A stretch of 64,000 bases of DNA. Source: Somniosus microcephalus (lineage: Eukaryota). A model generated the notes under the pieces. It was not told where the DNA came from and ran no database searches. It worked only from the letters and a program-made list of their open reading frames with translations. Made by a program: the position numbers and the translations under genes. This document shows, piece after piece, positions 1 through 64,000 of the stretch. Position 1 is the first letter of the stretch. Each line of letters opens with the position of its first letter. The DNA is taken from the NCBI GenBank assembly GCA_052327205.1, contig CM126204.1:158410001-158474000 (forward strand), written 5' to 3'.

Positions 1-2057
1 TGAGGTGCCAACCTGGGGAAGCTGCAACACAGGACTACATGCATGCTAAACAGCGGAGGCAGCATGCTAGAGACAGAGCTAAACGATCCCACTACCAACG
101 GATCAGATCAAAGCTCTGCAGTCCTGCCACATCCAGTTGTGAATGGTGATGGACAATTAAACAACTAACGGGAGGAGGAGGCTCCATGATGGCGGAGCTA
201 AGCACGCGAGTGCTAAAGACAAGGCTGAAGCATTTGCAACCATCTTCAGCCAGAAGTGTCGAGTGGATGATTCATCTCGGCCTCTTCCTGAGGACTTCAT
301 TATCACAGAAGCCTGTCTTCAGCCAATTCGAGTCACTCCACGTGATAGCAAGAAAAAAAGACTTGCATTTATATAGCGCCTTTCAAGACCACTGGACGTC
401 TCAAAGCGCTGTACAGCCAATGAAGTATTTTTGAAGTGGAGTCACAGTTGTAATTTAGGAAATGTGGCAACCAATTTGCACAAGAAACGGCTGAGCGCAC
501 TGGTTACAGCAAAGGCTATGGGCCCCGACAACATCCCGGCTGTAGTGCTGAAGACTTGTATTTCAGAACTAGCCGCGCCTCCAACCAAGCTGTTCCAGCA
601 TAGCTACAACACTGGCATCTACCTGACAAAGTGCAAATTGCCTAGGTATGCCCTGTCCACAAAAAGTAGGACAAATCCAATCCAGCCAATTACTGCCCCA
701 GCAGTCTACTCTCGATCATCAGCAAAGTGATGGAAGGGGTCGTCGACTGTGCTATCAAGTGATACTTACTCACCAATAACCTGCTCACCAATGCTCAGTT
801 TGCTTTCCGCCAGGACCACTTGGCTCCCAACCTCATTACAGCCTTGGTCCAAACATGGACAAAAGAGCTGAATTCCAGAGGTGAGGTGAGAGTGATTGTC
901 CTAGACATCAAGGCAGCATTTGACCGAGTGTGGCATCAAGGAGCCCTAGTAAAATTGAAGTCAATGGGAATCGGGGGGAAAACTCTCCACTGGCTGGATT
1001 CATACCTAGCACAAAGGAAGATAGGTATGGTTGTTGAAGGCCAATTATTTCAGCCCCAGGACATCGCTGCAGGAGTTCCTCAGGGCACTATTGTAGGCCG
1101 AACCATTTCATTTGCTTCATCAATAACCTTCCCTCCATCATAAGGTTAGAAGTGGGGATGCTCGCTGATGATTGCACAGTGTTCAGTTCCATTCACAACT
1201 CCTCAGATAATGAAGCAGTCTATGGCCGCATGCAGCAAGACCTGGACAACATTCAGGCTTGGGCTGATAAGTGGCAAGTAACATTTGCGCCACACAAGTG
1301 CCAGGCAATGACCATCTCAAACAAGAGAGTCTAACCACCGCCCCTTGACAGTCAACGGCATTACCATTGTCAAACCCCCCACCATCAACATCCTGGGGGT
1401 CACCATTAACCAGAAACTTAACTTGAGCAGCCACACAACTACTGTGGCTACAAGAGCAGGCCAGAGGCTAGGTATTCTGCGGCGAGTATCTCAGCTCCTT
1501 ACTCCCCAAAGCTTTTTCACCATCTACAAGGCACAAGTCAGGAGTGCGATGGAATACTCTCCACTTGCCTGGATGAGTGCAGCTCCAACAACACTCAAGA
1601 AGCTCGACACCATCCAGGTGAAAGTAGCCCGCTTGATTGGCACCCCATCCACCACCTTAAACATTCACTCCCTCCACCACCGACATACCGTAGCTGCAGT
1701 GTGTACCATCTACAGGATGCACTGCAGCAACTCACTAAGGCTTCTTTGACAGAGCTCCTCCCAAACCCGCGACCTCTTCCAGCTAGAAGGACAATGGCAG
1801 CAGGTGCATGGGAACACCACCACTTCCAAGTTCCCCTCCAAGTCACCCACCATCCTAAGTTGGAAATATAGACGTTCCTTCATCGTCGCTGGGTCCAAAT
1901 CCTGGAACTCCCTAACAGCACTGTGGGAGTACGTTAACCACACAGACTGCAACGGTTCAAGGTGGCTCACCACCACCTTCTCAAGAGCAATTAGGGATGG
2001 GCAATAAATGCTGGCCTTGCTAGCGACGCCCACATCCCATGAATGAATAAATAAAAA
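1..2057 (+). mobile_element. Degenerate L2/CR1-group LINE, 3' portion (RT and tail), 5' end outside window
   Basis: Frameshifted RT motifs across ORFs 431-730, 820-1143, 1152-1334, 1345-1749 (GPDNIPAVVLK, LDIKAAFDRVWH, GVPQG, LADD); ends GAATGAATAAATAAAAA at ~2041-2057, an L2-like tail. Confidence 0.85.
356..480 (-). mobile_element. 3' fragment of Deu-domain SINE inserted into the LINE
   Basis: Reverse complement of the SINE tail (ACTTGCATTTATATAGCGCCTTT) seen elsewhere in the window; flanked by CAAGAAA at 349-355 and 481-487; LINE sequence resumes after it. Confidence 0.8.
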
Positions 2058-2682
2058 GTTTCTGTTTCCTGTTGGTAGACATAGAATGACAAGAGAGACA
2101 TCTTTCCAAACCAGAATAAGGACAATGTACAGGAAAGAAAGCAGGACTTAAGGGAGCAAGAGGCTGAGAGAGTGAAACCTGCTAAGTAAATCCCTCTTCA
2201 AAAATTCTAACACTCAAAGCTGAGGCAGCCTCTCAAATCCGTGAAACGGCCTCAATGACTGCAGGTGAGCATGGCTCTGATTCAAAAAAAATCACACCAC
2301 TCAAAATTAGCTGCCTTGCATCAATATTTATTACAAAGTAACAAAATTGCATTGATTACCTAAGAATATCTAACCTGACCTAACGATAACCCTGGAGCTG
2401 AGTGAAGTCTCCCCGTATTAGCGACAGATTCGAATTTTAGTAGCTTGGATATAGGTTGAATTTTTGAGTAACTGCAATAGTCTGGGTCAAACTGCCCTGG
2501 AGGTCCAACTTAAGACAGCACATTCACTCCTAAACAATGGCTACTGTTAAAAACAAAACAAATAGGAATTCCCATGCAGGTAATTTTAGGTATTCGGCCA
2601 GCACCACTGATGTAATTATTTCACTACTTCCTCCATTTACTAATAACGGTTTTGAAGCATTTAGATTTTACCAGGCACTAAA

Positions 2683-3272
2683 GTGAGAGGGGGTGGGCGA
2701 GAGAAGATGGGGTGGGCGAGAGAGGAGGAGGGGGTGGGCGAGAGAGGAGGAGGGGGTGGGCGAGAGGGGAGGAGGGGGTGGGCGAGAGAGGAGGAGGGGG
2801 TGGGCGAGAGGGGAGGAGGGGGTGGGCGAGAGAGGAGGAGGGGGTGGGCGAGAGAGGAGGAGGGGGTGGGCGAGAGGGGAGGAGGGGGTGGGCGAGAGGG
2901 GAGGAGGGGGTGGGCGAGAGGGGAGGAGGGGGTGGGCGAGAGGGGAGGAGGGGGTGGGCGAGAGGGGAGGAGGGGGTGGGCGAGAGAGGAGGAGGGGGTG
3001 GGCGAGTGAGGAGGAGGGGGTGGGCGAGTGAGGAGGAGGGGGGTGGGCGAGAGAAGATGGGGTGGGCGAGAGAGGAGGAGGGGGTGGGCGAGAGGGGAGG
3101 AGGGGGTGGGCGAGTGAGGAGGAGGGGGTGGGCGAGAGAGGAGGAGGGGTGGGCGAGAGGGGAGGAGGGGGTGGGCGAGAGGGGAGGAGGGGGTGGGCGA
3201 GAGGGGAGGAGGGGGTGGGCGAGAGGGGAGGAGGGGGTGGGCGAGAGAGGATGGGGTGGGCGAGAGCGAGTG
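2683..3272 (+). repeat. G-rich minisatellite, 22-bp unit GAGAGRGGAGGAGGGGGTGGGC, roughly 26-27 copies
   Basis: Directly visible tandem array; explains the spurious Pro/Ser and Gly/Arg/Glu ORFs at 2668-3392. Confidence 0.95.
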
Positions 3273-4421
3273 GCAAAGCGGGAGGAGAGAGGGACATCAG
3301 ATATCACACTGTCAGTGAACTGCTCCATTGTAAACTGCAGGCATGAGAGACAAACAGCTCTTCATATCCTAGACGGCAAGAACATTCACTAGCAGCTCCT
3401 GTCTGCTCTGCTGGTGACTGAACTTTTCCAGCTAAATTCTCTGCGGATTGGCACTTATGATGGGAAAGGATGTTGATCCATAGAATTTCAACCCAAGGTT
3501 TTTTACCTAAAACATTGATAACACAACATAGCAAATTCAATGGACCTTTTTGTAAATCTTACCTCATGTGATCAAAGCAAGGAGCACTTTTCAGAATGCC
3601 TGCATGACTGCTTCTCAGATCAGTATGTTTCTAATCTAACAAGGAAGGAACCACTGCTCGTCTTAGTTCTGGGAAATAAAGTGGAGCAAATAACCGATGT
3701 GAGAGTAGAACAACTTGGAAATAATGAGTACAACATAGGTTCAATGTAAGAAAGAAAATATAATGAGCAGTCAAAGATAAGGGTGCTCAACTGGAAAAAG
3801 ACAAAGTTCAGCAAGATAAGAAGGGATCTGGCTCAAGTTGACCAGCAAAGTTAGCAAAGGGGTTGACGATAATGGATAATGCAAAATAAATATATTCCTG
3901 TAAGGCAAAAAGGGAACTGTGCAAAGAATAGTTCGTGGATAATTAGAGATTAAAACTAAACTGAAACTGAAAAGGGAGGCATATGATAAAATTAGGGAAT
4001 AGCAATACTAAAGAAAATGCTGAGGAATACAGAAAGTGGGGAGGTGAAAAGGGAGATTACATGGCCTAAAGGCAATAAATGTTATATAGATATATAGAAA
4101 GTAAAAGAATAGTTCGAGAGAGAGAAGGACTGCATTCTCAGGGTGAAGAAGGAAGTCTAATTGTGGAGGATGAAGAAATGGTAGTGATATTAAATAAATA
4201 TTTTGTATCAGTTTTTACAAATGGTGGTGGAAATGAGAATGTAGGTGTACTCGAGAAGGATATGGAACAATTTGTTAGAGGTATCTATAGAACAGGAGTT
4301 GCTTCTAAAAAGGTTAGCAGAACTTAATGCGAATAAGTCACCAGAGCTTGATGCCATACATCCTAGGCTGTTGAAAAAAGTCAGAGAGTAGACAGTGGAA
4401 GCTCTGGCCACTATTTTCCAA

Positions 4422-4691
4422 TCAGAGCAGCGGCGGCAGGCGGGCGGACCTGCGAGGGACGAGGCGGCTGAGCGGCGGCGGTTAAAAAGCAGCTCCAAGA
4501 CCAGGTAGGCCTCAGAGCAGCGGCGGCAGGCAGGCGGACCTGCGAGGGATGAGGCGGTTGAGTGGCGGCAGTTTAAAAAGCGGCTCCGAGACCAGGTAGG
4601 CCTCAGAGCAGCGGCGGCAGGCGGGCGGACCTGCGAGGGACGAGGCGGCTGAGCGGCGGCGGTTTAAAAGCGGCTCCGAGACCAGGTAGGC
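4422..4691 (+). repeat. Three tandem 90-91 bp GC-rich monomers in the CR1 5' UTR
   Basis: TCAGAGCAGCGGCGGCAGG starts at 4422, 4512 and 4603; each unit ends ACCAGGTAGGC. Confidence 0.95.
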
Positions 4692-4940
4692 GTACTAATC
4701 TGCAGTCTCCGAGCTCAGAGGGAGGGAGAGAAGTAAAAAGTAATCGAAGTGTGACGTCACCAGAAAGCAGTTAAGTGATTGGTTGGTGAGCATTTCTCTC
4801 TTTTTAAACTTTAACTCTGTGGTTTATAGTTTCTAAGGTCTCTCTGGTGTAGCGGGGACTGTTGGTAAGCCATTTAACTGTAGTGTAATTGGTGGGATTG
4901 ATTTGATTTAATTTAATTTGAATTAATTAAAGGGTAAGTC

Positions 4941-5891
4941 ATGGCAGGACAGACCGGCCACGTGGTATGCTCCTCCTGCGCTATGTGGGAACTCAGGGAC
5001 ACTTCCTGTGTCCCTGACAACTACGTGTGCAGGAAGCGTATCCAGCTGCAGCTACTGACAGACCGCATTGCGGCACTGGAGCTGCGATTGGATGCATACT
5101 GGACCATTCGCGAGGCTGAGGAGGTCGTGAATAGCACGTTGGATCAGTTGGTCACACCGCAGGTAGAGGTTGGACAGTCAGAAAGGGAATGGGTGACCAA
5201 CAGGCAGAGTACTAGGCGCAGGCAGGTAGTGCAGGGGTCCCCTGTGGACATCCCCCTCTCAAACAGATACACCGCTTTGAGTACTGTTGGCGGGGATGGC
5301 TTATCAGAGGAAGGCAGCAGCAGCCAACTTCCTGGCACCAGGGGTGGCTCTGCTGCACAGGACGGGAGGAAAAAGAGGGGTAGAGTTATAGTAATAGGGG
5401 ATTCTATTGTAAGGGGAATAGATAGGTGTTTCTGCGGCCACAAACGAGACTCCAGGATGGTGCGTTGCCTCCCTGGTACAAGGGTTAAGGATGTCTCAGA
5501 GTGGCTGCAGAACATCTTGGAAGGGGAGGGTGAACAGCCAGTTGTCGTGGTGCATATAGGTACCAACGATATAGGTAAAAACCAGGATGAGGGCCTAAAA
5601 GCTGAATATAGGGAGTTAGGAGGTAAATTTAAATATAGGACCTCAAAGGTAGTAATCTCAGGATTGCTACCAGTGCCACGTGCTAGTCAGAGTAGAAATA
5701 GAAGGATATTTCAGCTGAATACGTGGCTAGAGGAATGGTGCCAGGGGGAGGGATTCAAGTTCCTGGGACATTGGAACTGGTTCTGGGGGAGGTGGGACCA
5801 GTTCAAACTGGACGGTTTGCACCTGGGCAGGGCTGGAACCGGTGTCCTAGGGGGGGTGTTTGCTAGTGCTCTGGGGGAGGGTTTAAACTAA
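4941..5891 (+). CDS. CR1 ORF1p (N-terminal Cys/leucine-zipper region plus SGNH/GDSL esterase), intact frame
   Basis: 316 aa; CSSC...C region, LQLLTDRIAALELRL heptads, esterase blocks IGDSIVRG, HIGTND, DGLHL. Confidence 0.9.
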   Translation: MAGQTGHVVCSSCAMWELRDTSCVPDNYVCRKRIQLQLLTDRIAALELRLDAYWTIREAEEVVNSTLDQLVTPQVEVGQSEREWVTNRQSTRRRQVVQGSPVDIPLSNRYTALSTVGGDGLSEEGSSSQLPGTRGGSAAQDGRKKRGRVIVIGDSIVRGIDRCFCGHKRDSRMVRCLPGTRVKDVSEWLQNILEGEGEQPVVVVHIGTNDIGKNQDEGLKAEYRELGGKFKYRTSKVVISGLLPVPRASQSRNRRIFQLNTWLEEWCQGEGFKFLGHWNWFWGRWDQFKLDGLHLGRAGTGVLGGVFASALGEGLN

Positions 5892-5932
5892 GATGGCAGG
5901 GGGTTGGGAATCTGAGCAGAGGGATAGAGGAA

Positions 5933-8869
5933 ATGGAAACAAGGATAAAAGCAAAAGAAAGGAAGGAGAAAAACAAAAGTGGCAGTCAGAGAAATCAACG
6001 GTTTAAATCAAACAGGGCCACAGTAAATAATAATTTTGATAGGTCTAAGAGCGTTAAAAAAATAAGCCTGAAGGCTTTGTGTCTTAATGCGAGGAGCATT
6101 CGTAGTAAGGTGGATGAATTGGCTACGCAAATAGAGGTAAACGAATATGATTTGGTTCGGATTACGGAAACGTGGCTCAAGGATGGCCAAGGCTGGGAAT
6201 TCAACATCCAGGGATATTCGATATTCAGGAAAGATAGGCAAAAAGGGAGGTGGGGTAGCATTACTGGTTAAAGAAGGGATTAACACAATTGTAAGGCAGG
6301 ATATTAGCTCTGATGATGTGGAATCTGTATGGGTAGAATTGAGAAATACCAAGGGGCAGAAAACGTTAGTGGGACTGGTACATAGACCTCCAAACAGTAA
6401 GGTGGAGGTTGGAAATGGCTTTAAAAGGGAAATTAAAGAAGCGTGCAATAAGGGCACAGCAGTCATCATGGGTGACTTTAATCTACATATAGATTGGGCT
6501 AACCAAATTAGTAACAATACTGTGGAGGAGGAATTCCTGGAGTGTTTACGGGATGGTTTCCTGGACCAATATGTCGAGGAACCAACCAGAGATCAGGCCA
6601 TCTTAGACTGGGTATTATGTAACGAGAAAGGATTAATTAGCAATCTTGTTGTACGAGGCCCCTTGGGTCGGAGCGATCATAATATGATCGAATTCTTCAT
6701 TAAGATGGAGAATGAAGCAGCTGACTCAGAGACTAGGGTCCTAAATTTAAATAAAGGAAACTATGATGGTCTGAGGCGCGAGTTGGGTAGGATTTATTGG
6801 GGAATGTCACTCAAAGGGTTGACGGTGGATAGGCAATGGCAAACATTCAAAGACCGCATGGATGAACTACAGAATTTGTTCATCCCAGTTTGACAAAAAT
6901 AAAACAAAAAAGATGACTCAACCGTGGCTAACAAGGGAAATTAGGGATAGCATAAGATCCAAGGAGAGGACATATAAATTGGCCAGAAAAAGTAATAATC
7001 CTGAGGATTGGGAGCAATTTAGGATTCAACAAAGGAGAACAAAGGGATTAATTAAGAAGGGGAAAATAGAATATGAGAGTAAGCTTGCAGGGAACATAAA
7101 AACTGACTGTAAAAGCTTTTATAGATATGTGAAGAGAAAAAGATTGGTGAAGTCAAGCGTAGGTCCCTTGCAGTCAGAATTGGGGGAATTTATAATGGGG
7201 AACAAAGAAATGGCAGACCAACTAAATACATATTTTGGTTCTGTCTTCACAAAGGAGGACATAAATAACCTCCCAGAGATGCCGGGGAACATAGGGTCTG
7301 ATGAAAGGGAGGAACTGAAAGAAATCAGTATTTGTAGGGAAATGGTGTTAGGGAAATTGATGGGATTGAAGGCCGATAAATCCCCAGGGCCTGATAATCT
7401 ACATCCTAGGGTACTTAAGGAAGTGGCCCTAGAAATAGTAGATGCATTGCTGATCATCTTCCAACATTCGATGGAATCTGGAACAGTACCCATGGATTGG
7501 AGGGTAGCTAATGTAACCCCACTATTTAAAAAAGGTGGTAGAGAGAAAATGCGGAATTATAGACCGGTAAGCCTGACATCGGTAGTGGGGTAAATGCTAG
7601 AGTCCATTATAAAAGATGTAATAGCAGGGCACTTGGAAAACAGTGACAGGATCGGACAAAGTCAACATGGATTCACAAAAGGTAAATCGTGCTTGACTAA
7701 TCTACTGGAATTTTGAGAGGATGTAACTGGTAAAATAGATAAGGGAGAACCAGTGGATGTGGTGTATCTGGACTTTCAGAAGGCCTTTGATAAGGTCCCG
7801 CATAAGAGATTAGCGTGTAAAGTTAAGGCACATGGGATTGGGGGGCAAGGTATTGACTTGGATAGAGAACTGGTTGGCAGACAGAAAGCAAAGAGTTGGA
7901 ATAAACGGGTCCTTTTCCGAGTGGCAGGCAGTGACTAGTGGGGTACTGCAGGGTTCGGTCCTTGGACCCCAGCTATTCACAATATATATTAATGATCTAG
8001 ACAAGGAAACTAGATGTAATATCTCCAAATTTACAGACAACACAAAGCTGGGTGGGCGTGTGTGCTGTGAGGAGGATGTCGAGAAACTCCAGGATGATTT
8101 GGATATGTTGGGTGATTGGGCAGAAACATGGCAGATGCAATATAACGTGGATAAATGTGAGGTTGTCCACTTTGGTGGCAAAAACAGGAAGGCAGATTAT
8201 TATCTAAATGGCAATAGATTGGGAGAAGGGGAAGTGCAACGACACCTGGGTGTCCTTGTGCACCAGTCGCTGAAGGTAAGCATGCAGGTGCAGCAGGCGG
8301 TTAAGAAGGCAAATGGTATGTTGGCCTTCGTAGCGAGAGGGTTTGAGTACAGGAACAAGGATGTCTTGCTGCAGTTGTACAGGGTCTTGGTGAGACCACA
8401 TCTCGAGTATTATGTGCAGTTTTGGTTGCCTTATCTGAGGAAGGATGTTCTTGCCATGGAAGGAGTTCAGCGAAGATTCACCAGGCTGATACCTGGGATG
8501 GCAGGAATGACGTATGAGGAGAGATTGGGTCGATTGGGCTTGTACTCGCTGGAGTTTAGAAGAATGAGAGGTGATCTCATTGAAACTTATAAAATTCTGA
8601 CAGGACTGGACAGACTAGATGCAGGAAGGATGTTCCCGATGGTCGGGGAGTCCAGAACCAGGGGACACAGTCTAAGGATAAAGGGTAGGCCATTTAGGAC
8701 AGAAATGAGGAGGAATTTCTTCACCCAGAGAGTAGTGAACCTGTGGAACTCTCTACCACAGAAGGCGGTGGAGGCCAGTTCATTAAATATATTCAAGAAG
8801 GAGTTGGATATATTTCTTAAGGCTAAAGGGATCAAGGGGTATGGGGAGAAGGCAGGGACCGGGTACTGA
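5933..8869 (+). pseudogene. CR1 ORF2 (APE endonuclease plus RT), frameshifted with internal stops
   Basis: LNARS, ITETW, MGDFN, SDHN endonuclease motifs; SPGPD, LDFQKAFDKVPH, QGSVLGP RT motifs; catalytic FADD mutated to FTDN; split over five ORFs. Confidence 0.92.
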
Positions 8870-10355
8870 ATTTGGATGATCAGCCATGATCGCATTGAAT
8901 GGCGGAGCAGGCTCGAGGGGCCGAATGGCCTACTCCTGCTCCTATCTTCTATGTTTCTATGTTTCTATGTTAAGTATGCAAATTGGGCAATGGCATTGGA
9001 GAGTAGCCAAATAGTCTACGTCAGTTATGGGCAATTGTGAGATAAAATTAATGAGCATTTAGAAATGCGTGAGTTAATCAGAATAGGTTTGTTAAAGACA
9101 GGTCATGTTTGACACATTTAATAGATTTTTTGAAGGGATGACTCATTGCACAAAGTGAACATTGTAGATGTAATCAATATGGATTTTCAGAAGCTGTTAT
9201 ATAAAAGGCATCTCACTAAAGACTTGTAAGAAGTATTCAGGCCTCTGATAGAAGAGGAAGTTAGCAACATGGATAGGGTGATAGAGAGGAAACAAAGAGT
9301 TAGAGTAAATGGGTTTGGAGACAAGTTGGAAGTACTGTACCCCAGTGGTCAATACTGAGTGCACTTTTTTTCCCCCCTCGGGAACATGTAGAAGATTTGG
9401 ACTGGGTATAGGAAGCACAATCTCAAAATTTGCTAAGCACACAAAAATAGGAAGTTTGGCATACAGCAGGAAGGATAGTAAAAGACTTCAGAAAGATGGA
9501 CAGGTTAGAGGAATAGGCAGATAGGTGGAAAATGCAATTTAACGTGGATAAGTGTGAGGTAATACATTTTAGGAGGAAGAACAAGGAATTGGAGTATACA
9601 CTCAATGGGAAAACACTGAAGGGTATGGACAAACATAATAGGGTTCAAATATATAGTTCCCTGAAAAGTGAAAGCAGGTAGATAAAGCCATAAAAAGAGG
9701 GAAAAAGTAAAGAAGTAATGATGAGTTTATACAAAACGGTTAGTCCAATGTTAGAGTACTGTGTGCAGTTTTGGACGCACCATTATAAAAAGGACATTAA
9801 AGTTAGAGAGAGTGTACAGTGCAGATTCACCAGGGAGGGGAAACTATAGTTATCAGGAAAGGCTTGAGGTATTGGGACTGTTCCCACTGGAGAAGAGAAA
9901 GCTGGAGAAAATTATATAAAGGTTTTTAAAATTCTGAAAGGTTTTGATAGAGTGAATAGGGACAGATGATTTGCACTGGTTGGGGAGCCAGTGATGAGGG
10001 GTCATCAATATGAAATTGTCACTGAGAGTGAGGAGGGAGGTTAGGTGACATTTATTTATGTAGCTGGCTGCTGGAGCATGGAATGCTTGGCAAAGGGAGT
10101 GTTGAGGCAGAGACCACTGCATCTTTTAAGGGAAAACTGAATAGATATTTCAAGCAGAGGAAGGTATATGTTCTTTGCACTTAACTGGCTTCCTAAATAT
10201 TTATTGCAATTGTATTTTTTTAAAGAACTTTTTGCCTGTTTAGTTTGTCTGCATTACTGATAGTTCTGAACCATTTTGGACTTTGCCAAATTAAACAGAC
10301 ACTCCCCAAAGCCTGTGTTATTTTCTGGTAATCAGCAACAGATGATCACTCTCAG

Positions 10356-10697
10356 GAAAGATGTTCCCGATGGCGGGGGAGTCCAGAACCAGGGGTCACA
10401 GCCTAAGGATAAGGGGTAAGCCATTTAGGGCTGAGATGAGGAGGAATTTCTTCACCCAGAGAGTGGTGAACCTGTGGAATTCTCTACCACAGAAGGCAGT
10501 TGAGGCCAATTCATTAAATATATTCAAGAAGGAGTTAGATATATTTCTTAAGGCTAAAGGGATCAAGGGATATGGGGAGAAGGCAGGGACAGGATACTGA
10601 ATTTGGAGGATCAGCCATGATCTCATTAAATGGCGGAACAGGCTCGAGGGGCCGAATGGCCTACTCCTGCTCCTATCTTCTATGTTTCTATGTTTCT
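10356..10697 (+). mobile_element. 5'-truncated CR1 copy, same family as 4422-8970
   Basis: Very similar to 8626-8960; TCTCAG at 10350-10355 and 10695-10700 is a likely TSD. Confidence 0.9.
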
Positions 10698-11182
10698 CAG
10701 CATAAATGACAATTGATAATCTTTTAACTGCAGAGGGTAGCCTGGGTGGTAACATCCATTATGGTGTCAGGAATGAAACTGACAGTTTATGCCGTCTTGG
10801 GTTTCGATCATCGTTTCAAGTCTTGTGGTTTAGGGTTTCTTCAGGATCACCCCCTCCCTCCCTCTGAGCGGCCAGTAATTGCCACCTGCTATTGCGCTTG
10901 TAATTTGCGTTTCCTACTTAGAAATTGCAAGCAGAATGGCACATGATCAGGGAGGCTGGCCCAAGGCATCCTGTAGGTTGATCCAAGTGCCCGGGTATTG
11001 TGCGATACAGCTCGTTCTTGAGTACTCCAGTCTGGAGTAGATCTATTCTGTAATTATACTTCTAAAAAAAATGGTGATCAGTTACCTGTGCAACTGTTTT
11101 GAACAGTATTGCAACAATGAACAACTGAAAGCTTATTGGTTAAAAGCAAAATTTCCATATATTTTTGCGCACCCTCGGAAAT

Positions 11183-11402
11183 TCTTTGGAATTCTCTACC
11201 CCAGAGGGCTGTGGAGGCTCAGTCGTTGAGTATATTCAAGTCAGAGAGCGATAGATTTTTGAATATTAAGGGAATCAAGGGATATGGGGATAGTGCAGGA
11301 AAGTGGAGATGAGGTAGAAAAATCAGCCATAATCTTACTGAATGGCACTGCAGGCTTGAAGGGTCAAATGGCCTACTCCTGCTCCTATTTCGTATGTTCT
11401 TA
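11183..11402 (+). mobile_element. CR1 3' fragment of a second family
   Basis: CTTTGGAATTCTCTACCCCAGAGGGCTGTGG... matches 36813-37035; ends ATGTTCTTA. Confidence 0.85.
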
Positions 11403-12263
11403 AGTACAGGGCTATGGGAAGAGTGCAGGGTGGTGGAATTAGTTTTGTATTGCTCTAGAAAAGGGGACATAATGGGCCAAAAGGCCTCCTTCTATGCTCT
11501 AAATGTCTATGGTAGTTTTAAGTTATGACAAAAGCTTTGGGAGTTATTGGCTGGGAAATCTGATTTATCAGCTTATCGCTTGCATGCGAAAAAAGCATAC
11601 TAAAAATTTCCAGAAGGATACAAAGGGCAGTTCTCTTTGTAAATTGTACAAAAAAAATCTCTAAAATTGCAGCTGATGGAAGAAATAAAGCACGCTGCAT
11701 ACCTGTGCAAATAACCAGTTGCAATTCATTTTGAAGACCAAATTACATAAATATTATTAAAATTAACATATTTATTTACAGCTGATAGAAATTGTGAAAC
11801 AATTTATGATTGGGACAAATCCATGACAGACTGTCATACACTACTTTTCATGTATAACAGAAACCAGACAGGTTAAAGTATCATCCTGATCCAGACAAGT
11901 GATGTTGCGGTTCAAACAATATTAATTGCAGATGTCTGTGGAGGATGTGCCCAGGCTAAGTGTGTGGGGGAATCCTTTAGCTCTATTGCTAACGCAGACC
12001 TATAAAATATTCCTTTTCTAGATAATACACTGAGCTTTGGTTTTCACAGGAACCTATCTTACTCCAATTTCAAAAATCTCCAAAAGGTATTTAAGTTTGG
12101 GGTCCATTTGACCAATCTAAAAAGTTCACAAATTCAAAAACAGTAAAATATATTTACACAGCTTCAATCAATTAGAAGTCAATACCACAGCAAGGATACT
12201 TTTTATTTACAATTCTTCCGTCAGACCTACATCAGCGCATCATGTTAAAACCTAGGATTACAT

Positions 12264-15200
12264 TGTGGCGGAGACCACATAGGGACAATACCACAATTCA
12301 CAATGTATAGCCAATGTTGTTATATGTACGTACTTGGTTGGGTTATCGGGGCAGGGTCCCTTTAAGAGTGTCGGTAGCGTGATGACGTCATGCGTCGGTA
12401 GTGTGATGATGTCATGGCCCTGCAACGAGGCTGAGCACCTTAGTCCTCATGGAGAGTGAATAAAGTAACACACGTTTTGCCTTTGCTGCAACAAGTCTCA
12501 GCCTGTTGATTTCGAGCGACTCCAACATTGGTGACCCCGCTGCTCTTTTGGACGATTCCAAAGACCTCATCTGAAATGGCGACGAACGCCGTTTCCATCA
12601 AATTACCCAAGTTTTGGGAACGACAGGCTGTCGCTTGGTTCACCCAGGTCGAGGCTCAATTTGCACTCCGGGACATCACCGCGGACGACACGAGGTACTA
12701 CTACGTCATCTCTGCTCTCGGCAGCTCCACCGCGGCCAGAGTCGTGAGCCTGCTCGAGAACCCCCCGGAGCTCAACAAATTCGAAACGCTGAAAACGCAC
12801 CTCTTAGAAACTTTTGGACTCACCGAAGCCGAGCGCGCACGCCGGCTTCTCTCTCTACCCGGGCTTGGTGACTCCAAGCCCTCGGAGCTGATGGACCACA
12901 TGCTGGCCCTCCTGGGCACACACAGGCCATGCTTCCTCTTCAAGGAACTGTTCCTTCAACAGCTGCCAGGTCAGGTACGGTCGGCTTTAGCCAACTCTTC
13001 CATTACCCATTTCTGTGACCTGGCCAATGAGGCCGACAAATTTTTCTCCGCCGGGCAACAGTACTGCGCGGCCACGCAGAGCCCTGCCCCCACCGATACA
13101 GCCCAACGGCGGCAGCCCCCAAGCCTCTGCTTCTACCACGTGCAGTTCAGCCCCAAAGCCAGGAAGTGCCGGTCCCCGTGCAGTTTTCCCGCGTCGAAAC
13201 AAACGAAAGACCACTCGTTGGCTGCTATGGCTGTCGGCCGTTCAGGCAGTTTGTTATTTATTACGGACACCGACTCCGGACGTCATTTTCTTTGCGACAC
13301 GGGTGCCCAGGTGAGCGTCCTGCCCGCGTCAACCATAGACATGCAAGGGGGGAACCACGGCTCCGTCCTCGAAGCCGCCAACGGCAGTTCCATCCGCATC
13401 TTCGGGAAACGGAACGTGGCGCTTTGTTTTGGCGGGCAGCGGTTCACCTGGGACTTTGTCACGGTAAAAGTGTCCACCCCCCTTCTCGGCGCTGACTTCC
13501 TCTGCGCCAATGGCCTTTTGGTGGACATCAAGAACCGACGTCTCATCAACGCTGAGACTTTCAGCTCGCTCCCATGTTCCCTCAGCGGGTCCAGCATGAC
13601 GAAGTTGTACAGCGCACTCTCGGCCTCCGACGAGTTTTCCTGCCTCCTCGCCGAGTTCCCGGACCTCACGACGCCCACGTTCTCGTCCGCCGCCACTAAA
13701 CACGGGGTAGAACACCACATCTCGACCACCGGTCCGCCCATCTATGCCCGCGCTCGGCGCCTCGACCCAGGGAAACTCGCCATCGCTAAAGCCGAGTTCG
13801 ACACCATGGAGCGCCTCGGCATCATCCGCCAGTCGAACAGTCCGTGGGCCTCGCCCCTCCACATCGCTCCGAAACCAGGCAGCAGGTGGCACCTGTGCGG
13901 CGATTACCGGCGCCTCAACGACGCTACAACCCCTGACCGCTACCCGATTCCTCACATCCAGGACTTTTCCGCCCGCCTGGCCGGGAAAGTGGTATTCTCG
14001 AAAGTGGACCTCGTCCGGGGTTACCACCAGGTCCCTGTCCGGCCGCAGGATGTCCCGAAAACCGTGGTGATCACCCCGTTCGGGCTGTTCGAATTCCTCC
14101 GCATGCCATTCGGCCTCATAAACGCCGCCCAGGCTTTTCAACGCCTAATGGACACCGTGTTACGGGACCTGACATTCCTGTTCGTATACCTGGACGACAT
14201 CCTCATCGCCAGCGCCTCCAGGACGGAGCATGTGTCGCACCTTCGGACTCTCTTCCAACGCCACAGCCAGCACGGCCTAATCGTCAACCCGGCCAAGTGC
14301 CAGTTCGGGCTGTCCTCGATCGACTTTCTCGGGCACCACATCACGAAGGATGGGGCGGTGCCACTGCCATCGAAAGTGGAGGCCGTGATGGACTTCCCGC
14401 GACCCATCACCGTGAAGGCCCTGCAGGAGTTTTTGGGCATGGTGAACTTTTACCATCGCTTCGTCCCCCGAGCAGCCCAGCTTATGCGGCCCCTTTATGA
14501 GGCCCTCAAAGGCAAGCCCGACAAGCTCGCCGTCGACTGGTCCGAGGAGATGGCCAATTCTTTCACGGACACCGATCGCTCTCACCACCGACGCCTTGGA
14601 CTATGCGGTCGGCGCCGTCCACGAACAGTGCGTCAACGGCACCTGGCAGCTGCTCGCCTTCTTCAGCCGGCAGCTCCGCCCCAACGAGCGGAAGTACAGC
14701 ACCTTCGATCGGGAGCTTCTCGGCCTCTACCTCACCGTCTGACACTTCCGTTTCCTACTGGAGGCTCGCCCGTTCACAGCGTTCGTGGACCACAAACCAT
14801 TGACCTACGCTATGGCCAAAGCTTCCGAACCGTGGTCAGCCCGTCAGCAACGCCAGCTGCCCTTCATCTCAGAATTTACAATGGACATCCAGCATGTGGC
14901 TGGGAAAGACAACCCCGTCGTCGACTGTCTCTCCGAACCGTCGCCAGCACTGTACACCTTGGCATCAACTACACCCGCATGGCGGCCGACCAGGCCTCCG
15001 ACCCGGACGTCCAGGCCTATAGGACGGCGCTCACGGGCCTTCAACTAGCGGACGTCGCGTTCGACGATGCCGGCACCACACTCCTGTGCGACGTCTCCAT
15101 TGGGTAGCCACGTCCTGTCCTCCATCATCTTTTCCACCCGGGCAGGAAGCCGTCACAGAAGCTGGTGGCGGCCAAGTTCATCTGGCACGGGCTCAGGAAG

Positions 15201-16593
15201 GATATTCGCGACTGGGCCAGCACCTGCGTGTTATGCCAACGCTCGAAAGTGCATCGCCATACTAAGGCCCCGTTGAAGCCTTTCACAGTGCCCAAGAGGC
15301 GGTTCGACCATGTTAACGTGTACCTGGTGGGGTCCCTGCCGCCCTCCCGCGGGTTCACCCATCTCCTCACAAAGGTCGACAGAACCACCCGATGGCCGGA
15401 CGCCGTCCCGCTGTCTTCAACGACGTCCGCCGATGTGGCTCGGGCGTTCATCAGCACTTGGGTCGGCCGGTTCGGCGCCCCATCTGACACTTCCTCCGAC
15501 CGGGGTCCCCAGTTCACGTCGGAGCTCTGGAACGCTGTCGCCCGAGGCCTCGGGTTGAGTCTCCACCGCACCACTGCATACCACCCTCAGGCTAACGGAC
15601 TGTGCGAACGGTTTCATCGCTCCATGAAGGCCGCGCTCCGGGCCAGCCTCCGGGACGACAGTTGGATCGACAGACTCCCGTGGGTCATGCTGGGACTCAG
15701 GACCGCCCCCAAGGAGGACCTCCAGTCCTCGTCCGCCAAGCTCGTCTACAGACAGCCGCTGCGGGTTCCCGGGGATTTCGTCCCCAGCGCAACGGAACCT
15801 TGGTCCGCAGCCCGTTAGCGGTCCGACCTTCTGGACAACGCCAAGGTTTTCGCGCCGGTGCCCACGTCGCAGCACGATCTCCCGCAGTCCCACGTTCCGC
15901 TCGACCTTCGTGCGGCGGTTTACGTTTTCGTCCGCCACGACGCCCACCGGGGACCTCTTCAGCCACCCTACGATGGACCAGTCCGCATCCTGGAAACCGG
16001 GGACAAGACCTTTGTAGTGGATGTCGGCGGTAAGCCGGACTGCATTTCCGTGGACCGTCTTAAGCCGGCCCACCTGGATCTGGACCGACCCGTTGAGTTG
16101 GCACAGCCCCCGAGGCGGGGCCGACCTCCGGTCTCTGCACCCTCAGTCCACCACCGAGCGCCCGAGTTCCCTCCGACGAACCCCCCGGTCCCCGCCCCGG
16201 AATTGAGGAGCCGTTCCGACCGTGTGATCCGGCCCCCCCAACGAATGACATTGCCAGTGCTAGTGAATTCTGGGGGGACGTATGTGGCGGAGACCACATA
16301 GGGACAATAACACAATTCACAATGTATAGCCACTGTGGTTATATGTACCTAAACACAATTCACTATGTATAGCCAATGTTGTTATATGTACGTACTTGGT
16401 TGGGTTATCGGGGCAGGGTCCCTTTAAGAGCGTCGGTAGCGTGATGACGTCATGCGTCAGTAGCGTGATGACATCATTGCCTTGCAACGAGGCTGAGAAG
16501 CTCAGTCCTCATGGAGAGTGAATAAAGTAACACGCGTTTTGCCTTTGCTGCAACAAAAGTCTCAGAGCCTGTTGATTTCTAGCGACTCCAACA
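12264..16593 (+). mobile_element. Ty3/Gypsy LTR retrotransposon, CsRn1-like clade, full structure but degenerate
   Basis: LTRs TGTGGCGG...CCAACA at 12264-12527 and 16283-16593; TSD ACAT at 12260-12263 and 16594-16597; PBS TGGTGACCCCG (tRNA-Trp type) from 12529; PPT GGGGGGAC at ~16272. Confidence 0.95.
12576..16301 (+). pseudogene. Gypsy gag-pol (Gag, protease, RT, RNase H, integrase), frameshifted after RT
   Basis: Gag CHCC motif CFYH-x9-C-x3-C typical of the CsRn1 clade; protease CDTGAQVS; RT YLDD; RNase H TTDA..YAVGA in another frame after a deletion at ~14570; integrase SDRGPQFTS, YHPQANGLCERFH and PYDGP motif. Confidence 0.92.
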
Positions 16594-16846
16594 ACATAGG
16601 ATATATGGCACATAAACAGGCCATTTGACCTAACCAGTCCATGCTGGCGTTTATGCTCCACTCGAGCCTCCTCCTGTCTTTCCTCATCTAAATCTATCAG
16701 CATAACCCTCTATTCCCTTCTCCCTTATATGCTTACTAGCCTCCCCTTAAATGCATCTGTATGGTTTGCCTCAACCACTCCCTGTGGTAGCGAGTTCCAC
16801 ATTCTCAACCCTCTCTGGGTAAAGAAGTTCCTTCTGAATTCCCTAC
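16594..16846 (-). mobile_element. CR1 3' fragment whose tail was the Gypsy target site
   Basis: Minus strand encodes EFRRNFFTQRGLRMWNSLPQ; the tail repeat TAGGATTAC/ATAGGAT continues across the Gypsy TSD to ~12253. Confidence 0.75.
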
Positions 16847-16998
16847 AATAGACTTCTGTTGGAAGTGAGTTTAGGGTAAAATACTGTTTGTGGAAAGCAC
16901 ATTTTATTAAAAGGAAGGTTTTCACTGCTACACAATCCTGCTCAGTGTACATATGTCACAATAAGCATTTCAGGATGATAATAAAGCATGTATGCTTG

Positions 16999-19387
16999 TG
17001 TGGCGGTACCACTGGTTGTCCCTTACATTGAGACACATAATTCCCTTTAACTTACCTGTTGGGGCCATTGCCCCTTTAAGGCGCGCCCTAGCGCGCTGAC
17101 GTCATGTCACGTACGACGTGATGTGCGTGCGCCGGCACAGCCCGGCCTAGCGTCTTCGGCCTCAACGGCCAGCCGACAGGAGCGACGCAATCTTCCGCTC
17201 CTGCAGCAAGCACCGGCACAGCCCGGCCTCCCGACTTCGGCCTCAACGGCCAGCGACGCAATGACGCGCATCACGTGACGCCCTAAGCGCGGGAAACGCG
17301 AACGTGATGACGACACAACACAAACGCGATGACGTCATCACGCTCCCCACAGGACTGCGAACTCAGTCCTCGTGGAGTGCCCGCTGGGACAAGACCGACA
17401 CCACGGTGTTCCTACAGTCAGCCATCTTACCTGCTGTAATTAGCCTGTTCCTGTAAATAAACAACTTGTTAATAGTTTGTCGAAGTCAAACTCTCTTATT
17501 TAGTGGTGATCTACACGAACCGCTACATTGGTGACCCCACGACGTGAGTACGGGAGCTCATCAATTCCAACGCTACAATTGGTGAACCCGTATCCGTGAA
17601 CGATTTTCACGGTAGCAACGCACGCCTGAACCTCGTCTTCACTCAAGACGACCAACGCACAACCGATGAACAACCACGGAACAGCAACCGCCTAACACCG
17701 ATTCCACCAAAAGCGACCCCGTCTTTGCGTACGTATTCGCAAAGGAAGCGCAGCTTGGAGGTGAGCCCGTTTTTCACGAACGATTTCACAGAGGTAGAGC
17801 ACGACCAACGACAACCGTCATCCACCAGCACTACAATTGGTGGGTTTGTGAACGTCTTTCACAAACGAAGCACGCTATGGAAGCATCAGCCGTTCTGCTG
17901 TCGCTACCGCAATCCAGGGAGCCACGATCTCCCTCGTGCTTTATGAAGGAAGAAGCCCTGTTCGCCGAGAACATCGATGCGGCACAGACCACGCATGTGC
18001 TCACAGTCTCCGTATTCGACTCTTCTACCACCACACGGATCGTCCGCCTCTACATCCAAAGCAACAGCAAGTATACATCTCTCCAAGCGCGGGGTACAGC
18101 ACGTTCGGGCCCACAAGATCGGAGCGCGCCCCGCGGGGATACCACGAGGACTCACCCCCGCAAAACACGAGGACGCACTCCTCGCGCACGAGGACCCATC
18201 CCTCGCGAACCACGAGAACCCATCCCTCGTGAACACCGATGACTCTTTCCCCACCGACGACGCACCAGCCCTTCAGCCTGCTGGTTGTGTTACCTACTAC
18301 ACGATTTGGCATGAACAAAAAGCGTGCCACCCTCCCGGCTGTTTTCTCCTAAATCTACAACAGTTACAAGTGTTGCCGCCCTTTCTCCAGTTTTCCCTTT
18401 AACAAACGCAAACGTCTACTGAAGCTGCACACATCGAGGACGGGTCCAACGGGCATCCTGCGGCCGCGATCAGCCACGTGAAAGTTGCTAGCCTCACCGA
18501 TCACTGATCAACGCAGCAACTCTTCACCCTCCATTGTGTTCACGTCGTAGCACTATGGCACGCACCGTTCCGTGCGTTCCAGCCTCCCGAAGGTTTCGCT
18601 CACCAGCCAACGGAGACATCGCCCGCGTCCGCCCAACCTGCCCGTCACTCTGACAAGGCCTGCTGTTTCGCACGTCTCCACGGTCCTTCGCCTGACGGGT
18701 ACGTTTTATTCGCCACGACGCGCGTAAGGATCCGCTCACGAGCAGCATCTTCATACCTCGCCTACCAAGCCGAGACAGCACGACCGCCGAGACCACCAGC
18801 TCGTCAGACCATCTCATCCTTGGACTTTCGTTAAAGCGAATTCTGGGGGGGCCTATGTGGCGGTACCACTGGTTGTCCCTTACATTGAGACACATAATTC
18901 CCTTTAACTTACCTGTTGGGGCCATTGCCCCTTTCAGGTGCGCCCTAGCGCGCTGACGTCACGTCACGTACGACGTGATGTGCGTGCGCCGGCACAGCCC
19001 GGCCTAGCGTCTTCGGCCTCAACGGCCAGCCGACAGGAGCGACGCAATCTTCCGCTCCTGCAGCAAGCACCGGCACAGCCCGGCCTCCCGACTTCGGCCT
19101 CAACGGCCAGCGACGCAACGACGCGCATCACGTGACGCCCTAAGCGTGGGAAACGCGAACAACGTGATGACGTCACAACACAAACGCGATGATGTCATCA
19201 CGCTCCCCACAGGACTGCGAACTCAGTCCTCGTGGAGTCCCCGCTGGGACAAGACCTACACCACGGTGCTCCTACAGTCAGCCATCTTACCTGCTGTAAT
19301 TAGCCTGTTCCTGTAAATAAACAACTTGTTAATAGTTTGTCGAAGTCAAACTCTCTTATTTAGTGGTGATCTACACGAACCGCTACA
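16999..19387 (+). mobile_element. Non-autonomous LTR element (TRIM/LARD-like) related to CsRn1-type Gypsy
   Basis: LTRs 16999-17527 and 18856-19387 (TGTGGCGG...GCTACA); TSD CTTG at 16995-16998 and 19388-19391; PBS TGGTGACCCC..GACGTGA; PPT GAATTCTGGGGGGG; 1.3-kb interior without RT. Confidence 0.93.
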
Positions 19388-20489
19388 CTTGCATCGTTAA
19401 TGATATTCGCAACAGCATTAATATTGACGTTACTTCTTGAAGTAGTCACATTTATTTATTCTTGCACAAAAAGTTTAATGGTATTTGTTTAAAAATAGAT
19501 TTTTGTGCTCTTCAAAGATCTCAATGCTGGTGAATGGAATACTTCTCCATTTTTAGTGCCCTGTATCAGTATTTAGCACTCCCACAACAGATACACCAAA
19601 GGCTATCTGCCAGTGTCAAGCTCCTGCAGCTCTCCCCCAATTGCACCAGTGTGACATTTCTATTTATACCACAGGTATGGACTCAAGCTGATGGCTTACC
19701 AGCACTGGGTTATTTCTGACTTTGGCTGCATTCTAAAATCTGTCCACCTCCATTTATAACAGACAGTCATTAATCGATTCTTGGCCACTGAAGTGCTAAA
19801 ATGGGTGAGAGATGATAAATGTCAGAATGCATTTCTCACTATTTCTCTGATCATGAAACTAAATTAACAAGCAATCAATTCCAACCATATAACAAAATAC
19901 CTTCTGTAAATTAATGAAAGGGTTTTTTTTTTAAATGTATGAATTTTGTGCTCAAGGTGTGGGATATAAGTGCTAGAGAACAGAACACTGCATTTCAGGA
20001 TTTAGAAATAAAATCTTCTGCAAATCCTGGGATTTGCAAGCGAAATATGGCTGTTGGCAACGGAGAGCTTTAGTCATAACTTCTGACTCCGATTTTATCT
20101 TTGCACGCGTAGAGTTAGAAAAATAAAGTGCTAGTATACATCTCTAGATCTCTGCTTACGACAAGGTTTTGATGATTTTTAACTACTGTTGCGCTTTAAT
20201 TAGGTTGTCCACGGGATATTTTACATTATCTGGATTGGTTTAATGCAAGACAACTTCAAGTGAGCTAATTACGGCATATATTAAGCTATAGCCACACAAT
20301 GGCAAATTCTAATTTCATAAATTAAATTGTAGGCATTCTAACACTGGGATATTCCAGCAAATTAATGGATGTTCAGGGTCTGGAACGTGAATTTGCAATC
20401 TTAATGAGACTTGGGTCCAAGATGCACAGCAATCATTTCTACAGAATATTACAACAGAATGGGTGGATGATGGCAATACGGTTTCTCAA

Positions 20490-21000
20490 ACATTCTAACT
20501 TCCATAAAGTACTTGATATAGTCCCTCACACAAATACTTACGGTTAAAGTGAAAGCTCCTGCGATTGAGGGGGAAGTTGCAAACTGGATAATTAATTGAT
20601 TAAACAAAGAATTATAATAGCGCACCTCCATTTGGACAACTGTGACCAGTGTAATATCCTCGGGTTCAGGCCTGGGACTTTGACTACCTGCAGTATTTAG
20701 AAATGGTCTTGATGTGGTATTGAAATAGGACACCTCAGATTACAGAGCTAGGTACACTGGTTAGTGTCAGTGCAGCTTACAGCAGCAGTTGCAAGTGAAA
20801 TGAGAGTGGCAGGATGTAAAAGTAGAAATCCAAGGAACTGATATGAATACTGCAAGAAGGATTAACGAGTCAACATATGGAGTATTTCAGTCAGTTTTCA
20901 CAATACAATTGAGATGGTTCAATGGGTTTAAAGAGAGGTAACAAAAGGTGGTTTCAGACTTAGATCATTGAACTATGAGCAGTGTGCTGAAGTGTATTAA
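20490..21000 (+). mobile_element. Very old CR1 RT remnant
   Basis: Broken FHKVLDIVPH and KVKAP.IEGEVANWIIN translation resembling DFQKAFDKVPH...KVKAHGIGG. Confidence 0.5.
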
Positions 21001-22083
21001 AATTATATACCATGCATACAATTTCCCAGTAATCAACAGCTGAATTCTTGACAAACTTATGAAAGCAAATCTCCCAAACCTTCTGGCCACTTCAGTGTAA
21101 ACCTAGTGTTTTATTTCAGATCAGCAGTGAGGAAGTCATCATGCATAAACATTTCATAAACATTTCCCATTATCCTCCTAGAGAGGTGATAACACAATGT
21201 CATAACGTCACTAATCCATGCATCCGTGCTGATCAAAATGCCACAGCAATCATTAGCCAACGAATGTTGGGTCTGAAAGTCATTTTAATCCCTGTTGACA
21301 CAAACACAGTGGTATAACAAAGTATGCTGACCTACAAAATTAAAGTAAGAAACCATTAAATGTATTCAATTTATGTCAAAGAATTAATGATGACAATGGC
21401 TGTTCCATAAAAGAAAGAGAGAAAGAAAGAAAGAGTGAAGACAGAAGAAAAGAGAAAGAAAGAATGAACAAACTTGCATTTATATAGCGCCTTTTACCAT
21501 CTCTGGATGTCATAAAGTGCTTCACAGCCAATGAATTACTGTTGTAACGTAGGGGAAAGTGGCAGCCAATTTGCACACAGCAAGGTCCCACAAACAGCAA
21601 TGAGATAAATAACCAATTAAATTGTTTTAATAGTGCTGGTCCGGGGATATATATTGCCCGGACACCAGGAGAACTCCCCTGCCCTTGTTCGCATAGTGCT
21701 ATGGGATCTTTTACATCGACCCAAGAGGCCAGACAGGATCTCAGTTTAACGTCTCCTCTGAAAGACAGCACCTCTGACAGCGCAGCACTCCCTCAGTACT
21801 GAACTGGAATGTCAACCAAGATTATGGGCTGGATTTTGTCATGGGGCGGGCTGGGGTCGTGTCATCCGCCCGATTCCAAATCGATGTGGGAGATTGATGT
21901 GATTTTCACATAATTGGGCAATTGAGTTCCAGCGTGTGGGAACCTATGGCCCAATTAGTTTTTTCAGTCTGAAACTCGCCTCCGATGACGTCATCATTGC
22001 TGCTGCAGTTAAGGTCTGCAAGAAGCCTTGCTTCTTCTGCAGACTGCCAACCTTTTGGCCTTTGCAGTGAGAGGGGGAATGAG

Positions 22084-22384
22084 CAATGAAAAGCAACGAG
22101 TTAAGAAAGTAACTATAGGTTTTTATTGGCTAAATAACAGAGCCCACCCTCGTGGGTGATCGGATCCAACAAGGAGGAATGCCAGCCAGTCGACCACCTT
22201 TATACCTGGGCAGGTAGGTGGAGCCATGGGCGGAGTCAGCAGTGGTCAGCCCAGGTATAACAGCGTGACAAGAGGCGACCTCGTATAGTGATACAACAGT
22301 GTGAACAGTGATAACCATAGAGTAACGATATAACAGTGATAACTATAGTGTAACGATAGTGAACGATAAAAGTGGTTTACCACA
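22084..22384 (-). mobile_element. Solo LTR inside the Harbinger
   Basis: TSD ATGAG at 22079-22083 and 22385-22389; minus strand starts TGTGGTAAACC; TATAAA and AATAAA in the correct order on the minus strand; the other terminus is not a clean CA. Confidence 0.75.
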
Positions 22385-22501
22385 ATGAGTCACTGATAAT
22401 GATTCTGATGCTCTAACAGATGGACTTATGATCATCTGCAATATTCAATGTGCATGTAACCTTGGCCTCACATCTCTGACTCTTTCCTTTACTCCCCACA
22501 G

Positions 22502-23568
22502 GACCATCGCAAGCACCCGTCCCCACTATCCAGGAGGAACAGCCCGAGTCTCTAGACTCCTCAGAGGAAGCTGCAACCTCTGAGGGCACAGCATCAGCAG
22601 AATTCAGCCAACCCAGCACTAGCGCAGACACTCACACCTCGGTGGGACCATCGCGAGATAGAGTAGCGTTGTCACCTGGCGTATCACAGCTCACAAGTGA
22701 GCATCAGCAGATTGTGGAGACAGGGATAGCAGTGGAGAGTCCTAGTCGGAGGGCGCAGGACTCTCCCAGCTCGGCTCAGCTGCATGTCGACCCTCTGCCT
22801 CTGGGTCCATCCAGAAGAACAGCGGTGCTGGAACTCCAGGAACAGGTGCAGAAGTCTCTGACAGGTTTTGTCTCCAGGGTCACTGCGAGTGTGGAGCGAA
22901 TGGAGAAGTCCATCGTGAACATGAGCAGAGCCTTTGTGGCGTCATTGGCGCATGAACGCAGCACCACGGAAAGGATGGCAACCTACGTGGAAAGGATGGC
23001 TACAGTAGACGAGAGGATGGCTACGGCCATGGAGGAGCTAAGTCGCCAGAGTGTAGAAAACATGGTGAGTGTTCAGAATAGACTGACATCTCTGGAGGAG
23101 TGATGGTCAGCTACTGAACAGAGAAACCAGACCTTCATGGAAGTTCTTCTGAGTAGGACTGCCAGTGCAGATACAGGTCCCCATGGCCCCCCTGATGTGC
23201 AGCAAGGTGCTCTCAAGCCACTTGCAAGCGCTGAGGGGGACCTGACCCATGAGAGGGATGTTGGTGGCAGAGAACAAGGAAGTGGGGGCTCCTCTCCAAG
23301 CGCTCACATGACCATGCCACTGCAGAGCCCTCGGTCAGAGCCCCATCAGAGTCCCCACCCAACTGAGATCGGCGTCTCAACCCCATCACAGCCGCAGAAG
23401 CAGCAGACTGTTGCCAAGCCCTCACAGGTTCGCAACCCCAGAGGATGCCCGCCAAAGGTGTCGAGACAGGAGCAGCAAGAAAGTGAGCAAGGGGCCTCCA
23501 CATCTGCTGAAGCCACAGGGGAAGCACCACGTAGGAGCAAGCGTAACAGAAAGTTACTGCACAAATAG
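22502..23568 (+). pseudogene. Last exon of Harbinger accessory gene (Myb/SANT-partner type, inferred)
   Basis: Pyrimidine tract and CAG acceptor at ~22481-22501; one frame open to 23568 apart from a single TGA at 23101; coiled-coil-like segment and basic C-terminus (RRSKRNRK); AATAAA ~23636. Myb domain itself not seen. Confidence 0.6.
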
Positions 23569-23816
23569 TCACAAGGGTAGTCACTTGGGTGAAATGTTGT
23601 GTTTATTTTTAAAATGCCATCAGTTGGTTATTGTAAATAAAAATTCTGATGGCAACTGTTGCAGTTGTGGCGTGTGTCATTTCGCAAATGGGACTTTCAC
23701 ATTGAGGGCTTAGGATTACTTGCAATTGTCAGTATGGTGGTCAGAGTGCTAGGAATCCTCTGATTCTTGGCCAGTCGATGTTCTGGTACGAAGCTGCGAG
23801 GCAAAAGTGCTTGATT

Positions 23817-25061
23817 GGCTAGGCTAAGCAAATCTGGCCAGGACGAGTGTGTTCCTTGCATCCCGGGCAGCAGCATTCTCACGTACTGCTGCCGCTGGGC
23901 CTCTGCAAGATGTTCGTTTTCGCTCTCCTCCTCCTCCTCCTCCTCATCTGAGGAGGATATGTGAGGAGCCACTTGGTCCTCAGGAATCTGCAAGCCACGA
24001 CACTGTGCCATGTTGTGAAGTGCACAGCAAACCATGACGATTCTGGAGACCGTGGCTGCTGAGTACTGCAGGGCTCCACCTGATTTATCCAGGCATCTGA
24101 AGCGCATCTTCAGTATGCCGATGGTTTATCGATTATGGATCTGGTGGAAATGTGGCTGTAGTTGTAGCTCTCCTCAGCTTCGTTGGATGGGCTCCTCAAT
24201 GGCTTCATTAGCCACGTCTGCAGGGGATAGCCCTTGTCTCCAAGTAGCCATCCGTTAATTTGGTCTGGCGGACTGAAGAGCGGAGGCACACTAGACTGGC
24301 GCAGTATGAAGGAGTCATGGCAACTGCCAGGGTACTTGGCACAAACATGCAAAATTTCCTTCTTGTGGTTACACACCAGCTGCACGCCGAGGGAGTGGAA
24401 GCCCTTGCGGTTGACAAAAATACCTGGATTACGATGGGGTGCCTTAAGGACCACGTGTGCAGTCAACGATGCCCTGCACCCTTGGAAAGCCTGCCAGATT
24501 AGCTAATCCAACCGCACGCGCCGTGACACTTGCTTGATCCTTGGAGAAATGGATGTGATTGTGTGCGATGGCAAAGAGGGCGCGATGGCAAAGAGGGCAT
24601 GATGCAAGTGCATGCGGCTGCCTGGGAGATGCTGCTGATGTCTGCTGCTGATCCCTGGAATGAGCCTGAAGCAAAAAAGTTGAGTGCGGTAGTGACTTTG
24701 ATGGCCACTGGTAAGGGGTGTCCACCTGCTCCTCTGGGCTCCAGGTCTTGCTGCACCATTGCGCAGATGTCACACACTACCTCTTGCGAAAGTCGGAGCC
24801 GCCTTTGGCACTGCTGCTCACTCATGTTGAGGTAGCTGATCCTCTGTCTGTAGACCCTGTTTGGGGAATATCTCCTGCGCCGACGGGCTTCCATGTGCTG
24901 GCGCCTCTGGCCTGTGCAGCTTCAGGTGGGTGAGCAGCAGGTTGGCGCTCCTGTTGTTGCCGCTGCTGTTGGTGCTGCTGTTGTTCATGGTTCTGCTGCT
25001 GCCACAGCTGGTCTTCGTCCTCATCTGATGTCCAGGAGGAAAGGAAATAAATGGTTCCCAT
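23817..25061 (-). pseudogene. Harbinger DDE transposase (HARBI1-like), frameshifted
   Basis: [61 protein letters not shown] motifs in shifting frames; N-terminal poly-Q. Confidence 0.9.
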
Positions 25062-25689
25062 GCTTCTGGTAGATGCCTCAGTTGAGGAAGCGCTCAGTCA
25101 AGGTGGGGAGAGGGGTTTCCCAGGAGGTCACACTGGAGATGGGTGTCAGGCTCCAAACTTCCACAGCTATGGTTATGCCTGCTAAAAGTTCCCCCAGACC
25201 TGAGACAACAAAGTCCTGCCACCTGCAAATGATGACTGATCAAATCTCCTATTTAATGGTGGAGCTGCAGCTGATAGTCAGCAATCCAATTGTGCTCCCG
25301 CCAGGTTTCACCGTCGTGTTTCAGAGGAGCCGTGAATCACGTGGGAAACGTGTTAAAATTGGAAAGGCCTCTCAAAATGGGATTATAGAAGCAATTTAGT
25401 GGCTGTTAAGGGCCTTAAGGGCCTATCCCGCCCCTTAGAGGCAGGATCGAGATGGGATCAGAAACCACGCATTTGGGAAAATTGCTTGGAGGCGGGATGG
25501 AGGCGGGGTCAGGCCCGCCCGCCACTTTTTGCAATTTTAACACCCCACATTGCCTCCATTCCTGCCTCCTCAGGCCTGGGAAAATCCAGCCCCATGTGCT
25601 TAAATCCTGACTCAGAAGCAAGAGTGCTACCACTGAGCCAAGGCTGCCACCTTGGATTACTGGAGAAAATTTAGGAAGTTAAAGAAGGG

Positions 25690-27560
25690 AATGTGGATGG
25701 TCTGATTGAAGTAACAATTACTATAAAAGGAGGTTCGGGAAAGAGTATAATTTATGTAGCTGTCCTTAAATCTGGAAGGCATCTCAGAGCACTTTAAAAT
25801 AAGGAAGAGATATGATGGACAAAAGCGTGCGAAAGGGAGAAAGAAATGGAGAGGTTAGGATAGGAAACTGGTGGCAAAATTGAAGAGGGGAAGGAATGGA
25901 AGCTGGGAATATTGAAAAAATGGTTTTGGTAAATGAGCAAGTGAGTTAGAAAGCTGAGCTCAGGGTTGAGGAGGATGCCTAGGTTTTGCACTTCCTCAAA
26001 CAGCTTGATATGGTAACCAGGAAGGTTGATGGAACTAAATCCAGAGGCTTAGATGTGCTAAAGCAAGCCAAAGAGAATGGCATCGGTCTTGCCAATATTT
26101 AGCTGGAGGAACTTTTGGCCCATCAAGATCTTGGTATAAGACAAGCAATCTGGCAGCATGGCAAAAACCTTTTGAATCAATAGAGAAAGCAGCCAGATTT
26201 AGATGGGTGCCATCAGCATATATGTGAAAGCCCATCCTGTGTTTCTGGATAACATCATTGAGGGATAGCATTAAGCTAGTGAAGAAAAGGGAGCCGAGAA
26301 TGAATCCTTGAAGTACACATGATGTGACCATATAAGCTGAGGAGCATAAGTCTTTGGCAGCAGTGTAGTACGAATTAAGCAGAAGCGGGACCAGACAATA
26401 GCAGTGCTGTGGAGACGTACTGCGAAGGAGAGACATTGGAGGAGAATGGAGTAGGTGACTGCATTGAAGATGGCAGAGGTGTTGAGGAAGATAAGGAGAG
26501 ACAGGGAGCCATGGTTACAGTGAAGTAAGATTAAAAATGAGCGTAACAGGGCACGTTTAGTAGAACGCAATTGCGGCAACAGAATGTGTAAAGATGAAAT
26601 GTACTAATTATACTATGTTTAATTGCAGAAATGACCATACCAGTTTAGAAAGATGAAACTTACAAAAAAGAGACACTGACCTAACCCTTTTTCTGGAAAA
26701 CGAAACTTAGTAGTGGTCAAGAGAGAGAGGGACTCGTTTCTCAGAAATCACATGTCCTGATGACTCATTTCCAAGAAATCAGAGGGTCTACAGGCCCCTT
26801 CAGTGAAAAGTGAAACTTATGTTATAGGCTATTTTGTATAAGTTAGACACACCGAGTTAGTGATTAATGTATAGACTTTTAAATCGATTGGACCTCTGGA
26901 GTAGGAGGTCTTGGAAAATGTGTATAACTGTGTGAATCTCAAGAGGTTCGGTGGAGTTGGAGCCTTGTGTGGGGACGCAAGAGCATTATCTCCCCAGGCC
27001 TGAATAAACCGTTTTGACTTCAATTACTGGGTCTGTCTTTCTTACAACAAGCCGGTGACGTCGACCCTGTATATCACTTGGTCCGCACTTTGGGGGCTTA
27101 CATCAACAGTTACACAGAATGTTGTTTGTGATTTTGCCAGCGCAGTCTTGGTACTGTGGGTAGAGAACAGATTGGAGGGACTCCAAAAAATGAGAAAGCT
27201 CCAAGCATAGTTGCAAGCTACACATTCCAAGACCTTAAAGAAGAAGGGATAGAAAGAGAGCTGGAGCGCATGGAGGTGCTTAGGATGGGTTTCATAGAGG
27301 AGAATAACAGCAGTTTAGAAGGAGGTGGGGAACAGTGCCAGACAAAAGAAACAGGTTAATGGTGTCAGCAAACATAGGTAGAGGAGGTGATGTTGGGTGA
27401 TCACAAGCTGGGATGGAAGGGTTGAACAGAGTAGGTAGCGGGCTTTTTGGATAGGATGAATGAGCTGAGGGAAGAACCTGTTGAGGGCAGATGGGGAAGC
27501 TGGGGATCTGGAGGAATAGGGTAGTCAGATGAGATAATGGCAATTAAGCACCATCCTATC
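25690..27560 (-). mobile_element. Old L2 LINE remnant
   Basis: Minus-strand translations VLQGFILGSLFF, FHIYADGTHL, HSTKTALAK, QNLGILLNPELSF typical of L2 RT. Confidence 0.75.
26524..27102 (+). mobile_element. Probable solo LTR interrupting the L2
   Basis: Non-L2 block starting (A)GTAAG and ending CTTACA, with AATAAA at ~27003; TSD not convincing. Confidence 0.5.
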
Positions 27561-28484
27561 TACAGAAGGGGAGAAAGATAGATGCAGTATGCCTTCAGAA
27601 ATGGGTAGCATCTGAAGCCTAATGCATTTTTAAAAGTATAAATAGTTCTGTGTTCAAGTATTTAAAAGCTCTTGTTTGAAATCAATCCCTATAATGAGTA
27701 AAAATTACAAGCTTTTCCTTATTTTCTGTCATGAAAAATTTTGAAGAGGAATTTTATGCAGTCAATCGTGTATTACTTTGTGAGTCATGCTTTTCTTTGC
27801 AGTCACTTTCTTAAGCAATCCATCCCACATTCTCCTCTGTAGCCAGTCACGACAAACAAGTGATTACATTCAGCCTTTGTCCCCGCAGGAGATACAGAAA
27901 AATGATAGCATGTGCACCTACAATCTCTTACTCAATATAAAATACAATATGTAGGCGCACAATAGTAATGCTCAATCACCCTTACAAAAAGGGATTATGG
28001 CATTATACACATCCTGACAGGCACATCTTTTCCCTGATCACCCCTGAGCCATCCATCTCCACCATCCAAAGGTCAACAGCAACACTACCCAACACTGCCG
28101 TGTAATGCCTCGAGAACAAATTACTTGCAGACCTAGCTACAGCTATACTGTGATCTTCTCCTGTGAAATTCAAACATCAAAGGTTAATTTGTCAAATGCT
28201 GATGAGGATGCGAGAACTAACTTTTTTTTGAGGAACAGCTTGGTGAGAGACTTGGTTCACCTGACAAATGATATCGTAGCAAAAATAAAGTCCAGGAAAT
28301 GCAGGCTAGATCAGTCAATTGACAACTGCGAGTCCTGCAAGATGAGCACACCTGTTCCACCAGCTGAATGGTTTAGTCAGACATCAGTCATGTGTCATTT
28401 TTAACACCATCATTTACACCATTGAAAAGTGGAATAATCCGTTACTCTGTAATCAAAATAAGTTCTTGTGCTCAAGAGTGCCCC

Positions 28485-28563
28485 ATTACTTCATTGGCTG
28501 TAAAGCGCTTTGGGACGTCCGGTGGTCGTGAAAGGCGCTATATAAATGCAAGTCTTTCTTTTC
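28485..28563 (+). mobile_element. Deu-SINE/L2-type 3' tail fragment
   Basis: TACTTCATTGGCTGTAAAGCGCTTTGGGACG...AAAGGCGCTATATAAATGCAAGTCTTTCTT. Confidence 0.85.
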
Positions 28564-31063
28564 ATTAGAATGCACACATAACGCTGTGCTACTGCACAAA
28601 AAAAATATTATTCTGCAGTGGCATACTATTAACGACTAAAGTCTGCTTTATTGCCAATTTCAAAACCAGCTTGTTTCAGGTTTTATTCTTTGTGTAAAAA
28701 AAGGGGAGACAAATCAGTGGGGAATAAATTAGGTCCTAAAAAGAAAGCCTGCATGCATTCTAGATCATTTTAATGATCTCTTCACAGTATGTATTGTATT
28801 GAAGTCAGCATAAACAGCACAATGCATCAGTATCCAATACATTACACCATCAAAAACTAAACCAGAAAAATAAAAGGAGTAAAATAAGAACCGAGACAGA
28901 ATGAATAAGTGAAAAGATAACAGGCAAAAACAGAAAATGGAAAATTACAGTAAATAATAAAACCAGTAGTGGTAAGAATATAAAGTTGAAAAATACAAGA
29001 ACATAAATTATGAAAAACTAGGCATTTAGAAATTTTAAAAAGCCCTGAAAATTTAAACAGGTCTTGAAAATCTCCTTTTTGGATTCTCAAGTAACTCTCA
29101 ACAATGAAGGGAAACATCTTTTTGCAGCCATATCATGTGTGCCCTGAAGAATTTGTTCTCTGCCACAGGAATCAGGTTTCAGCACTATGTCAAGCCTGCA
29201 GGGACCATGGGTGGCGACAACTGTAGAAGCCAGGGAGAATCTGATTAGAGACAGTGTGATTTTTAAAACCAAATAACATATTTACAGCTTTATGGATGGG
29301 GTGTAATAGAGATTTCAAAGCTACAAGGCTTTATTGCTTTTGGACACTGAAGTCGCAAAGTCCAAATGAAAATAACAGCCAATGGAACATTTATGGCAGG
29401 ATAGGATTAGGATTAGGTTGACAAAAAATGAGATGGAGCCAGAGAGATGAAAATCTGCTGCCAGAAAAAAGCAGAAATGGGTCACGAAAGTGCTTGAAGC
29501 ACTGTATAATTAAACAAGCTCTTAAAACTCTAGGAGTTCAATCATACTGTTATTTTTGCATCAGTGGAAAGTGGTTCATTGTGCAACAACATAAAGTGGC
29601 AATATAACTCTGTCAGTACCAATCTGACTCCAGAAAATACATATTTCCAGCAGTGTCGGACCTCCTTCAAGAGGCTATCTCATTGCTTTGGTTCGACAAT
29701 GTGTGGAGTATAATTCCAGTGCAAGGTGAAGCCAGGGTAAAAAGTGTTCAGTCTTTTGGTCCTCCTAACGTCCTACTAAAGGCTATTTTCTATTTTAGGA
29801 GAGAATAGGCAAGGAGATGTTTGCTTTCTCATAATAATAGAATGGTTATTTTTTAATTAACAGTGTTTACAATTAAATTGTACTCATACGATGAGTACAT
29901 AAATATTTTATGGTTTCTTGCCACAGTTGTGCTTCTGCTGCGAATGATGCTAATTTGAAACAACTTATTTATTCTTGCTCCACTGTGTCAGGGAATGAGG
30001 GGTCCTAGTAGTTGTCCTGTTCATTGGGGCCACTGTCCTTATCGGTCTGAATGGGCCACAGTTAATTAGGTTATTTCCCCATAAACTCTGGACCTCTTTC
30101 TTACTTATTAGTCCTGGTCATTGGAGAGCAAAGACCTCCAAGCACTATGCAGGCTAGCACAGCTCTAGCTGCTAGCTAGCAGGTGTTGCATCCCTTACTG
30201 TGGGGTGTGTACTTCCATCACCCCCCCGTCCTCACCAAGCACTATTGGTTTCTCCTGCCCTGGTAAATTTGTCGATGAGATCTTCACCCTCGCCTTCAAT
30301 CACTCCATGGCTTTCCCCCACCCTATCTAAACCCCATCTCCTCCAGCTGCATGTTCTTCCATGAATCTCCAACACTATCTTACTATTCTTTCCTCGCTCC
30401 CTTAGTTTTATCATCTATCAAGTGCTGACCAGCTCTGCTTTAGCCATGACCCTGCAAGTATCAACCTAATGGAGCACCTAATTACTTGGTCTGGATGTAA
30501 ATGAATCTCATCTGATACTCATGATAGGATGCTACATGTGTCACTAATGTTGCCTAGTCCTTCAAGCCCCAACATCAACAGTTGGCTGAACTTTCTGTCA
30601 AAGGTACTAGCACACTTCATTACACAGAAGTGTACCCATATTTTGTTTCAGTTTCAAAGACCATTGAGCAATTTGTCACTGGCTGGAGAAACGAGACTTC
30701 ATCCACTGACATAGGGACCCTGTATCTTCCATCAGATCTTGTTACCATGACATTAGGTTCTCCTACATAGTATTTACAATGACTTTGGTAAATTTTTGTG
30801 CTCATCAAGGTGAGTGAAATTAATGCTGGATAGTGAAGCTTTTGTGACACCCAGATAGGGTATAACATGGTTAGGTACACATATACTCTACTCCAACAAT
30901 GTGTCTTAGTCCCAACTCCAGGAATATATCCCCCCACTGCAGCAGTGTGACATATTTGCATCTCCAAAACCTGCACAAAGCTTCTCTGAGCGAGATGCCC
31001 AATCCACAAAGAATTGGATTATGATTCTAGAAACTCATTTCATGTACGACCTTTGCAGCTTAC

Positions 31064-31190
31064 CTCAGACATAACAAACGGTTTGTGCCCCTATATTGAA
31101 AGAGGCACTATTGCTAACAGCAATGCTGATGTACCTACGCTGTAACATACATGCTGCACCGAGGACTGTCAGCTTAAGAAGACCATAGAC
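31064..31190 (-). other. Candidate non-coding (5' UTR or lncRNA) exon
   Basis: Minus-strand acceptor TTTATTTCTTAAG|G and donor GAG|GTAAGC; 127 nt with stops in all three frames; unique sequence. Confidence 0.35.
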
Positions 31191-33249
31191 CTTAAGAAAT
31201 AAATGTCATTTTCAGTGATGTTTCATGATACACCATGGTTTTGGGTGTGAGACTTGCGTGTAGCTTCCTCCAAGTTGTTCATTTGCACTGACCCATGGTG
31301 TAAGTCACTTATTTACCCATTATTAATAAAATATCCTGCCTGGAGTCACTAGTGTTCTCCATGGCTGAAAGGATAGCAGGATATATATTAGCTGCAGTAA
31401 GAAAGGGTGAGTCATACACTGGATTGGCTTCCAACTATCTTTTCAAGCTCACTGAGTTTGAAAGAATGGTTAGGTCAACAGGAAACAGAGGTTGGTCCAC
31501 AGGTATGATTAAGTTACAGAATAATGGACTGACCTCCCTCCCCCAGATGTATTACAAAAGGTGTATTCAGCCAAGACGAAACAGGAACAATGTATATCTT
31601 AATAATCCATCCCTGACCTTTTATGTTCGAGGATTCTGAGTGTATGTACAACAGTCCAAAGGCAGCCAGCAAAAAACAGTTCATTCCTGATCCTTCAAGC
31701 GACTGAAAGGAGGAACGTTCATAAAGGCAGAGCAAAAAAATAGGGTGGTGAGTGAGTCTGTTTGGGTCAATCTTGCACATCTTGTAGCAGGATTCATGAA
31801 TGCATGGTAACCGGTTGCCTGGTTAGTCTGTAAACCATCATATATTTTTGTGGACCACACACTGTTTTATAAGGCAAAGGACAAAAAATATATACTAGAC
31901 AAATACTGCAGTTGAGGGATACAGAGGCTTCAAAAGTTCACAATTGCACTATACCAATTGGATTGACAAGAATGAAGAGTTAAAAGAAGATGGATTGTGC
32001 ACACTTGACTTTTCAATAGAAATTAGAAGTAGGAAGACTCTTCAATATTAAACCATCACATTTTCCACAATACAAGGTTTATATGTAGTGCCAGAATATT
32101 TAAGGGAAATATTTTTGCTAGAAGCTACTGCCTGCACTGTGCAACATCATTGGGCAATATAATGTAATGTTGTTAATTAGACAAAGGCAGAGAAATAGTA
32201 CAAAGAAGTAGAACATAGTATAAAGCATTTTCTCAGATTCCAGCCAATCATAGTGTTCTCTATCTTCCAAGGCTATAAGAGATTTTAGACTATGAAAAAA
32301 AGTAATAACTACAGTGTTATACATTTGCACACGCAATTACCTAGCAACTCCTATCCCTGGCCACCCAGAAAGTCAAGGGCATCATTGTGTATGCAGACTG
32401 AAAGCAATAGACTATTTAGCATGAATCTTAGAACCACTGCATTTTAATTTATTAGGTTTCATCCACTTCTGATTAAGTTATCCTTGACTTGTACTTATTA
32501 TTCAGCATTAAGGATGTAATAGGCATTTTAATAGGTCAACAGCAATGGTACATTTAAGCACTAATAAGGTGACTTCAACTCCAGGAATTTACATAACAGA
32601 TCAAAGGCTGTGTCTAGTCCCCGCTGTCAGAGAGTTGATATTTCTCTGCCTTTGTCCGCATTTCCAGTTAAATACAAGTCTTTGTTTCTCTATCTGAGCC
32701 TCAGATTTAATTCTTTACACAAAGTCTAATCATAAAAGAGTAATGAAGAGGACAATAGGATAGAGCTACAAATCCATAAGCAACTAGAGCTTTATCGTCT
32801 TCTGCAACACTGCAAGATAACAAAAGCATCACTGCAGAGAACAGTGGCATTGAAAGTGGCAGAAGCTCATTACTGCACCATCGCAGCAATAAACAGCTAT
32901 CGATGGCCAAATGGATCTAGGAAGCGGCACGTTAAGGAGTTTAACTGGAAAATGTATCAACATTAATAAACGTATAGATTTCATCTCTCCCATTTGTGGA
33001 GCATATTGAAATCTGAGCATTTTGCATGTTCACATGAACACAAATGTTTAAATCTGGTTAACTTTTCCCACTTAATTCAATTCAGGTAAGCTGCACACAA
33101 AGAAGGCTTGCAAAAAAATATAAATATGTCATAAGAAATCAATACCGTCAAAACCATCATTTTATCAAACAAACGAAATTTGCAAAAACAACTTCTCTCA
33201 AACACATAACCCCAACACACAGGACCAGTGGCGAGACTTTGCAACAGGA

Positions 33250-33830
33250 TTACCTAACGCTTCGCCTACCCTCCCCCCAGCCCCTCACAGATATGCTCTT
33301 CTCTGACAAGACGGTGCGGCTCCACACATCTCGGAGCTGCCTCCACTCACTGGGGCTGGTCTCCCGGGAAACCACGCCGAGCCGGATTGTGCTTTGAGAC
33401 ACAGGCTTATGATGAAGTAAAAAATGCGGCGAGAGAGAGAGTCTCACAGTCCAGGGCAGCCCAGTCCAACAGCTGCTCATTCACAACAACCAAAACAAAA
33501 GACAACTGAAACAAAGGCGCAACCTATTCCTTCAGCACACACACAACGCGCGTCGCCTACCTTTATCTCAACGTCCCGGCCGGCGGACTCACCTGTGGTT
33601 AGGAGGGTGCGCTGGAGATGCTTCAATGCTTGACCCCCTCACACTGACAGATGCTTTGATCTGTCCACAGACCTGAGAGCCAGCCTGACGACTACGGCGC
33701 TCGCACTGCGCAAGCGCCACTGCGCCGGCCACACAAAAAAAGTTGAGAGAAAAACAAAAGTAAACTTTGGTCAAACTTTGGGAGATCACGTGAGCCCGAG
33801 GAGGAGGAGGAGGAGGATTCTGACGCCGGC
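33250..33830 (-). promoter_or_regulatory. Probable host CpG-rich promoter and first exon(s)
   Basis: Local CpG enrichment in non-repetitive DNA; NRF1-like TGCGCAAGCGC ~33707; E-box TCACGTGA ~33786; minus-strand donors CAG|GTGAGT (~33590) and TAG|GTAATC (~33253). Confidence 0.55.
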
Positions 33831-33953
33831 TGTGCTGTTTAATTCCGACTGTTTGTAAATATTAGGATGTTTTACTACATCAAAGGTTTTTTTTTAGGAT
33901 CATGCTACTGGTGAAAATAGTAAACTTCTGGGAAAGCTTTTTTGCGTAAGATT

Positions 33954-34513
33954 TGTAAACAATAATCCAATGATGTATTTATGGAAGGGGGGGCACTAAT
34001 GTGTCTGCTCAGGGCAAATGTAGGAAATGGTTCACGTGAAGAAAGGAAGTGTTTGAACAAAATTGACTCTTTCAAAACAAACACTTTTCCCCCCTCCTCA
34101 ATCAGCCCTTTGGATGTTTGAATGGATGTTGAAAACCGAGCCAAATGGTTTACTGCGGGATCTCCCCCCACCCTCAGAAGATCGTTATTTGAATGATAAT
34201 TCTGGAAATAAAAATCATAACGCTTTAAGACACGCTTAAGTGATACCAGTTGCAGGAGAATGGCTGTGCTTTTATGGAGCGATACAACTCAAGTCCACCT
34301 AAGGAACTGACTTCTCCAACCTTTTCCAGTTCTGACCATTCTCCTGCAGTATCACTTAAGCGTGTCTTAAAGCGTTATGATTTTTATTTCCAGAATGATC
34401 ATTCAAATAACGATCTTCTGAGGGTGGGGATCCCGCAGTAAACCATTTGGCTCGGTTTTCAACCGTGCCCCCCCCCCTTCCATAAATACAACATCATCGG
34501 ATTATTGTTTACA
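33954..34513. repeat. Long near-perfect inverted repeat
   Basis: 34336-34463 is the reverse complement of 34128-34263; 34465-34513 is the reverse complement of 33954-33996. Confidence 0.95.
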
Positions 34514-34633
34514 TCGACCTGAAACATTGTTAACTCTGTTTCTCTCTCCACGGATGCTGCCTGACCTGTTGACTGTTGCCAGCATTTTTCTGTCGTTATT
34601 TCTGATTTCCAGAATCCGCAGTATTTTGCTATT
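34308..34633 (+). mobile_element. Penelope-derived repeat fragment, interrupted
   Basis: TTCCAGTTCTGA | insertion | TCGACCTGAAAC...TTAACTCTGTTTCTCTCTCCAC.GATGCTGCCTGACC; homologous to 35872-35956. Confidence 0.7.
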
Positions 34634-34799
34634 GTCGACCTGAGGATAACCTGCTTCCTTATCCAAACAACACAGTCATGGACCGACAGTTTCGCTGGTT
34701 CACACTGGAATGCAAGTCAGGGAGGGAGGGAGGACCTGCTACACTGATTCTTAGCTCTCCATGAAGCACGTTGGGACATGTTTCCACCTTAAAGGCACT

Positions 34800-35400
34800 T
34801 TCAAATAAATTTTATTTGCCATATGTATTACTACAATGGAATGTTTTTACTCCCCGATCACTTCCAAAATAGGCTGTGGGAGCTCACAGAGACACGTCGC
34901 TATTCTACAGCGCCATGTTCAGTAAAAGTCAATTCAATTGCGTCCAATGGCAGTGGGAACGCGACGTCCATCAGCCGCTCCGTCTCCGTGGACTCCTCCT
35001 CTCTGTTGCCGGCTCCACAATATGGTGTCCTTCTTCTCACATCTGGCCTCAGGTCTCCATGCCCGGCTCTCCCTCCTTCCCCTCGAACTGCGAGCTTCCC
35101 GCACTGTCGCTGGTTCAAATTTGCAACGGCCCGGGGCCTGCCTCTCACGCTCACGTCCGGCCTCCAACTGCCATGCCCGGCTCCCCTACTCCTAGTCCGA
35201 AACAGAAATTCACGACGAGGAGCTGCCGGGCGACGTGCCGAAGCGGGTCTTCGTGGCTGCTGCTGCCGCTTCCCGCTGCTGCGCTGCCTCCGCCCGACTC
35301 GCCGAACACATCGCTCCGGCATCGGGAGCGGGTGGCGGGGGGTACGGGCCGTCCGAAGCAGGAGAGCGCTTAGCTCCGGACCGCCTCGGTCGCCATCTTG
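34800..35400 (-). mobile_element. Short CpG-rich element from CAAGATGGCG to AATAAA, candidate non-autonomous retroelement
   Basis: Minus strand begins CAAGATGGCG and ends CATATGGCAAATAAAATTTATTTGA; internal ~34-bp direct repeat; no recognisable ORF. Confidence 0.45.
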
Positions 35401-35409
35401 AATCAAACC

Positions 35410-35494
35410 TTTTTTAGAAGGGTTTCGACCCGAAACATTGACTCTATTTCTCTCTCCATGAATGTTGCCTGGCCTGCTGAGTTTTTCCAGCATT
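35410..35494 (+). mobile_element. Penelope-derived repeat fragment with partial hammerhead
   Basis: GAAGGGTTTCGACCCGAAAC...TCTCTCTCCA...GCCTGGCCTGCTGAGT; CTGA of the core is missing. Confidence 0.65.
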
Positions 35495-35496
35495 AT

Positions 35497-35765
35497 CCCA
35501 TGGCACTATTTCGAGAAAGATAGGCTTGCATTTATATAGTGCCCTTCATGACCAGCAGACGTCTCGAAGTGCTCTACATCCAATGAAGTACTTCCAAGGT
35601 GCAGTTACTGCTGTAATGTGGGAAAGAGCGGGGAATTATCCCTGGTGTTGGCCAATGGTTATCCCTCAATTAACATAACAAAATGATAGATTATCTGGTC
35701 ATTATCACATTGCTGTTTGTGGCAGCTTGCTGTGCGCTAATTGACTTCCGCGTTTCCTACATTAG
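35497..35765 (+). mobile_element. Deu-SINE body containing an inverted SINE tail
   Basis: Plus-strand SINE body interrupted by a minus-strand tail at 35521-35621 flanked by GAAAGA (35515-35520, 35622-35627). Confidence 0.75.
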
Positions 35766-35767
35766 TG

Positions 35768-35956
35768 CAAAGGCAAAATACTGCAGATGCTGGAAATCTG
35801 AAATAAACACAGAATTTGCTGGAAATACTCAGCAGGTCAGGCAGCACCTGTGGAGAGAAAAACCAGAGTTACTGACGAAAGGTTATAGACCTGAAACGTT
35901 AACTCTTTTTTTCCTCTCCACAGACGCTGACTATTTCCAGCATTTTCTGTTTTTAT
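35768..35956. mobile_element. Palindromic Penelope-derived element
   Basis: Left arm 35768-35871 is the reverse complement of the repeat type forming the right arm 35872-35956 and 34514-34633. Confidence 0.75.
35865..35906 (+). ncRNA. Minimal type I hammerhead ribozyme motif
   Basis: AGAGTT-A-CTGACGA-A-AGGT(TATAG)ACCT-GAAA-C-GTT-AACTCT: conserved CUGANGA and GAAA boxes, stem II, vestigial palindromic stem III (AACGTT). Confidence 0.6.
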
Positions 35957-36270
35957 GTAAATGCTTGTTGTTGTTGTATACATAGATTAAAACACCTTTA
36001 CGTAGTTTTCATGAAAAAAAGTGTTTGGCAAACTCCCTTGTGGGTGAAGGAAAAGAACCTAGAATCAGTTTTGTAATGGTGACATCCTATGGTATATGAG
36101 GGGGTATCCTGTGGATAAATTTATCACATGATGTAGTGACTGAGCCATGTAGACCCGATCCCAGTTTGATCCTTGCGGACTAGCCAAGTGTCACTTATCA
36201 CAAGTGCCATTCCCTTTGGGTTGGGGATGGGGTGAAAGTAAGAAGCATGTTTCCAATGCTGATGATGCAA

Positions 36271-37035
36271 TTATACAGGGCCCTGGTGAGACCACACCTG
36301 GAGTATTGTGTACAGTTTTGGTCTCCTTACCTAATGAAGGATATACTTGCCATAGAGGGTGTTGTGTCTGTGTGTTGATAGAGACACTGAAGACAGGAGT
36401 TGGTTTGATAGGTGTTTACTAAACAAAGTCTGGAGGGGAACTAACGGATACAACACAATACTCAGGCTTATATAGCCCAAGTGGCCATTACCGGCATTAC
36501 AGTACACATGGGGCTCTTAAAGGCACATACACTACAGAGGGAGCGCAACAAAGGTTCACCAGGCTGATTCCTGGGATGGGGGGGGATTGTCCTATGAGGA
36601 GAGATTGAGTAGACTAGGCCTATATTCTCTGGAGTTTAAAAGAATGAGAGGTGATCTTATACAAAATTCTTACAGGGACTTGACAGGGTAGATGCAGGGA
36701 GGATGTTTCCCCTGGCCGGGGAGTCAAGAACCAGGGGTCACAGTCTCAGAATAAGGGGTCGGCCATTTAGGACTGAAATGAGGAGAAATTTCGTCACTCA
36801 GAGGGTGGTGAATCTTTGGAATTCTCTACCCCAGAGGGCTGTGGAGGCTCAGTCGTTGAGTATATTCAAGACAGAGATCGATAGATTTTTTGGATATTAA
36901 GGGAATCAAGGGATATGGGGATAGTGCAGCAAAGTGGAGTTGAGGTAGAAGATCAGCCATGATCTTATTGAATGGCGGAGCAGGCTCGAGGGGCCAAATG
37001 GCCTACTCTTGCCCCTATTTCTTATGTTCTTATGT
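36271..37035 (+). mobile_element. 5'-truncated CR1 split by a solo LTR
   Basis: [21 protein letters not shown]...MFPLAGESRTRGHSL; tail ATGTTCTTATGT. Confidence 0.9.
36360..36536 (-). mobile_element. Short solo LTR (177 bp)
   Basis: TGTTGTGT...ACACTACA termini; TSD GAGGG at 36355-36359 and 36537-36541; TATATAA on the minus strand. Confidence 0.88.
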
Positions 37036-37301
37036 CATTTTCAAAAATGGGCACGTTACTATGCTGATCACACATGTCAAATGATAGTTTTTCAATGCTG
37101 ATAGCTTTATCCTTGGTAGCTGGCCTGTGGTGCATTAGCCAGCCTCAGCCAGAACAGCAGTAGGGTTGCTGCCATTGGTGTCAGTGTCCCCAAGCCAGGC
37201 TTACCACTCTTGATCTCTACCCAGCTGCTCCTTCTGGAAAATGTGTGGTTATCGGGGGAAGAAAGGATCCCTCCACCGCGGTTGAATAGTTTGCCAACAC
37301 T

Positions 37302-38052
37302 GTTTTTGTGCAATTTATTGGATAAGGATTGAGGATCTCTTCAGTATTAAAGTGCAAAGGAAGTTGTGGAAGTATTCACGCGTGATTGCCAACATCCTTA
37401 GGTCACATCTGCAGGCCAACACTCTTCTTGCTGATAATCAAGTTCAGGCATGAGAATGGACACTTAGACAAAGCACCATAGAGCCTCAGAGCTGATACCA
37501 CAGCTTTAATGACTGTATCCAGAAGAGGAGAGGTAAAGGAGACACCTAGAGGGAACATTGGAGGACGGGAAGAAAAACCACAATTTATGTCATTAATTAA
37601 ACAAATATGAATTAGAATATTTTAAAAGACAAAAATGAAGTGTGTCTCAGTGCGATTTATATTATCATATTATTGTTTACTAACAACTGAGAAAATGATT
37701 GCCATTAAGATGATTCATATGATATTGTTGGTGTGTGACTAAATGATTTCTCTGAAATGCCCACATCTGGACAGCCACAAGGACACAGACATTGCAAACA
37801 AATAGTTTCACTCAATCCATTTGATTGGGTTGTGGACTTTACCTGTGTACCTTTGTGTTTCACAAACGCATGAAAATAATTTCTTAAAACTGTTCCTGCC
37901 TTTTGGGGGATATGCTTGATTATACTGTAGAATAATGTAGGGCTGCAGAGAGACCTACTGATGTTGTCAAGCATGCATCATTATTTCCACAACATTCTTT
38001 GTACTTTAATACTAAACTGATCCTCGATCCTAATCTAATAAACAGTACAAAA
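37302..38052. repeat. Diverged inverted repeat with ~115-125 bp arms
   Basis: 37303-37425 aligns by eye to the reverse complement of ~37931-38052 (e.g. CAGTATTAAAGTGCAAAG vs TAGTATTAAAGTACAAAG). Confidence 0.8.
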
Positions 38053-38397
38053 ATTCTTGATTCTTAAGTGTCGAGCAGATGCCATTAGACAGCTATAGTT
38101 CCACTTAATGCAGAAACAAATTTGGAGGTTGACAGCATGATGGCACAACGTGTTAGAACGCACTGTGCTCTGGAGTGATAGATCACGTGCTCATGCCCAC
38201 AGTTGCTCACACTGAGTTTTTGATATCAAGCATACTGAAATAATACTGCCATAGGGAGGTGAAGGAGGATAGCACCATCACCAAAGAGAAGGAGGAAAAA
38301 AAATTGAAGGCAGAGTCACCTTGAGCATTCTCCCAGCATTTTCAGAGGCCTGGGAACAGGTAGACTGCTCTCCCTCCTGGCACTGGACTGCGGGTGA

Positions 38398-41300
38398 GAA
38401 ACATAGAAACATAGAAGATAGGAGCAGGAGTAGGCCATTCGGCCCCTCGAGCCTGTTCTGCCATTTAATGAGATCATGGCTGATCATCCAAATTCTCCCC
38501 ATATCCCTGCTTTCTCCCCATATCCCTTGATCCATTTAGCCTTAAGAAATATATCTAACTCCTTCTTGAATATATTTAATGAATTGGCCTCAACTGCCTT
38601 CTGTGGTAGAGAATTCCACAGGTTCACCACTCTCTGGTTGAAGAAATTCCTCCTCATCTCAGTCCTAAATGGCTTACCCCTAATCCTTAGACTGTGACCC
38701 CTGGTTCTGGACTCCCCCGCCATCGGGAACATCGTTCCTGCATCTAGTCTGTCTAGTCCTGTTAGAATTTTATAAGTTTCAATGAGATCCCCTCTCATTC
38801 TTCTAAACTCTACCGAATTTAAGTCTAATCGACCCAATCTCTCCTCATATGTCATTCCCGCCATCCCAGGTATCAGTCTGGTGAATCTTCGCTGCACTCT
38901 CTCTATGGCAAGAACATCCTTCCTCAGATAAGGCGACCAAAACTGCACACAATACTCAAGGTGTGGTCTCACCAAGGACCTGTACAACTGCAGCAAGACA
39001 TCCTTGCTCCTGTACTCGAATCCTCTCGCTATGAAGGCCAACATACCATTTGCCTTCTTAACCGCCTGCTGCACCTGCATGCTTACCTTCAGCGACTGGT
39101 GCACAAGGACACCCAGGTCTCGTTGCACTTCCCCTTTTCCCAATCTATTGCCGTTCAGATAATAATCTGCCTTCCTGTTTTTGCCACCGAAGTGGATAAC
39201 CTCGCATTTATCCACATTATACTGCATTTGCCATGCATCTGCCCAATCACCCAACCTGTCCAAATCATACTGGAGTTTCTCTGCATCCTCCTCACAGCAA
39301 ACACACACACCCAGCTTTGTGTCATCTGCAAACTTGGAGATATTACATCTAGTTTCCTCGTCTAGATCATTTATATATATTGTGAATAGCTGGGGTCCTA
39401 GCACCGATCCCTGCGGTACCCCACTAGTCACTGCCTGCCACTCGGAAAAAGACCCGTTTATTCCAACTCTTTTCTTCCTGTCTGCCAACCAGTTCTCTAT
39501 CCAGGACAGTACCTTACCCCCAATCCAGTGTGCTTTAACTTTGCACGCAAATCTCTTATGCGGGACCTTATCGAAAGCCATCTGAAAGTCCAAATACACC
39601 ACATCCACTGGTTCTCCCTTATCTATTCTACCAGTTACATCCTCAAAAAATTCCAGTAGATTAGTCAAGCATGATTTACCTTTTGTAAATCCATGTTGAC
39701 TTTGTCCGATCCTGTCACTGTTTTTCAAGTGCTCTGCTGTTACATCTTTTATAATGGACTCCAGCATTTTCCCCACTACTGATGTCAGACTTACCGGTCT
39801 ATAATTCCCCATTTTCGCTCTACCACCTTTTTTTTAAATAGTGGGGTTACATTAGCTATCCTCCAATCCATGGGAACTGTTCCAGAGTCTATAGAATTTT
39901 GGAAAATGACCAGCAATGCATCTACTATTTCTAGGACCACTTCCTTAAGTACCCTAGGATGTAGATTATCAGGCCCTGGGGATTTATCGGCCTTCAATCC
40001 CATCAATTTCCCTAACACCATTTCCCTACAAATACTGATTTCATTCAATTTCTCCCTCTCATTAGACCCTATGTACCCCACTATCTCTGGGAGGTTATTT
40101 GTGTCCTCCTTTGTGAAGACAGAACCAAAGTATGTATTTAATTGGTCTGCCATTTCTTTGTTCCCCAGTATAAATTCCCCTGATTCTGACTGGAGGGGCC
40201 CTACGCTTGACTTCACCAATCTCTCTTCACATATCTATCGAAGCTTTTACAGTCAGTTTTTATGTTCCCTGCAAGCTTACTTTCATAATCTATTTCCCCC
40301 CTCTTAATTAATCCCTTTGTCCTCCTTTGCTGAATCCTAATCTGCTCCCAATCCTCAGGTTTGCTGCTTTTTCTGGCCAAATTATATGTCCTCTCCTTGG
40401 ATCTTTTGCTATCCCTAATTTCCCTTATTAGCCACAGTTGAGTCACCTTTTTTGTTTTATTTTTATGCCAAACAGGGATAAACAAATTCTGTAGCTCATC
40501 CATGCGATCTTTAAATGTTTGCCATTCCAATCCACCGTCAACCCTTTAAGTAACGTTCCCCAATCCATCCTAGCCAACTCGTGCCTCATACCATCGTAGT
40601 TTCCTTTATTTAAATTCAGGACCCTAGTCTCTGAGTCAACTACTTCACTCTCCATTTTAATGAAGGATTCTATCATATTATGATCGCTCCTCCCGAAGGG
40701 GCCTCGCACAACATGATTGCTAATTAATCCTTTCTCATTACATAATACCCAGTCTAAGATGGCCTGATCTCTAGTTGATTCCTCGACATATTGGTCCAGG
40801 AAACCATCCCGTATACACTCCAGGAATTCCTCCTCCACAGTATTGTTACTAATTTGGTTAGCCCAATCAATATGTAGATTAAAGTCACCTATGATAACTG
40901 CTGTGCCCTTATTGCACGCGTCTCTAATTTCCCATTTAATGCCATCCCCAGCTTCAGCATTACTGTTTGGGGGTCTGTATACAACTGCCACTAACGTTTT
41001 CTGTCCCTTGGTATTTCTCAGCTCTGCCCATATAGATTCCACATCATCAGAGCTAATATCCTTCCTTACTATTGTGTCAATCTCCTCTTTAACCAGCAAT
41101 GCTACCCCACCTCCTTTTCCATTTTTCCTGTCCTTCCTGAATATTGAATACCCCTGGATGTTGAATTCCCAGACTTGGTCATCCTGGAGCCATGTCTCCA
41201 TAATCCCAATTATATCATATCTGTTTACATCTATTTGCGCAGCTAATTCATCCACCTTATTATGAATGCTCCTCGCATTAAGACACAAAGCCTTCAGGCT

Positions 41301-42500
41301 TGATTTTTTAACACTCTTAGTCTTTTTAGAATTATTATTTACTGTGGCCCTATTTGATTTACACCCTTGATTTCTCTGCCTTCCACTTTTGCTTTTCTCC
41401 TTCCTTTCTTTTGTTTCTATCCTTGCTTCCCTTTCCTTTGTCTCCCTGCACAGGTTCCCAAACCCCTGCCTCTTTGTTTAAACCCTCCCCAATAGCACTA
41501 GCAAACACTCCCCCTAGGACATCGGTTCCAGTCCCTCCCAGGTGCAAACCGTCCAGTTTGTACTGGTCCCACCTCCCCCAGAACCGGTTCCAATGTCCCA
41601 GGAATTTGAATCCCTCCCCCTTGCACCATTCCTCTAGCCATGTATTCATCTGAAATATCCTTCTATTTCTACTCTGACTAGCCTGTGGCATTGGTAGCAA
41701 TCCTGCGATTACTACCTTTGAGGTCCTATTTTTTAATTTACCTCCTAACTCCCTATATTCAGCTTTTAGGACCTCATCCCATTTTTTACCTATATCGTTG
41801 GTACCTATATGCACCACGACAACTGGCTGTTCACCCTCCCCCTCCAGAATGCCCTGCAGCTGCTCCAAGACATCCTTGACCCTTGCACCAGGGAGGCAAC
41901 ATACCATCCTGGAGTCTCATTTGTGGCCGCAGAAACGCCTATCTATTCCCCTTACAATAGAAGCCCCTATCACTATAGCTCTCCCACTTTTTTTCCTCCC
42001 GTCCTGTGCCGCAGGACCACCCATGGTGCCAGGAAGTTGGCTGTTGCTGCCTTCCCCTGATAAGCCATCCCCCTCAACAATATCCAAAGTGGTATATCTG
42101 TTTGAAAGGGGGATGGCCACAGGGGACACCTGCACTACCTGCCTGCACCTACTACTCTGCCTGGTGGTCACCCATTCCCTTCCTGCCTGTGCAGCCTTTA
42201 CCTGCGGTGTGACCAACTGATTAAACGTGATATCCACGACGTCCTCAGCATCGCGAATACTCCAGTATGTATCCATTCACAGCTCCAGCGCCGCAATGCA
42301 GTCTGTCAGTAGCTGCAGCTGGATACACTTCCCGCACACATGGTCATCAGGGACACAGGAAGTGTCCCTGATTTCCCACATAGTGCAGGAGGAGCATGCC
42401 ACGGGGCCGAGCTGTGCTGCCATGACTTACCCTTTAATTAATTCAAATTTAATTAAATCAATACCACTAATTACACTACAATTAAATGATATACTCAATA
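38398..42500 (-). mobile_element. Near full-length CR1, same family as 4422-8970, most of 5' UTR missing
   Basis: ORF1 remnants 42423-41475 (HIGTND, DGLHL), ORF2 41288-38484 in four pieces with intact FADD, tail AGAAACATAGAAACATAG at 38398. Confidence 0.95.
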
Positions 42501-43126
42501 GAGGGGAAGCGGAGAAAAAAAATAACTTAGTGGGAAAAGAAAAATAAGCTTGCAGCTTGTACACTTTGCTTGCTGTCTCTTGAGATCACAACATCTTAGT
42601 CAGACATTATTTCAAATGTATTATCAGTTCTGAATTATGGGACTTTAATTCCTCACCTCCCCCCTCAGATTTATTGTTTATTAGAGTAGTAATGTTGGTA
42701 AGTTTTTTTCAGTCATTTGTTTTAAAATGAAAGCTTGTCAGAAAATAGAGATTTTTGTTTTAAATAAATAAGTACATTACAATGAACCTTTGGAACTGGT
42801 GATGAATAGTACTGGTATAATATAAAATATTTACTGGTCATGCACTGCCTCTGTATATGACACGTTATATACCAGACTCTCAAGCAATGTGGTTTTAAAG
42901 ATCTGAAAGTTTGTCACACCCAATTTATATTTGTTAAACACAATTGACAAGGTATTGTAGAGAGTGACCATATTTTGGAAGGAAAGGATAGATGAAAGCC
43001 CACATCTGTAATCATTCTTACTAGTATCATACCATGCAGATAACAGGTAAAGTCTGAATTAAATGATCACACTTATCAATTAGCTGCTGCAATAAGTTAG
43101 CGCACTTTCATTTCTGGGATCTGTTT

Positions 43127-43465
43127 AACATACAAACATACAAAAATGTCAGGCAGGAAAAGACCAACTGGTCCATCTAACCTGTCCCATACAATCCTGA
43201 TGCCTTATGCATCGCTATACAGACACTCCCTACCCACCCGGAACCATGTAATCTCTTAGGAGAGGAGGAAAAACAATTAAAAACCCAGGACAATTAAGGG
43301 GGGGGGAAATCTGGAAAATTCCTCTCTGACCCCTTCAGGTGATCAAAAGTAGTCCAGGAGACCACATTGAAGCTGACTTATGGTACCTCTTGTACGAATT
43401 GATCTCCTCCCCAGCCAGAAACAGGCCCAGCTCTCACTTGAAGGAATTCAGTGAATCAGCATTCA
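43127..43465 (-). mobile_element. CR1-type 3' fragment of another family
   Basis: Tail AACATACAAACATAC followed by GGCAGGAAAAGACCAACTGGTCCATC 3' UTR motif. Confidence 0.65.
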
Positions 43466-43469
43466 CCAC

Positions 43470-43645
43470 ACGAATGTAGGAAACGCGGCAGCCAATTTGC
43501 GCGCTGCAAGGCCCCACAAATAACAATGTGATAATGGCCAGATAACCTGTCTTAGTGATGTTGGTTGAGGGATAAATATTGGCCAGAACACTGGGGAGAA
43601 CTCCCCTGTTGTTATTTGAAATAGCGCAATAGGACCTTTTACAAT
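43470..43645 (-). mobile_element. Deu-SINE central fragment
   Basis: GTAGGAAACGCGGCAGCCAATTTGCGC...GTTGGTTGAGGGATAAATATTGGCCAG matches other SINE copies. Confidence 0.8.
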
Positions 43646-44205
43646 AAGCAACAGCTAAGGATAGTGTAAGCCTTAAACTAAAACCTTAAGATATAAGAAC
43701 ATAAGAACATAAGAAATAGGAGCAGGAGTAGGCCAATCGGCCCCTCGAGCCTGCTCCGCCATTCAATAAGATCATGGCTGATCTGATCCTAACCGCCAAT
43801 CTACTATCACAGAACCATCTCCTGAATCTAACAGAATTAGACACACGAAATAGGAGCAGGATCAGGCTACACGGCCCCTGGGCCTGCTCCGCTACCCACA
43901 GGGCCATGACCGATCCGAACCTAGACTCATGTCCAAATTCCTGCCCGCTCCCCATAACCCTTTATTCCCTTTACTTCTAGGAAACTGTCTATTTCTGTTT
44001 TAAATTTATGTAATGATGTAGCTTCTACAGCTTTTTGGGGCAGCATATTCCATGGACCTACCACCCTCTGAGTGAAGTAGTTCCTCCTCATCTCAGTTTT
44101 GAAAGAACAGCCCCTTATTCTAAGACTATGCCCCCTAGTTCTAGTTTCACCCATCATCGGGAACATCCTCCCCGCATCCACCCGATCCAACCCCTTCACA
44201 ATCTT

Positions 44206-47200
44206 TGTAGTGGCGCTTCTTAGTTTCCAAACAGGCAGGCCACTGGGCTGTGGGGCTTTTAACATCGAGTAGACGCGTGTCGAAATAAAACGTTCCCAAA
44301 CGTAGCTTTGTCTTTTAAACTGTTTACTATAACACTTAACAAACAGAATTACAAAGCAAACACGTATAAACGAACACGGTCAAAAACTGTACTGCTCCAA
44401 ACCTCACAGCTTCTGCCTCTTTCACCACGTGCAGTTTAAAACTGTAAGATGGCTGCACCCATGTGTGGCTTAGGGACTGTTCCATTGTGGCAAGAATGAA
44501 GGGGGTGTCGGACTATACTACTGGAGCAAGAAAATAGGGGGTTTCTTAATACAATAAGTCGTTCAGGTAAATTAACTGTATTATGCCATTTAGCCACTAT
44601 TTTAAAGTATTTTCTTAAGCTTTTATGGCTCTTACATTCCGGCCCCTAATTGACTAGGCACATGAAGCATATCAATTACTCAAACATTAAGAGTCATAAA
44701 CTAATGAGTTCAACATATTTACAATACAAGTGTCCACTTTTTTCTTTCGTTCAGGAGCCTTTCACGCTGCTTCTTGTAGCAGGCAGAGCTTTGTGATCGG
44801 TCTCTCCAGGGTACTGGTCTTGGTTTGCAAACAGACGCGACGAACAACGCCTCTGGAGTCTGGCATGGTCTTAATTATTTTTCCCATCAACCAAGAATTT
44901 CTAGGGGCTGAATCATCCACAATTAAGACAATGTCTCCGATGATGAAGTTCCTCTTTATTTTGGACCATTTTTGACGCTCCTGTAGCAGAGGTAAGTATT
45001 CTCTTGTCCATCTGGTCCAGAAGAGGTCTGACATATACTGAACTTGCCTCCACTTCCGACGGGCATACAGATCTTCCTTTTTGAAGACTCCCGGGGGCAT
45101 GGCTGGCTGTGTTTTCAACAACAACAGGTGGTTCGGAGTCAGGGCTTCGAGGTCATTGGGATCATCTGATGTCTTAGTTATCGGTCGGTCATTAATGATG
45201 GCTTCGACCTCGCACAGAACGGTTTGGAGTCCCTCGTCGTCCAGCGCTTGCTGCTTCAGTACAGAACTGAGTAGTTTTCTTACGGTGCGTATCTGTCTTT
45301 CCCAGACACCTCCGTGGTGGGATGCAGCCAGAGGATTGAAGATCCACTTAATTCCTGTTTGCATCATGGCTTCCTGTATTTTAAGCTGATTCCAACCTTC
45401 AATAGCTTCCCGTAGTTCTCTCTCCGCTCCGACGAAATTAGTGCCATTATCAGAACGCATAATGGACACCTGTCCTCTTCTACAGACAAAGCGCCGCAAG
45501 GCGTTAATACAGGAATCAGTGTCAAGCGTGTGTGCCACCTCAATATGAACTGCTCTGATGGTCAAACAAGTGAAAAGCACACCATATCTCTTGACAAGGC
45601 TCCGTCCTCGCTTTACCTCGAAAGGCCCAAAATAGTCCACCCCTACGTTTGTAAATGGGGGCTTGTCTGGTAACAAACGGTCTTCAGGCAGGTCTGCCAT
45701 TTTCTGCTCCCCAGCTCTAGCGTGTAACCGTCTGCAAACAATACATTCAGAGAGTATTTTTCTTATTACGGAATTAGCTCCTGGAATCCAGTATCTTTGT
45801 CTTAGCTTCGCAAGCACGTGATTCCTCCCACTGTGTCCAATACTCTGGTGTATATGCTGAAGAATGAGAGTAGCAACCCGGAGGTCCTTCGAAAGGATAG
45901 CAGGATGCTTGGCCTCCTCTGGCATAGCAGATTTGTTTAGTCTCCCTCCCACCCTCAGTACTCCATCTTGCAGTGTAGGGTCCAGCTTGTAGATATGACT
46001 ACCTTTCTTGATTGGAGTATTTTGCTGTAGAGCTTCGGTTTCTTCTGGGTATCTTTGTCTTTGACTGAAGCAAACTATCTCCTTCTCAGCCTTGGCCAAA
46101 TCCTCCACGGTCAATGAATTCTTGCTCAATGTGGTCTTGTGCTGATGCATATACTGCTGTAGAAGCATTCTCTGCTTATCAGGGTTACTTTCAGACTGAC
46201 TGATAGTGGCTCGGTACTCTTTTCTCTTACCGCTCAGGTGTAGCAGCAACTCTTTCAACCTTAGAAACCATGCAACTGCTTTCCTCAACTGGTGCCATCC
46301 TGAGAAATGGTTAACAAGCTTGTTCACTGTGTCAAAGTTCTCTTTCGTAGTTATGAAATTTACTGTGACTGATCTCTTGACTTCGACGTCGTCTTCAGTA
46401 ATCTGACTTGGCATATCTGGTCTTTCTGGCCATGATCTCTCTGTTTCCAGCAGATAACTTGGGCCTTGTATCCAAGTTTCACTCCTCATGAAGTTTTCAG
46501 CCTTCAGTCCCCGTGAGGCTTGATCTGCTGGGTTTAATGAGGTGTTTACATACCTCCATTGAGATGGTTGTGTAGCTTCTCTAATGGATGAGATTCTGTT
46601 TGCTATGAAGGTCTTGAAGCGTATTTTCTCATTCTCTATATACTTCAGCACCGTCGTGCTATCCGTCCAGAAGACAGATTCTTCTAATGGGAGCTGTAAC
46701 TCTTTACGCATCACCTGGTCAACTTTAACTGCAACAACCGCTGCCGTCAATTCCAGTCTCGGGATGGTGACCTGCTTCAGCGGAGCCACCCTGGATTTTC
46801 CCATGAGGAAGGCACAATGTTTCTGGCCCTGTTGATTTGTCAGCAAGAGGTAGGTAGCCGTGCCATAGCCGTCCTCACTGGCGTCCGAGAAATGATGTAG
46901 TTGAGCCGTCTTTGTAACTCCAAAACTCGCGGGCTTGATGCATCTACTGACGTTGAAGCTAGAAAGTTGTTGCAGATCTGTCAGCCATCTGTGCCATCTC
47001 TGAGCTTGACCTTCTGGGATATCTTCATCCCATCCTCTCTTGTCTCTACACAGCTCTCGTAGCATTGGCTTCACCGGCAGAATGAGTGGTGCCAGGAATC
47101 CGAGAGGGTCGTAGATGGAACTGACCACGGAGAGAATCCCTCGTCTTGTGGATGGTCTTTCGTTCACCATTATCCTGAAGTTGAACGTGTCTGACTCGAT

Positions 47201-50200
47201 GCACCATTGTACACCAAGAGCTCTCTCGATAGGAAGGACATCGTGGCTCAGGTCCAGATCTTTGACTTCAGTGGCTCTTTCCTTTTCTGGGATAGAAGCT
47301 GGAACTGCTCTGCTATTGCTTATCCACTTAGTCAGGTGGAATCCTCCATTCGAACACAGAGTTCTAAGGTCTCTTGACAGTGCGATGGCATCGTCTTCTG
47401 TTGACACGGACTTCAGACAGTCATCGACATAAAAGTTTCTGAAGATTGTCTCCACAGCCTCGGATGGTGCTTTGCCCTTGCCATCTTCTGCAGTTTTTCT
47501 GAGAGCGTAGCTTGCACAGCTGGGAGATGATGTGGCTCCAAACAGGTGTACGGCCATTCTACATTCCACCATCGCTTCACTAACGTCGCCATCTGGCCAC
47601 CAAAGGAAACGCAGAAGATCAGCATCTTCGTCAGGGACTCTGACTTGGTAGAACATTGATTCTATGTCTGCCATCATGGCAACGAGCTCTTGTCTAAACC
47701 TAGTCAAGACGCCAATGAGGGTATTAGTAAGATCAGGACCTTGAAGCAGCTGGTCATTCAATGAAGTTCCTCTGAATGAGGCGGCGCAGTCAAACACTAC
47801 ACGGATCTTTTTCTTCTTTGGGTGATACACCCCGTGATGAGGAATGTACCAGACCCTTCCATCGTCTCTGTTCAACTGTTCTTCGGGCACTTTTACAGCA
47901 TAGCCTTTCGCTATGATGTTTCTCATGAAGTCTTTGTAGTCTTCGTGAAAGTCGGGGTTCTTGTTCAGCTTTCTCTTTAGACTGATGGCGCGTTGCTCTG
48001 CTATGCAGCGATTGTTCGGCATCTTCGCGGTCTGTCTTCTCAGTGGCAAACCAATGTGATAGTGGCCATCAATGAACTGTGTAGACCTTGTCATCAAACC
48101 CATGAACTGATGGTCTTCTTGTGACATCTCTGTCTTTTCCTCACGGCTGCGTTCTGAGAAGTCTGCGTTGAACTGCTGTATCAACAGCTCTTCAATGCTT
48201 GCGATAGAGATGCGATTAACTGTGACGTTTTGTCGTTCCTCCTTGTTCGACTTGTGGCCATCATCTCTCCTTACCGGTCCATTGATTACCCATCCAAGGG
48301 CTGTCCTGACGGCGTAGGGTCCGTCATCCTTGCTGTTTATCACCTGCCATGGCTCCATAGTTTTGTAGGCATTGGTTCCAATTAATAGGCCAATTTCTGC
48401 TTCAATGTATGGGAGACGCACCTTTTCTAGGTAGGGCCATCTATCCACATCCTTCTGCAGGGCTAGGTTCCCTATTCTAACAGGAATCTTCCTCTGTGTG
48501 AAAACATTAGGCAGGTCTATGAAGTCCTTCTCTTCAAGTCCACACACTTCTAGGTCTGACAGGATATAGCTTTGCATTGACTTCTCATGACCCATGGTGC
48601 GTAATATGATTTCTGTTCTTCTGCCTCTAACGTTCAGCTGTCGCATGAGTGATTCTGTGCAGAACGTTGCTGAACTACCTGGATCCATGAAGGCGTAAGT
48701 CTCCACAACCTTCTCACTCCTCTTAGACTTGATCCTTACTGGTACGATGGCAAGAATACAGGCACTGTCACCGGCCCCAGTGAGTCCACAAGTCTCTGGT
48801 TCTAGCGACACCAGAGCACTTGAAACAACCTTCTCGTCGGTATTGTTTTCTTCACTCTTCTTAGAGACTTGTTCTTCTTTATGGATATGCAGCAGACTGG
48901 GATGTTTCCGAGTGCACTCTCTGCATGTTGTTCTTTGCTTACAGTTTCTACTCAGGTGCCCCTGAGAGAGACATCCAAAACATAGGCCGTTGTACTTCAG
49001 GAATTCGATTCTGTCCTTATGTGGCTGTGCTTTGATGTCGCTGCAGAAATCCAATGTATGATTCTTTTGGCAGAATAAGCATGGCTTCTGAAAGGCATTA
49101 GCAGGCGTCACTGTGCTGCTCTTTTTGGGAGATGAGTTCTGGGGCCTTTCTTCCTCGGCCTGAGTGACGATAGTTGCAAAGCTGCTTCCCCTGGAACCAC
49201 CTTTCCTGAGAGTCTTTGATTCAGCAGGCTTGGCTTTCACTCTTCCATCGGTGGTCGGGCTGACATCCTGGATGTTTCCAAACAATGGGTCCCTAGCAAT
49301 TTTAGCCTGTTTGTCGATGAAATTCACTAAGTCTGCAAACCTGGCTCTACTTTTCCGTCTCTCCATTATCTCAAAGGCTGTTCTTCTCCATTGTTCTCTC
49401 ATCCTGTAAGGAAGCTTAGAGATGACGATTCTCATAGTCGTAGGATTGTCCATCTCTTCCATGAATTCAACACCCTCCATGGTGTTGCGACATCCTATGA
49501 GGAAGAGAACATATGCGTTCAATGCCTCTCCATCTTCCGATCTGATCTGTGGCCACTTGGTAGCCTTTTCGATATATGCAGTGGCTATCTTCAGCTCATT
49601 ACCATAGTGCTGCTGCAGCAACTTCCTGGCTTCTATGTATCCCCGGTCCGGTCTCATGTGTTCACAGCTTCTGACCAGGTCTTGTGGTTTACCACTGGTG
49701 TACTGTCCCAGGTAGTACAACTTATCACTGCTGCTCTCTGTCTTGGAGTCAATGGCTTGTTCAAAGGATCTGATGAAGGGCTTATACTTGAGTGGGTCGC
49801 CTTGGAACACTGGTATGTCTCTTTGAGGGAGTCGAAACAGATTCTGTTGTTTTACAAGCATCTCTGTAATTTCGTTCTGACGTTGCATCACTCGGTATAG
49901 GCTTCTCCCTGTGTCTTCAGGCCTCTGGTGGTCATCAGCAGGGTCTAGTCTAGACCGTCTGACGTCTGGGGTAGCATCACGTGCTCCTGTTAGTGGAGAG
50001 GCCACTCTTCCATGCTGTAATGCCGAGGAATTGCTTTCGGGCTCTGTTGTAACTCTTGAAGGTGCCCTGGATCCAACTCTATGTGGCAACGTTGACTGGC
50101 AGTGGCTCCCGCCGTCCCGTGAGCCTTCATAATCTTCGTACGCACTCAACCTGGCATCTGAGACCTCAATAGCTGTTTTCATCTCCAGCCGTTCTTTCTT

Positions 50201-51543
50201 TGCCTGCACCTGGGCCCGCTGGGCCTGCACTTGGGCCTGTTGGGCCTGCACTTGGGCCTGCAGTTGGGCCTGTTGGGCCTGCAGTTGGGCCTGCAGTTGG
50301 GCCTCTTGGACCTGCAGTTGGGCCTCTTCCCGTTCAAGAGCTTGCTTCTCATCTAAAGATGCTGCGCGCGCCATCAACGCCGCCCGTTCAGCCTCCGCTC
50401 TCATGCGTCGCACCGAGCTTGTGGTAGAAGCGACTGACCTGCGTCCAGAAACAGAGCTACCTTCTTTTCGATTTTTGCTCGGTCTGGCGGAAGTCTCTGA
50501 AATGCTATCGTCTGGTCCGACTTCATCGTCAACCTTATCTTTCTCTGCTGTATCAGCATCTTGACGAATTTTTAACATCCACTGCTCCGTGGCCTTGATA
50601 TAGTCCTTAATGCTGGTTGATTTAAGATCAAACCAGTCGTGCTGATCAGTGTTTCCCTCTTCTTCAGACAGAAGTGCTAATATATCTTCATTGAGTATAT
50701 TAAATTCTTCATGCAGCTTGGAGAAATCGTAATACACCATGTCTTCAGCTTTCTTAATATTAGCATTATCTTCCATGAGACGATCAATTATCTTCATTTT
50801 TCCAGTTATCTGAACTAATTTAGCCTTCCTTGCACCTATGCTTCTATGTAACTTCTCTTCCCTTGCCTTTGGGGTGAGCTTTATTTCCCTCTTTTGGCCA
50901 GCAATCATTCTGGCTGGGGGAAGCTCCTGGCTCCTTAAGGCCTCGGCCATTTTACCCGCAGCTCTTATTTAGCTTCTCAACAGAATGAACAAAGCAAGTA
51001 ACAGTCACTGTACCTTCGCTTTCTTAAATTGTCGTCTGGCTCCGTGACCATTCATGTATACGTTCGCCGACGATTCCATCCCTTCCTTCTTAGGGAGCTA
51101 GTTTTTGACTAATGTAGTGGCGCTTCTTAGTTTCCAAACAGGCAGGCCACTGGGCTGTGGGGCTTTTAACATCGAGTAGACGCGTGTCGAAATAAAACGT
51201 TCCCAAACGTAGCTTTGTCTTTTAAACTGTTTACTATAACACTTAACAAACAGAATTACAAAGCAAACACGTATAAACGAACACGGTCAAAAACTGTACT
51301 GCTCCAAACCTCACAGCTTCTGCCTCTTTCACCACGTGCAGTTTAAAACTGTAAGATGGCTGCACCCATGTGTGGCTTAGGGACTGTTCCATTGTGGCAA
51401 GAATGAAGGGGGTGTCGGACTATACTACTGGAGCAAGAAAATAGGGGGTTTCTTAATACAATAAGTCGTTCAGGTAAATTAACTGTATTATGCCATTTAG
51501 CCACTATTTTAAAGTATTTTCTTAAGCTTTTATGGCTCTTACA
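44206..51543 (-). mobile_element. BEL/Pao LTR retrotransposon, full length, apparently intact
   Basis: 431-bp LTRs at 44206-44636 and 51113-51543 with no difference found by eye; TSD ATCTT at 44201-44205 and 51544-51548; PPT AGGGGCCGGAA adjacent to the 3' LTR. Confidence 0.97.
44762..50950 (-). CDS. BEL/Pao Gag-Pol polyprotein, 2062 aa, uninterrupted
   Basis: Three Gag Cys-His knuckles (CLFC...H...C, CFGC....H....C, CREC...H....H); protease FMDPGS; RT KIRVVFDC, FGATSSP, FYVDD; RNase H FSDAS, TIPRLEL, WTDST; integrase H-x4-H...C-x2-C, DYFGP, SDNGTNF, GGVWER. Confidence 0.97.
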   Translation of the reverse strand: MAEALRSQELPPARMIAGQKREIKLTPKAREEKLHRSIGARKAKLVQITGKMKIIDRLMEDNANIKKAEDMVYYDFSKLHEEFNILNEDILALLSEEEGNTDQHDWFDLKSTSIKDYIKATEQWMLKIRQDADTAEKDKVDDEVGPDDSISETSARPSKNRKEGSSVSGRRSVASTTSSVRRMRAEAERAALMARAASLDEKQALEREEAQLQVQEAQLQAQLQAQQAQLQAQVQAQQAQVQAQRAQVQAKKERLEMKTAIEVSDARLSAYEDYEGSRDGGSHCQSTLPHRVGSRAPSRVTTEPESNSSALQHGRVASPLTGARDATPDVRRSRLDPADDHQRPEDTGRSLYRVMQRQNEITEMLVKQQNLFRLPQRDIPVFQGDPLKYKPFIRSFEQAIDSKTESSSDKLYYLGQYTSGKPQDLVRSCEHMRPDRGYIEARKLLQQHYGNELKIATAYIEKATKWPQIRSEDGEALNAYVLFLIGCRNTMEGVEFMEEMDNPTTMRIVISKLPYRMREQWRRTAFEIMERRKSRARFADLVNFIDKQAKIARDPLFGNIQDVSPTTDGRVKAKPAESKTLRKGGSRGSSFATIVTQAEEERPQNSSPKKSSTVTPANAFQKPCLFCQKNHTLDFCSDIKAQPHKDRIEFLKYNGLCFGCLSQGHLSRNCKQRTTCRECTRKHPSLLHIHKEEQVSKKSEENNTDEKVVSSALVSLEPETCGLTGAGDSACILAIVPVRIKSKRSEKVVETYAFMDPGSSATFCTESLMRQLNVRGRRTEIILRTMGHEKSMQSYILSDLEVCGLEEKDFIDLPNVFTQRKIPVRIGNLALQKDVDRWPYLEKVRLPYIEAEIGLLIGTNAYKTMEPWQVINSKDDGPYAVRTALGWVINGPVRRDDGHKSNKEERQNVTVNRISIASIEELLIQQFNADFSERSREEKTEMSQEDHQFMGLMTRSTQFIDGHYHIGLPLRRQTAKMPNNRCIAEQRAISLKRKLNKNPDFHEDYKDFMRNIIAKGYAVKVPEEQLNRDDGRVWYIPHHGVYHPKKKKIRVVFDCAASFRGTSLNDQLLQGPDLTNTLIGVLTRFRQELVAMMADIESMFYQVRVPDEDADLLRFLWWPDGDVSEAMVECRMAVHLFGATSSPSCASYALRKTAEDGKGKAPSEAVETIFRNFYVDDCLKSVSTEDDAIALSRDLRTLCSNGGFHLTKWISNSRAVPASIPEKERATEVKDLDLSHDVLPIERALGVQWCIESDTFNFRIMVNERPSTRRGILSVVSSIYDPLGFLAPLILPVKPMLRELCRDKRGWDEDIPEGQAQRWHRWLTDLQQLSSFNVSRCIKPASFGVTKTAQLHHFSDASEDGYGTATYLLLTNQQGQKHCAFLMGKSRVAPLKQVTIPRLELTAAVVAVKVDQVMRKELQLPLEESVFWTDSTTVLKYIENEKIRFKTFIANRISSIREATQPSQWRYVNTSLNPADQASRGLKAENFMRSETWIQGPSYLLETERSWPERPDMPSQITEDDVEVKRSVTVNFITTKENFDTVNKLVNHFSGWHQLRKAVAWFLRLKELLLHLSGKRKEYRATISQSESNPDKQRMLLQQYMHQHKTTLSKNSLTVEDLAKAEKEIVCFSQRQRYPEETEALQQNTPIKKGSHIYKLDPTLQDGVLRVGGRLNKSAMPEEAKHPAILSKDLRVATLILQHIHQSIGHSGRNHVLAKLRQRYWIPGANSVIRKILSECIVCRRLHARAGEQKMADLPEDRLLPDKPPFTNVGVDYFGPFEVKRGRSLVKRYGVLFTCLTIRAVHIEVAHTLDTDSCINALRRFVCRRGQVSIMRSDNGTNFVGAERELREAIEGWNQLKIQEAMMQTGIKWIFNPLAASHHGGVWERQIRTVRKLLSSVLKQQALDDEGLQTVLCEVEAIINDRPITKTSDDPNDLEALTPNHLLLLKTQPAMPPGVFKKEDLYARRKWRQVQYMSDLFWTRWTREYLPLLQERQKWSKIKRNFIIGDIVLIVDDSAPRNSWLMGKIIKTMPDSRGVVRRVCLQTKTSTLERPITKLCLLQEAA

Positions 51544-53066
51544 ATCTTATATGTTTCAATAAGATCGCCTCTCATTCTTCTGAACTCCAATGAGTAGAGT
51601 CCCAATCTACTCAACCTCTCCTCATATGTCCATCCCCTCATCCCCGGGATTAACCGAGTGAACCTTCTTTGTACTGACTCGAGTGCAAGTATGTCTTTTC
51701 TTAAGTATGGACACCAAAACTGTATGCAGTATTCCAGGTGCGGTCTCACCAATACCTTGTACAACTGAAGCAATACCTCCCTATTTTTATATTCTATCCC
51801 CCTAGCAATGAAAGCCAACATTCCATTGGCCTTCTTAATCACTTGCTGCACCTGCATACTAACCTTTTGAGTTTCGTGCACCAGGACCCCCAGATCCCTT
51901 TGTACTTCAGTACTTTCCAGTTTCTTGCCATTAAGATAATAACTTGCTCTATGATTTTTTCTGCCAAAGTGCATAACCTCACACTTTCCAGTATTGTATT
52001 CCATCTGCCAAACCTCTGCCCACTTACTTAGCCTGTCTATGTCCCCTTGCAGGTTTTTTATGTCCTCCTCACTCACTACTTTCCCTCCCATCTTAGTATC
52101 ATCTGCAAACTTTGATATGTTACACTCGGTCCCCTCCTCCAAATCATTAATATAGATTGTAAAGAGTTGGGGACCCAGCACTGACCCCTATGGAACACCA
52201 CTAGTTACTGATTGCCATTCTGAGAATGAACCATTTATCCCAACTCTCTGCCTTCTGTTAGATAGCCAATCCTCTATCCATGCCAGAATATTACCCCCAA
52301 TCCCGTGATTTTTTATCTTAAGCAATAATCTTTTGTGTGGCACCTTGTCAAATGCCTTTTGGAAGTCTAAATACACTACGTCCACTGGTTCCCCTTTATC
52401 CACCCTATATGTTACTTCCTCAAAGAACTCCAGCAAATTTGTCAAACATGACTTCCCCTTCATAAAACCATGCTGACTTTGTCCTATTAAATTATGATTA
52501 TCCAAATGTCCTGTTACTGTCTCCTTAATAATGGACTCCAATATTTTACCTACCACAGATGTTAGGCTAACCGGTCTATAGTTTCCAGCCTTCTGTCTAC
52601 TGCCCTTTTTAAATAAGGGCGTTACATTAGCAGTTTTCCAGTCTGCCGGGACCTTTGTTGAGTCCAGGGAGTTTTGAAAAATTATTACCAATGCATCCAC
52701 AATCCCTACTGCCACTTCCCTCAAGACCCTAGGATGTAAGCCATCAGGTCCAGGTGATTTATCCGCCTTGAGTCCCATTATTTTACCGAGTACCACTTCC
52801 TTAGTGATTTTGATCGTGTTTAGCTCCTCCCCCCCATAGCCCTCTGTTTGTCCAGTGTTGGGATATTCTTAGTGTCTTCTACTGTAAAGACTGATACAAA
52901 ATATTCATTCAGTGTTTTTGCCATCTCCATAATGAATAGCAAGGAGTAATGGCAAGCCTGTAATGTAATGCGTTATAAATCATAAGAGTGAAGCTTGAGT
53001 GAATCTGTATCTGAAAGTTGTGTGAGTGAAGAAGCTGAAGACAAGTTTTTTGTTGAAAGCACGTTA

Positions 53067-53769
53067 GGGGAAAAATTGGGTTGGTTTGCGCCTCTTGTTA
53101 GCCCCGGGGGGCGCTAATGGGGCGCAAATCCCCTAGCGCCCGGGCGCGGCACTGCTAACGCCTTCTGCAAAATTCAGCGGGAGGTTAGTGGCGGTGGTAG
53201 CCGATAGCACCCCACGGCACATGCCCCACTCATGCCCCGACCGCAAACTTCACTTGCGCCCCTGACATATTGCCGGATGGTATGTCCAACAGGATCAGGG
53301 GGCGTTTATGCAGCGGCGGCGGAGCAACTTAAAGTGTCGGGTGGCCATTTTTATTTTGGGCCGACTGCCAGCACTTGCCCCCTTTCACTTTTTTATGCAG
53401 GGTGCTCACCGCGATCACTCAGCCCGGCACTCCTCTTGAGTGCCGGCTGTTTTCACGGCACCCTGCTCCCCGGTGTTCTAGCAGAGCCCCGGTGCGCGCA
53501 GCGCTAGGCCCCCCCCTTTAATCAGGGGAGGAGGCCTGCAATGACGTGGCGCTATGTGCCACTGCACGTGGCGCTGTTGCACGTAGTGCCACGAAATTCA
53601 GTAGTAGTGCCCCAAGCAAGAGGTGGAGTGCTTTCCAGTAGCGCCCCACCTCCTGCTTGGGGTGCTACTACTGAATTTACGGTGGAGGGGTGCAAACTTT
53701 TTCGGTGCGCTAAAATTAGCACCATGGCGACGTTAGTGCCCCAGAAGGAACGCAACCCAATTTTCCCCC
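53067..53769. mobile_element. GC-rich Harbinger-type MITE
   Basis: TIRs GGGGAAAAATTGGGTT (53067) / AACCCAATTTTCCCCC (ending 53769), one mismatch; flanks TTA / TTT. Confidence 0.75.
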
Positions 53770-55063
53770 TTTACTTTTTCCATTTGTGGGGTTATGGTTC
53801 TGTCGATGGGTTGAAATCATTCTCTCCTGTTTAAGTTGGTCATAAAATAAAAATGAAAACAAACTGAGATAAATGAGTCTATAGTTTTTGCGCTACTGCA
53901 TATATAGTTCCTATTGGATTTGCATGTTAAAGACAGGTGACAGCTGTACACCAATATTCACAAAAAGATAATTGTGTGTCAACCGTGGCTCAATTGGTCC
54001 TCTACCAATCTGCCCCCGCCACACAGTACTGCCCCCCAATTATCATAATCCATGACAAGGCCTTGGACAACGTGGACCACTTTCCATACCTTGGGAGCCT
54101 ACTGTCAACAAGGGCAGATGTCGATGATGAAGTCCAACACCGCCTTCAGTGTGCCAGTGCAGTCTTTGGTCGCCTGAAGAAGAGAGTGTTTGAAGACCAG
54201 GACCTCAAACCCAGCACCAAGCTCATGGTCTACAGAGCAGCAGTGATACCCACCCTGCTGTATGCCTCAGAGACATGGACCATGTACAGCAGGCACCTCA
54301 AAGCACTGGAGAGGTACCACCAACGCTGCCTCTGCAAGATCCTGCAAATCCAATGGCAAGATAGGCGCACCAATGTCAGTATTCTCGCTCAGGCCAACAT
54401 CCCCAGTATTGAAGCTTTGACCACACTTGATCAGCTCCAATGGACAGTCCATATCGTCCGCATGCCCGATATGAGACTCCCAAAACAAGCGCTCTACTCG
54501 GAGCTCCGACACGGCAAGAGAGCCCCAGGTGGGTAGAGGAAACGCTTCAAGGACACCCTCAAAGCCTCCTTGAAAAAGTGCAACATCCGCACCAACACCT
54601 GGGAATCCCTGGCCCAAGACCACACAAAGTGGAGGAGAAGCATCCGGGAAGGCGCCGAACACCTCGAATCTCTTCACCGGGACCAAGCGGAAGCCAAGTG
54701 CAAGCAGCACAAGGGGCGCACGTCAACCCAAGCACCCCACCCCCCCCTTCAAACACCATCTGCCCCGCCTGTGACAGAGACTGTAGGTCTTGCAATGGAC
54801 TCATCTGTCACCTGAGAACTCATTTTTAGTGTGGAAGCAAGTCATCCTCGGTGTAACATTTGCACATTGAATTCTCATTGGCCCGCAGGCACCTGTAAGG
54901 AATACCTATTATATTCACATGTGATCACATGCTGAGTTGTCATTGGCCTGCAGGCATCTGTAAGGACTGCTATTGTTTTGAAGACCCAGACTAGGGGTCC
55001 TAACGCCATCTTTTTCCCCACTGAGCTGCTATGAGTAAGATCACAGAGTAAGATCAGACCTAA

Positions 55064-58000
55064 TCTATATCTCTATATATATAAAGCGGCTCTTCTGTCT
55101 GCCTGGATGTCTGTCCCGATGTCTGTCTGTCTGGATGTCTGTGTTCTATACGTTTAAAAGTTATAGAGCGTACCAAAGCGCGCGTCACCTCAAAAGAAAG
55201 CTTGCGATTCCGGACCGGTCATAGGCGTATTTACGTTTCGGCCGGACAAAAATCGCGCCCGCGGTATCCAAAAAACGTTCAGCGTTCTGCTCATTAGCAT
55301 CTCATTAGCGACCGTGTGACGTCGAGGTCGACCAATCGTACGGCGGGTTCCTGGCGCGTGCCATCCTACAGTTGAGTGTCGAGTGACTTGACGATTGACC
55401 AATCCTACGCTTCGGCGACCTGACCGGCCGACCAATCGGTGCGTGTGTGGGCGGGCCTTATCCTTCTGAACCGAGGTGAGTGGCCGCCATCTTGCTTCCA
55501 TTCCTTTTCCTGCTTTCTGCGTCTTTCTTTTCAAATATACATTTCCAGCAAAATAAAATTGAATTTATTAAATTGTTTTAAAAAAAACTTCATTCATTTG
55601 TAAATATTTTTTCTAACCTGAACATTCTTTTTCCTACCTTTTCCCGTTTTTTTGTTAGGCCTGAAAGCCTGGGCTTTTCTTGCCCAGCCAGGCCCGAGCT
55701 AGGGCTTCTGCTCAGCTCCAAACCCCCCCCCGCCCCCCGCCGTCACGTTACCCGGGGCAACGGCGTCAGCCACGAGGGTCAGGGAGCGTGCGCAGCAGGA
55801 GCAGGTGAGACGCGGCGTCGGATCTCGGCCTTGGTGAGCGGGAAGGGTTACCCTGGCAACCAGAGCCGCAATCGGCGGAATTCAAGCCAGCTCGGCCGGG
55901 GGGGGGGGGGGCGGGGCTCGGAGAGCGGGGCGAGGCGGCTGGTGCTTGGAGAGCGGGGCTCTCGGCCGGGGGGGGCGGGGCTCGGAGAGCGCGGCTCTCG
56001 GCCGGGGGGGGCGGGGCTCCGGGAGCGCGGCTCTCGGCCGGGGGGGGCGGGGCTCGGATAGCGCGGCTCTCGGCACTGCGGGGCGGGGCGGCGCGGCAGG
56101 GTTACCCCGGCAACTGGGCGTGGTCACAGAACCACTGAAACCCCACAGTGCAGATAGAGGCCATTTCGGCCCATCAGCCTCAAGCCCTCCCTTCCTCCCT
56201 CCCCCCCCCCGCCCTCACTCCCTCCCCCCCTTCCCCTTCCTCCCCCCCTCCCTTCCCCCCCCCCCCCGGGAGGGAGGGCGCCAACCTCGGGAGGGAGGGA
56301 GCCCCCCCAGTCGCTCTCTCTCCCCCCAGTCGCTCTCTCTCCCCCCCAGTCGCTCTCTCTCCCCCCAGTCGCTCTCTCTTCCCCCCAGTCTCTCTCTCTC
56401 CCCCAGTCTCTCTCCCCCCAGTTTCTCTCTCTCCCCCCAGTCTCTCTCCCCCCCAGTCTCTCTCTCTCTCCCTCCCAGTCTCTCTCTCTCCCCCCCGTCT
56501 CTCTCTCTCCCCCCAGTCTCTCTCTCTCCCCCCCAGTCTCTCTCTCTCCCCCCCAGTCTCTCTCTCTCTCCCCCCCAGTCTCTCTCTCTCCCCCCGTCTC
56601 TCTCTCTCCCCCCAGTCTCTCTCTCTCTCCTCCAGTCTCTCTGTCCGCAGTCCCTCTCTCCCCCCAGTCTCTCTCTCTCTCCCCTCCAGTCTTTCTCTCC
56701 CCCAGTCTCTCTCTCCCCAGTCTCTCTCTCCCCCAGTCTCTCTCTCTCCCCTCCAGTCTCTCTCTCCCCCAGTCTCTCCCCCAGTCTTTCTCTCCCCCCA
56801 GTCTCTCTCTCTCTCTCCCCAACTCTCTCCCTCTCCCCCCAGTCTCTCTCTCTCTCTCTCCCCCACTCTCTCCCTCTCCCTCCACTCTCTCCCTCTCCCC
56901 CCAAGTCTCTCTCTCTCCCCATCTCTCTCTCCCCTCAGTCTCTCTCTCTCTCTCCCCCCCACCCCCCCGGTCTCCCCCCGTCGCTCGCTCGCTCTCTCTC
57001 TCTATCTCCCCAGTCTCTCTCTCTCTCCCCAGTCTCTCTCTCCCTTCGCCCATCTCTGTCTCTCTCCCCCAGTCTCTCTCTCTCTCTCCCCGTCTCTCTC
57101 CCCCAGTCTCTCTCTCTCTCTCCCCCTCAGTCTCTCTCTCTCTCTCTCTCCCCATTCTCTCTCTCTCTTTCCCCAGTCTCTCTCTCTCTCTCCCCGTCTC
57201 TCTCCCCCAGTCTCTCTCTCTCTCCCCCTCAGTCTCTCTCTCTCTCTCTCTCCCCATTCTCTCTCTCTCTTTCCCCAGTCTCTCTCCTCTCTCTCCCCCG
57301 TCTCTCTACTCTCTCTCTTTCTCTCCCCCATCTCTCTCCCTCTCCCCCCAAGTCTCTCTCTCTCCCCATCTCTCTCTCCCCTCAGTCTCTCTCTCTCTCT
57401 CCCCCCCACCCCCCGGTCTCCCCCGTCGCTCTCATCGCTCTCTCTCTCTATCTCCCCAGTCTCTCTCTCTCTCTCCCCAGTCTCTCTCTCCTTTCGCCCA
57501 TCTCTNNNNNNNNNNNNNNNNNNNNNNNNNNNNNNNNNNNNNNNNNNNNNNNNNNNNNNNNNNNNNNNNNNNNNNNNNNNNNNNNNNNNNNNNNNNNNNN
57601 NNNNNNNNNNNNNNNNNNNNNNNNNNNNNNNNNNNNNNNNNNNNNNNNNNNNNNCCAGTCTCTCTCTCTCTCTCCCCGTCTCTCTCCCCCGGTCTCTCTC
57701 TCTCTCCCCCTCAGTCTCTCTCTCTCTCTCTCTCCCCATTCTCTCTCTCTCTTTCCCCAGTCTCTCTCCTCTCTCTCCCCCCGTCTCTCTACTCTCTCTC
57801 TTTCTCTCCCCCATCTCTCTCTCTCTCCCCCAGTCTCCCTCTCTCCCCCTCAGTCGCTCTCTCTCTCCCCCCTCAGTCTCTCTCTCTCTATCTCCCCAGT
57901 CTCTCCCTCTCTCTCCACATCTCTCTCTCTCTCACCCCTCAGTCGCTCTCTCTCTCCCCCTCAGTCTCTCTCTCTCTCCCCTCAGTCTCTCTCTCTCTCT

Positions 58001-60017
58001 CTCCCCCCCACCCCCCGGTCTCTCTCTCTCCCCCGTCGCTCTCTCTCTCTATCTCCCCAGTCTCTCTCTCTCCCCAGTCTCTCTCTCCCTTCGCCCATCT
58101 GTGTCTCTCTCCCCCCAGTCTCTCTCTCTCTCCCCGTCCCTCTCCCCAGTCTCTCTCTCTCTCTCCCCATCTCTCCCCCAGTCTCTCTCTCTCTCTCCCC
58201 CTCAGTCTCTCTCTCTCGCTCTCTCCCCATTCTCTCTCTTTCCCCAGTCTCTCTCTCTCTCTCCACATCTCTCTCTCTCCCCCTCAGTCTCTCTCTCTCT
58301 CCCCTCAGTCTCTCTCTCTCTCCCCCCCACCCCCTGGTCTCTCTTCTCCCCCCGTCTCACTCTCTCTCCCCCCAGTCTCTCTCTCTCACACACCCCAATC
58401 CTCACTTCACACTCCCAACTCTCTCTCCACACTCCCAATCCTCACTCACACACACCCCAACACCACTCACACACTCCCACACACACTCACAACCCACTCC
58501 CCACACACACACCCAACCCTCTCACTCACACTCACCACACCCCCACACACACACTCCACACCCACCTCACACACACCCCACCACTCACACTCCCACTCCC
58601 CACTCTCACACTCCCAATCTCTCTCTCTCACACCCACACTCTCCCACACTCCAACTCTCTCTCACACTCCCAATCACTCTCTCTCACACACCCAATCTCT
58701 CTCTCTCACACTCCCAATCTCTCTCTCTCTCACACTCCCAATCTCTCTCTCTCTCTCACACTCCCAATCTCTCTCTCTCACACTCCCAATCTCTCTCTCA
58801 CACTCCCAATCTCTCTCTCTCTCACACTCCCAATCTCTCTCTCTCTCACACTCCCAATCTCTCTCTCTCTCACACTCCCAATCTCTCTCTCTCACACACT
58901 CCCAATCTCTCTCTCTCACACACTCCCAATCTCTCTCTCTCACACACTCCCAATCTCTCTCTCTCTCTCACTCCCAATCTCTCTCTCTCACACTCCCAAT
59001 CTCTCTCTCACACACTCCCAATCTCTCTCTCACACTCCCAATCTCTCTCTCTCTCACGCTCCCAATCTCTCTCTCTCACACTCCCAATCTCTCTCTCTCT
59101 CACACTCCCAGTCTCTCTCTCACACTCCCAATCTCTCTCTCTCTCTCACACTCCCAATCTCTCTCTCTCACACACTCCNNNNNNNNNNNNNNNNNNNNNN
59201 NNNNNNNNNNNNNNNNNNNNNNNNNNNNNNNNNNNNNNNNNNNNNNNNNNNNNNNNNNNNNNNNNNNNNNNNNNNNNNNNNNNNNNNNNNNNNNNNNNNN
59301 NNNNNNNNNNNNNNNNNNNNNNNNNNNNNNNNNNNNNNNNNNNNNNNNNNNNNNNNNNNNNNNNNNNNNNNNNNNNNNNNNNNNNNNNNNNNNNNNNNNN
59401 NNNNNNNNNNNNNNNNNNNNNNNNNNNNCTCACACTCCCAGTCTCTCTCTCTCACACTCCCAATCTCTATCTCTCACACTCCCAATCTCTCTCTCTCTCA
59501 CTTCCAATCTCTCTCTCTCTCACACTCCCAATCTCTCTCTCTCTCACTCCCAATCTCTCTCTCTCTCACACTCCCAATCTCTCTCTCACACTCCCAATNN
59601 NNNNNNNNNNNNNNNNNNNNNNNNNNNNNNNNNNNNNNNNNNNNNNNNNNNNNNNNNNNNNNNNNNNNNNNNNNNNNNNNNNNNNNNNNNNNNNNNNNNN
59701 NNNNNNNNNNNNNNNNNNNNNNNNNNNNNNNNNNNNNNNNNNNNNNNNNNNNNNNNNNNNNNNNNNNNNNNNNNNNNNNNNNNNNNNNNNNNNNNNNNNN
59801 NNNNNNNNNNNNNNNNNNNNNNNNNNNNNNNNNNNNNNNNNNNNNNNNNNNNNNNNNNNNNNNNNNNNNNNNNNNNNNNNNNNNNNNNNNNNNNNNNNNN
59901 NNNNNNNNNNNNTCTCTTCCCCCCAGTCGCTCTCTCTCTCTCTTCCAACAACAACATGCCCTCAAAAAGCCTCGGCACCGCCGGGCTCCCCCAGCACCGC
60001 CGGGCTCCCCCAGCTAG
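55064..60017 (+). mobile_element. Non-autonomous Helitron-type element, copy 1
   Basis: A|TCTATA start, (CTGT)n tract near the 5' end, 3' hairpin CTCGGC-ACC-GCCGGG then CTAG; no TSD; host LTR rejoins as AA|TG. Confidence 0.8.
56290..59945. repeat. Pyrimidine-rich minisatellites (CCCCCAGT(CT)n, then CACACTCCCAAT(CT)n) with three N gaps
   Basis: Directly visible; gaps at 57506-57654, 59179-59428, 59599-59912. Confidence 0.95.
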
Positions 60018-62472
60018 TATATAAATAAAACGGTCTGTCTCTCTGTCTGTCTTTCTGTCTCTCTGTCCGGCTATACAATCAATAGTTATAGAGCGTACCT
60101 ACACGTGTGTTACATCAAAAGAAAGCTTACGATTCCAGAACGGTCGTAAGCGTATTTACGTTTCGGTGAGACAAAAATTGTGCCCGCGGTATCCAAAAAA
60201 CATTCAAAATTCCGCTCATTATCTGCTCAATAGCATTGAGTGACGTCGAGGTCGACCAATCGTACGGTCAAGCGACCTGACGGTCGACCAATCGCTGCGT
60301 GGCGGGGGCGGGTTCCTGGCACGTGCGGGCGGGCTCTCCTAGAGTCGAGTGACGGGACGATTGACCAATCCTACGCTTCGGTGACCTGACGGTCGACCAA
60401 TTGGTGCGTGTGTGGGCGGGCCTTATCGTTCTGAACCGAGGTGAGTCGCCGCCATCTTGATTCCAAACTTTTCATTTCTTTTTCCCGCTTTCTGCGTCTT
60501 TAAAAAAAAAGTTGCTTTTAAAACACATAGGCCTAGAAATTCAGTTTGGGGCGCCCAGCTCGCCTGGGCGCCGGAATTACTGCTGCGCGCGGAGCCACTT
60601 GCGCCAGCGGGAAATTCACTTTCTGCGCCCCAAGTGGAAGCCGGCCGCTAAACAAGGGTTTCGGCGCCCCGCTTGGGGCGCTGAAACTGAATATCGGCGT
60701 GTAAAGTGCCGCAGCGCCACCCGCTGCGGCACGGCAGCCTGCGGTACTGCAGGCCTTCCTCCCACTCTTAAGGGGGAGGTGCCTGCAACAGCGCGATCCC
60801 CGCTCGCGAGTGCTGGCAAATGAGCCCGGCACCAAGGAGAAGTGCCGGGCTCTCTGGAAACAGCCGGCAATGCCGCGGGGGGCGGGTGTAGGAGGCCAGG
60901 GACGGAGGTGCGGGCAGGCGGCCGCCGAAAAAGCGGTCGGCCGCACCTCCACCTTAACTCGCCCCACTACCGGCACAGGTAGGCCCCGTGTACCGATCGC
61001 TGTTTGCGGCCGGCGTGGGGGAGGCGGCAGCAACTAAATATGGCCAGCGGGGCGATAGCGGGGCGCTGCGCACACCGATGACGTCATCGGTGGCGGCGCA
61101 GCGCTAATGGCTAACGCCGCCATTAGCGCCCCGCTAAATATCGCGGTAGGTTTGCACAGTGGCGCAAATGCCCTCTTTGGGCGCAAACTGGTGGCGCAGG
61201 CCACTGAATTTCTAGGCCATATTGTTTTTAAAAAAAAGTTAATTACTTTCTAAATCTTTTATCTAATCTCATTAATTTTCCTACCTTTCCCCGTTTTTGC
61301 AGGTAGGCCTCGAAGCCTGGGCGTCTGTTGCCAGCCATGCTGGACCCTAGGCAATTGTTTTGTGGCAAGCTCCTCCCACCCCCCACCACCCCCCCCCCCC
61401 GCTGGGCCCGATTCCGAACCAGCGGCCAGCCATCTTGGTAAAGGCTGGTGGCTGGGCTCACTGCAAGGCTCCTCGCGCTTCATTCGGGGGGGGGGGGCGG
61501 GGCTCGGGAGGGGAGGGGGAGCGGAGAGGGTTATCCCGGCAACCGGGCTCGCCAGCCACAATCGGCTGTCTCAAGCCGCTGAGGCCCAGTCCCGGAGATC
61601 GGGAGGCGGAGAGGGGAGGAGGGTTACCAAGGCAACCGGGCCCGGCCAGCCGCAATCGGCCGTCTCAAGCCGCCTCAGGCCTGGCCTCGGGAGGGTGGGG
61701 CTCGGGCTGACCGGGGCACTGCGCTCGGCATGTCAGTGCGTGGGGCGGCACGGAGCTCAGCGGAGCCATCGCCGGCAGAGGGGAGTGGATCTGCTGGCTC
61801 CCCCCTCCCTTTCTCCCCCCTCCTTCCCCNNNNNNNNNNNNNNNNNNNNNNNNNNNNNNNNNNNNNNNNNNNNNNNNNNNNNNNNNNNNNNNNNNNNNNN
61901 NNNNNNNNNNNNNNNNNNNNNNNNNNNNNNNNNNNNNNNNNNNNNNNNNNNNNNNNNNNNNNNNNNNNNNNNNNNNNNNNNNNNNNNNNNNNNNNNNNNN
62001 NNNNNNNNNNNNNNNNNNNNNNNNNNNNNNNNNNNNNNNNNNNNNNNNNNNNNNNNNNNNNNNNNNNNNNNNNNNNNNNNNNNNNNNNNNNNNNNNNNNN
62101 NNNTCCCCTTTCCACCCCCCTCCCCTTTCCCCCCTCTCNNNNNNNNNNNNNNNNNNNNNNNNNNNNNNNNNNNNNNNNNNNNNNNNNNNNNNNNNNNNNN
62201 NNNNNNNNNNNNNNNNNNNNNNNNNNNNNNNNNNNNNNNNNNNNNNNNNNNNNNNNNNNNNNNNNNNNNNNNNNNNNNNNNNNNNNNNNNNNNNNNNCCC
62301 CCCATTTCTCCCCCCCTCCCCCCCCACCTTCCCCCCAGTCGCTCTCTCTCTTCCCCCCAGTCGCTCTCTCTCTTCCCCCCAGTCGCTCTCTCTCTTCCCC
62401 CCAGTCGCTCTCTCTCTTCCAACAACAACATGCCCTCAAAAATCCCTCGGCACCGCCGGGCACTTCAGCTAG
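60018..62472 (+). mobile_element. Non-autonomous Helitron-type element, copy 2, head-to-tail with copy 1
   Basis: 60018-60500 homologous to ~55075-55535; same subterminal CAACAACAACATGCCCTCAAAAA, hairpin and CTAG|T at 62469-62473. Confidence 0.8.
60530..61218. mobile_element. GC-rich Harbinger-type MITE inside Helitron copy 2
   Basis: Perfect 16-bp TIR GGCCTAGAAATTCAGT / ACTGAATTTCTAGGCC; 3-bp TSD ATA; absent from copy 1. Confidence 0.9.
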
Positions 62473-62903
62473 TGCTTAATAAAAGAGTTAAACTGTAATA
62501 CTCCGTTGTCCTGCAAGTTATTACTTTTGTACAAAGTGTGCAAAACAAGACACTCGGTTCCGTGTGACTGCCTAAGAAGAAGAAGTTGGTAGCACTCGTG
62601 CCTCTGAGTCAGAAGGTTGTGGGTAAACAGCCCACTCCAGAGAATTGAGCATAAAAATCTAGGTTGACACGCCAGACAGTCCACTGTACTGTACTGTCGG
62701 AGGTGCCGTCTTTCGAATGAGATGTTAAACTGATGCCCCCGTCTGCTCTCTCAGGTGGACATAAAAAATCCCATGGCACTATTTTGAAGAGCAGGGGAGT
62801 ATTTATCCTTCAATCATCATCACTAAAGCAGTTTATCTGGTCATTAACACATTGCTGTTTGTGAGAGCTTGCTATGTGTTTCCTACATTACAACTGTGAC
62901 TAC

Positions 62904-64000
62904 AGCCGCGAAATTGGAGCCTTAGTGCTGGCCGTTAAGAAAAAATTGCAGCTGCCTCGCTTTTGCCTGCTTCCAGCAGGTCCCACAGCAGCTACCATTT
63001 TGGGAAGATCAGCAGTGCTTATATTTAGATGATGAGGCAGATCGTGACGTCAATGGGTGTGCAACATTGATTTGATGCACAATCTACCATTTTGGACATC
63101 GATGCTCCATTTAATGCCCTCTCCTAATCACAACCAACTGACCATGCGTTCAGCAGCAGGAGGAACCCCCAGCAGTGATATTTAAAGGGATCATCAACAG
63201 CTTACAGCTGACTTGCTTTTTCATTTCTACTGGCTCTGTGTAGGTATGTGCAACTGTTTGGAGCTTTCTATAGTTGTCTAAAGTTGCTGAGGTGACAGGG
63301 AGTGTTGCTGCAAGTACTGAATGCCTTGCTTCTCATTTAAAGGGTTCTGCTCACACCACTTGTCTCATTTAAAGGGTTCTGCTCACACCACTTGCTCCCA
63401 GTCATGGGGGCCCTACTTGCAATCCCCCTCATGCTCGAGTATGACAGGGAGATGGAGTGGAGGCAGCGAAGAAGAGGACAAGATGCTCACAGAGGGAGGA
63501 GGTGTAGGGCCAGGACAGCTCTCAATAGGAGGCCTTAGAGTCTTCAGGGAGCACTTCTCCTTCCCGCAACCAAGCCAGGAGCAGTGAGTTCGGAGGCTCC
63601 GCTTCACCAAGGAGGTAGTCGCAGTACTCAGAGTAGGGTGACGACGGCTCTCAAGGTCGCCGTGGCCCTCATTTTTTTCACCACCAGATCTTTCCTGTCT
63701 GGAGCAGACGACATAGCTAACATCTCCCAGTTCGCTGTCCATCGTTGCATCCAGGAGGTCACAGAGGCTCTCTACTCCAGGAGAAGGGGCTTCGTTGCCT
63801 TCTCTCTGAACAGAGAAAAGCAGGAGGAGCACGCATGTGGCTTTGCCAGGATATCAGGCTTCCTCATGGTGCAGAGCGCCATCGACTGCACACACGTGGC
63901 TTTGCGGGCACCGTATACCAATCCCGAAATGTTCCATAACCGCAAAGGCTACCACTCACTTAATGTGCAGTTGTTGTGCGACCACGCCCAGAGCATCATG
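62904..64000 (+). mobile_element. Harbinger transposon with degenerate transposase, runs off the window
   Basis: My translation of ~63650-64000: KVAVALIFFTT...GFARISGFLMVQSAIDCTHVALRAP...NRKGYHSLNVQLLCDH; TIR-like GCCGCGAAATT interrupts the SINE at ~62905. Confidence 0.85.

What the first reader, a model, noticed from the sequence alone, without database searches (positions are those of the whole stretch)
51093..51305. BEL/Pao element with no tRNA PBS but an LTR-complementary PBS: candidate self-priming
Seen: on the element's sense (minus) strand the 5' LTR is followed by TTAGTCAAAAACTAGCTCC, with no TGG complementary to tRNA CCA. The LTR itself reads GGAGC-AGTAC-AGTTTTTGAC on that strand (51305-51286). 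This pairs perfectly over 10 bp with GTCAAAAACT and over 5 more bp (GGAGC/GCTCC) past an internal loop. The primer 3' end would point at U5, three bases from the LTR edge. Established: S. pombe Tf1 primes reverse transcription with its own first 11 nt after RNase H cleavage, and this is proposed for Tf1/sushi chromoviruses. Inference: this BEL lineage may use an equivalent tRNA-independent mechanism. I do not know whether this has been described for Suzu/Sinbad-type BEL elements.
Basis: partly seen in the sequence, partly recalled or inferred. Interest (0 to 1): 0.8.

Follow-up and report, generated by a model that had tools for sequence, protein, structure and literature searches.

The report
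Self-priming signature in BEL/Pao retrotransposons
A young, high-copy jumping gene of the BEL/Pao group has no tRNA landing site; that site instead pairs with a stretch of the element's own terminal repeat, related families keep the pairing with different letters, and so the group likely starts copying itself with a piece of its own RNA rather than with a host tRNA.

Summary
Observation confirmed to the base. The element is a young BEL/Pao retrotransposon with identical 431-bp LTRs, a 5-bp TSD and one 2062-aa ORF; 1,237 genomic places hold the exact LTR/PBS pair. Alone, the 10-bp match is modest (68 of 5000 shuffles). Relatives carry the case. In 18 families with unalignable LTRs, each PBS matched its own LTR over 10 bp or more in 16 of 18, against 15 of 306 cross-pairs. 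The core is strictly Watson-Crick, stops at the same base in 18 of 18, and lies upstream of the poly(A) signal in 16 of 18. In a sister clade the match is completed across a GT-AG intron in the LTR (8 of 10 families). RNA reads of one run end at 51304-51306, 10 nt upstream of the core (weak). No tRNA fits, but the tRNA test is incomplete. Best reading: Tf1-like self-priming with a primer of about 20 nt; cleavage and priming are untested. Not found in print in ten searches. This scan noted the same thing earlier on other genomes.

The parts
51113..51543 (-). 5' LTR, 431 bp, TG..CA
   Evidence: identical to the 3' LTR
51301..51305 (-). GGAGC: 5' arm of the outer helix, likely at or near the RNA 5' end
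   Evidence: read ends at 51304 and 51306 in run X6
51286..51295 (-). AGTTTTTGAC: LTR segment complementary to the PBS core; inferred 3' half of the self-primer, with inferred cleavage after 51286
51230..51235 (-). AGTAAA: candidate poly(A) signal, 50 nt downstream of the core
   Evidence: such a hexamer lies within 135 nt downstream in 16 of 18 families and upstream in 3 of 18
51117..51152 (-). predicted U5 stem-loop just before the LTR end (approximate limits)
   Evidence: MFE and centroid folds; not tested across families
51110..51112 (-). 3-nt spacer (TTA) between the LTR end and the PBS
   Evidence: 3-5 nt in the 18 contiguous-type families
51100..51109 (-). PBS core GTCAAAAACT, no TGG
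51094..51098 (-). GCTCC: 3' arm of the outer helix
44762..50950 (-). single gag-pol ORF, 2062 aa from the first ATG (DUF1759, three Cys-His knuckles, RT, Peptidase_A17, integrase, DUF5641)
44637..44647 (-). polypurine tract abutting the 3' LTR
   Evidence: the same GGGGCCGG motif in relatives
44206..44636 (-). 3' LTR (holds the second copy of the core at 44388-44379)
51544..51548 (-). target-site duplication AAGAT (other copy 44201-44205); the target is a LINE RT-coding stretch

Best explanation
The PBS of this BEL/Pao element is complementary to a segment of its own LTR and covaries with it across families, so the element likely primes minus-strand DNA synthesis with the 5' end of its own RNA instead of a tRNA. 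Shown: the complementarity, its covariation, its fixed 3' boundary, and its position upstream of the poly(A) signal. Weakly shown: an RNA start near 51305. Inferred: the first ~20 nt fold onto the PBS as a 10-bp core plus a 5-bp outer helix; the RNA is cut after the core's final AC (51286), by analogy with Tf1 by the element's own RT/RNase H; the new 3' OH is extended through 3 spacer bases and U5 up to the cut (about 176 nt of strong-stop DNA); this DNA jumps to the 3' R between the cut and the poly(A) site. Also inferred: plus strong-stop DNA copies the primer, which would rewrite the PBS core from the LTR every cycle and explain why the core is pure Watson-Crick while the outer helix tolerates G-U pairs and bulges.
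For: (a) Own-LTR complement of 10 bp or more in 16 of 18 families (mean 10.8), against 15 of 306 cross-family pairs (mean 6.6) and 1 of 378 control leader windows; 0 of 100000 permutations reach the observed sum. LTRs of these families share a blastn hit in only 2 of 153 pairs, and those two hits are only 17 and 29 nt long; RT-RH identity among the 23 tree rows is 52-71%. (b) A blind scan of ~1 kb upstream of the ORF ranked the PBS/LTR pair first in 14 loci and second in 1, each starting with GT 3-5 nt after an ACA or ATA LTR end. (c) Positions 1-10 are Watson-Crick in 17-18 of 18 families with both-side changes at positions 3-7, 9 and 10, no G-U pair at positions 1-12, and the next base toward the LTR is unpaired in 18 of 18. 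(d) Duplex folding adds an outer helix past an asymmetric loop in nearly all families. (e) Poly(A)-type hexamer downstream in 16 of 18, upstream in 3 of 18, in the leader in 0 of 18. (f) Sister clade: only 6-7 bp are contiguous, right after a polypyrimidine-AG; in 7 scripted families the one GT of 34-72 that best extends the match (to 11-14 bp) is a GTRAG donor, and an eighth family shows the same by eye (L119). The complement therefore exists at RNA level only. (g) Run X6: 5 and 7 molecule ends at 51304 and 51306; depth with first mate on + falls 23, 14.5, 7 across 51302-51319 while the other direction stays 44, 44, 43. (h) No TGG at any of 41 anchored LTR ends (L119 read from the printed stretch), whereas two other LTR elements in this window carry TGG at +2.
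Against: No primer, cleavage or strong-stop DNA was observed. The RNA signal is 12 molecules in one run of unstated strandedness, from an organism label that may not be this individual or species. An older subfamily diverges just upstream of 51306, and its clipped reads explain part of the drop (6 loose reads at 51313 in X6; 12 at 51306 in X7, where both directions fall). Folding depends on the RNA ends: core pair probability is 0.85-0.96 for 51305-51060, 0.36-0.46 if the RNA is extended to 50950, and 0 if it starts at 51354. For 13 of the 18 families the LTR end was anchored with help of the pairing arm, an ascertainment; of the 5 anchored by LTR-pair alignment alone, 4 reach 10-12 bp and L061 has 13 bp with one mismatch in its 3' LTR copy. 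Within this family no compensated double variant was found: 0 of 3 LTR-side and 0 of 3 PBS-side variant copies, and L032 carries an uncompensated change in both LTRs. The L098/L101 family shows the acceptor part but no matching donor, and the L106 copy has no canonical donor.
Confidence: 0.76

Rival explanations
1. The LTR-PBS duplex is a conserved leader structure (packaging, dimerisation or translation switch), and priming is done by something else.
For: Covariation alone shows pairing, not priming. A long-range 5' end/leader helix is common in retroelement leaders (own knowledge). The fold is sensitive to RNA length, which suits a switch.
Against: The 3' arm always starts 2-5 nt after the LTR end, exactly where priming must occur. 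Pairing stops at the same base in 18 of 18 families. The core has no G-U pair although RNA helices tolerate them. No other primer site is present.
Confidence: 0.11
2. The primer is element-derived but acts in trans: a short RNA from another copy, a solo LTR, or the second genomic RNA in the particle anneals to the PBS.
For: Sequence complementarity cannot tell cis from trans. More than 1,200 junction-bearing copies exist, and reads run out of LTR ends into varied flanks.
Against: The cis fold forms readily in the 246-nt leader. Tf1/Tf2 are described as using the R segment of the same mRNA (PMC5341516). No short RNA ending at 51286 was seen, but these libraries would not show one.
Confidence: 0.08
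3. A host RNA fragment (internal tRNA piece or snRNA Sm-site region) primes, and the LTR match is secondary.
For: The genome's U4 snRNA has an 8-nt complement to the PBS around its Sm site. Half-tRNA primers are known in some copia lineages (PMC6317226). The tRNA set examined was incomplete: 63 scored of 453,990 candidates, and the 3 of them run through ARAGORN were Cys and Lys.
Against: The U4 match is shorter than the own-LTR match and ends 14 nt inside U4. None of 12 genomic places with the 10-mer 8-30 nt before a T-loop motif is a tRNA. An internal U5 run is a Pol III terminator (own knowledge). PBS letters differ among families in step with each family's own LTR, which one conserved host RNA cannot explain.
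Confidence: 0.04
4. Chance complementarity of a T-run and an A-run.
For: 68 of 5000 shuffles reach 10 bp for this one element; the whole-leader fold z-score is not significant.
Against: Repeated at the same position in 16 of 18 unalignable families with different letters, including cores without a long homopolymer (L086, L078, L065).
Confidence: 0.01

Closest known systems
Tf1/Tf2 of Schizosaccharomyces pombe, Tj1 of S. japonicus and the Tf1/sushi group (Ty3/gypsy)
   Same: No tRNA site; the PBS is complementary to a segment in the R region of the element's own RNA, which is cleaved to give the primer (PMC4600332 and PMC5341516, passages).
   Different: Different superfamily (BEL/Pao proteins). 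Tf1 pairs with the very first nucleotides of its mRNA (PMC5445492, passage; the 11-nt length is recalled). Here the core starts about 10 nt after the likely 5' end, with a second outer helix and a 3-5 nt spacer after the LTR. A sister clade builds the complement across an intron.
Predicted self-primers in plant Tcn1 (gypsy) and TAR (copia) lineages
   Same: Same sequence criterion: a complement of 10 bp or more starting 0-5 bp after the 5' LTR (PMC6317226, passages); met here.
   Different: Plant lineages of other superfamilies; the passages read name no BEL/Pao case.
Belpaoviridae (BEL/Pao) as described by ICTV
   Same: LTRs, single gag-pol ORF, PR-RT-RH-IN order, PPT (PMC8742986, whole text).
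   Different: The profile gives an 18-nt PBS for tRNA-Arg or tRNA-Gly and priming by a host tRNA; this clade has no such site.
Sinbad / Sailor lineage of BEL/Pao
   Same: Triple Cys-His box of the Sinbad/Pao form; relatives in fishes and oysters, hosts named for this lineage in PMC554778 and PMC6238403.
   Different: Membership was not tested by a tree with reference elements. The main texts of those papers contain no 'PBS' or 'tRNA'.

Membership tests
BEL/Pao (Belpaoviridae) | Pao-specific protein domains and PR-RT-RH-IN order in gag-pol | tested here: met
   Peptidase_A17 E 3e-48, DUF5641, DUF1759, RT before integrase
BEL/Pao (Belpaoviridae) | LTRs of 0.2-1.2 kb, PPT, TSD | tested here: met
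   431-bp TG..CA LTRs, PPT, 5-bp TSD
BEL/Pao (Belpaoviridae) | Triple Cys-His box in Gag | tested here: met
   three knuckles at aa 624, 657 and 676
BEL/Pao (Belpaoviridae) | 18-nt PBS complementary to tRNA-Arg/Gly (described as a family trait in the ICTV profile; not used here as the demarcation, which rests on the proteins) | tested here: not met
   no TGG; this departure is the finding
Suzu clade | third knuckle CX4CX6HHX3C (PMC554778) | tested here: not met
   CX2CX3HX4H; not filed as Suzu
Sinbad/Sailor lineage | RT/RH phylogeny with reference elements | not testable with these tools
   no named reference sequences were obtained; only the knuckle form and host range agree
Tf1/sushi self-priming group | Ty3/gypsy (chromovirus) ancestry | tested here: not met
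   BEL/Pao domains; not filed as a member
Tf1/sushi self-priming group | 10 bp or more LTR complement to a PBS starting 0-5 bp after the LTR | tested here: met
   10 bp at +3; 16 of 18 families; criterion
Tf1/sushi self-priming group | complement is the first nucleotides of the mRNA | tested here: inconclusive
   read ends at 51304-51306, about 10 nt upstream of the core and at the outer helix; few reads, subfamily clipping
Tf1/sushi self-priming group | U5 stem-loop next to the PBS | tested here: inconclusive
   predicted in this element; not tested across families; the requirement in Tf1 was seen only as a reference title
Tf1/sushi self-priming group | RT/RNase H cleavage releases the primer | not testable with these tools
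   needs biochemistry

The most novel reading that the evidence does not exclude
A broad aquatic BEL/Pao clade has replaced tRNA priming by an independently evolved self-primer of about 20 nt taken from the capped 5' end of its own RNA; the PBS is re-templated from that primer every cycle, and in one branch the primer exists only after host splicing of an intron inside the LTR, so that splicing gates reverse transcription.
Probability: 0.5. Interest if true: 0.85.

Novelty: new variant of a known kind. Interest (0 to 1): 0.72.

Why it matters
The ICTV profile states that Belpaoviridae are primed by a host tRNA and that their replication is poorly understood. If this holds, a third LTR superfamily uses self-priming, with a different primer geometry from Tf1. 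It would explain why PBS-based annotation finds no primer site in these elements. It gives a sharp, testable prediction: an RNA end at 51286/51285 and a ~20-nt LTR-derived primer. The splice-built form in the sister clade would link the spliceosome directly to the start of reverse transcription.

Tried and rejected
Other BEL lineages in the own genome: two family searches and two searches with divergent RT-RH proteins gave no sign of one. All 40 fetched loci were 88-98% identical in protein to the window element; only top candidates are scored, so rarer families are not excluded. Viral contigs: 78 pattern hits, 0 relatives. No RNA holder was listed by the run index; two unindexed RNA runs were laid instead. 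Splice-junction primer in THIS family: rejected; the best GT adds at most 1 base to the 8 bases after the AG, there is no polypyrimidine tract, and no joint appears in RNA reads. Start of RNA at the A of the core (51295), the strict Tf1 analogue: no depth step there. Rfam: 0 matches in 50900-51600. The tRNA search was too shallow for a full host set. Search for compensated double variants within the family: one search gave 2 element copies among 8 hits, both uncompensated; one search was swamped by unrelated tandem repeats (1 element copy among the 100 of 141 rows listed, not followed). Rows dropped before the counts: of 80 metagenome loci, 26 lacked the 5' region and 13 of the remaining 54 gave no LTR end. 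L088, L090 and L107 had a PBS but not the needed LTR part. L083 and L111 were treated as duplicates of L087 and L077. The L125 and L118 anchors were judged wrong, and the L119 anchor was misplaced and read from the printed stretch instead. The script stopped at L094 after printing 10 rows; its L055 and L106 rows used wrong bounds and were redone.

Full report
1. The observation. On the minus strand the window holds a BEL/Pao element with identical 431-bp LTRs (51543-51113, 44636-44206), TG..CA ends, a 5-bp TSD and a PPT. It has one 2062-aa ORF with DUF1759, RT, Peptidase_A17, integrase and DUF5641, and it is inserted in a LINE RT-coding stretch. The pattern of the two core arms at this spacing occurs 1,237 times in the genome and its reversed control 0 times. 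Of 50 fetched copies, the script found the LTR-PBS junction in 45; 39 keep the perfect 10 bp, one has a G-U change, three have one mismatch and two lack the LTR segment. For this element alone the match is modest: 68 of 5000 shuffled LTRs give 10 bp or more, and the leader's folding energy is ordinary.

2. Relatives. The own genome yielded only this lineage, so I scanned metagenome contigs with a 22-protein alignment and got 80 loci. 54 keep the 5' region and 41 gave an LTR end; none of the 41 has TGG, and all have GT 2-5 nt after the LTR end. A blind scan for perfect inverted repeats upstream of the ORF ranked the PBS/LTR pair first in 14 loci and second in one. With the window element this gave 18 testable families of the contiguous type. 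Own-LTR complements reach 10 bp or more in 16 of 18 (mean 10.8), cross-family pairs in 15 of 306 (mean 6.6) and control leader windows in 1 of 378; no permutation of 100000 reached the observed sum. The exceptions are L074 (9 bp) and L061 (13 bp with one mismatch in its 3' LTR copy). These LTRs are unalignable: 2 of 153 pairs share a hit, of 17 and 29 nt. Caveat: 13 of the 18 ends were anchored with help of the pairing arm; five were fixed by LTR-pair alignment alone, and four of these reach 10-12 bp.

3. Shape of the pairing. Aligned on the PBS's first GT, positions 1-10 are Watson-Crick in 17-18 of 18 families, with both-side changes at positions 3-7, 9 and 10, and no G-U pair through position 12. 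The base that would extend pairing toward the LTR is unpaired in 18 of 18, which is the boundary a primer 3' end needs. An imperfect outer helix past an asymmetric loop recurs in nearly all families. A poly(A)-type hexamer lies within 135 nt downstream of the core in 16 of 18 families, upstream in 3, and in the leader in 0. That puts the core in R with room for strand transfer.

4. Sister clade. Following a lead from earlier notes of this scan, I tested the other 20 anchored loci (11 families, 10 testable). Only 6-7 bp are contiguous there, right after a polypyrimidine tract and AG. In 7 families the GT that best extends the match, among 34-72 candidates, is a GTRAG donor and gives 11-14 bp; L119 shows the same by eye. 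L106 and L098/L101 do not complete the match. The clade is well supported, with one contiguous-type family inside it. A complement that exists only across a splice junction argues that the pairing matters as RNA. No RNA of these hosts was examined. The window's family is not of this type.

5. RNA reads. Two raw RNA runs were laid on the LTR (24-31% of each run read). In X6, 5 and 7 molecules end at 51304 and 51306, and depth with first mate on + drops from 23 to 7 over 51302-51319 while the other direction stays at 43-44. If the library is of the usual stranded kind, this is a sense 5' end at the outer helix, about 10 nt upstream of the core; there is no step at 51295. The signal is weak. Counts are low, strandedness is not stated, many reads are read-through, and an older subfamily diverges just upstream of 51306, which explains part of the drop in X6 and possibly all of it in X7. 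Folding favours the core (0.85-0.96) when the RNA runs 51305-51060, less so with a longer leader (0.36-0.46), and not at all from 51354.

6. Host primers. U4 snRNA gives 8 bp, ending 14 nt inside the RNA. None of 12 places with the 10-mer before a T-loop motif is a tRNA. The genome-wide tRNA search was too shallow for a full set, so this test is incomplete. Family-specific covariation is the stronger argument against any single host RNA.

7. Mechanism. Most likely (0.76) the first ~20 nt of the element's RNA fold onto the PBS, are cut after 51286 and prime minus-strand synthesis. Complementarity, covariation, boundary and position are shown; the start site is weakly shown; cleavage, the nuclease and priming are inferred from Tf1/Tf2. 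Copying of the primer into the PBS at plus-strand transfer would explain the pure Watson-Crick core, but my search for compensated variants within the family found none in six variant copies, which neither shows nor excludes it. Rivals: a structural helix without a priming role (0.11), a trans-acting element RNA (0.08), host RNA (0.04), chance (0.01).

8. What is known. It works like Tf1/Tf2/Tj1 and meets the published sequence criterion for a self-primer, but it is not a member of the Tf1/sushi group. By its proteins it is BEL/Pao, with a Sinbad-type and not a Suzu-type third knuckle; the clade was not tested with references. The ICTV profile gives tRNA-Arg/Gly priming for the family. Ten library searches listed no paper describing self-priming in BEL/Pao. 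What I saw: the whole text of PMC8742986; term-search passages of PMC3601003, PMC554778, PMC3118150, PMC6317226, PMC4600332, PMC8220671, PMC6238403, PMC8556966, PMC5341516, PMC6934838, PMC5445492, PMC12440569 and PMC2774666; no passage from PMC11117352, which held none of the terms; listings only for the rest. The original Tf1 papers were not held, and the 11-nt figure is recalled. No supplements were read, and Repbase, GyDB, the full ICTV report and subscription papers were out of reach; any of these may already note the missing tRNA site or the pairing. Six earlier notes of this scan report the same idea on other genomes; they are unchecked notes and were used only as leads.

9. Verdict. A real, conserved feature: a new variant of self-priming in a superfamily described as tRNA-primed. 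Interest 0.72.

Noticed in passing
window 12264-16593 (+) and 16999-19387 (+): Two other LTR elements: an RT/integrase-coding one with LTRs about 93% alike, and a 2.4-kb one without Pfam domains in the two frames scanned, with 532-bp LTRs 97.6% alike. They share the LTR start, the PPT and a canonical TGG-type PBS at +2 (tRNA-Trp-like by recall), so the short one may be a non-autonomous partner of the long one. They served as a positive control for a normal PBS.
   Followed up: partly
L064, L095, L096, L099, L110, L116, L119, L122 (LTRs): GT-AG introns of 77-366 nt (scripted families) inside the LTR whose removal would complete the PBS complement. How such an intron survives reverse transcription is unexplained. 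In L110 and L122 the exon starts with the same GGAGC seen here.
   Followed up: partly
L065: A contiguous-type family nested inside the spliced clade, which suggests intron loss or more than one gain.
   Followed up: no
L098, L101: Acceptor plus 7 bp present in L098, but no donor that completes the match was found in either copy.
   Followed up: partly
window 44648-44656 (-): TAGTCAA, the first letters of the PBS region, recurs just upstream of the PPT in this family; meaning unknown, possibly chance.
   Followed up: no
window about 51264-51445: In run X7, 90 molecules with first mate on - begin at 51444-51445, with high depth across the core region: possibly an antisense transcript that would cover the primer segment.
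   Followed up: no
window 50190-50330 (-): Gag holds a Q/A-rich heptad-like repeat; open frames of 2012-2083 codons among copies may reflect its length change.
   Followed up: no
G000 genome-wide: All BEL hits fetched belong to one recently expanded lineage, with older subfamilies whose LTRs are 84-87% alike to this one and most divergent just upstream of GGAGC.
   Followed up: partly

Follow-up and report, generated by a model that had tools for sequence, protein, structure and literature searches.

The promoter-like cassette at the front of two nested Helitrons in the window (the whole stretch of 64,000 nucleotides that we analysed) is, with a probability of roughly 0.55, native: the NF-Y/RFX promoter, together with the 5'-UTR intron, of an autonomous parent Helitron, carried in deletion derivatives that are mostly silent. 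The cassette would have been retained in such derivatives because copying requires the 5' end of the element. In the parent, NF-Y on phased CCAAT pairs, Sp/KLF, CREB/ATF and an intronic YY1 site would drive a short non-coding exon, which would be spliced towards the RepHel gene. RFX dimers on the X-boxes, which lie 270-630 bp 3' of the donor, would boost the output in RFX-rich cells, for example spermatogenic cells, where new insertions would be heritable. A single X-box unit would later have been multiplied through local duplication, and the present-day copies would be partly methylated passengers. What the data show is the anatomy of the elements, their nesting, their abundance and the duplication; native origin, binding of factors, splicing and activity in the germline are deduced.

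Two nested Helitrons of an abundant family

The two elements, A and B, are canonical non-autonomous Helitrons (Helitron1), in agreement with the class given in the earlier note. Both begin with a 5' TC and a TA-rich stretch (A at 55070, B at 55064/60018), which is a Helitron1 feature according to the available part of PMC12001565. Both end in CTAG (60014-60017 in A and 62469-62472 in B), and each is placed between A and T without a target duplication, the junctions being those reconstructed from the nest. For the hairpin expected around 11 nt before the 3' end of a Helitron1, A and B have an imperfect stem, whose z values of -1.16 and -1.48 are within those of the shuffles.

The elements are nested: A is in B, B in a solo LTR and the LTR in the tail of a LINE, which we take to be RTE-like. 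A was inserted 6 nt from the 5' end of B, which consists of 55064-55069 plus 60018-62472, and joining 55064-55069 to 60018 restores the TC...TATATAAATAAAA start of Helitron B. At 55070, the start of A, the DNA depth climbs around 60-100-fold. A head-to-tail tandem of A and B was ruled out, as there is no TC at the junction; furthermore, blastn finds the 5' parts to be 74% alike, and the 6 nt that B lacks precede A, both of which are against a tandem.

Regarding abundance, the family is very frequent in DNA from two organisms (X1 and X2). The previous description of the module as promoter-like and mobile is supported. Family matches were found in 15021 contigs of X1 and 8847 of X2, counts which include the unrelated repeat at 56124-56175, presumably a shark SINE/CR1-type tail in minus orientation. 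The front-end module has the highest depth of the family, 65-1155 times that of the LTR flank, although this ratio is not a copy number.

No RepHel open frame was found in A and B, where around 1.1 kb is in N gaps and none of the 9 frames matches Pfam; there were also no Pfam matches for the 11 frames at 53.9-63.9 kb, the LINE frame included, and no Rfam matches up to E=1 across 54800-62600. For an autonomous partner with the same ends, blastn against 120 RepHel loci gave no match, exact family patterns were found in neither metagenome nor viral contigs (0 in both) and the RepHel motif had 0 matches in viral contigs. No autonomous member of the family was found in these sets, and this counts against a native origin of the cassette.

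Table 1. Coordinates of the features in the nest
Feature	Position	Strand	Basis or counterpart
Left CTCGG, 5-bp target-site duplication of the solo LTR, in LINE 3' tail	54847..54851	+	twin 62553-62557
Solo LTR-like element, left portion, begins TG	54852..55063	+	DNA depth low
Helitron B, initial 6 nt TCTATA, probably severed by A's insertion	55064..55069	+	junction with 60018
Helitron A, non-autonomous, TC ... CTAG, A/T site	55070..60017	+	ends; depth step
CRE-like TGACGTC	55317..55323	+	identical in A and B (B: 60241)
Three GACCAAT boxes of A (55330, 55397, 55430), last two 33 bp apart	55330..55438	+	
GC box of A	55449..55455	+	
Predicted intron of A, 183 nt, donor GAG/GTGAGT, AG 55657-55658	55476..55658	+	
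X-box A1, 3-nt spacer, flanks unlike the other four, high-depth family segment	55747..55761	.	
Second donor-like site of A	55803..55809	+	
Third donor-like site TTG/GTGAGC, situated between A1 and A2, may be the end of a captured exon	55831..55839	+	sequence
X-box A2, repeated unit	55847..55860	.	
GC-rich minisatellite, 36-bp unit, 4.1 copies	55944..56089	+	
X-box A3, repeated unit, downstream flank supplanted by interspersed-repeat piece 56124-56175	56101..56114	.	
Piece of very abundant interspersed repeat	56124..56175	- (presumed)	depth, loose ends
Simple repeats of A, CT-rich and CA-rich, interrupted by three N gaps	56185..59950	+	
3' terminus of A with an imperfect hairpin, a 19-bp duplication and CTAG	59968..60017	+	
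Helitron B body, non-autonomous	60018..62472	+	ends
B promoter-like array: two copies of a unit that combines a GC box with a CCAAT pair spaced by 32 bp	60238..60420	+	
Predicted intron of B, from donor 60441 to AG 61301-61302 or 61305-61306, with YY1 60449-60459	60441..61306	+	
MITE, inverted ends, 3-bp ATA duplication, within B's intron	60530..61218	.	
94-bp tandem duplication with X-boxes B1 (61530-61543) and B2 (61623-61636)	61511..61681	+	
3' terminus of B with an imperfect hairpin and CTAG, then T	62445..62472	+	
Solo LTR, right portion (AATAAA; CA end at 62552), and right CTCGG duplication	62473..62557	+	

The promoter-like array and the predicted intron

In A as well as in B, around 250 nt separate the TC end from the start of the module, which includes both donor and acceptor. 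The earlier note had listed 3-4 GACCAAT boxes per copy, a GC box and a donor followed by a YY1 motif, all in CpG-rich DNA, and each of these could be recovered. A has three GACCAAT boxes and B four, against averages of 0.08 and 0.05 in the shuffles, none of 1000 of which reached the observed count, while plain CCAAT in A is not above chance (414 of 1000 shuffles). The GC box of A is in its place, the donors are at 55474 and 60439 with YY1 at 55485 and 60450, and the CpG o/e of the copies is 1.34 and 1.43 versus 0.55 in window positions 1-55000. What had been overlooked is a conserved acceptor, with which these donors would open a complete intron. Inside that of A there are the YY1 motif (55484-55494), a branch-like CTAAC (55613) and a pyrimidine tract, and that of B would measure around 170 nt once the MITE is removed. 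At the second donor-like site (55803), 70% of the X1 depth has a C in place of the +1 G, and the site was therefore dropped as a family feature.

The CCAAT pairs are spaced by 32, 32 and 33 bp, and the two copies of the CCAAT/GC-box unit of B are 77% alike; a CCAAT spacing of around 33 bp is conserved in cyclin B2 promoters (PMC3287175). No CHR-type element was seen by eye. Comparing A with B, 77 of the 79 motif positions are identical versus 341 of the 406 remaining ones (p 6e-4, Fisher), and inside the core 67 of 68 motif positions versus 92 of 102 others (p 0.05), the motifs having been chosen after viewing both copies. An excess of CpG decay between A and B was not found (13 of 44 CpG vs 8 of 31 GpC).

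RNA came from two runs matched by species label, tissue unspecified, of which 24% and 31% of the reads were examined. It covers the module on both strands, and the RNA/DNA depth is flat across promoter, exon and intron, with no start-site step; it is lowest at X-box A1. The spliced joint 55475->55659 is not among the 15 of 47 joints listed for the two runs. These RNA results count against the reading as the promoter of an autonomous parent.

The lack of this joint among those listed would also fit a quite different and very improbable origin, in which a host promoter of the housekeeping/cell-cycle kind was captured with its first exon and first intron and makes up the entire front end, or in which transcription starts at a YY1 initiator, the "donor" therefore lying upstream of the start and being unused. 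The NF-Y/GC/YY1 layout is usual in such host promoters, a start at YY1 would put the last CCAAT at about -55 and the GC box at about -40, and YY1 sites occur in 5'-UTR introns according to the available part of PMC3680475. Nevertheless, A and B both retain the branch point, the pyrimidine tract and the AG, no further strong donor follows between YY1 and the acceptor, and the module adjoins the Helitron 5' end, where the family depth is highest. As regards the CCAAT/YY1/donor part, the case for host capture hinted at earlier is weakened, as this part is at both 5' ends together with its acceptor and has a parallel in an autonomous frog Helitron. As for the promoter of an autonomous parent, only around 45 nt separate the last CCAAT from the donor, a tight fit for an upstream start site, and this counts against that reading.

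X-boxes: a single site and a repeated unit

RFX factors are regulators of cilia and sperm genes, and by their fit to the consensus the five X-boxes are putative RFX sites. The strings reported previously at 55747, 55847, 56101, 61530 and 61623 were all recovered. GGCAAC is indeed invariant in them, the differences being confined to the spacer or to one tolerated position. Four of the five fit the strict form GTNRCC-N0-3-RGYAAC and the one at 61530 only a looser form, which all five fit. In the stretch 55060-56180 there are 3 strict X-boxes, whereas 1000 dinucleotide shuffles gave 0.02 on average and never as many as 3, and outside the elements there is one strict X-box in the whole window (63283).

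However, the five do not form one cassette as had been proposed, since three are in A and two in B, and four of them (all except A1) are copies of one duplicated unit that is no better conserved than its flanks: the repeated-unit X-boxes are 11-12/14 alike versus 81-90% in the flanks (three pairs, aligned columns). The idea that the X-boxes were kept independently was therefore not borne out, and the statement that their flanks vary is only partly true, because those of the repeated unit are so alike. The half-sites alone are alike in 34 of 36 positions, too few to judge, with 40 of 270 family differences listed. The T at 55854 in A2 is a private CpG decay, as C is read there in 95% of the X1 depth, and next to A3 the joint 56118->55864 was seen in X2.

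The duplication raises the question of whether the X-boxes are incidental, that is, one or two palindromic words, possibly relics of an old 3' hairpin, which were multiplied in unstable GC-rich DNA and have no RFX role. We consider this improbable. Besides the single unit without excess conservation, the low RNA at A1 and the CpG decay in A2 would fit it, as would a weak likeness of unit B1 to the 3' hairpin, which was equalled in 19 and 26 of 2000 shuffles and is not significant after correction because 10 comparisons were made. Nevertheless, A1 and the repeated unit are in unrelated contexts and each is strict, with a chance of around 1% per 570 nt each; the changes spare GGCAAC; an A.C mismatch in all five brings them closer to the RFX consensus than to a hairpin; and not one of them can fold into a full dyad.

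It is somewhat more plausible, although still unlikely, that only the 5' CCAAT/YY1/intron part is native and that the X-box segment at around 55700-55900 is a host ciliary or sperm promoter with its first exon, captured in the way HelibatN3 took up NUBPL, then amplified and partly duplicated. The alignment of A and B ends at around 55693/61340, and A1, a GC-rich stretch of around 70 nt, the donor-like site 55831-55839 and A2 together resemble a first exon. In the parts of the literature available to us, bat and frog Helitrons often take 5' gene ends, and in hosts X-boxes concentrate less than 500 bp from start sites (PMC5838959); the offsets in A are +271, +371 and +625 from its donor, as a start site was not located in RNA. 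Against capture, the frames inside both elements have no Pfam match, an autonomous frog Helitron carries a 5' X-box in the part of its description available, and the A2-type unit is similarly placed relative to the donor in both elements (+371; +397 when the MITE is left out), being therefore older than the split of A and B. The origin from the parent's own promoter is also favoured by the DNA depth of the A1 segment, which is at least that of the acceptor region, so that it is not a rare passenger. Nevertheless, B has no A1-type site, which is against it.

Known systems and meaning

Strict X-boxes are not general to Helitrons, since the upstream regions of 35 metagenome RepHel loci, 69 kb in all, contain 0. 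Heli1Xen1, an autonomous Helitron1 of Xenopus laevis that encodes RepHel, was likened to A and B by motif content without alignment, as a single case found with the query "RFX". In the available part of its description it shares a TC plus TA-rich start, a CTAG end, preceded in it by a hairpin and in A and B by an imperfect stem, and, within the first ~500 nt before the transposase (Fig. S3, by eye), three CCAAT, GC boxes and one strict X-box, whereas it differs in its RepHel, its other terminal sequences and its single X-box (PMC12001565). One strict X-box is expected by chance in around 1% per 570 nt. ChIP signal over open promoters may be unspecific. At the 5' end of the intact Chr3L Heli1Xen1 locus, the same available part reports ChIP of rfx2, foxj1, myb, foxn4, ep300 and beta-catenin; its main text has neither "motif" nor "binding site", and therefore the X-box seems to be unremarked there (PMC12001565).

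Three other systems are compared here from the available parts of their sources. The vesper-bat element HelibatN3, which carries the NUBPL promoter, is likewise non-autonomous, of high copy and with promoter, first exon and donor; however, its donor gene (NUBPL) is known, and as its donor has no acceptor inside the element it traps exons, while the predicted first intron of A and B is complete (PMC4778049, PMC4224331). The HSE-bearing Helitrons of Caenorhabditis also disperse repeated sites of a single factor, which drives the autonomous HSE-bearing Helitron as well, but there HSF-1 binding and gene regulation are demonstrated, whereas A and B have 2-3 putative RFX sites per copy (PMC6927752). 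The human LTR12/ERV9 NF-Y promoter, active in testis, is also a transposon promoter with a CCAAT array, but in a retroviral LTR with TATA and with demonstrated binding (PMC5085097). In platyfish, late spermatids express Helitron-linked texim genes (PMC4021074). Among the 25 of 2,470 matches listed, in a coverage without subscription journals and Repbase, there was no literature on Helitron X-boxes.

The promoters of vertebrate Helitrons themselves have received little description, and the case bears on how these elements reach the germline. Should RFX/NF-Y control not be common among them, the present case is a plain repeat nest with a single duplicated motif; if it is common, it would be a route for X-boxes to reach new genes, which is directly testable. 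We only tentatively suggest, as a rather unlikely possibility, that vertebrate Helitron1 lineages use an RFX plus NF-Y promoter to be switched on in the spermatogenic/ciliogenic programme, and that the family has scattered thousands of promoter cassettes with X-boxes across the genomes in which it occurs, some of them co-opted as testis/cilia promoters and enhancers. If true, this would be the RFX analogue of the heat-shock Helitrons of Caenorhabditis.

The nest and the identity of the two Helitrons

The window is vertebrate DNA rich in repeats, among them LINE, Gypsy-like, BEL/Pao and DDE_Tnp_4 (Harbinger-type) sequences, and these repeats suggest a cartilaginous fish. The two related Helitrons, A and B, belong to a nest of five levels in which a LINE tail holds a solo LTR, the LTR holds Helitron B and B holds both Helitron A and a MITE (see the table). 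DNA depth rises about 60- to 100-fold at 55070 in two DNA runs, which places the 5' end of the Helitron family there, and each copy ends in CTAG preceded by an imperfect hairpin. None of the nine frames scanned from inside A and B had a Pfam match, and therefore we regard both as non-autonomous; judged by their ends they are canonical Helitrons, showing three terminal features (a TC start, CTAG and an A|T insertion site), the 3' hairpin being imperfect and no stabler than in shuffled sequence.

Features of the nest and other elements in the window
Feature	Position	Remarks
Solo LTR	54852-62552	TG ... CA; splits the LINE tail; CTCGG at both borders
Helitron B	55064-55069 + 60018-62472	in the solo LTR, between A and T immediately upstream of the LTR's AATAAA
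Helitron A	55070-60017	between A and T, six bases into the 5' end of B
MITE		within the predicted intron of B
X-boxes A1, A2, A3	55747, 55847, 56101	in A
X-boxes B1, B2	61530, 61623	in B
MITE-like element	53060-53770	inverted termini; 70% over 115 nt with the intronic MITE of B, a weak relationship
BEL/Pao retrotransposon	44206-51412	direct repeats 100% alike for 300 nt or more; unbroken 2068-aa frame at 44762-50968, minus strand (Peptidase_A17, RVT, integrase); from its sequence, a very young insertion
LTR retrotransposon	12279-16556	RVT frame 12510-15107; direct repeats 92% identical
Long LINE pair	4903-8858 + 38504-42461	opposed orientation; 85-93% alike in pieces
Small LTR-like element	16994-19387	so classed by its direct repeats (>500 nt, 98% alike, ~1.86 kb apart); no recognised coding frame
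DDE_Tnp_4 (Harbinger-type) fragment	24110-24502
Likeness to DDE_Tnp_4 fragment	63413-64000	by eye; no match in the single frame scanned
Inverted repeat	34166-34429	81 bp, 99% complementary; arms 102 nt apart

The shared 5' module and its predicted intron

The earlier note proposed that the Helitrons carry a mobile RFX/NF-Y/YY1 promoter and first-exon module, and a string search of the window found all its motifs in place. The 5' modules are CpG-rich as claimed (CpG o/e 1.34 and 1.43, versus 0.55 in the first 55 kb), and the GACCAAT arrays, with three boxes in one copy and four in the other, exceed all of 1000 dinucleotide shuffles. The array consists of a duplicated unit made up of a GC box and a pair of CCAAT boxes spaced 32-33 bp; cyclin B2 promoters are described as having a conserved CCAAT spacing of ~33 bp (PMC3287175).

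The alignment of A and B spans their 5' ends to ~55693 (A) and 61340 (B). Common to both are a CRE-like word, the CCAAT boxes, a GC box, a splice donor and, within the predicted intron, a YY1 motif at 8 nt, a CTAAC/CTAAT resembling a branch point, a stretch of pyrimidines and an AG acceptor. The predicted intron is 183 nt long in A and, leaving out the MITE, ~170 nt in B. Motif positions are identical in 77 of 79 cases and the others in 341 of 406 (p 6e-4), and within the core the figures are 67/68 and 92/102 (p 0.05), both comparisons being biased upwards because the motifs were picked with both copies in view. In minus-strand sequence the YY1 motif is AAGATGGCGG and begins an identical 10-codon frame in A and B (55458-55494 and 60423-60459); an antisense start may lie there.

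We consider that the cassette is somewhat more probably than otherwise (roughly 0.55) the promoter and 5'-UTR intron of the parent Helitron itself. The left end is reported to be essential to Helitron copying (PMC4778049), and therefore derivatives lacking the RepHel transposase would retain it. Basal activity would come from NF-Y, Sp/KLF, CREB and YY1, and RFX would raise the output in spermatogenic or ciliated cells. One X-box unit was multiplied through local duplication. Capture of the entire front end, or a transcription start at the intronic YY1 motif, seems very improbable to us.

Number and origin of the X-boxes

The strict consensus, GTNRCC-N0-3-RGYAAC, fits four of the five RFX-type X-boxes, and the fifth fits a looser form only. 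A2, B1 and B2 have a common downstream flank (0/1000 shuffles for each pair), B1 and B2 form a 94-bp tandem duplication, and the immediate context of A3 matches that of this repeated unit; in addition, a contig of one DNA run continues from A3 into an A2-type flank (joint 56118 to 55864). A2 has the A3 sequence in 95% of the depth of the other run, the T of the window being CpG decay. Since A2, A3, B1 and B2 share their context and the flanks of A1 are unrelated to it, the X-boxes have two origins, not five. The promoter-module reading is supported in part: for Helitrons with a shared promoter-like 5' module, not for five separate X-boxes.

That the X-boxes are incidental palindromes, later duplicated, would agree with these repeats, but we consider it quite unlikely. 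The stretch 55060-56180 contains three strict X-boxes, a number attained in none of 1000 dinucleotide shuffles. Among the results that would refute it the earlier note counts X-boxes no more conserved than their flanks, and this part of its list is what we found. Within the repeated unit the X-box 14-mers are alike at 11-12 of 14 positions and the flanks at 81-90% of the aligned columns; nevertheless, the changes in the X-boxes are confined to the spacer or to one tolerated position, which counts in their favour. The 40 family differences listed, out of 270, include one that lies in the spacer of an X-box, and the 5' motifs are free of these 40.

The A1 segment is deep in both DNA runs: relative to the LTR flank, depths, which are not copy numbers, were 246x and 66x for the A1 segment, 84-100x and 25-26x for the acceptor region and, shallower, 28-64x and 8x for A2 and A3. 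Another explanation of the X-box segment, which we find unlikely though less so than the incidental palindromes, is that it is the captured promoter of a ciliary gene. The cassette cannot be classified as a captured promoter, nor as a functional RFX module. If functional, it would resemble in operation the HSE Helitrons of Caenorhabditis, HelibatN3 and LTR12.

Transcripts and the frog parallel

Two RNA runs of one organism, without tissue label and sampled at 24% and 31% of their reads, placed 7275 and 13962 reads, about half of them on the unrelated repeat at 56124-56175, at the right end. Reads fell on both strands, and the RNA/DNA depth in these runs had neither a step at the supposed start nor a dip across the predicted intron, its minimum being at X-box A1. 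The spliced joint 55475 to 55659 was absent among the 15 joints listed of 47, and the two joints with RNA support were also present in DNA. This pattern fits read-through of copies within host transcripts and is compatible with testis activity. Four of the six T-for-C changes listed for this copy are CpG decay, hence it has been methylated.

In Xenopus laevis, the autonomous Heli1Xen1 on Chr3L is reported to show ChIP enrichment at its 5' end for myb, foxn4, beta-catenin, ep300, rfx2 and foxj1 (PMC12001565). Read by eye from Fig. S3 of that paper, its sequence has CCAAT at ~nt 283, 324 and 398, GC boxes and, at ~nt 481 on the opposite strand, GTTGCTACGGCAAC, a strict X-box, which is expected by chance in ~1% of 570-nt stretches. 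Heli1Xen1 is a single case, picked by an RFX search and compared by motif content. Platyfish texim genes linked to Helitrons are described as expressed in late spermatids (PMC4021074), which is circumstantial support.

As control we used 120 metagenome RepHel loci, many of them decayed. No strict X-box occurred in 69 kb from the 35 loci with at least 2.5 kb upstream, nor one within 1 kb upstream of the frame in the 11 loci whose long frame begins within the contig; therefore, X-boxes are no general Helitron trait. Five of the metagenome contigs (L047, L049, L051, L052 and L061) have unbroken RepHel-motif frames of 1420-1878 aa and are possibly intact Helitrons.

We found no description of X-boxes in Helitron promoters in the open-access literature. 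X-boxes may be a trait of vertebrate Helitrons, and the frog parallel makes the putative RFX link cheap to test.
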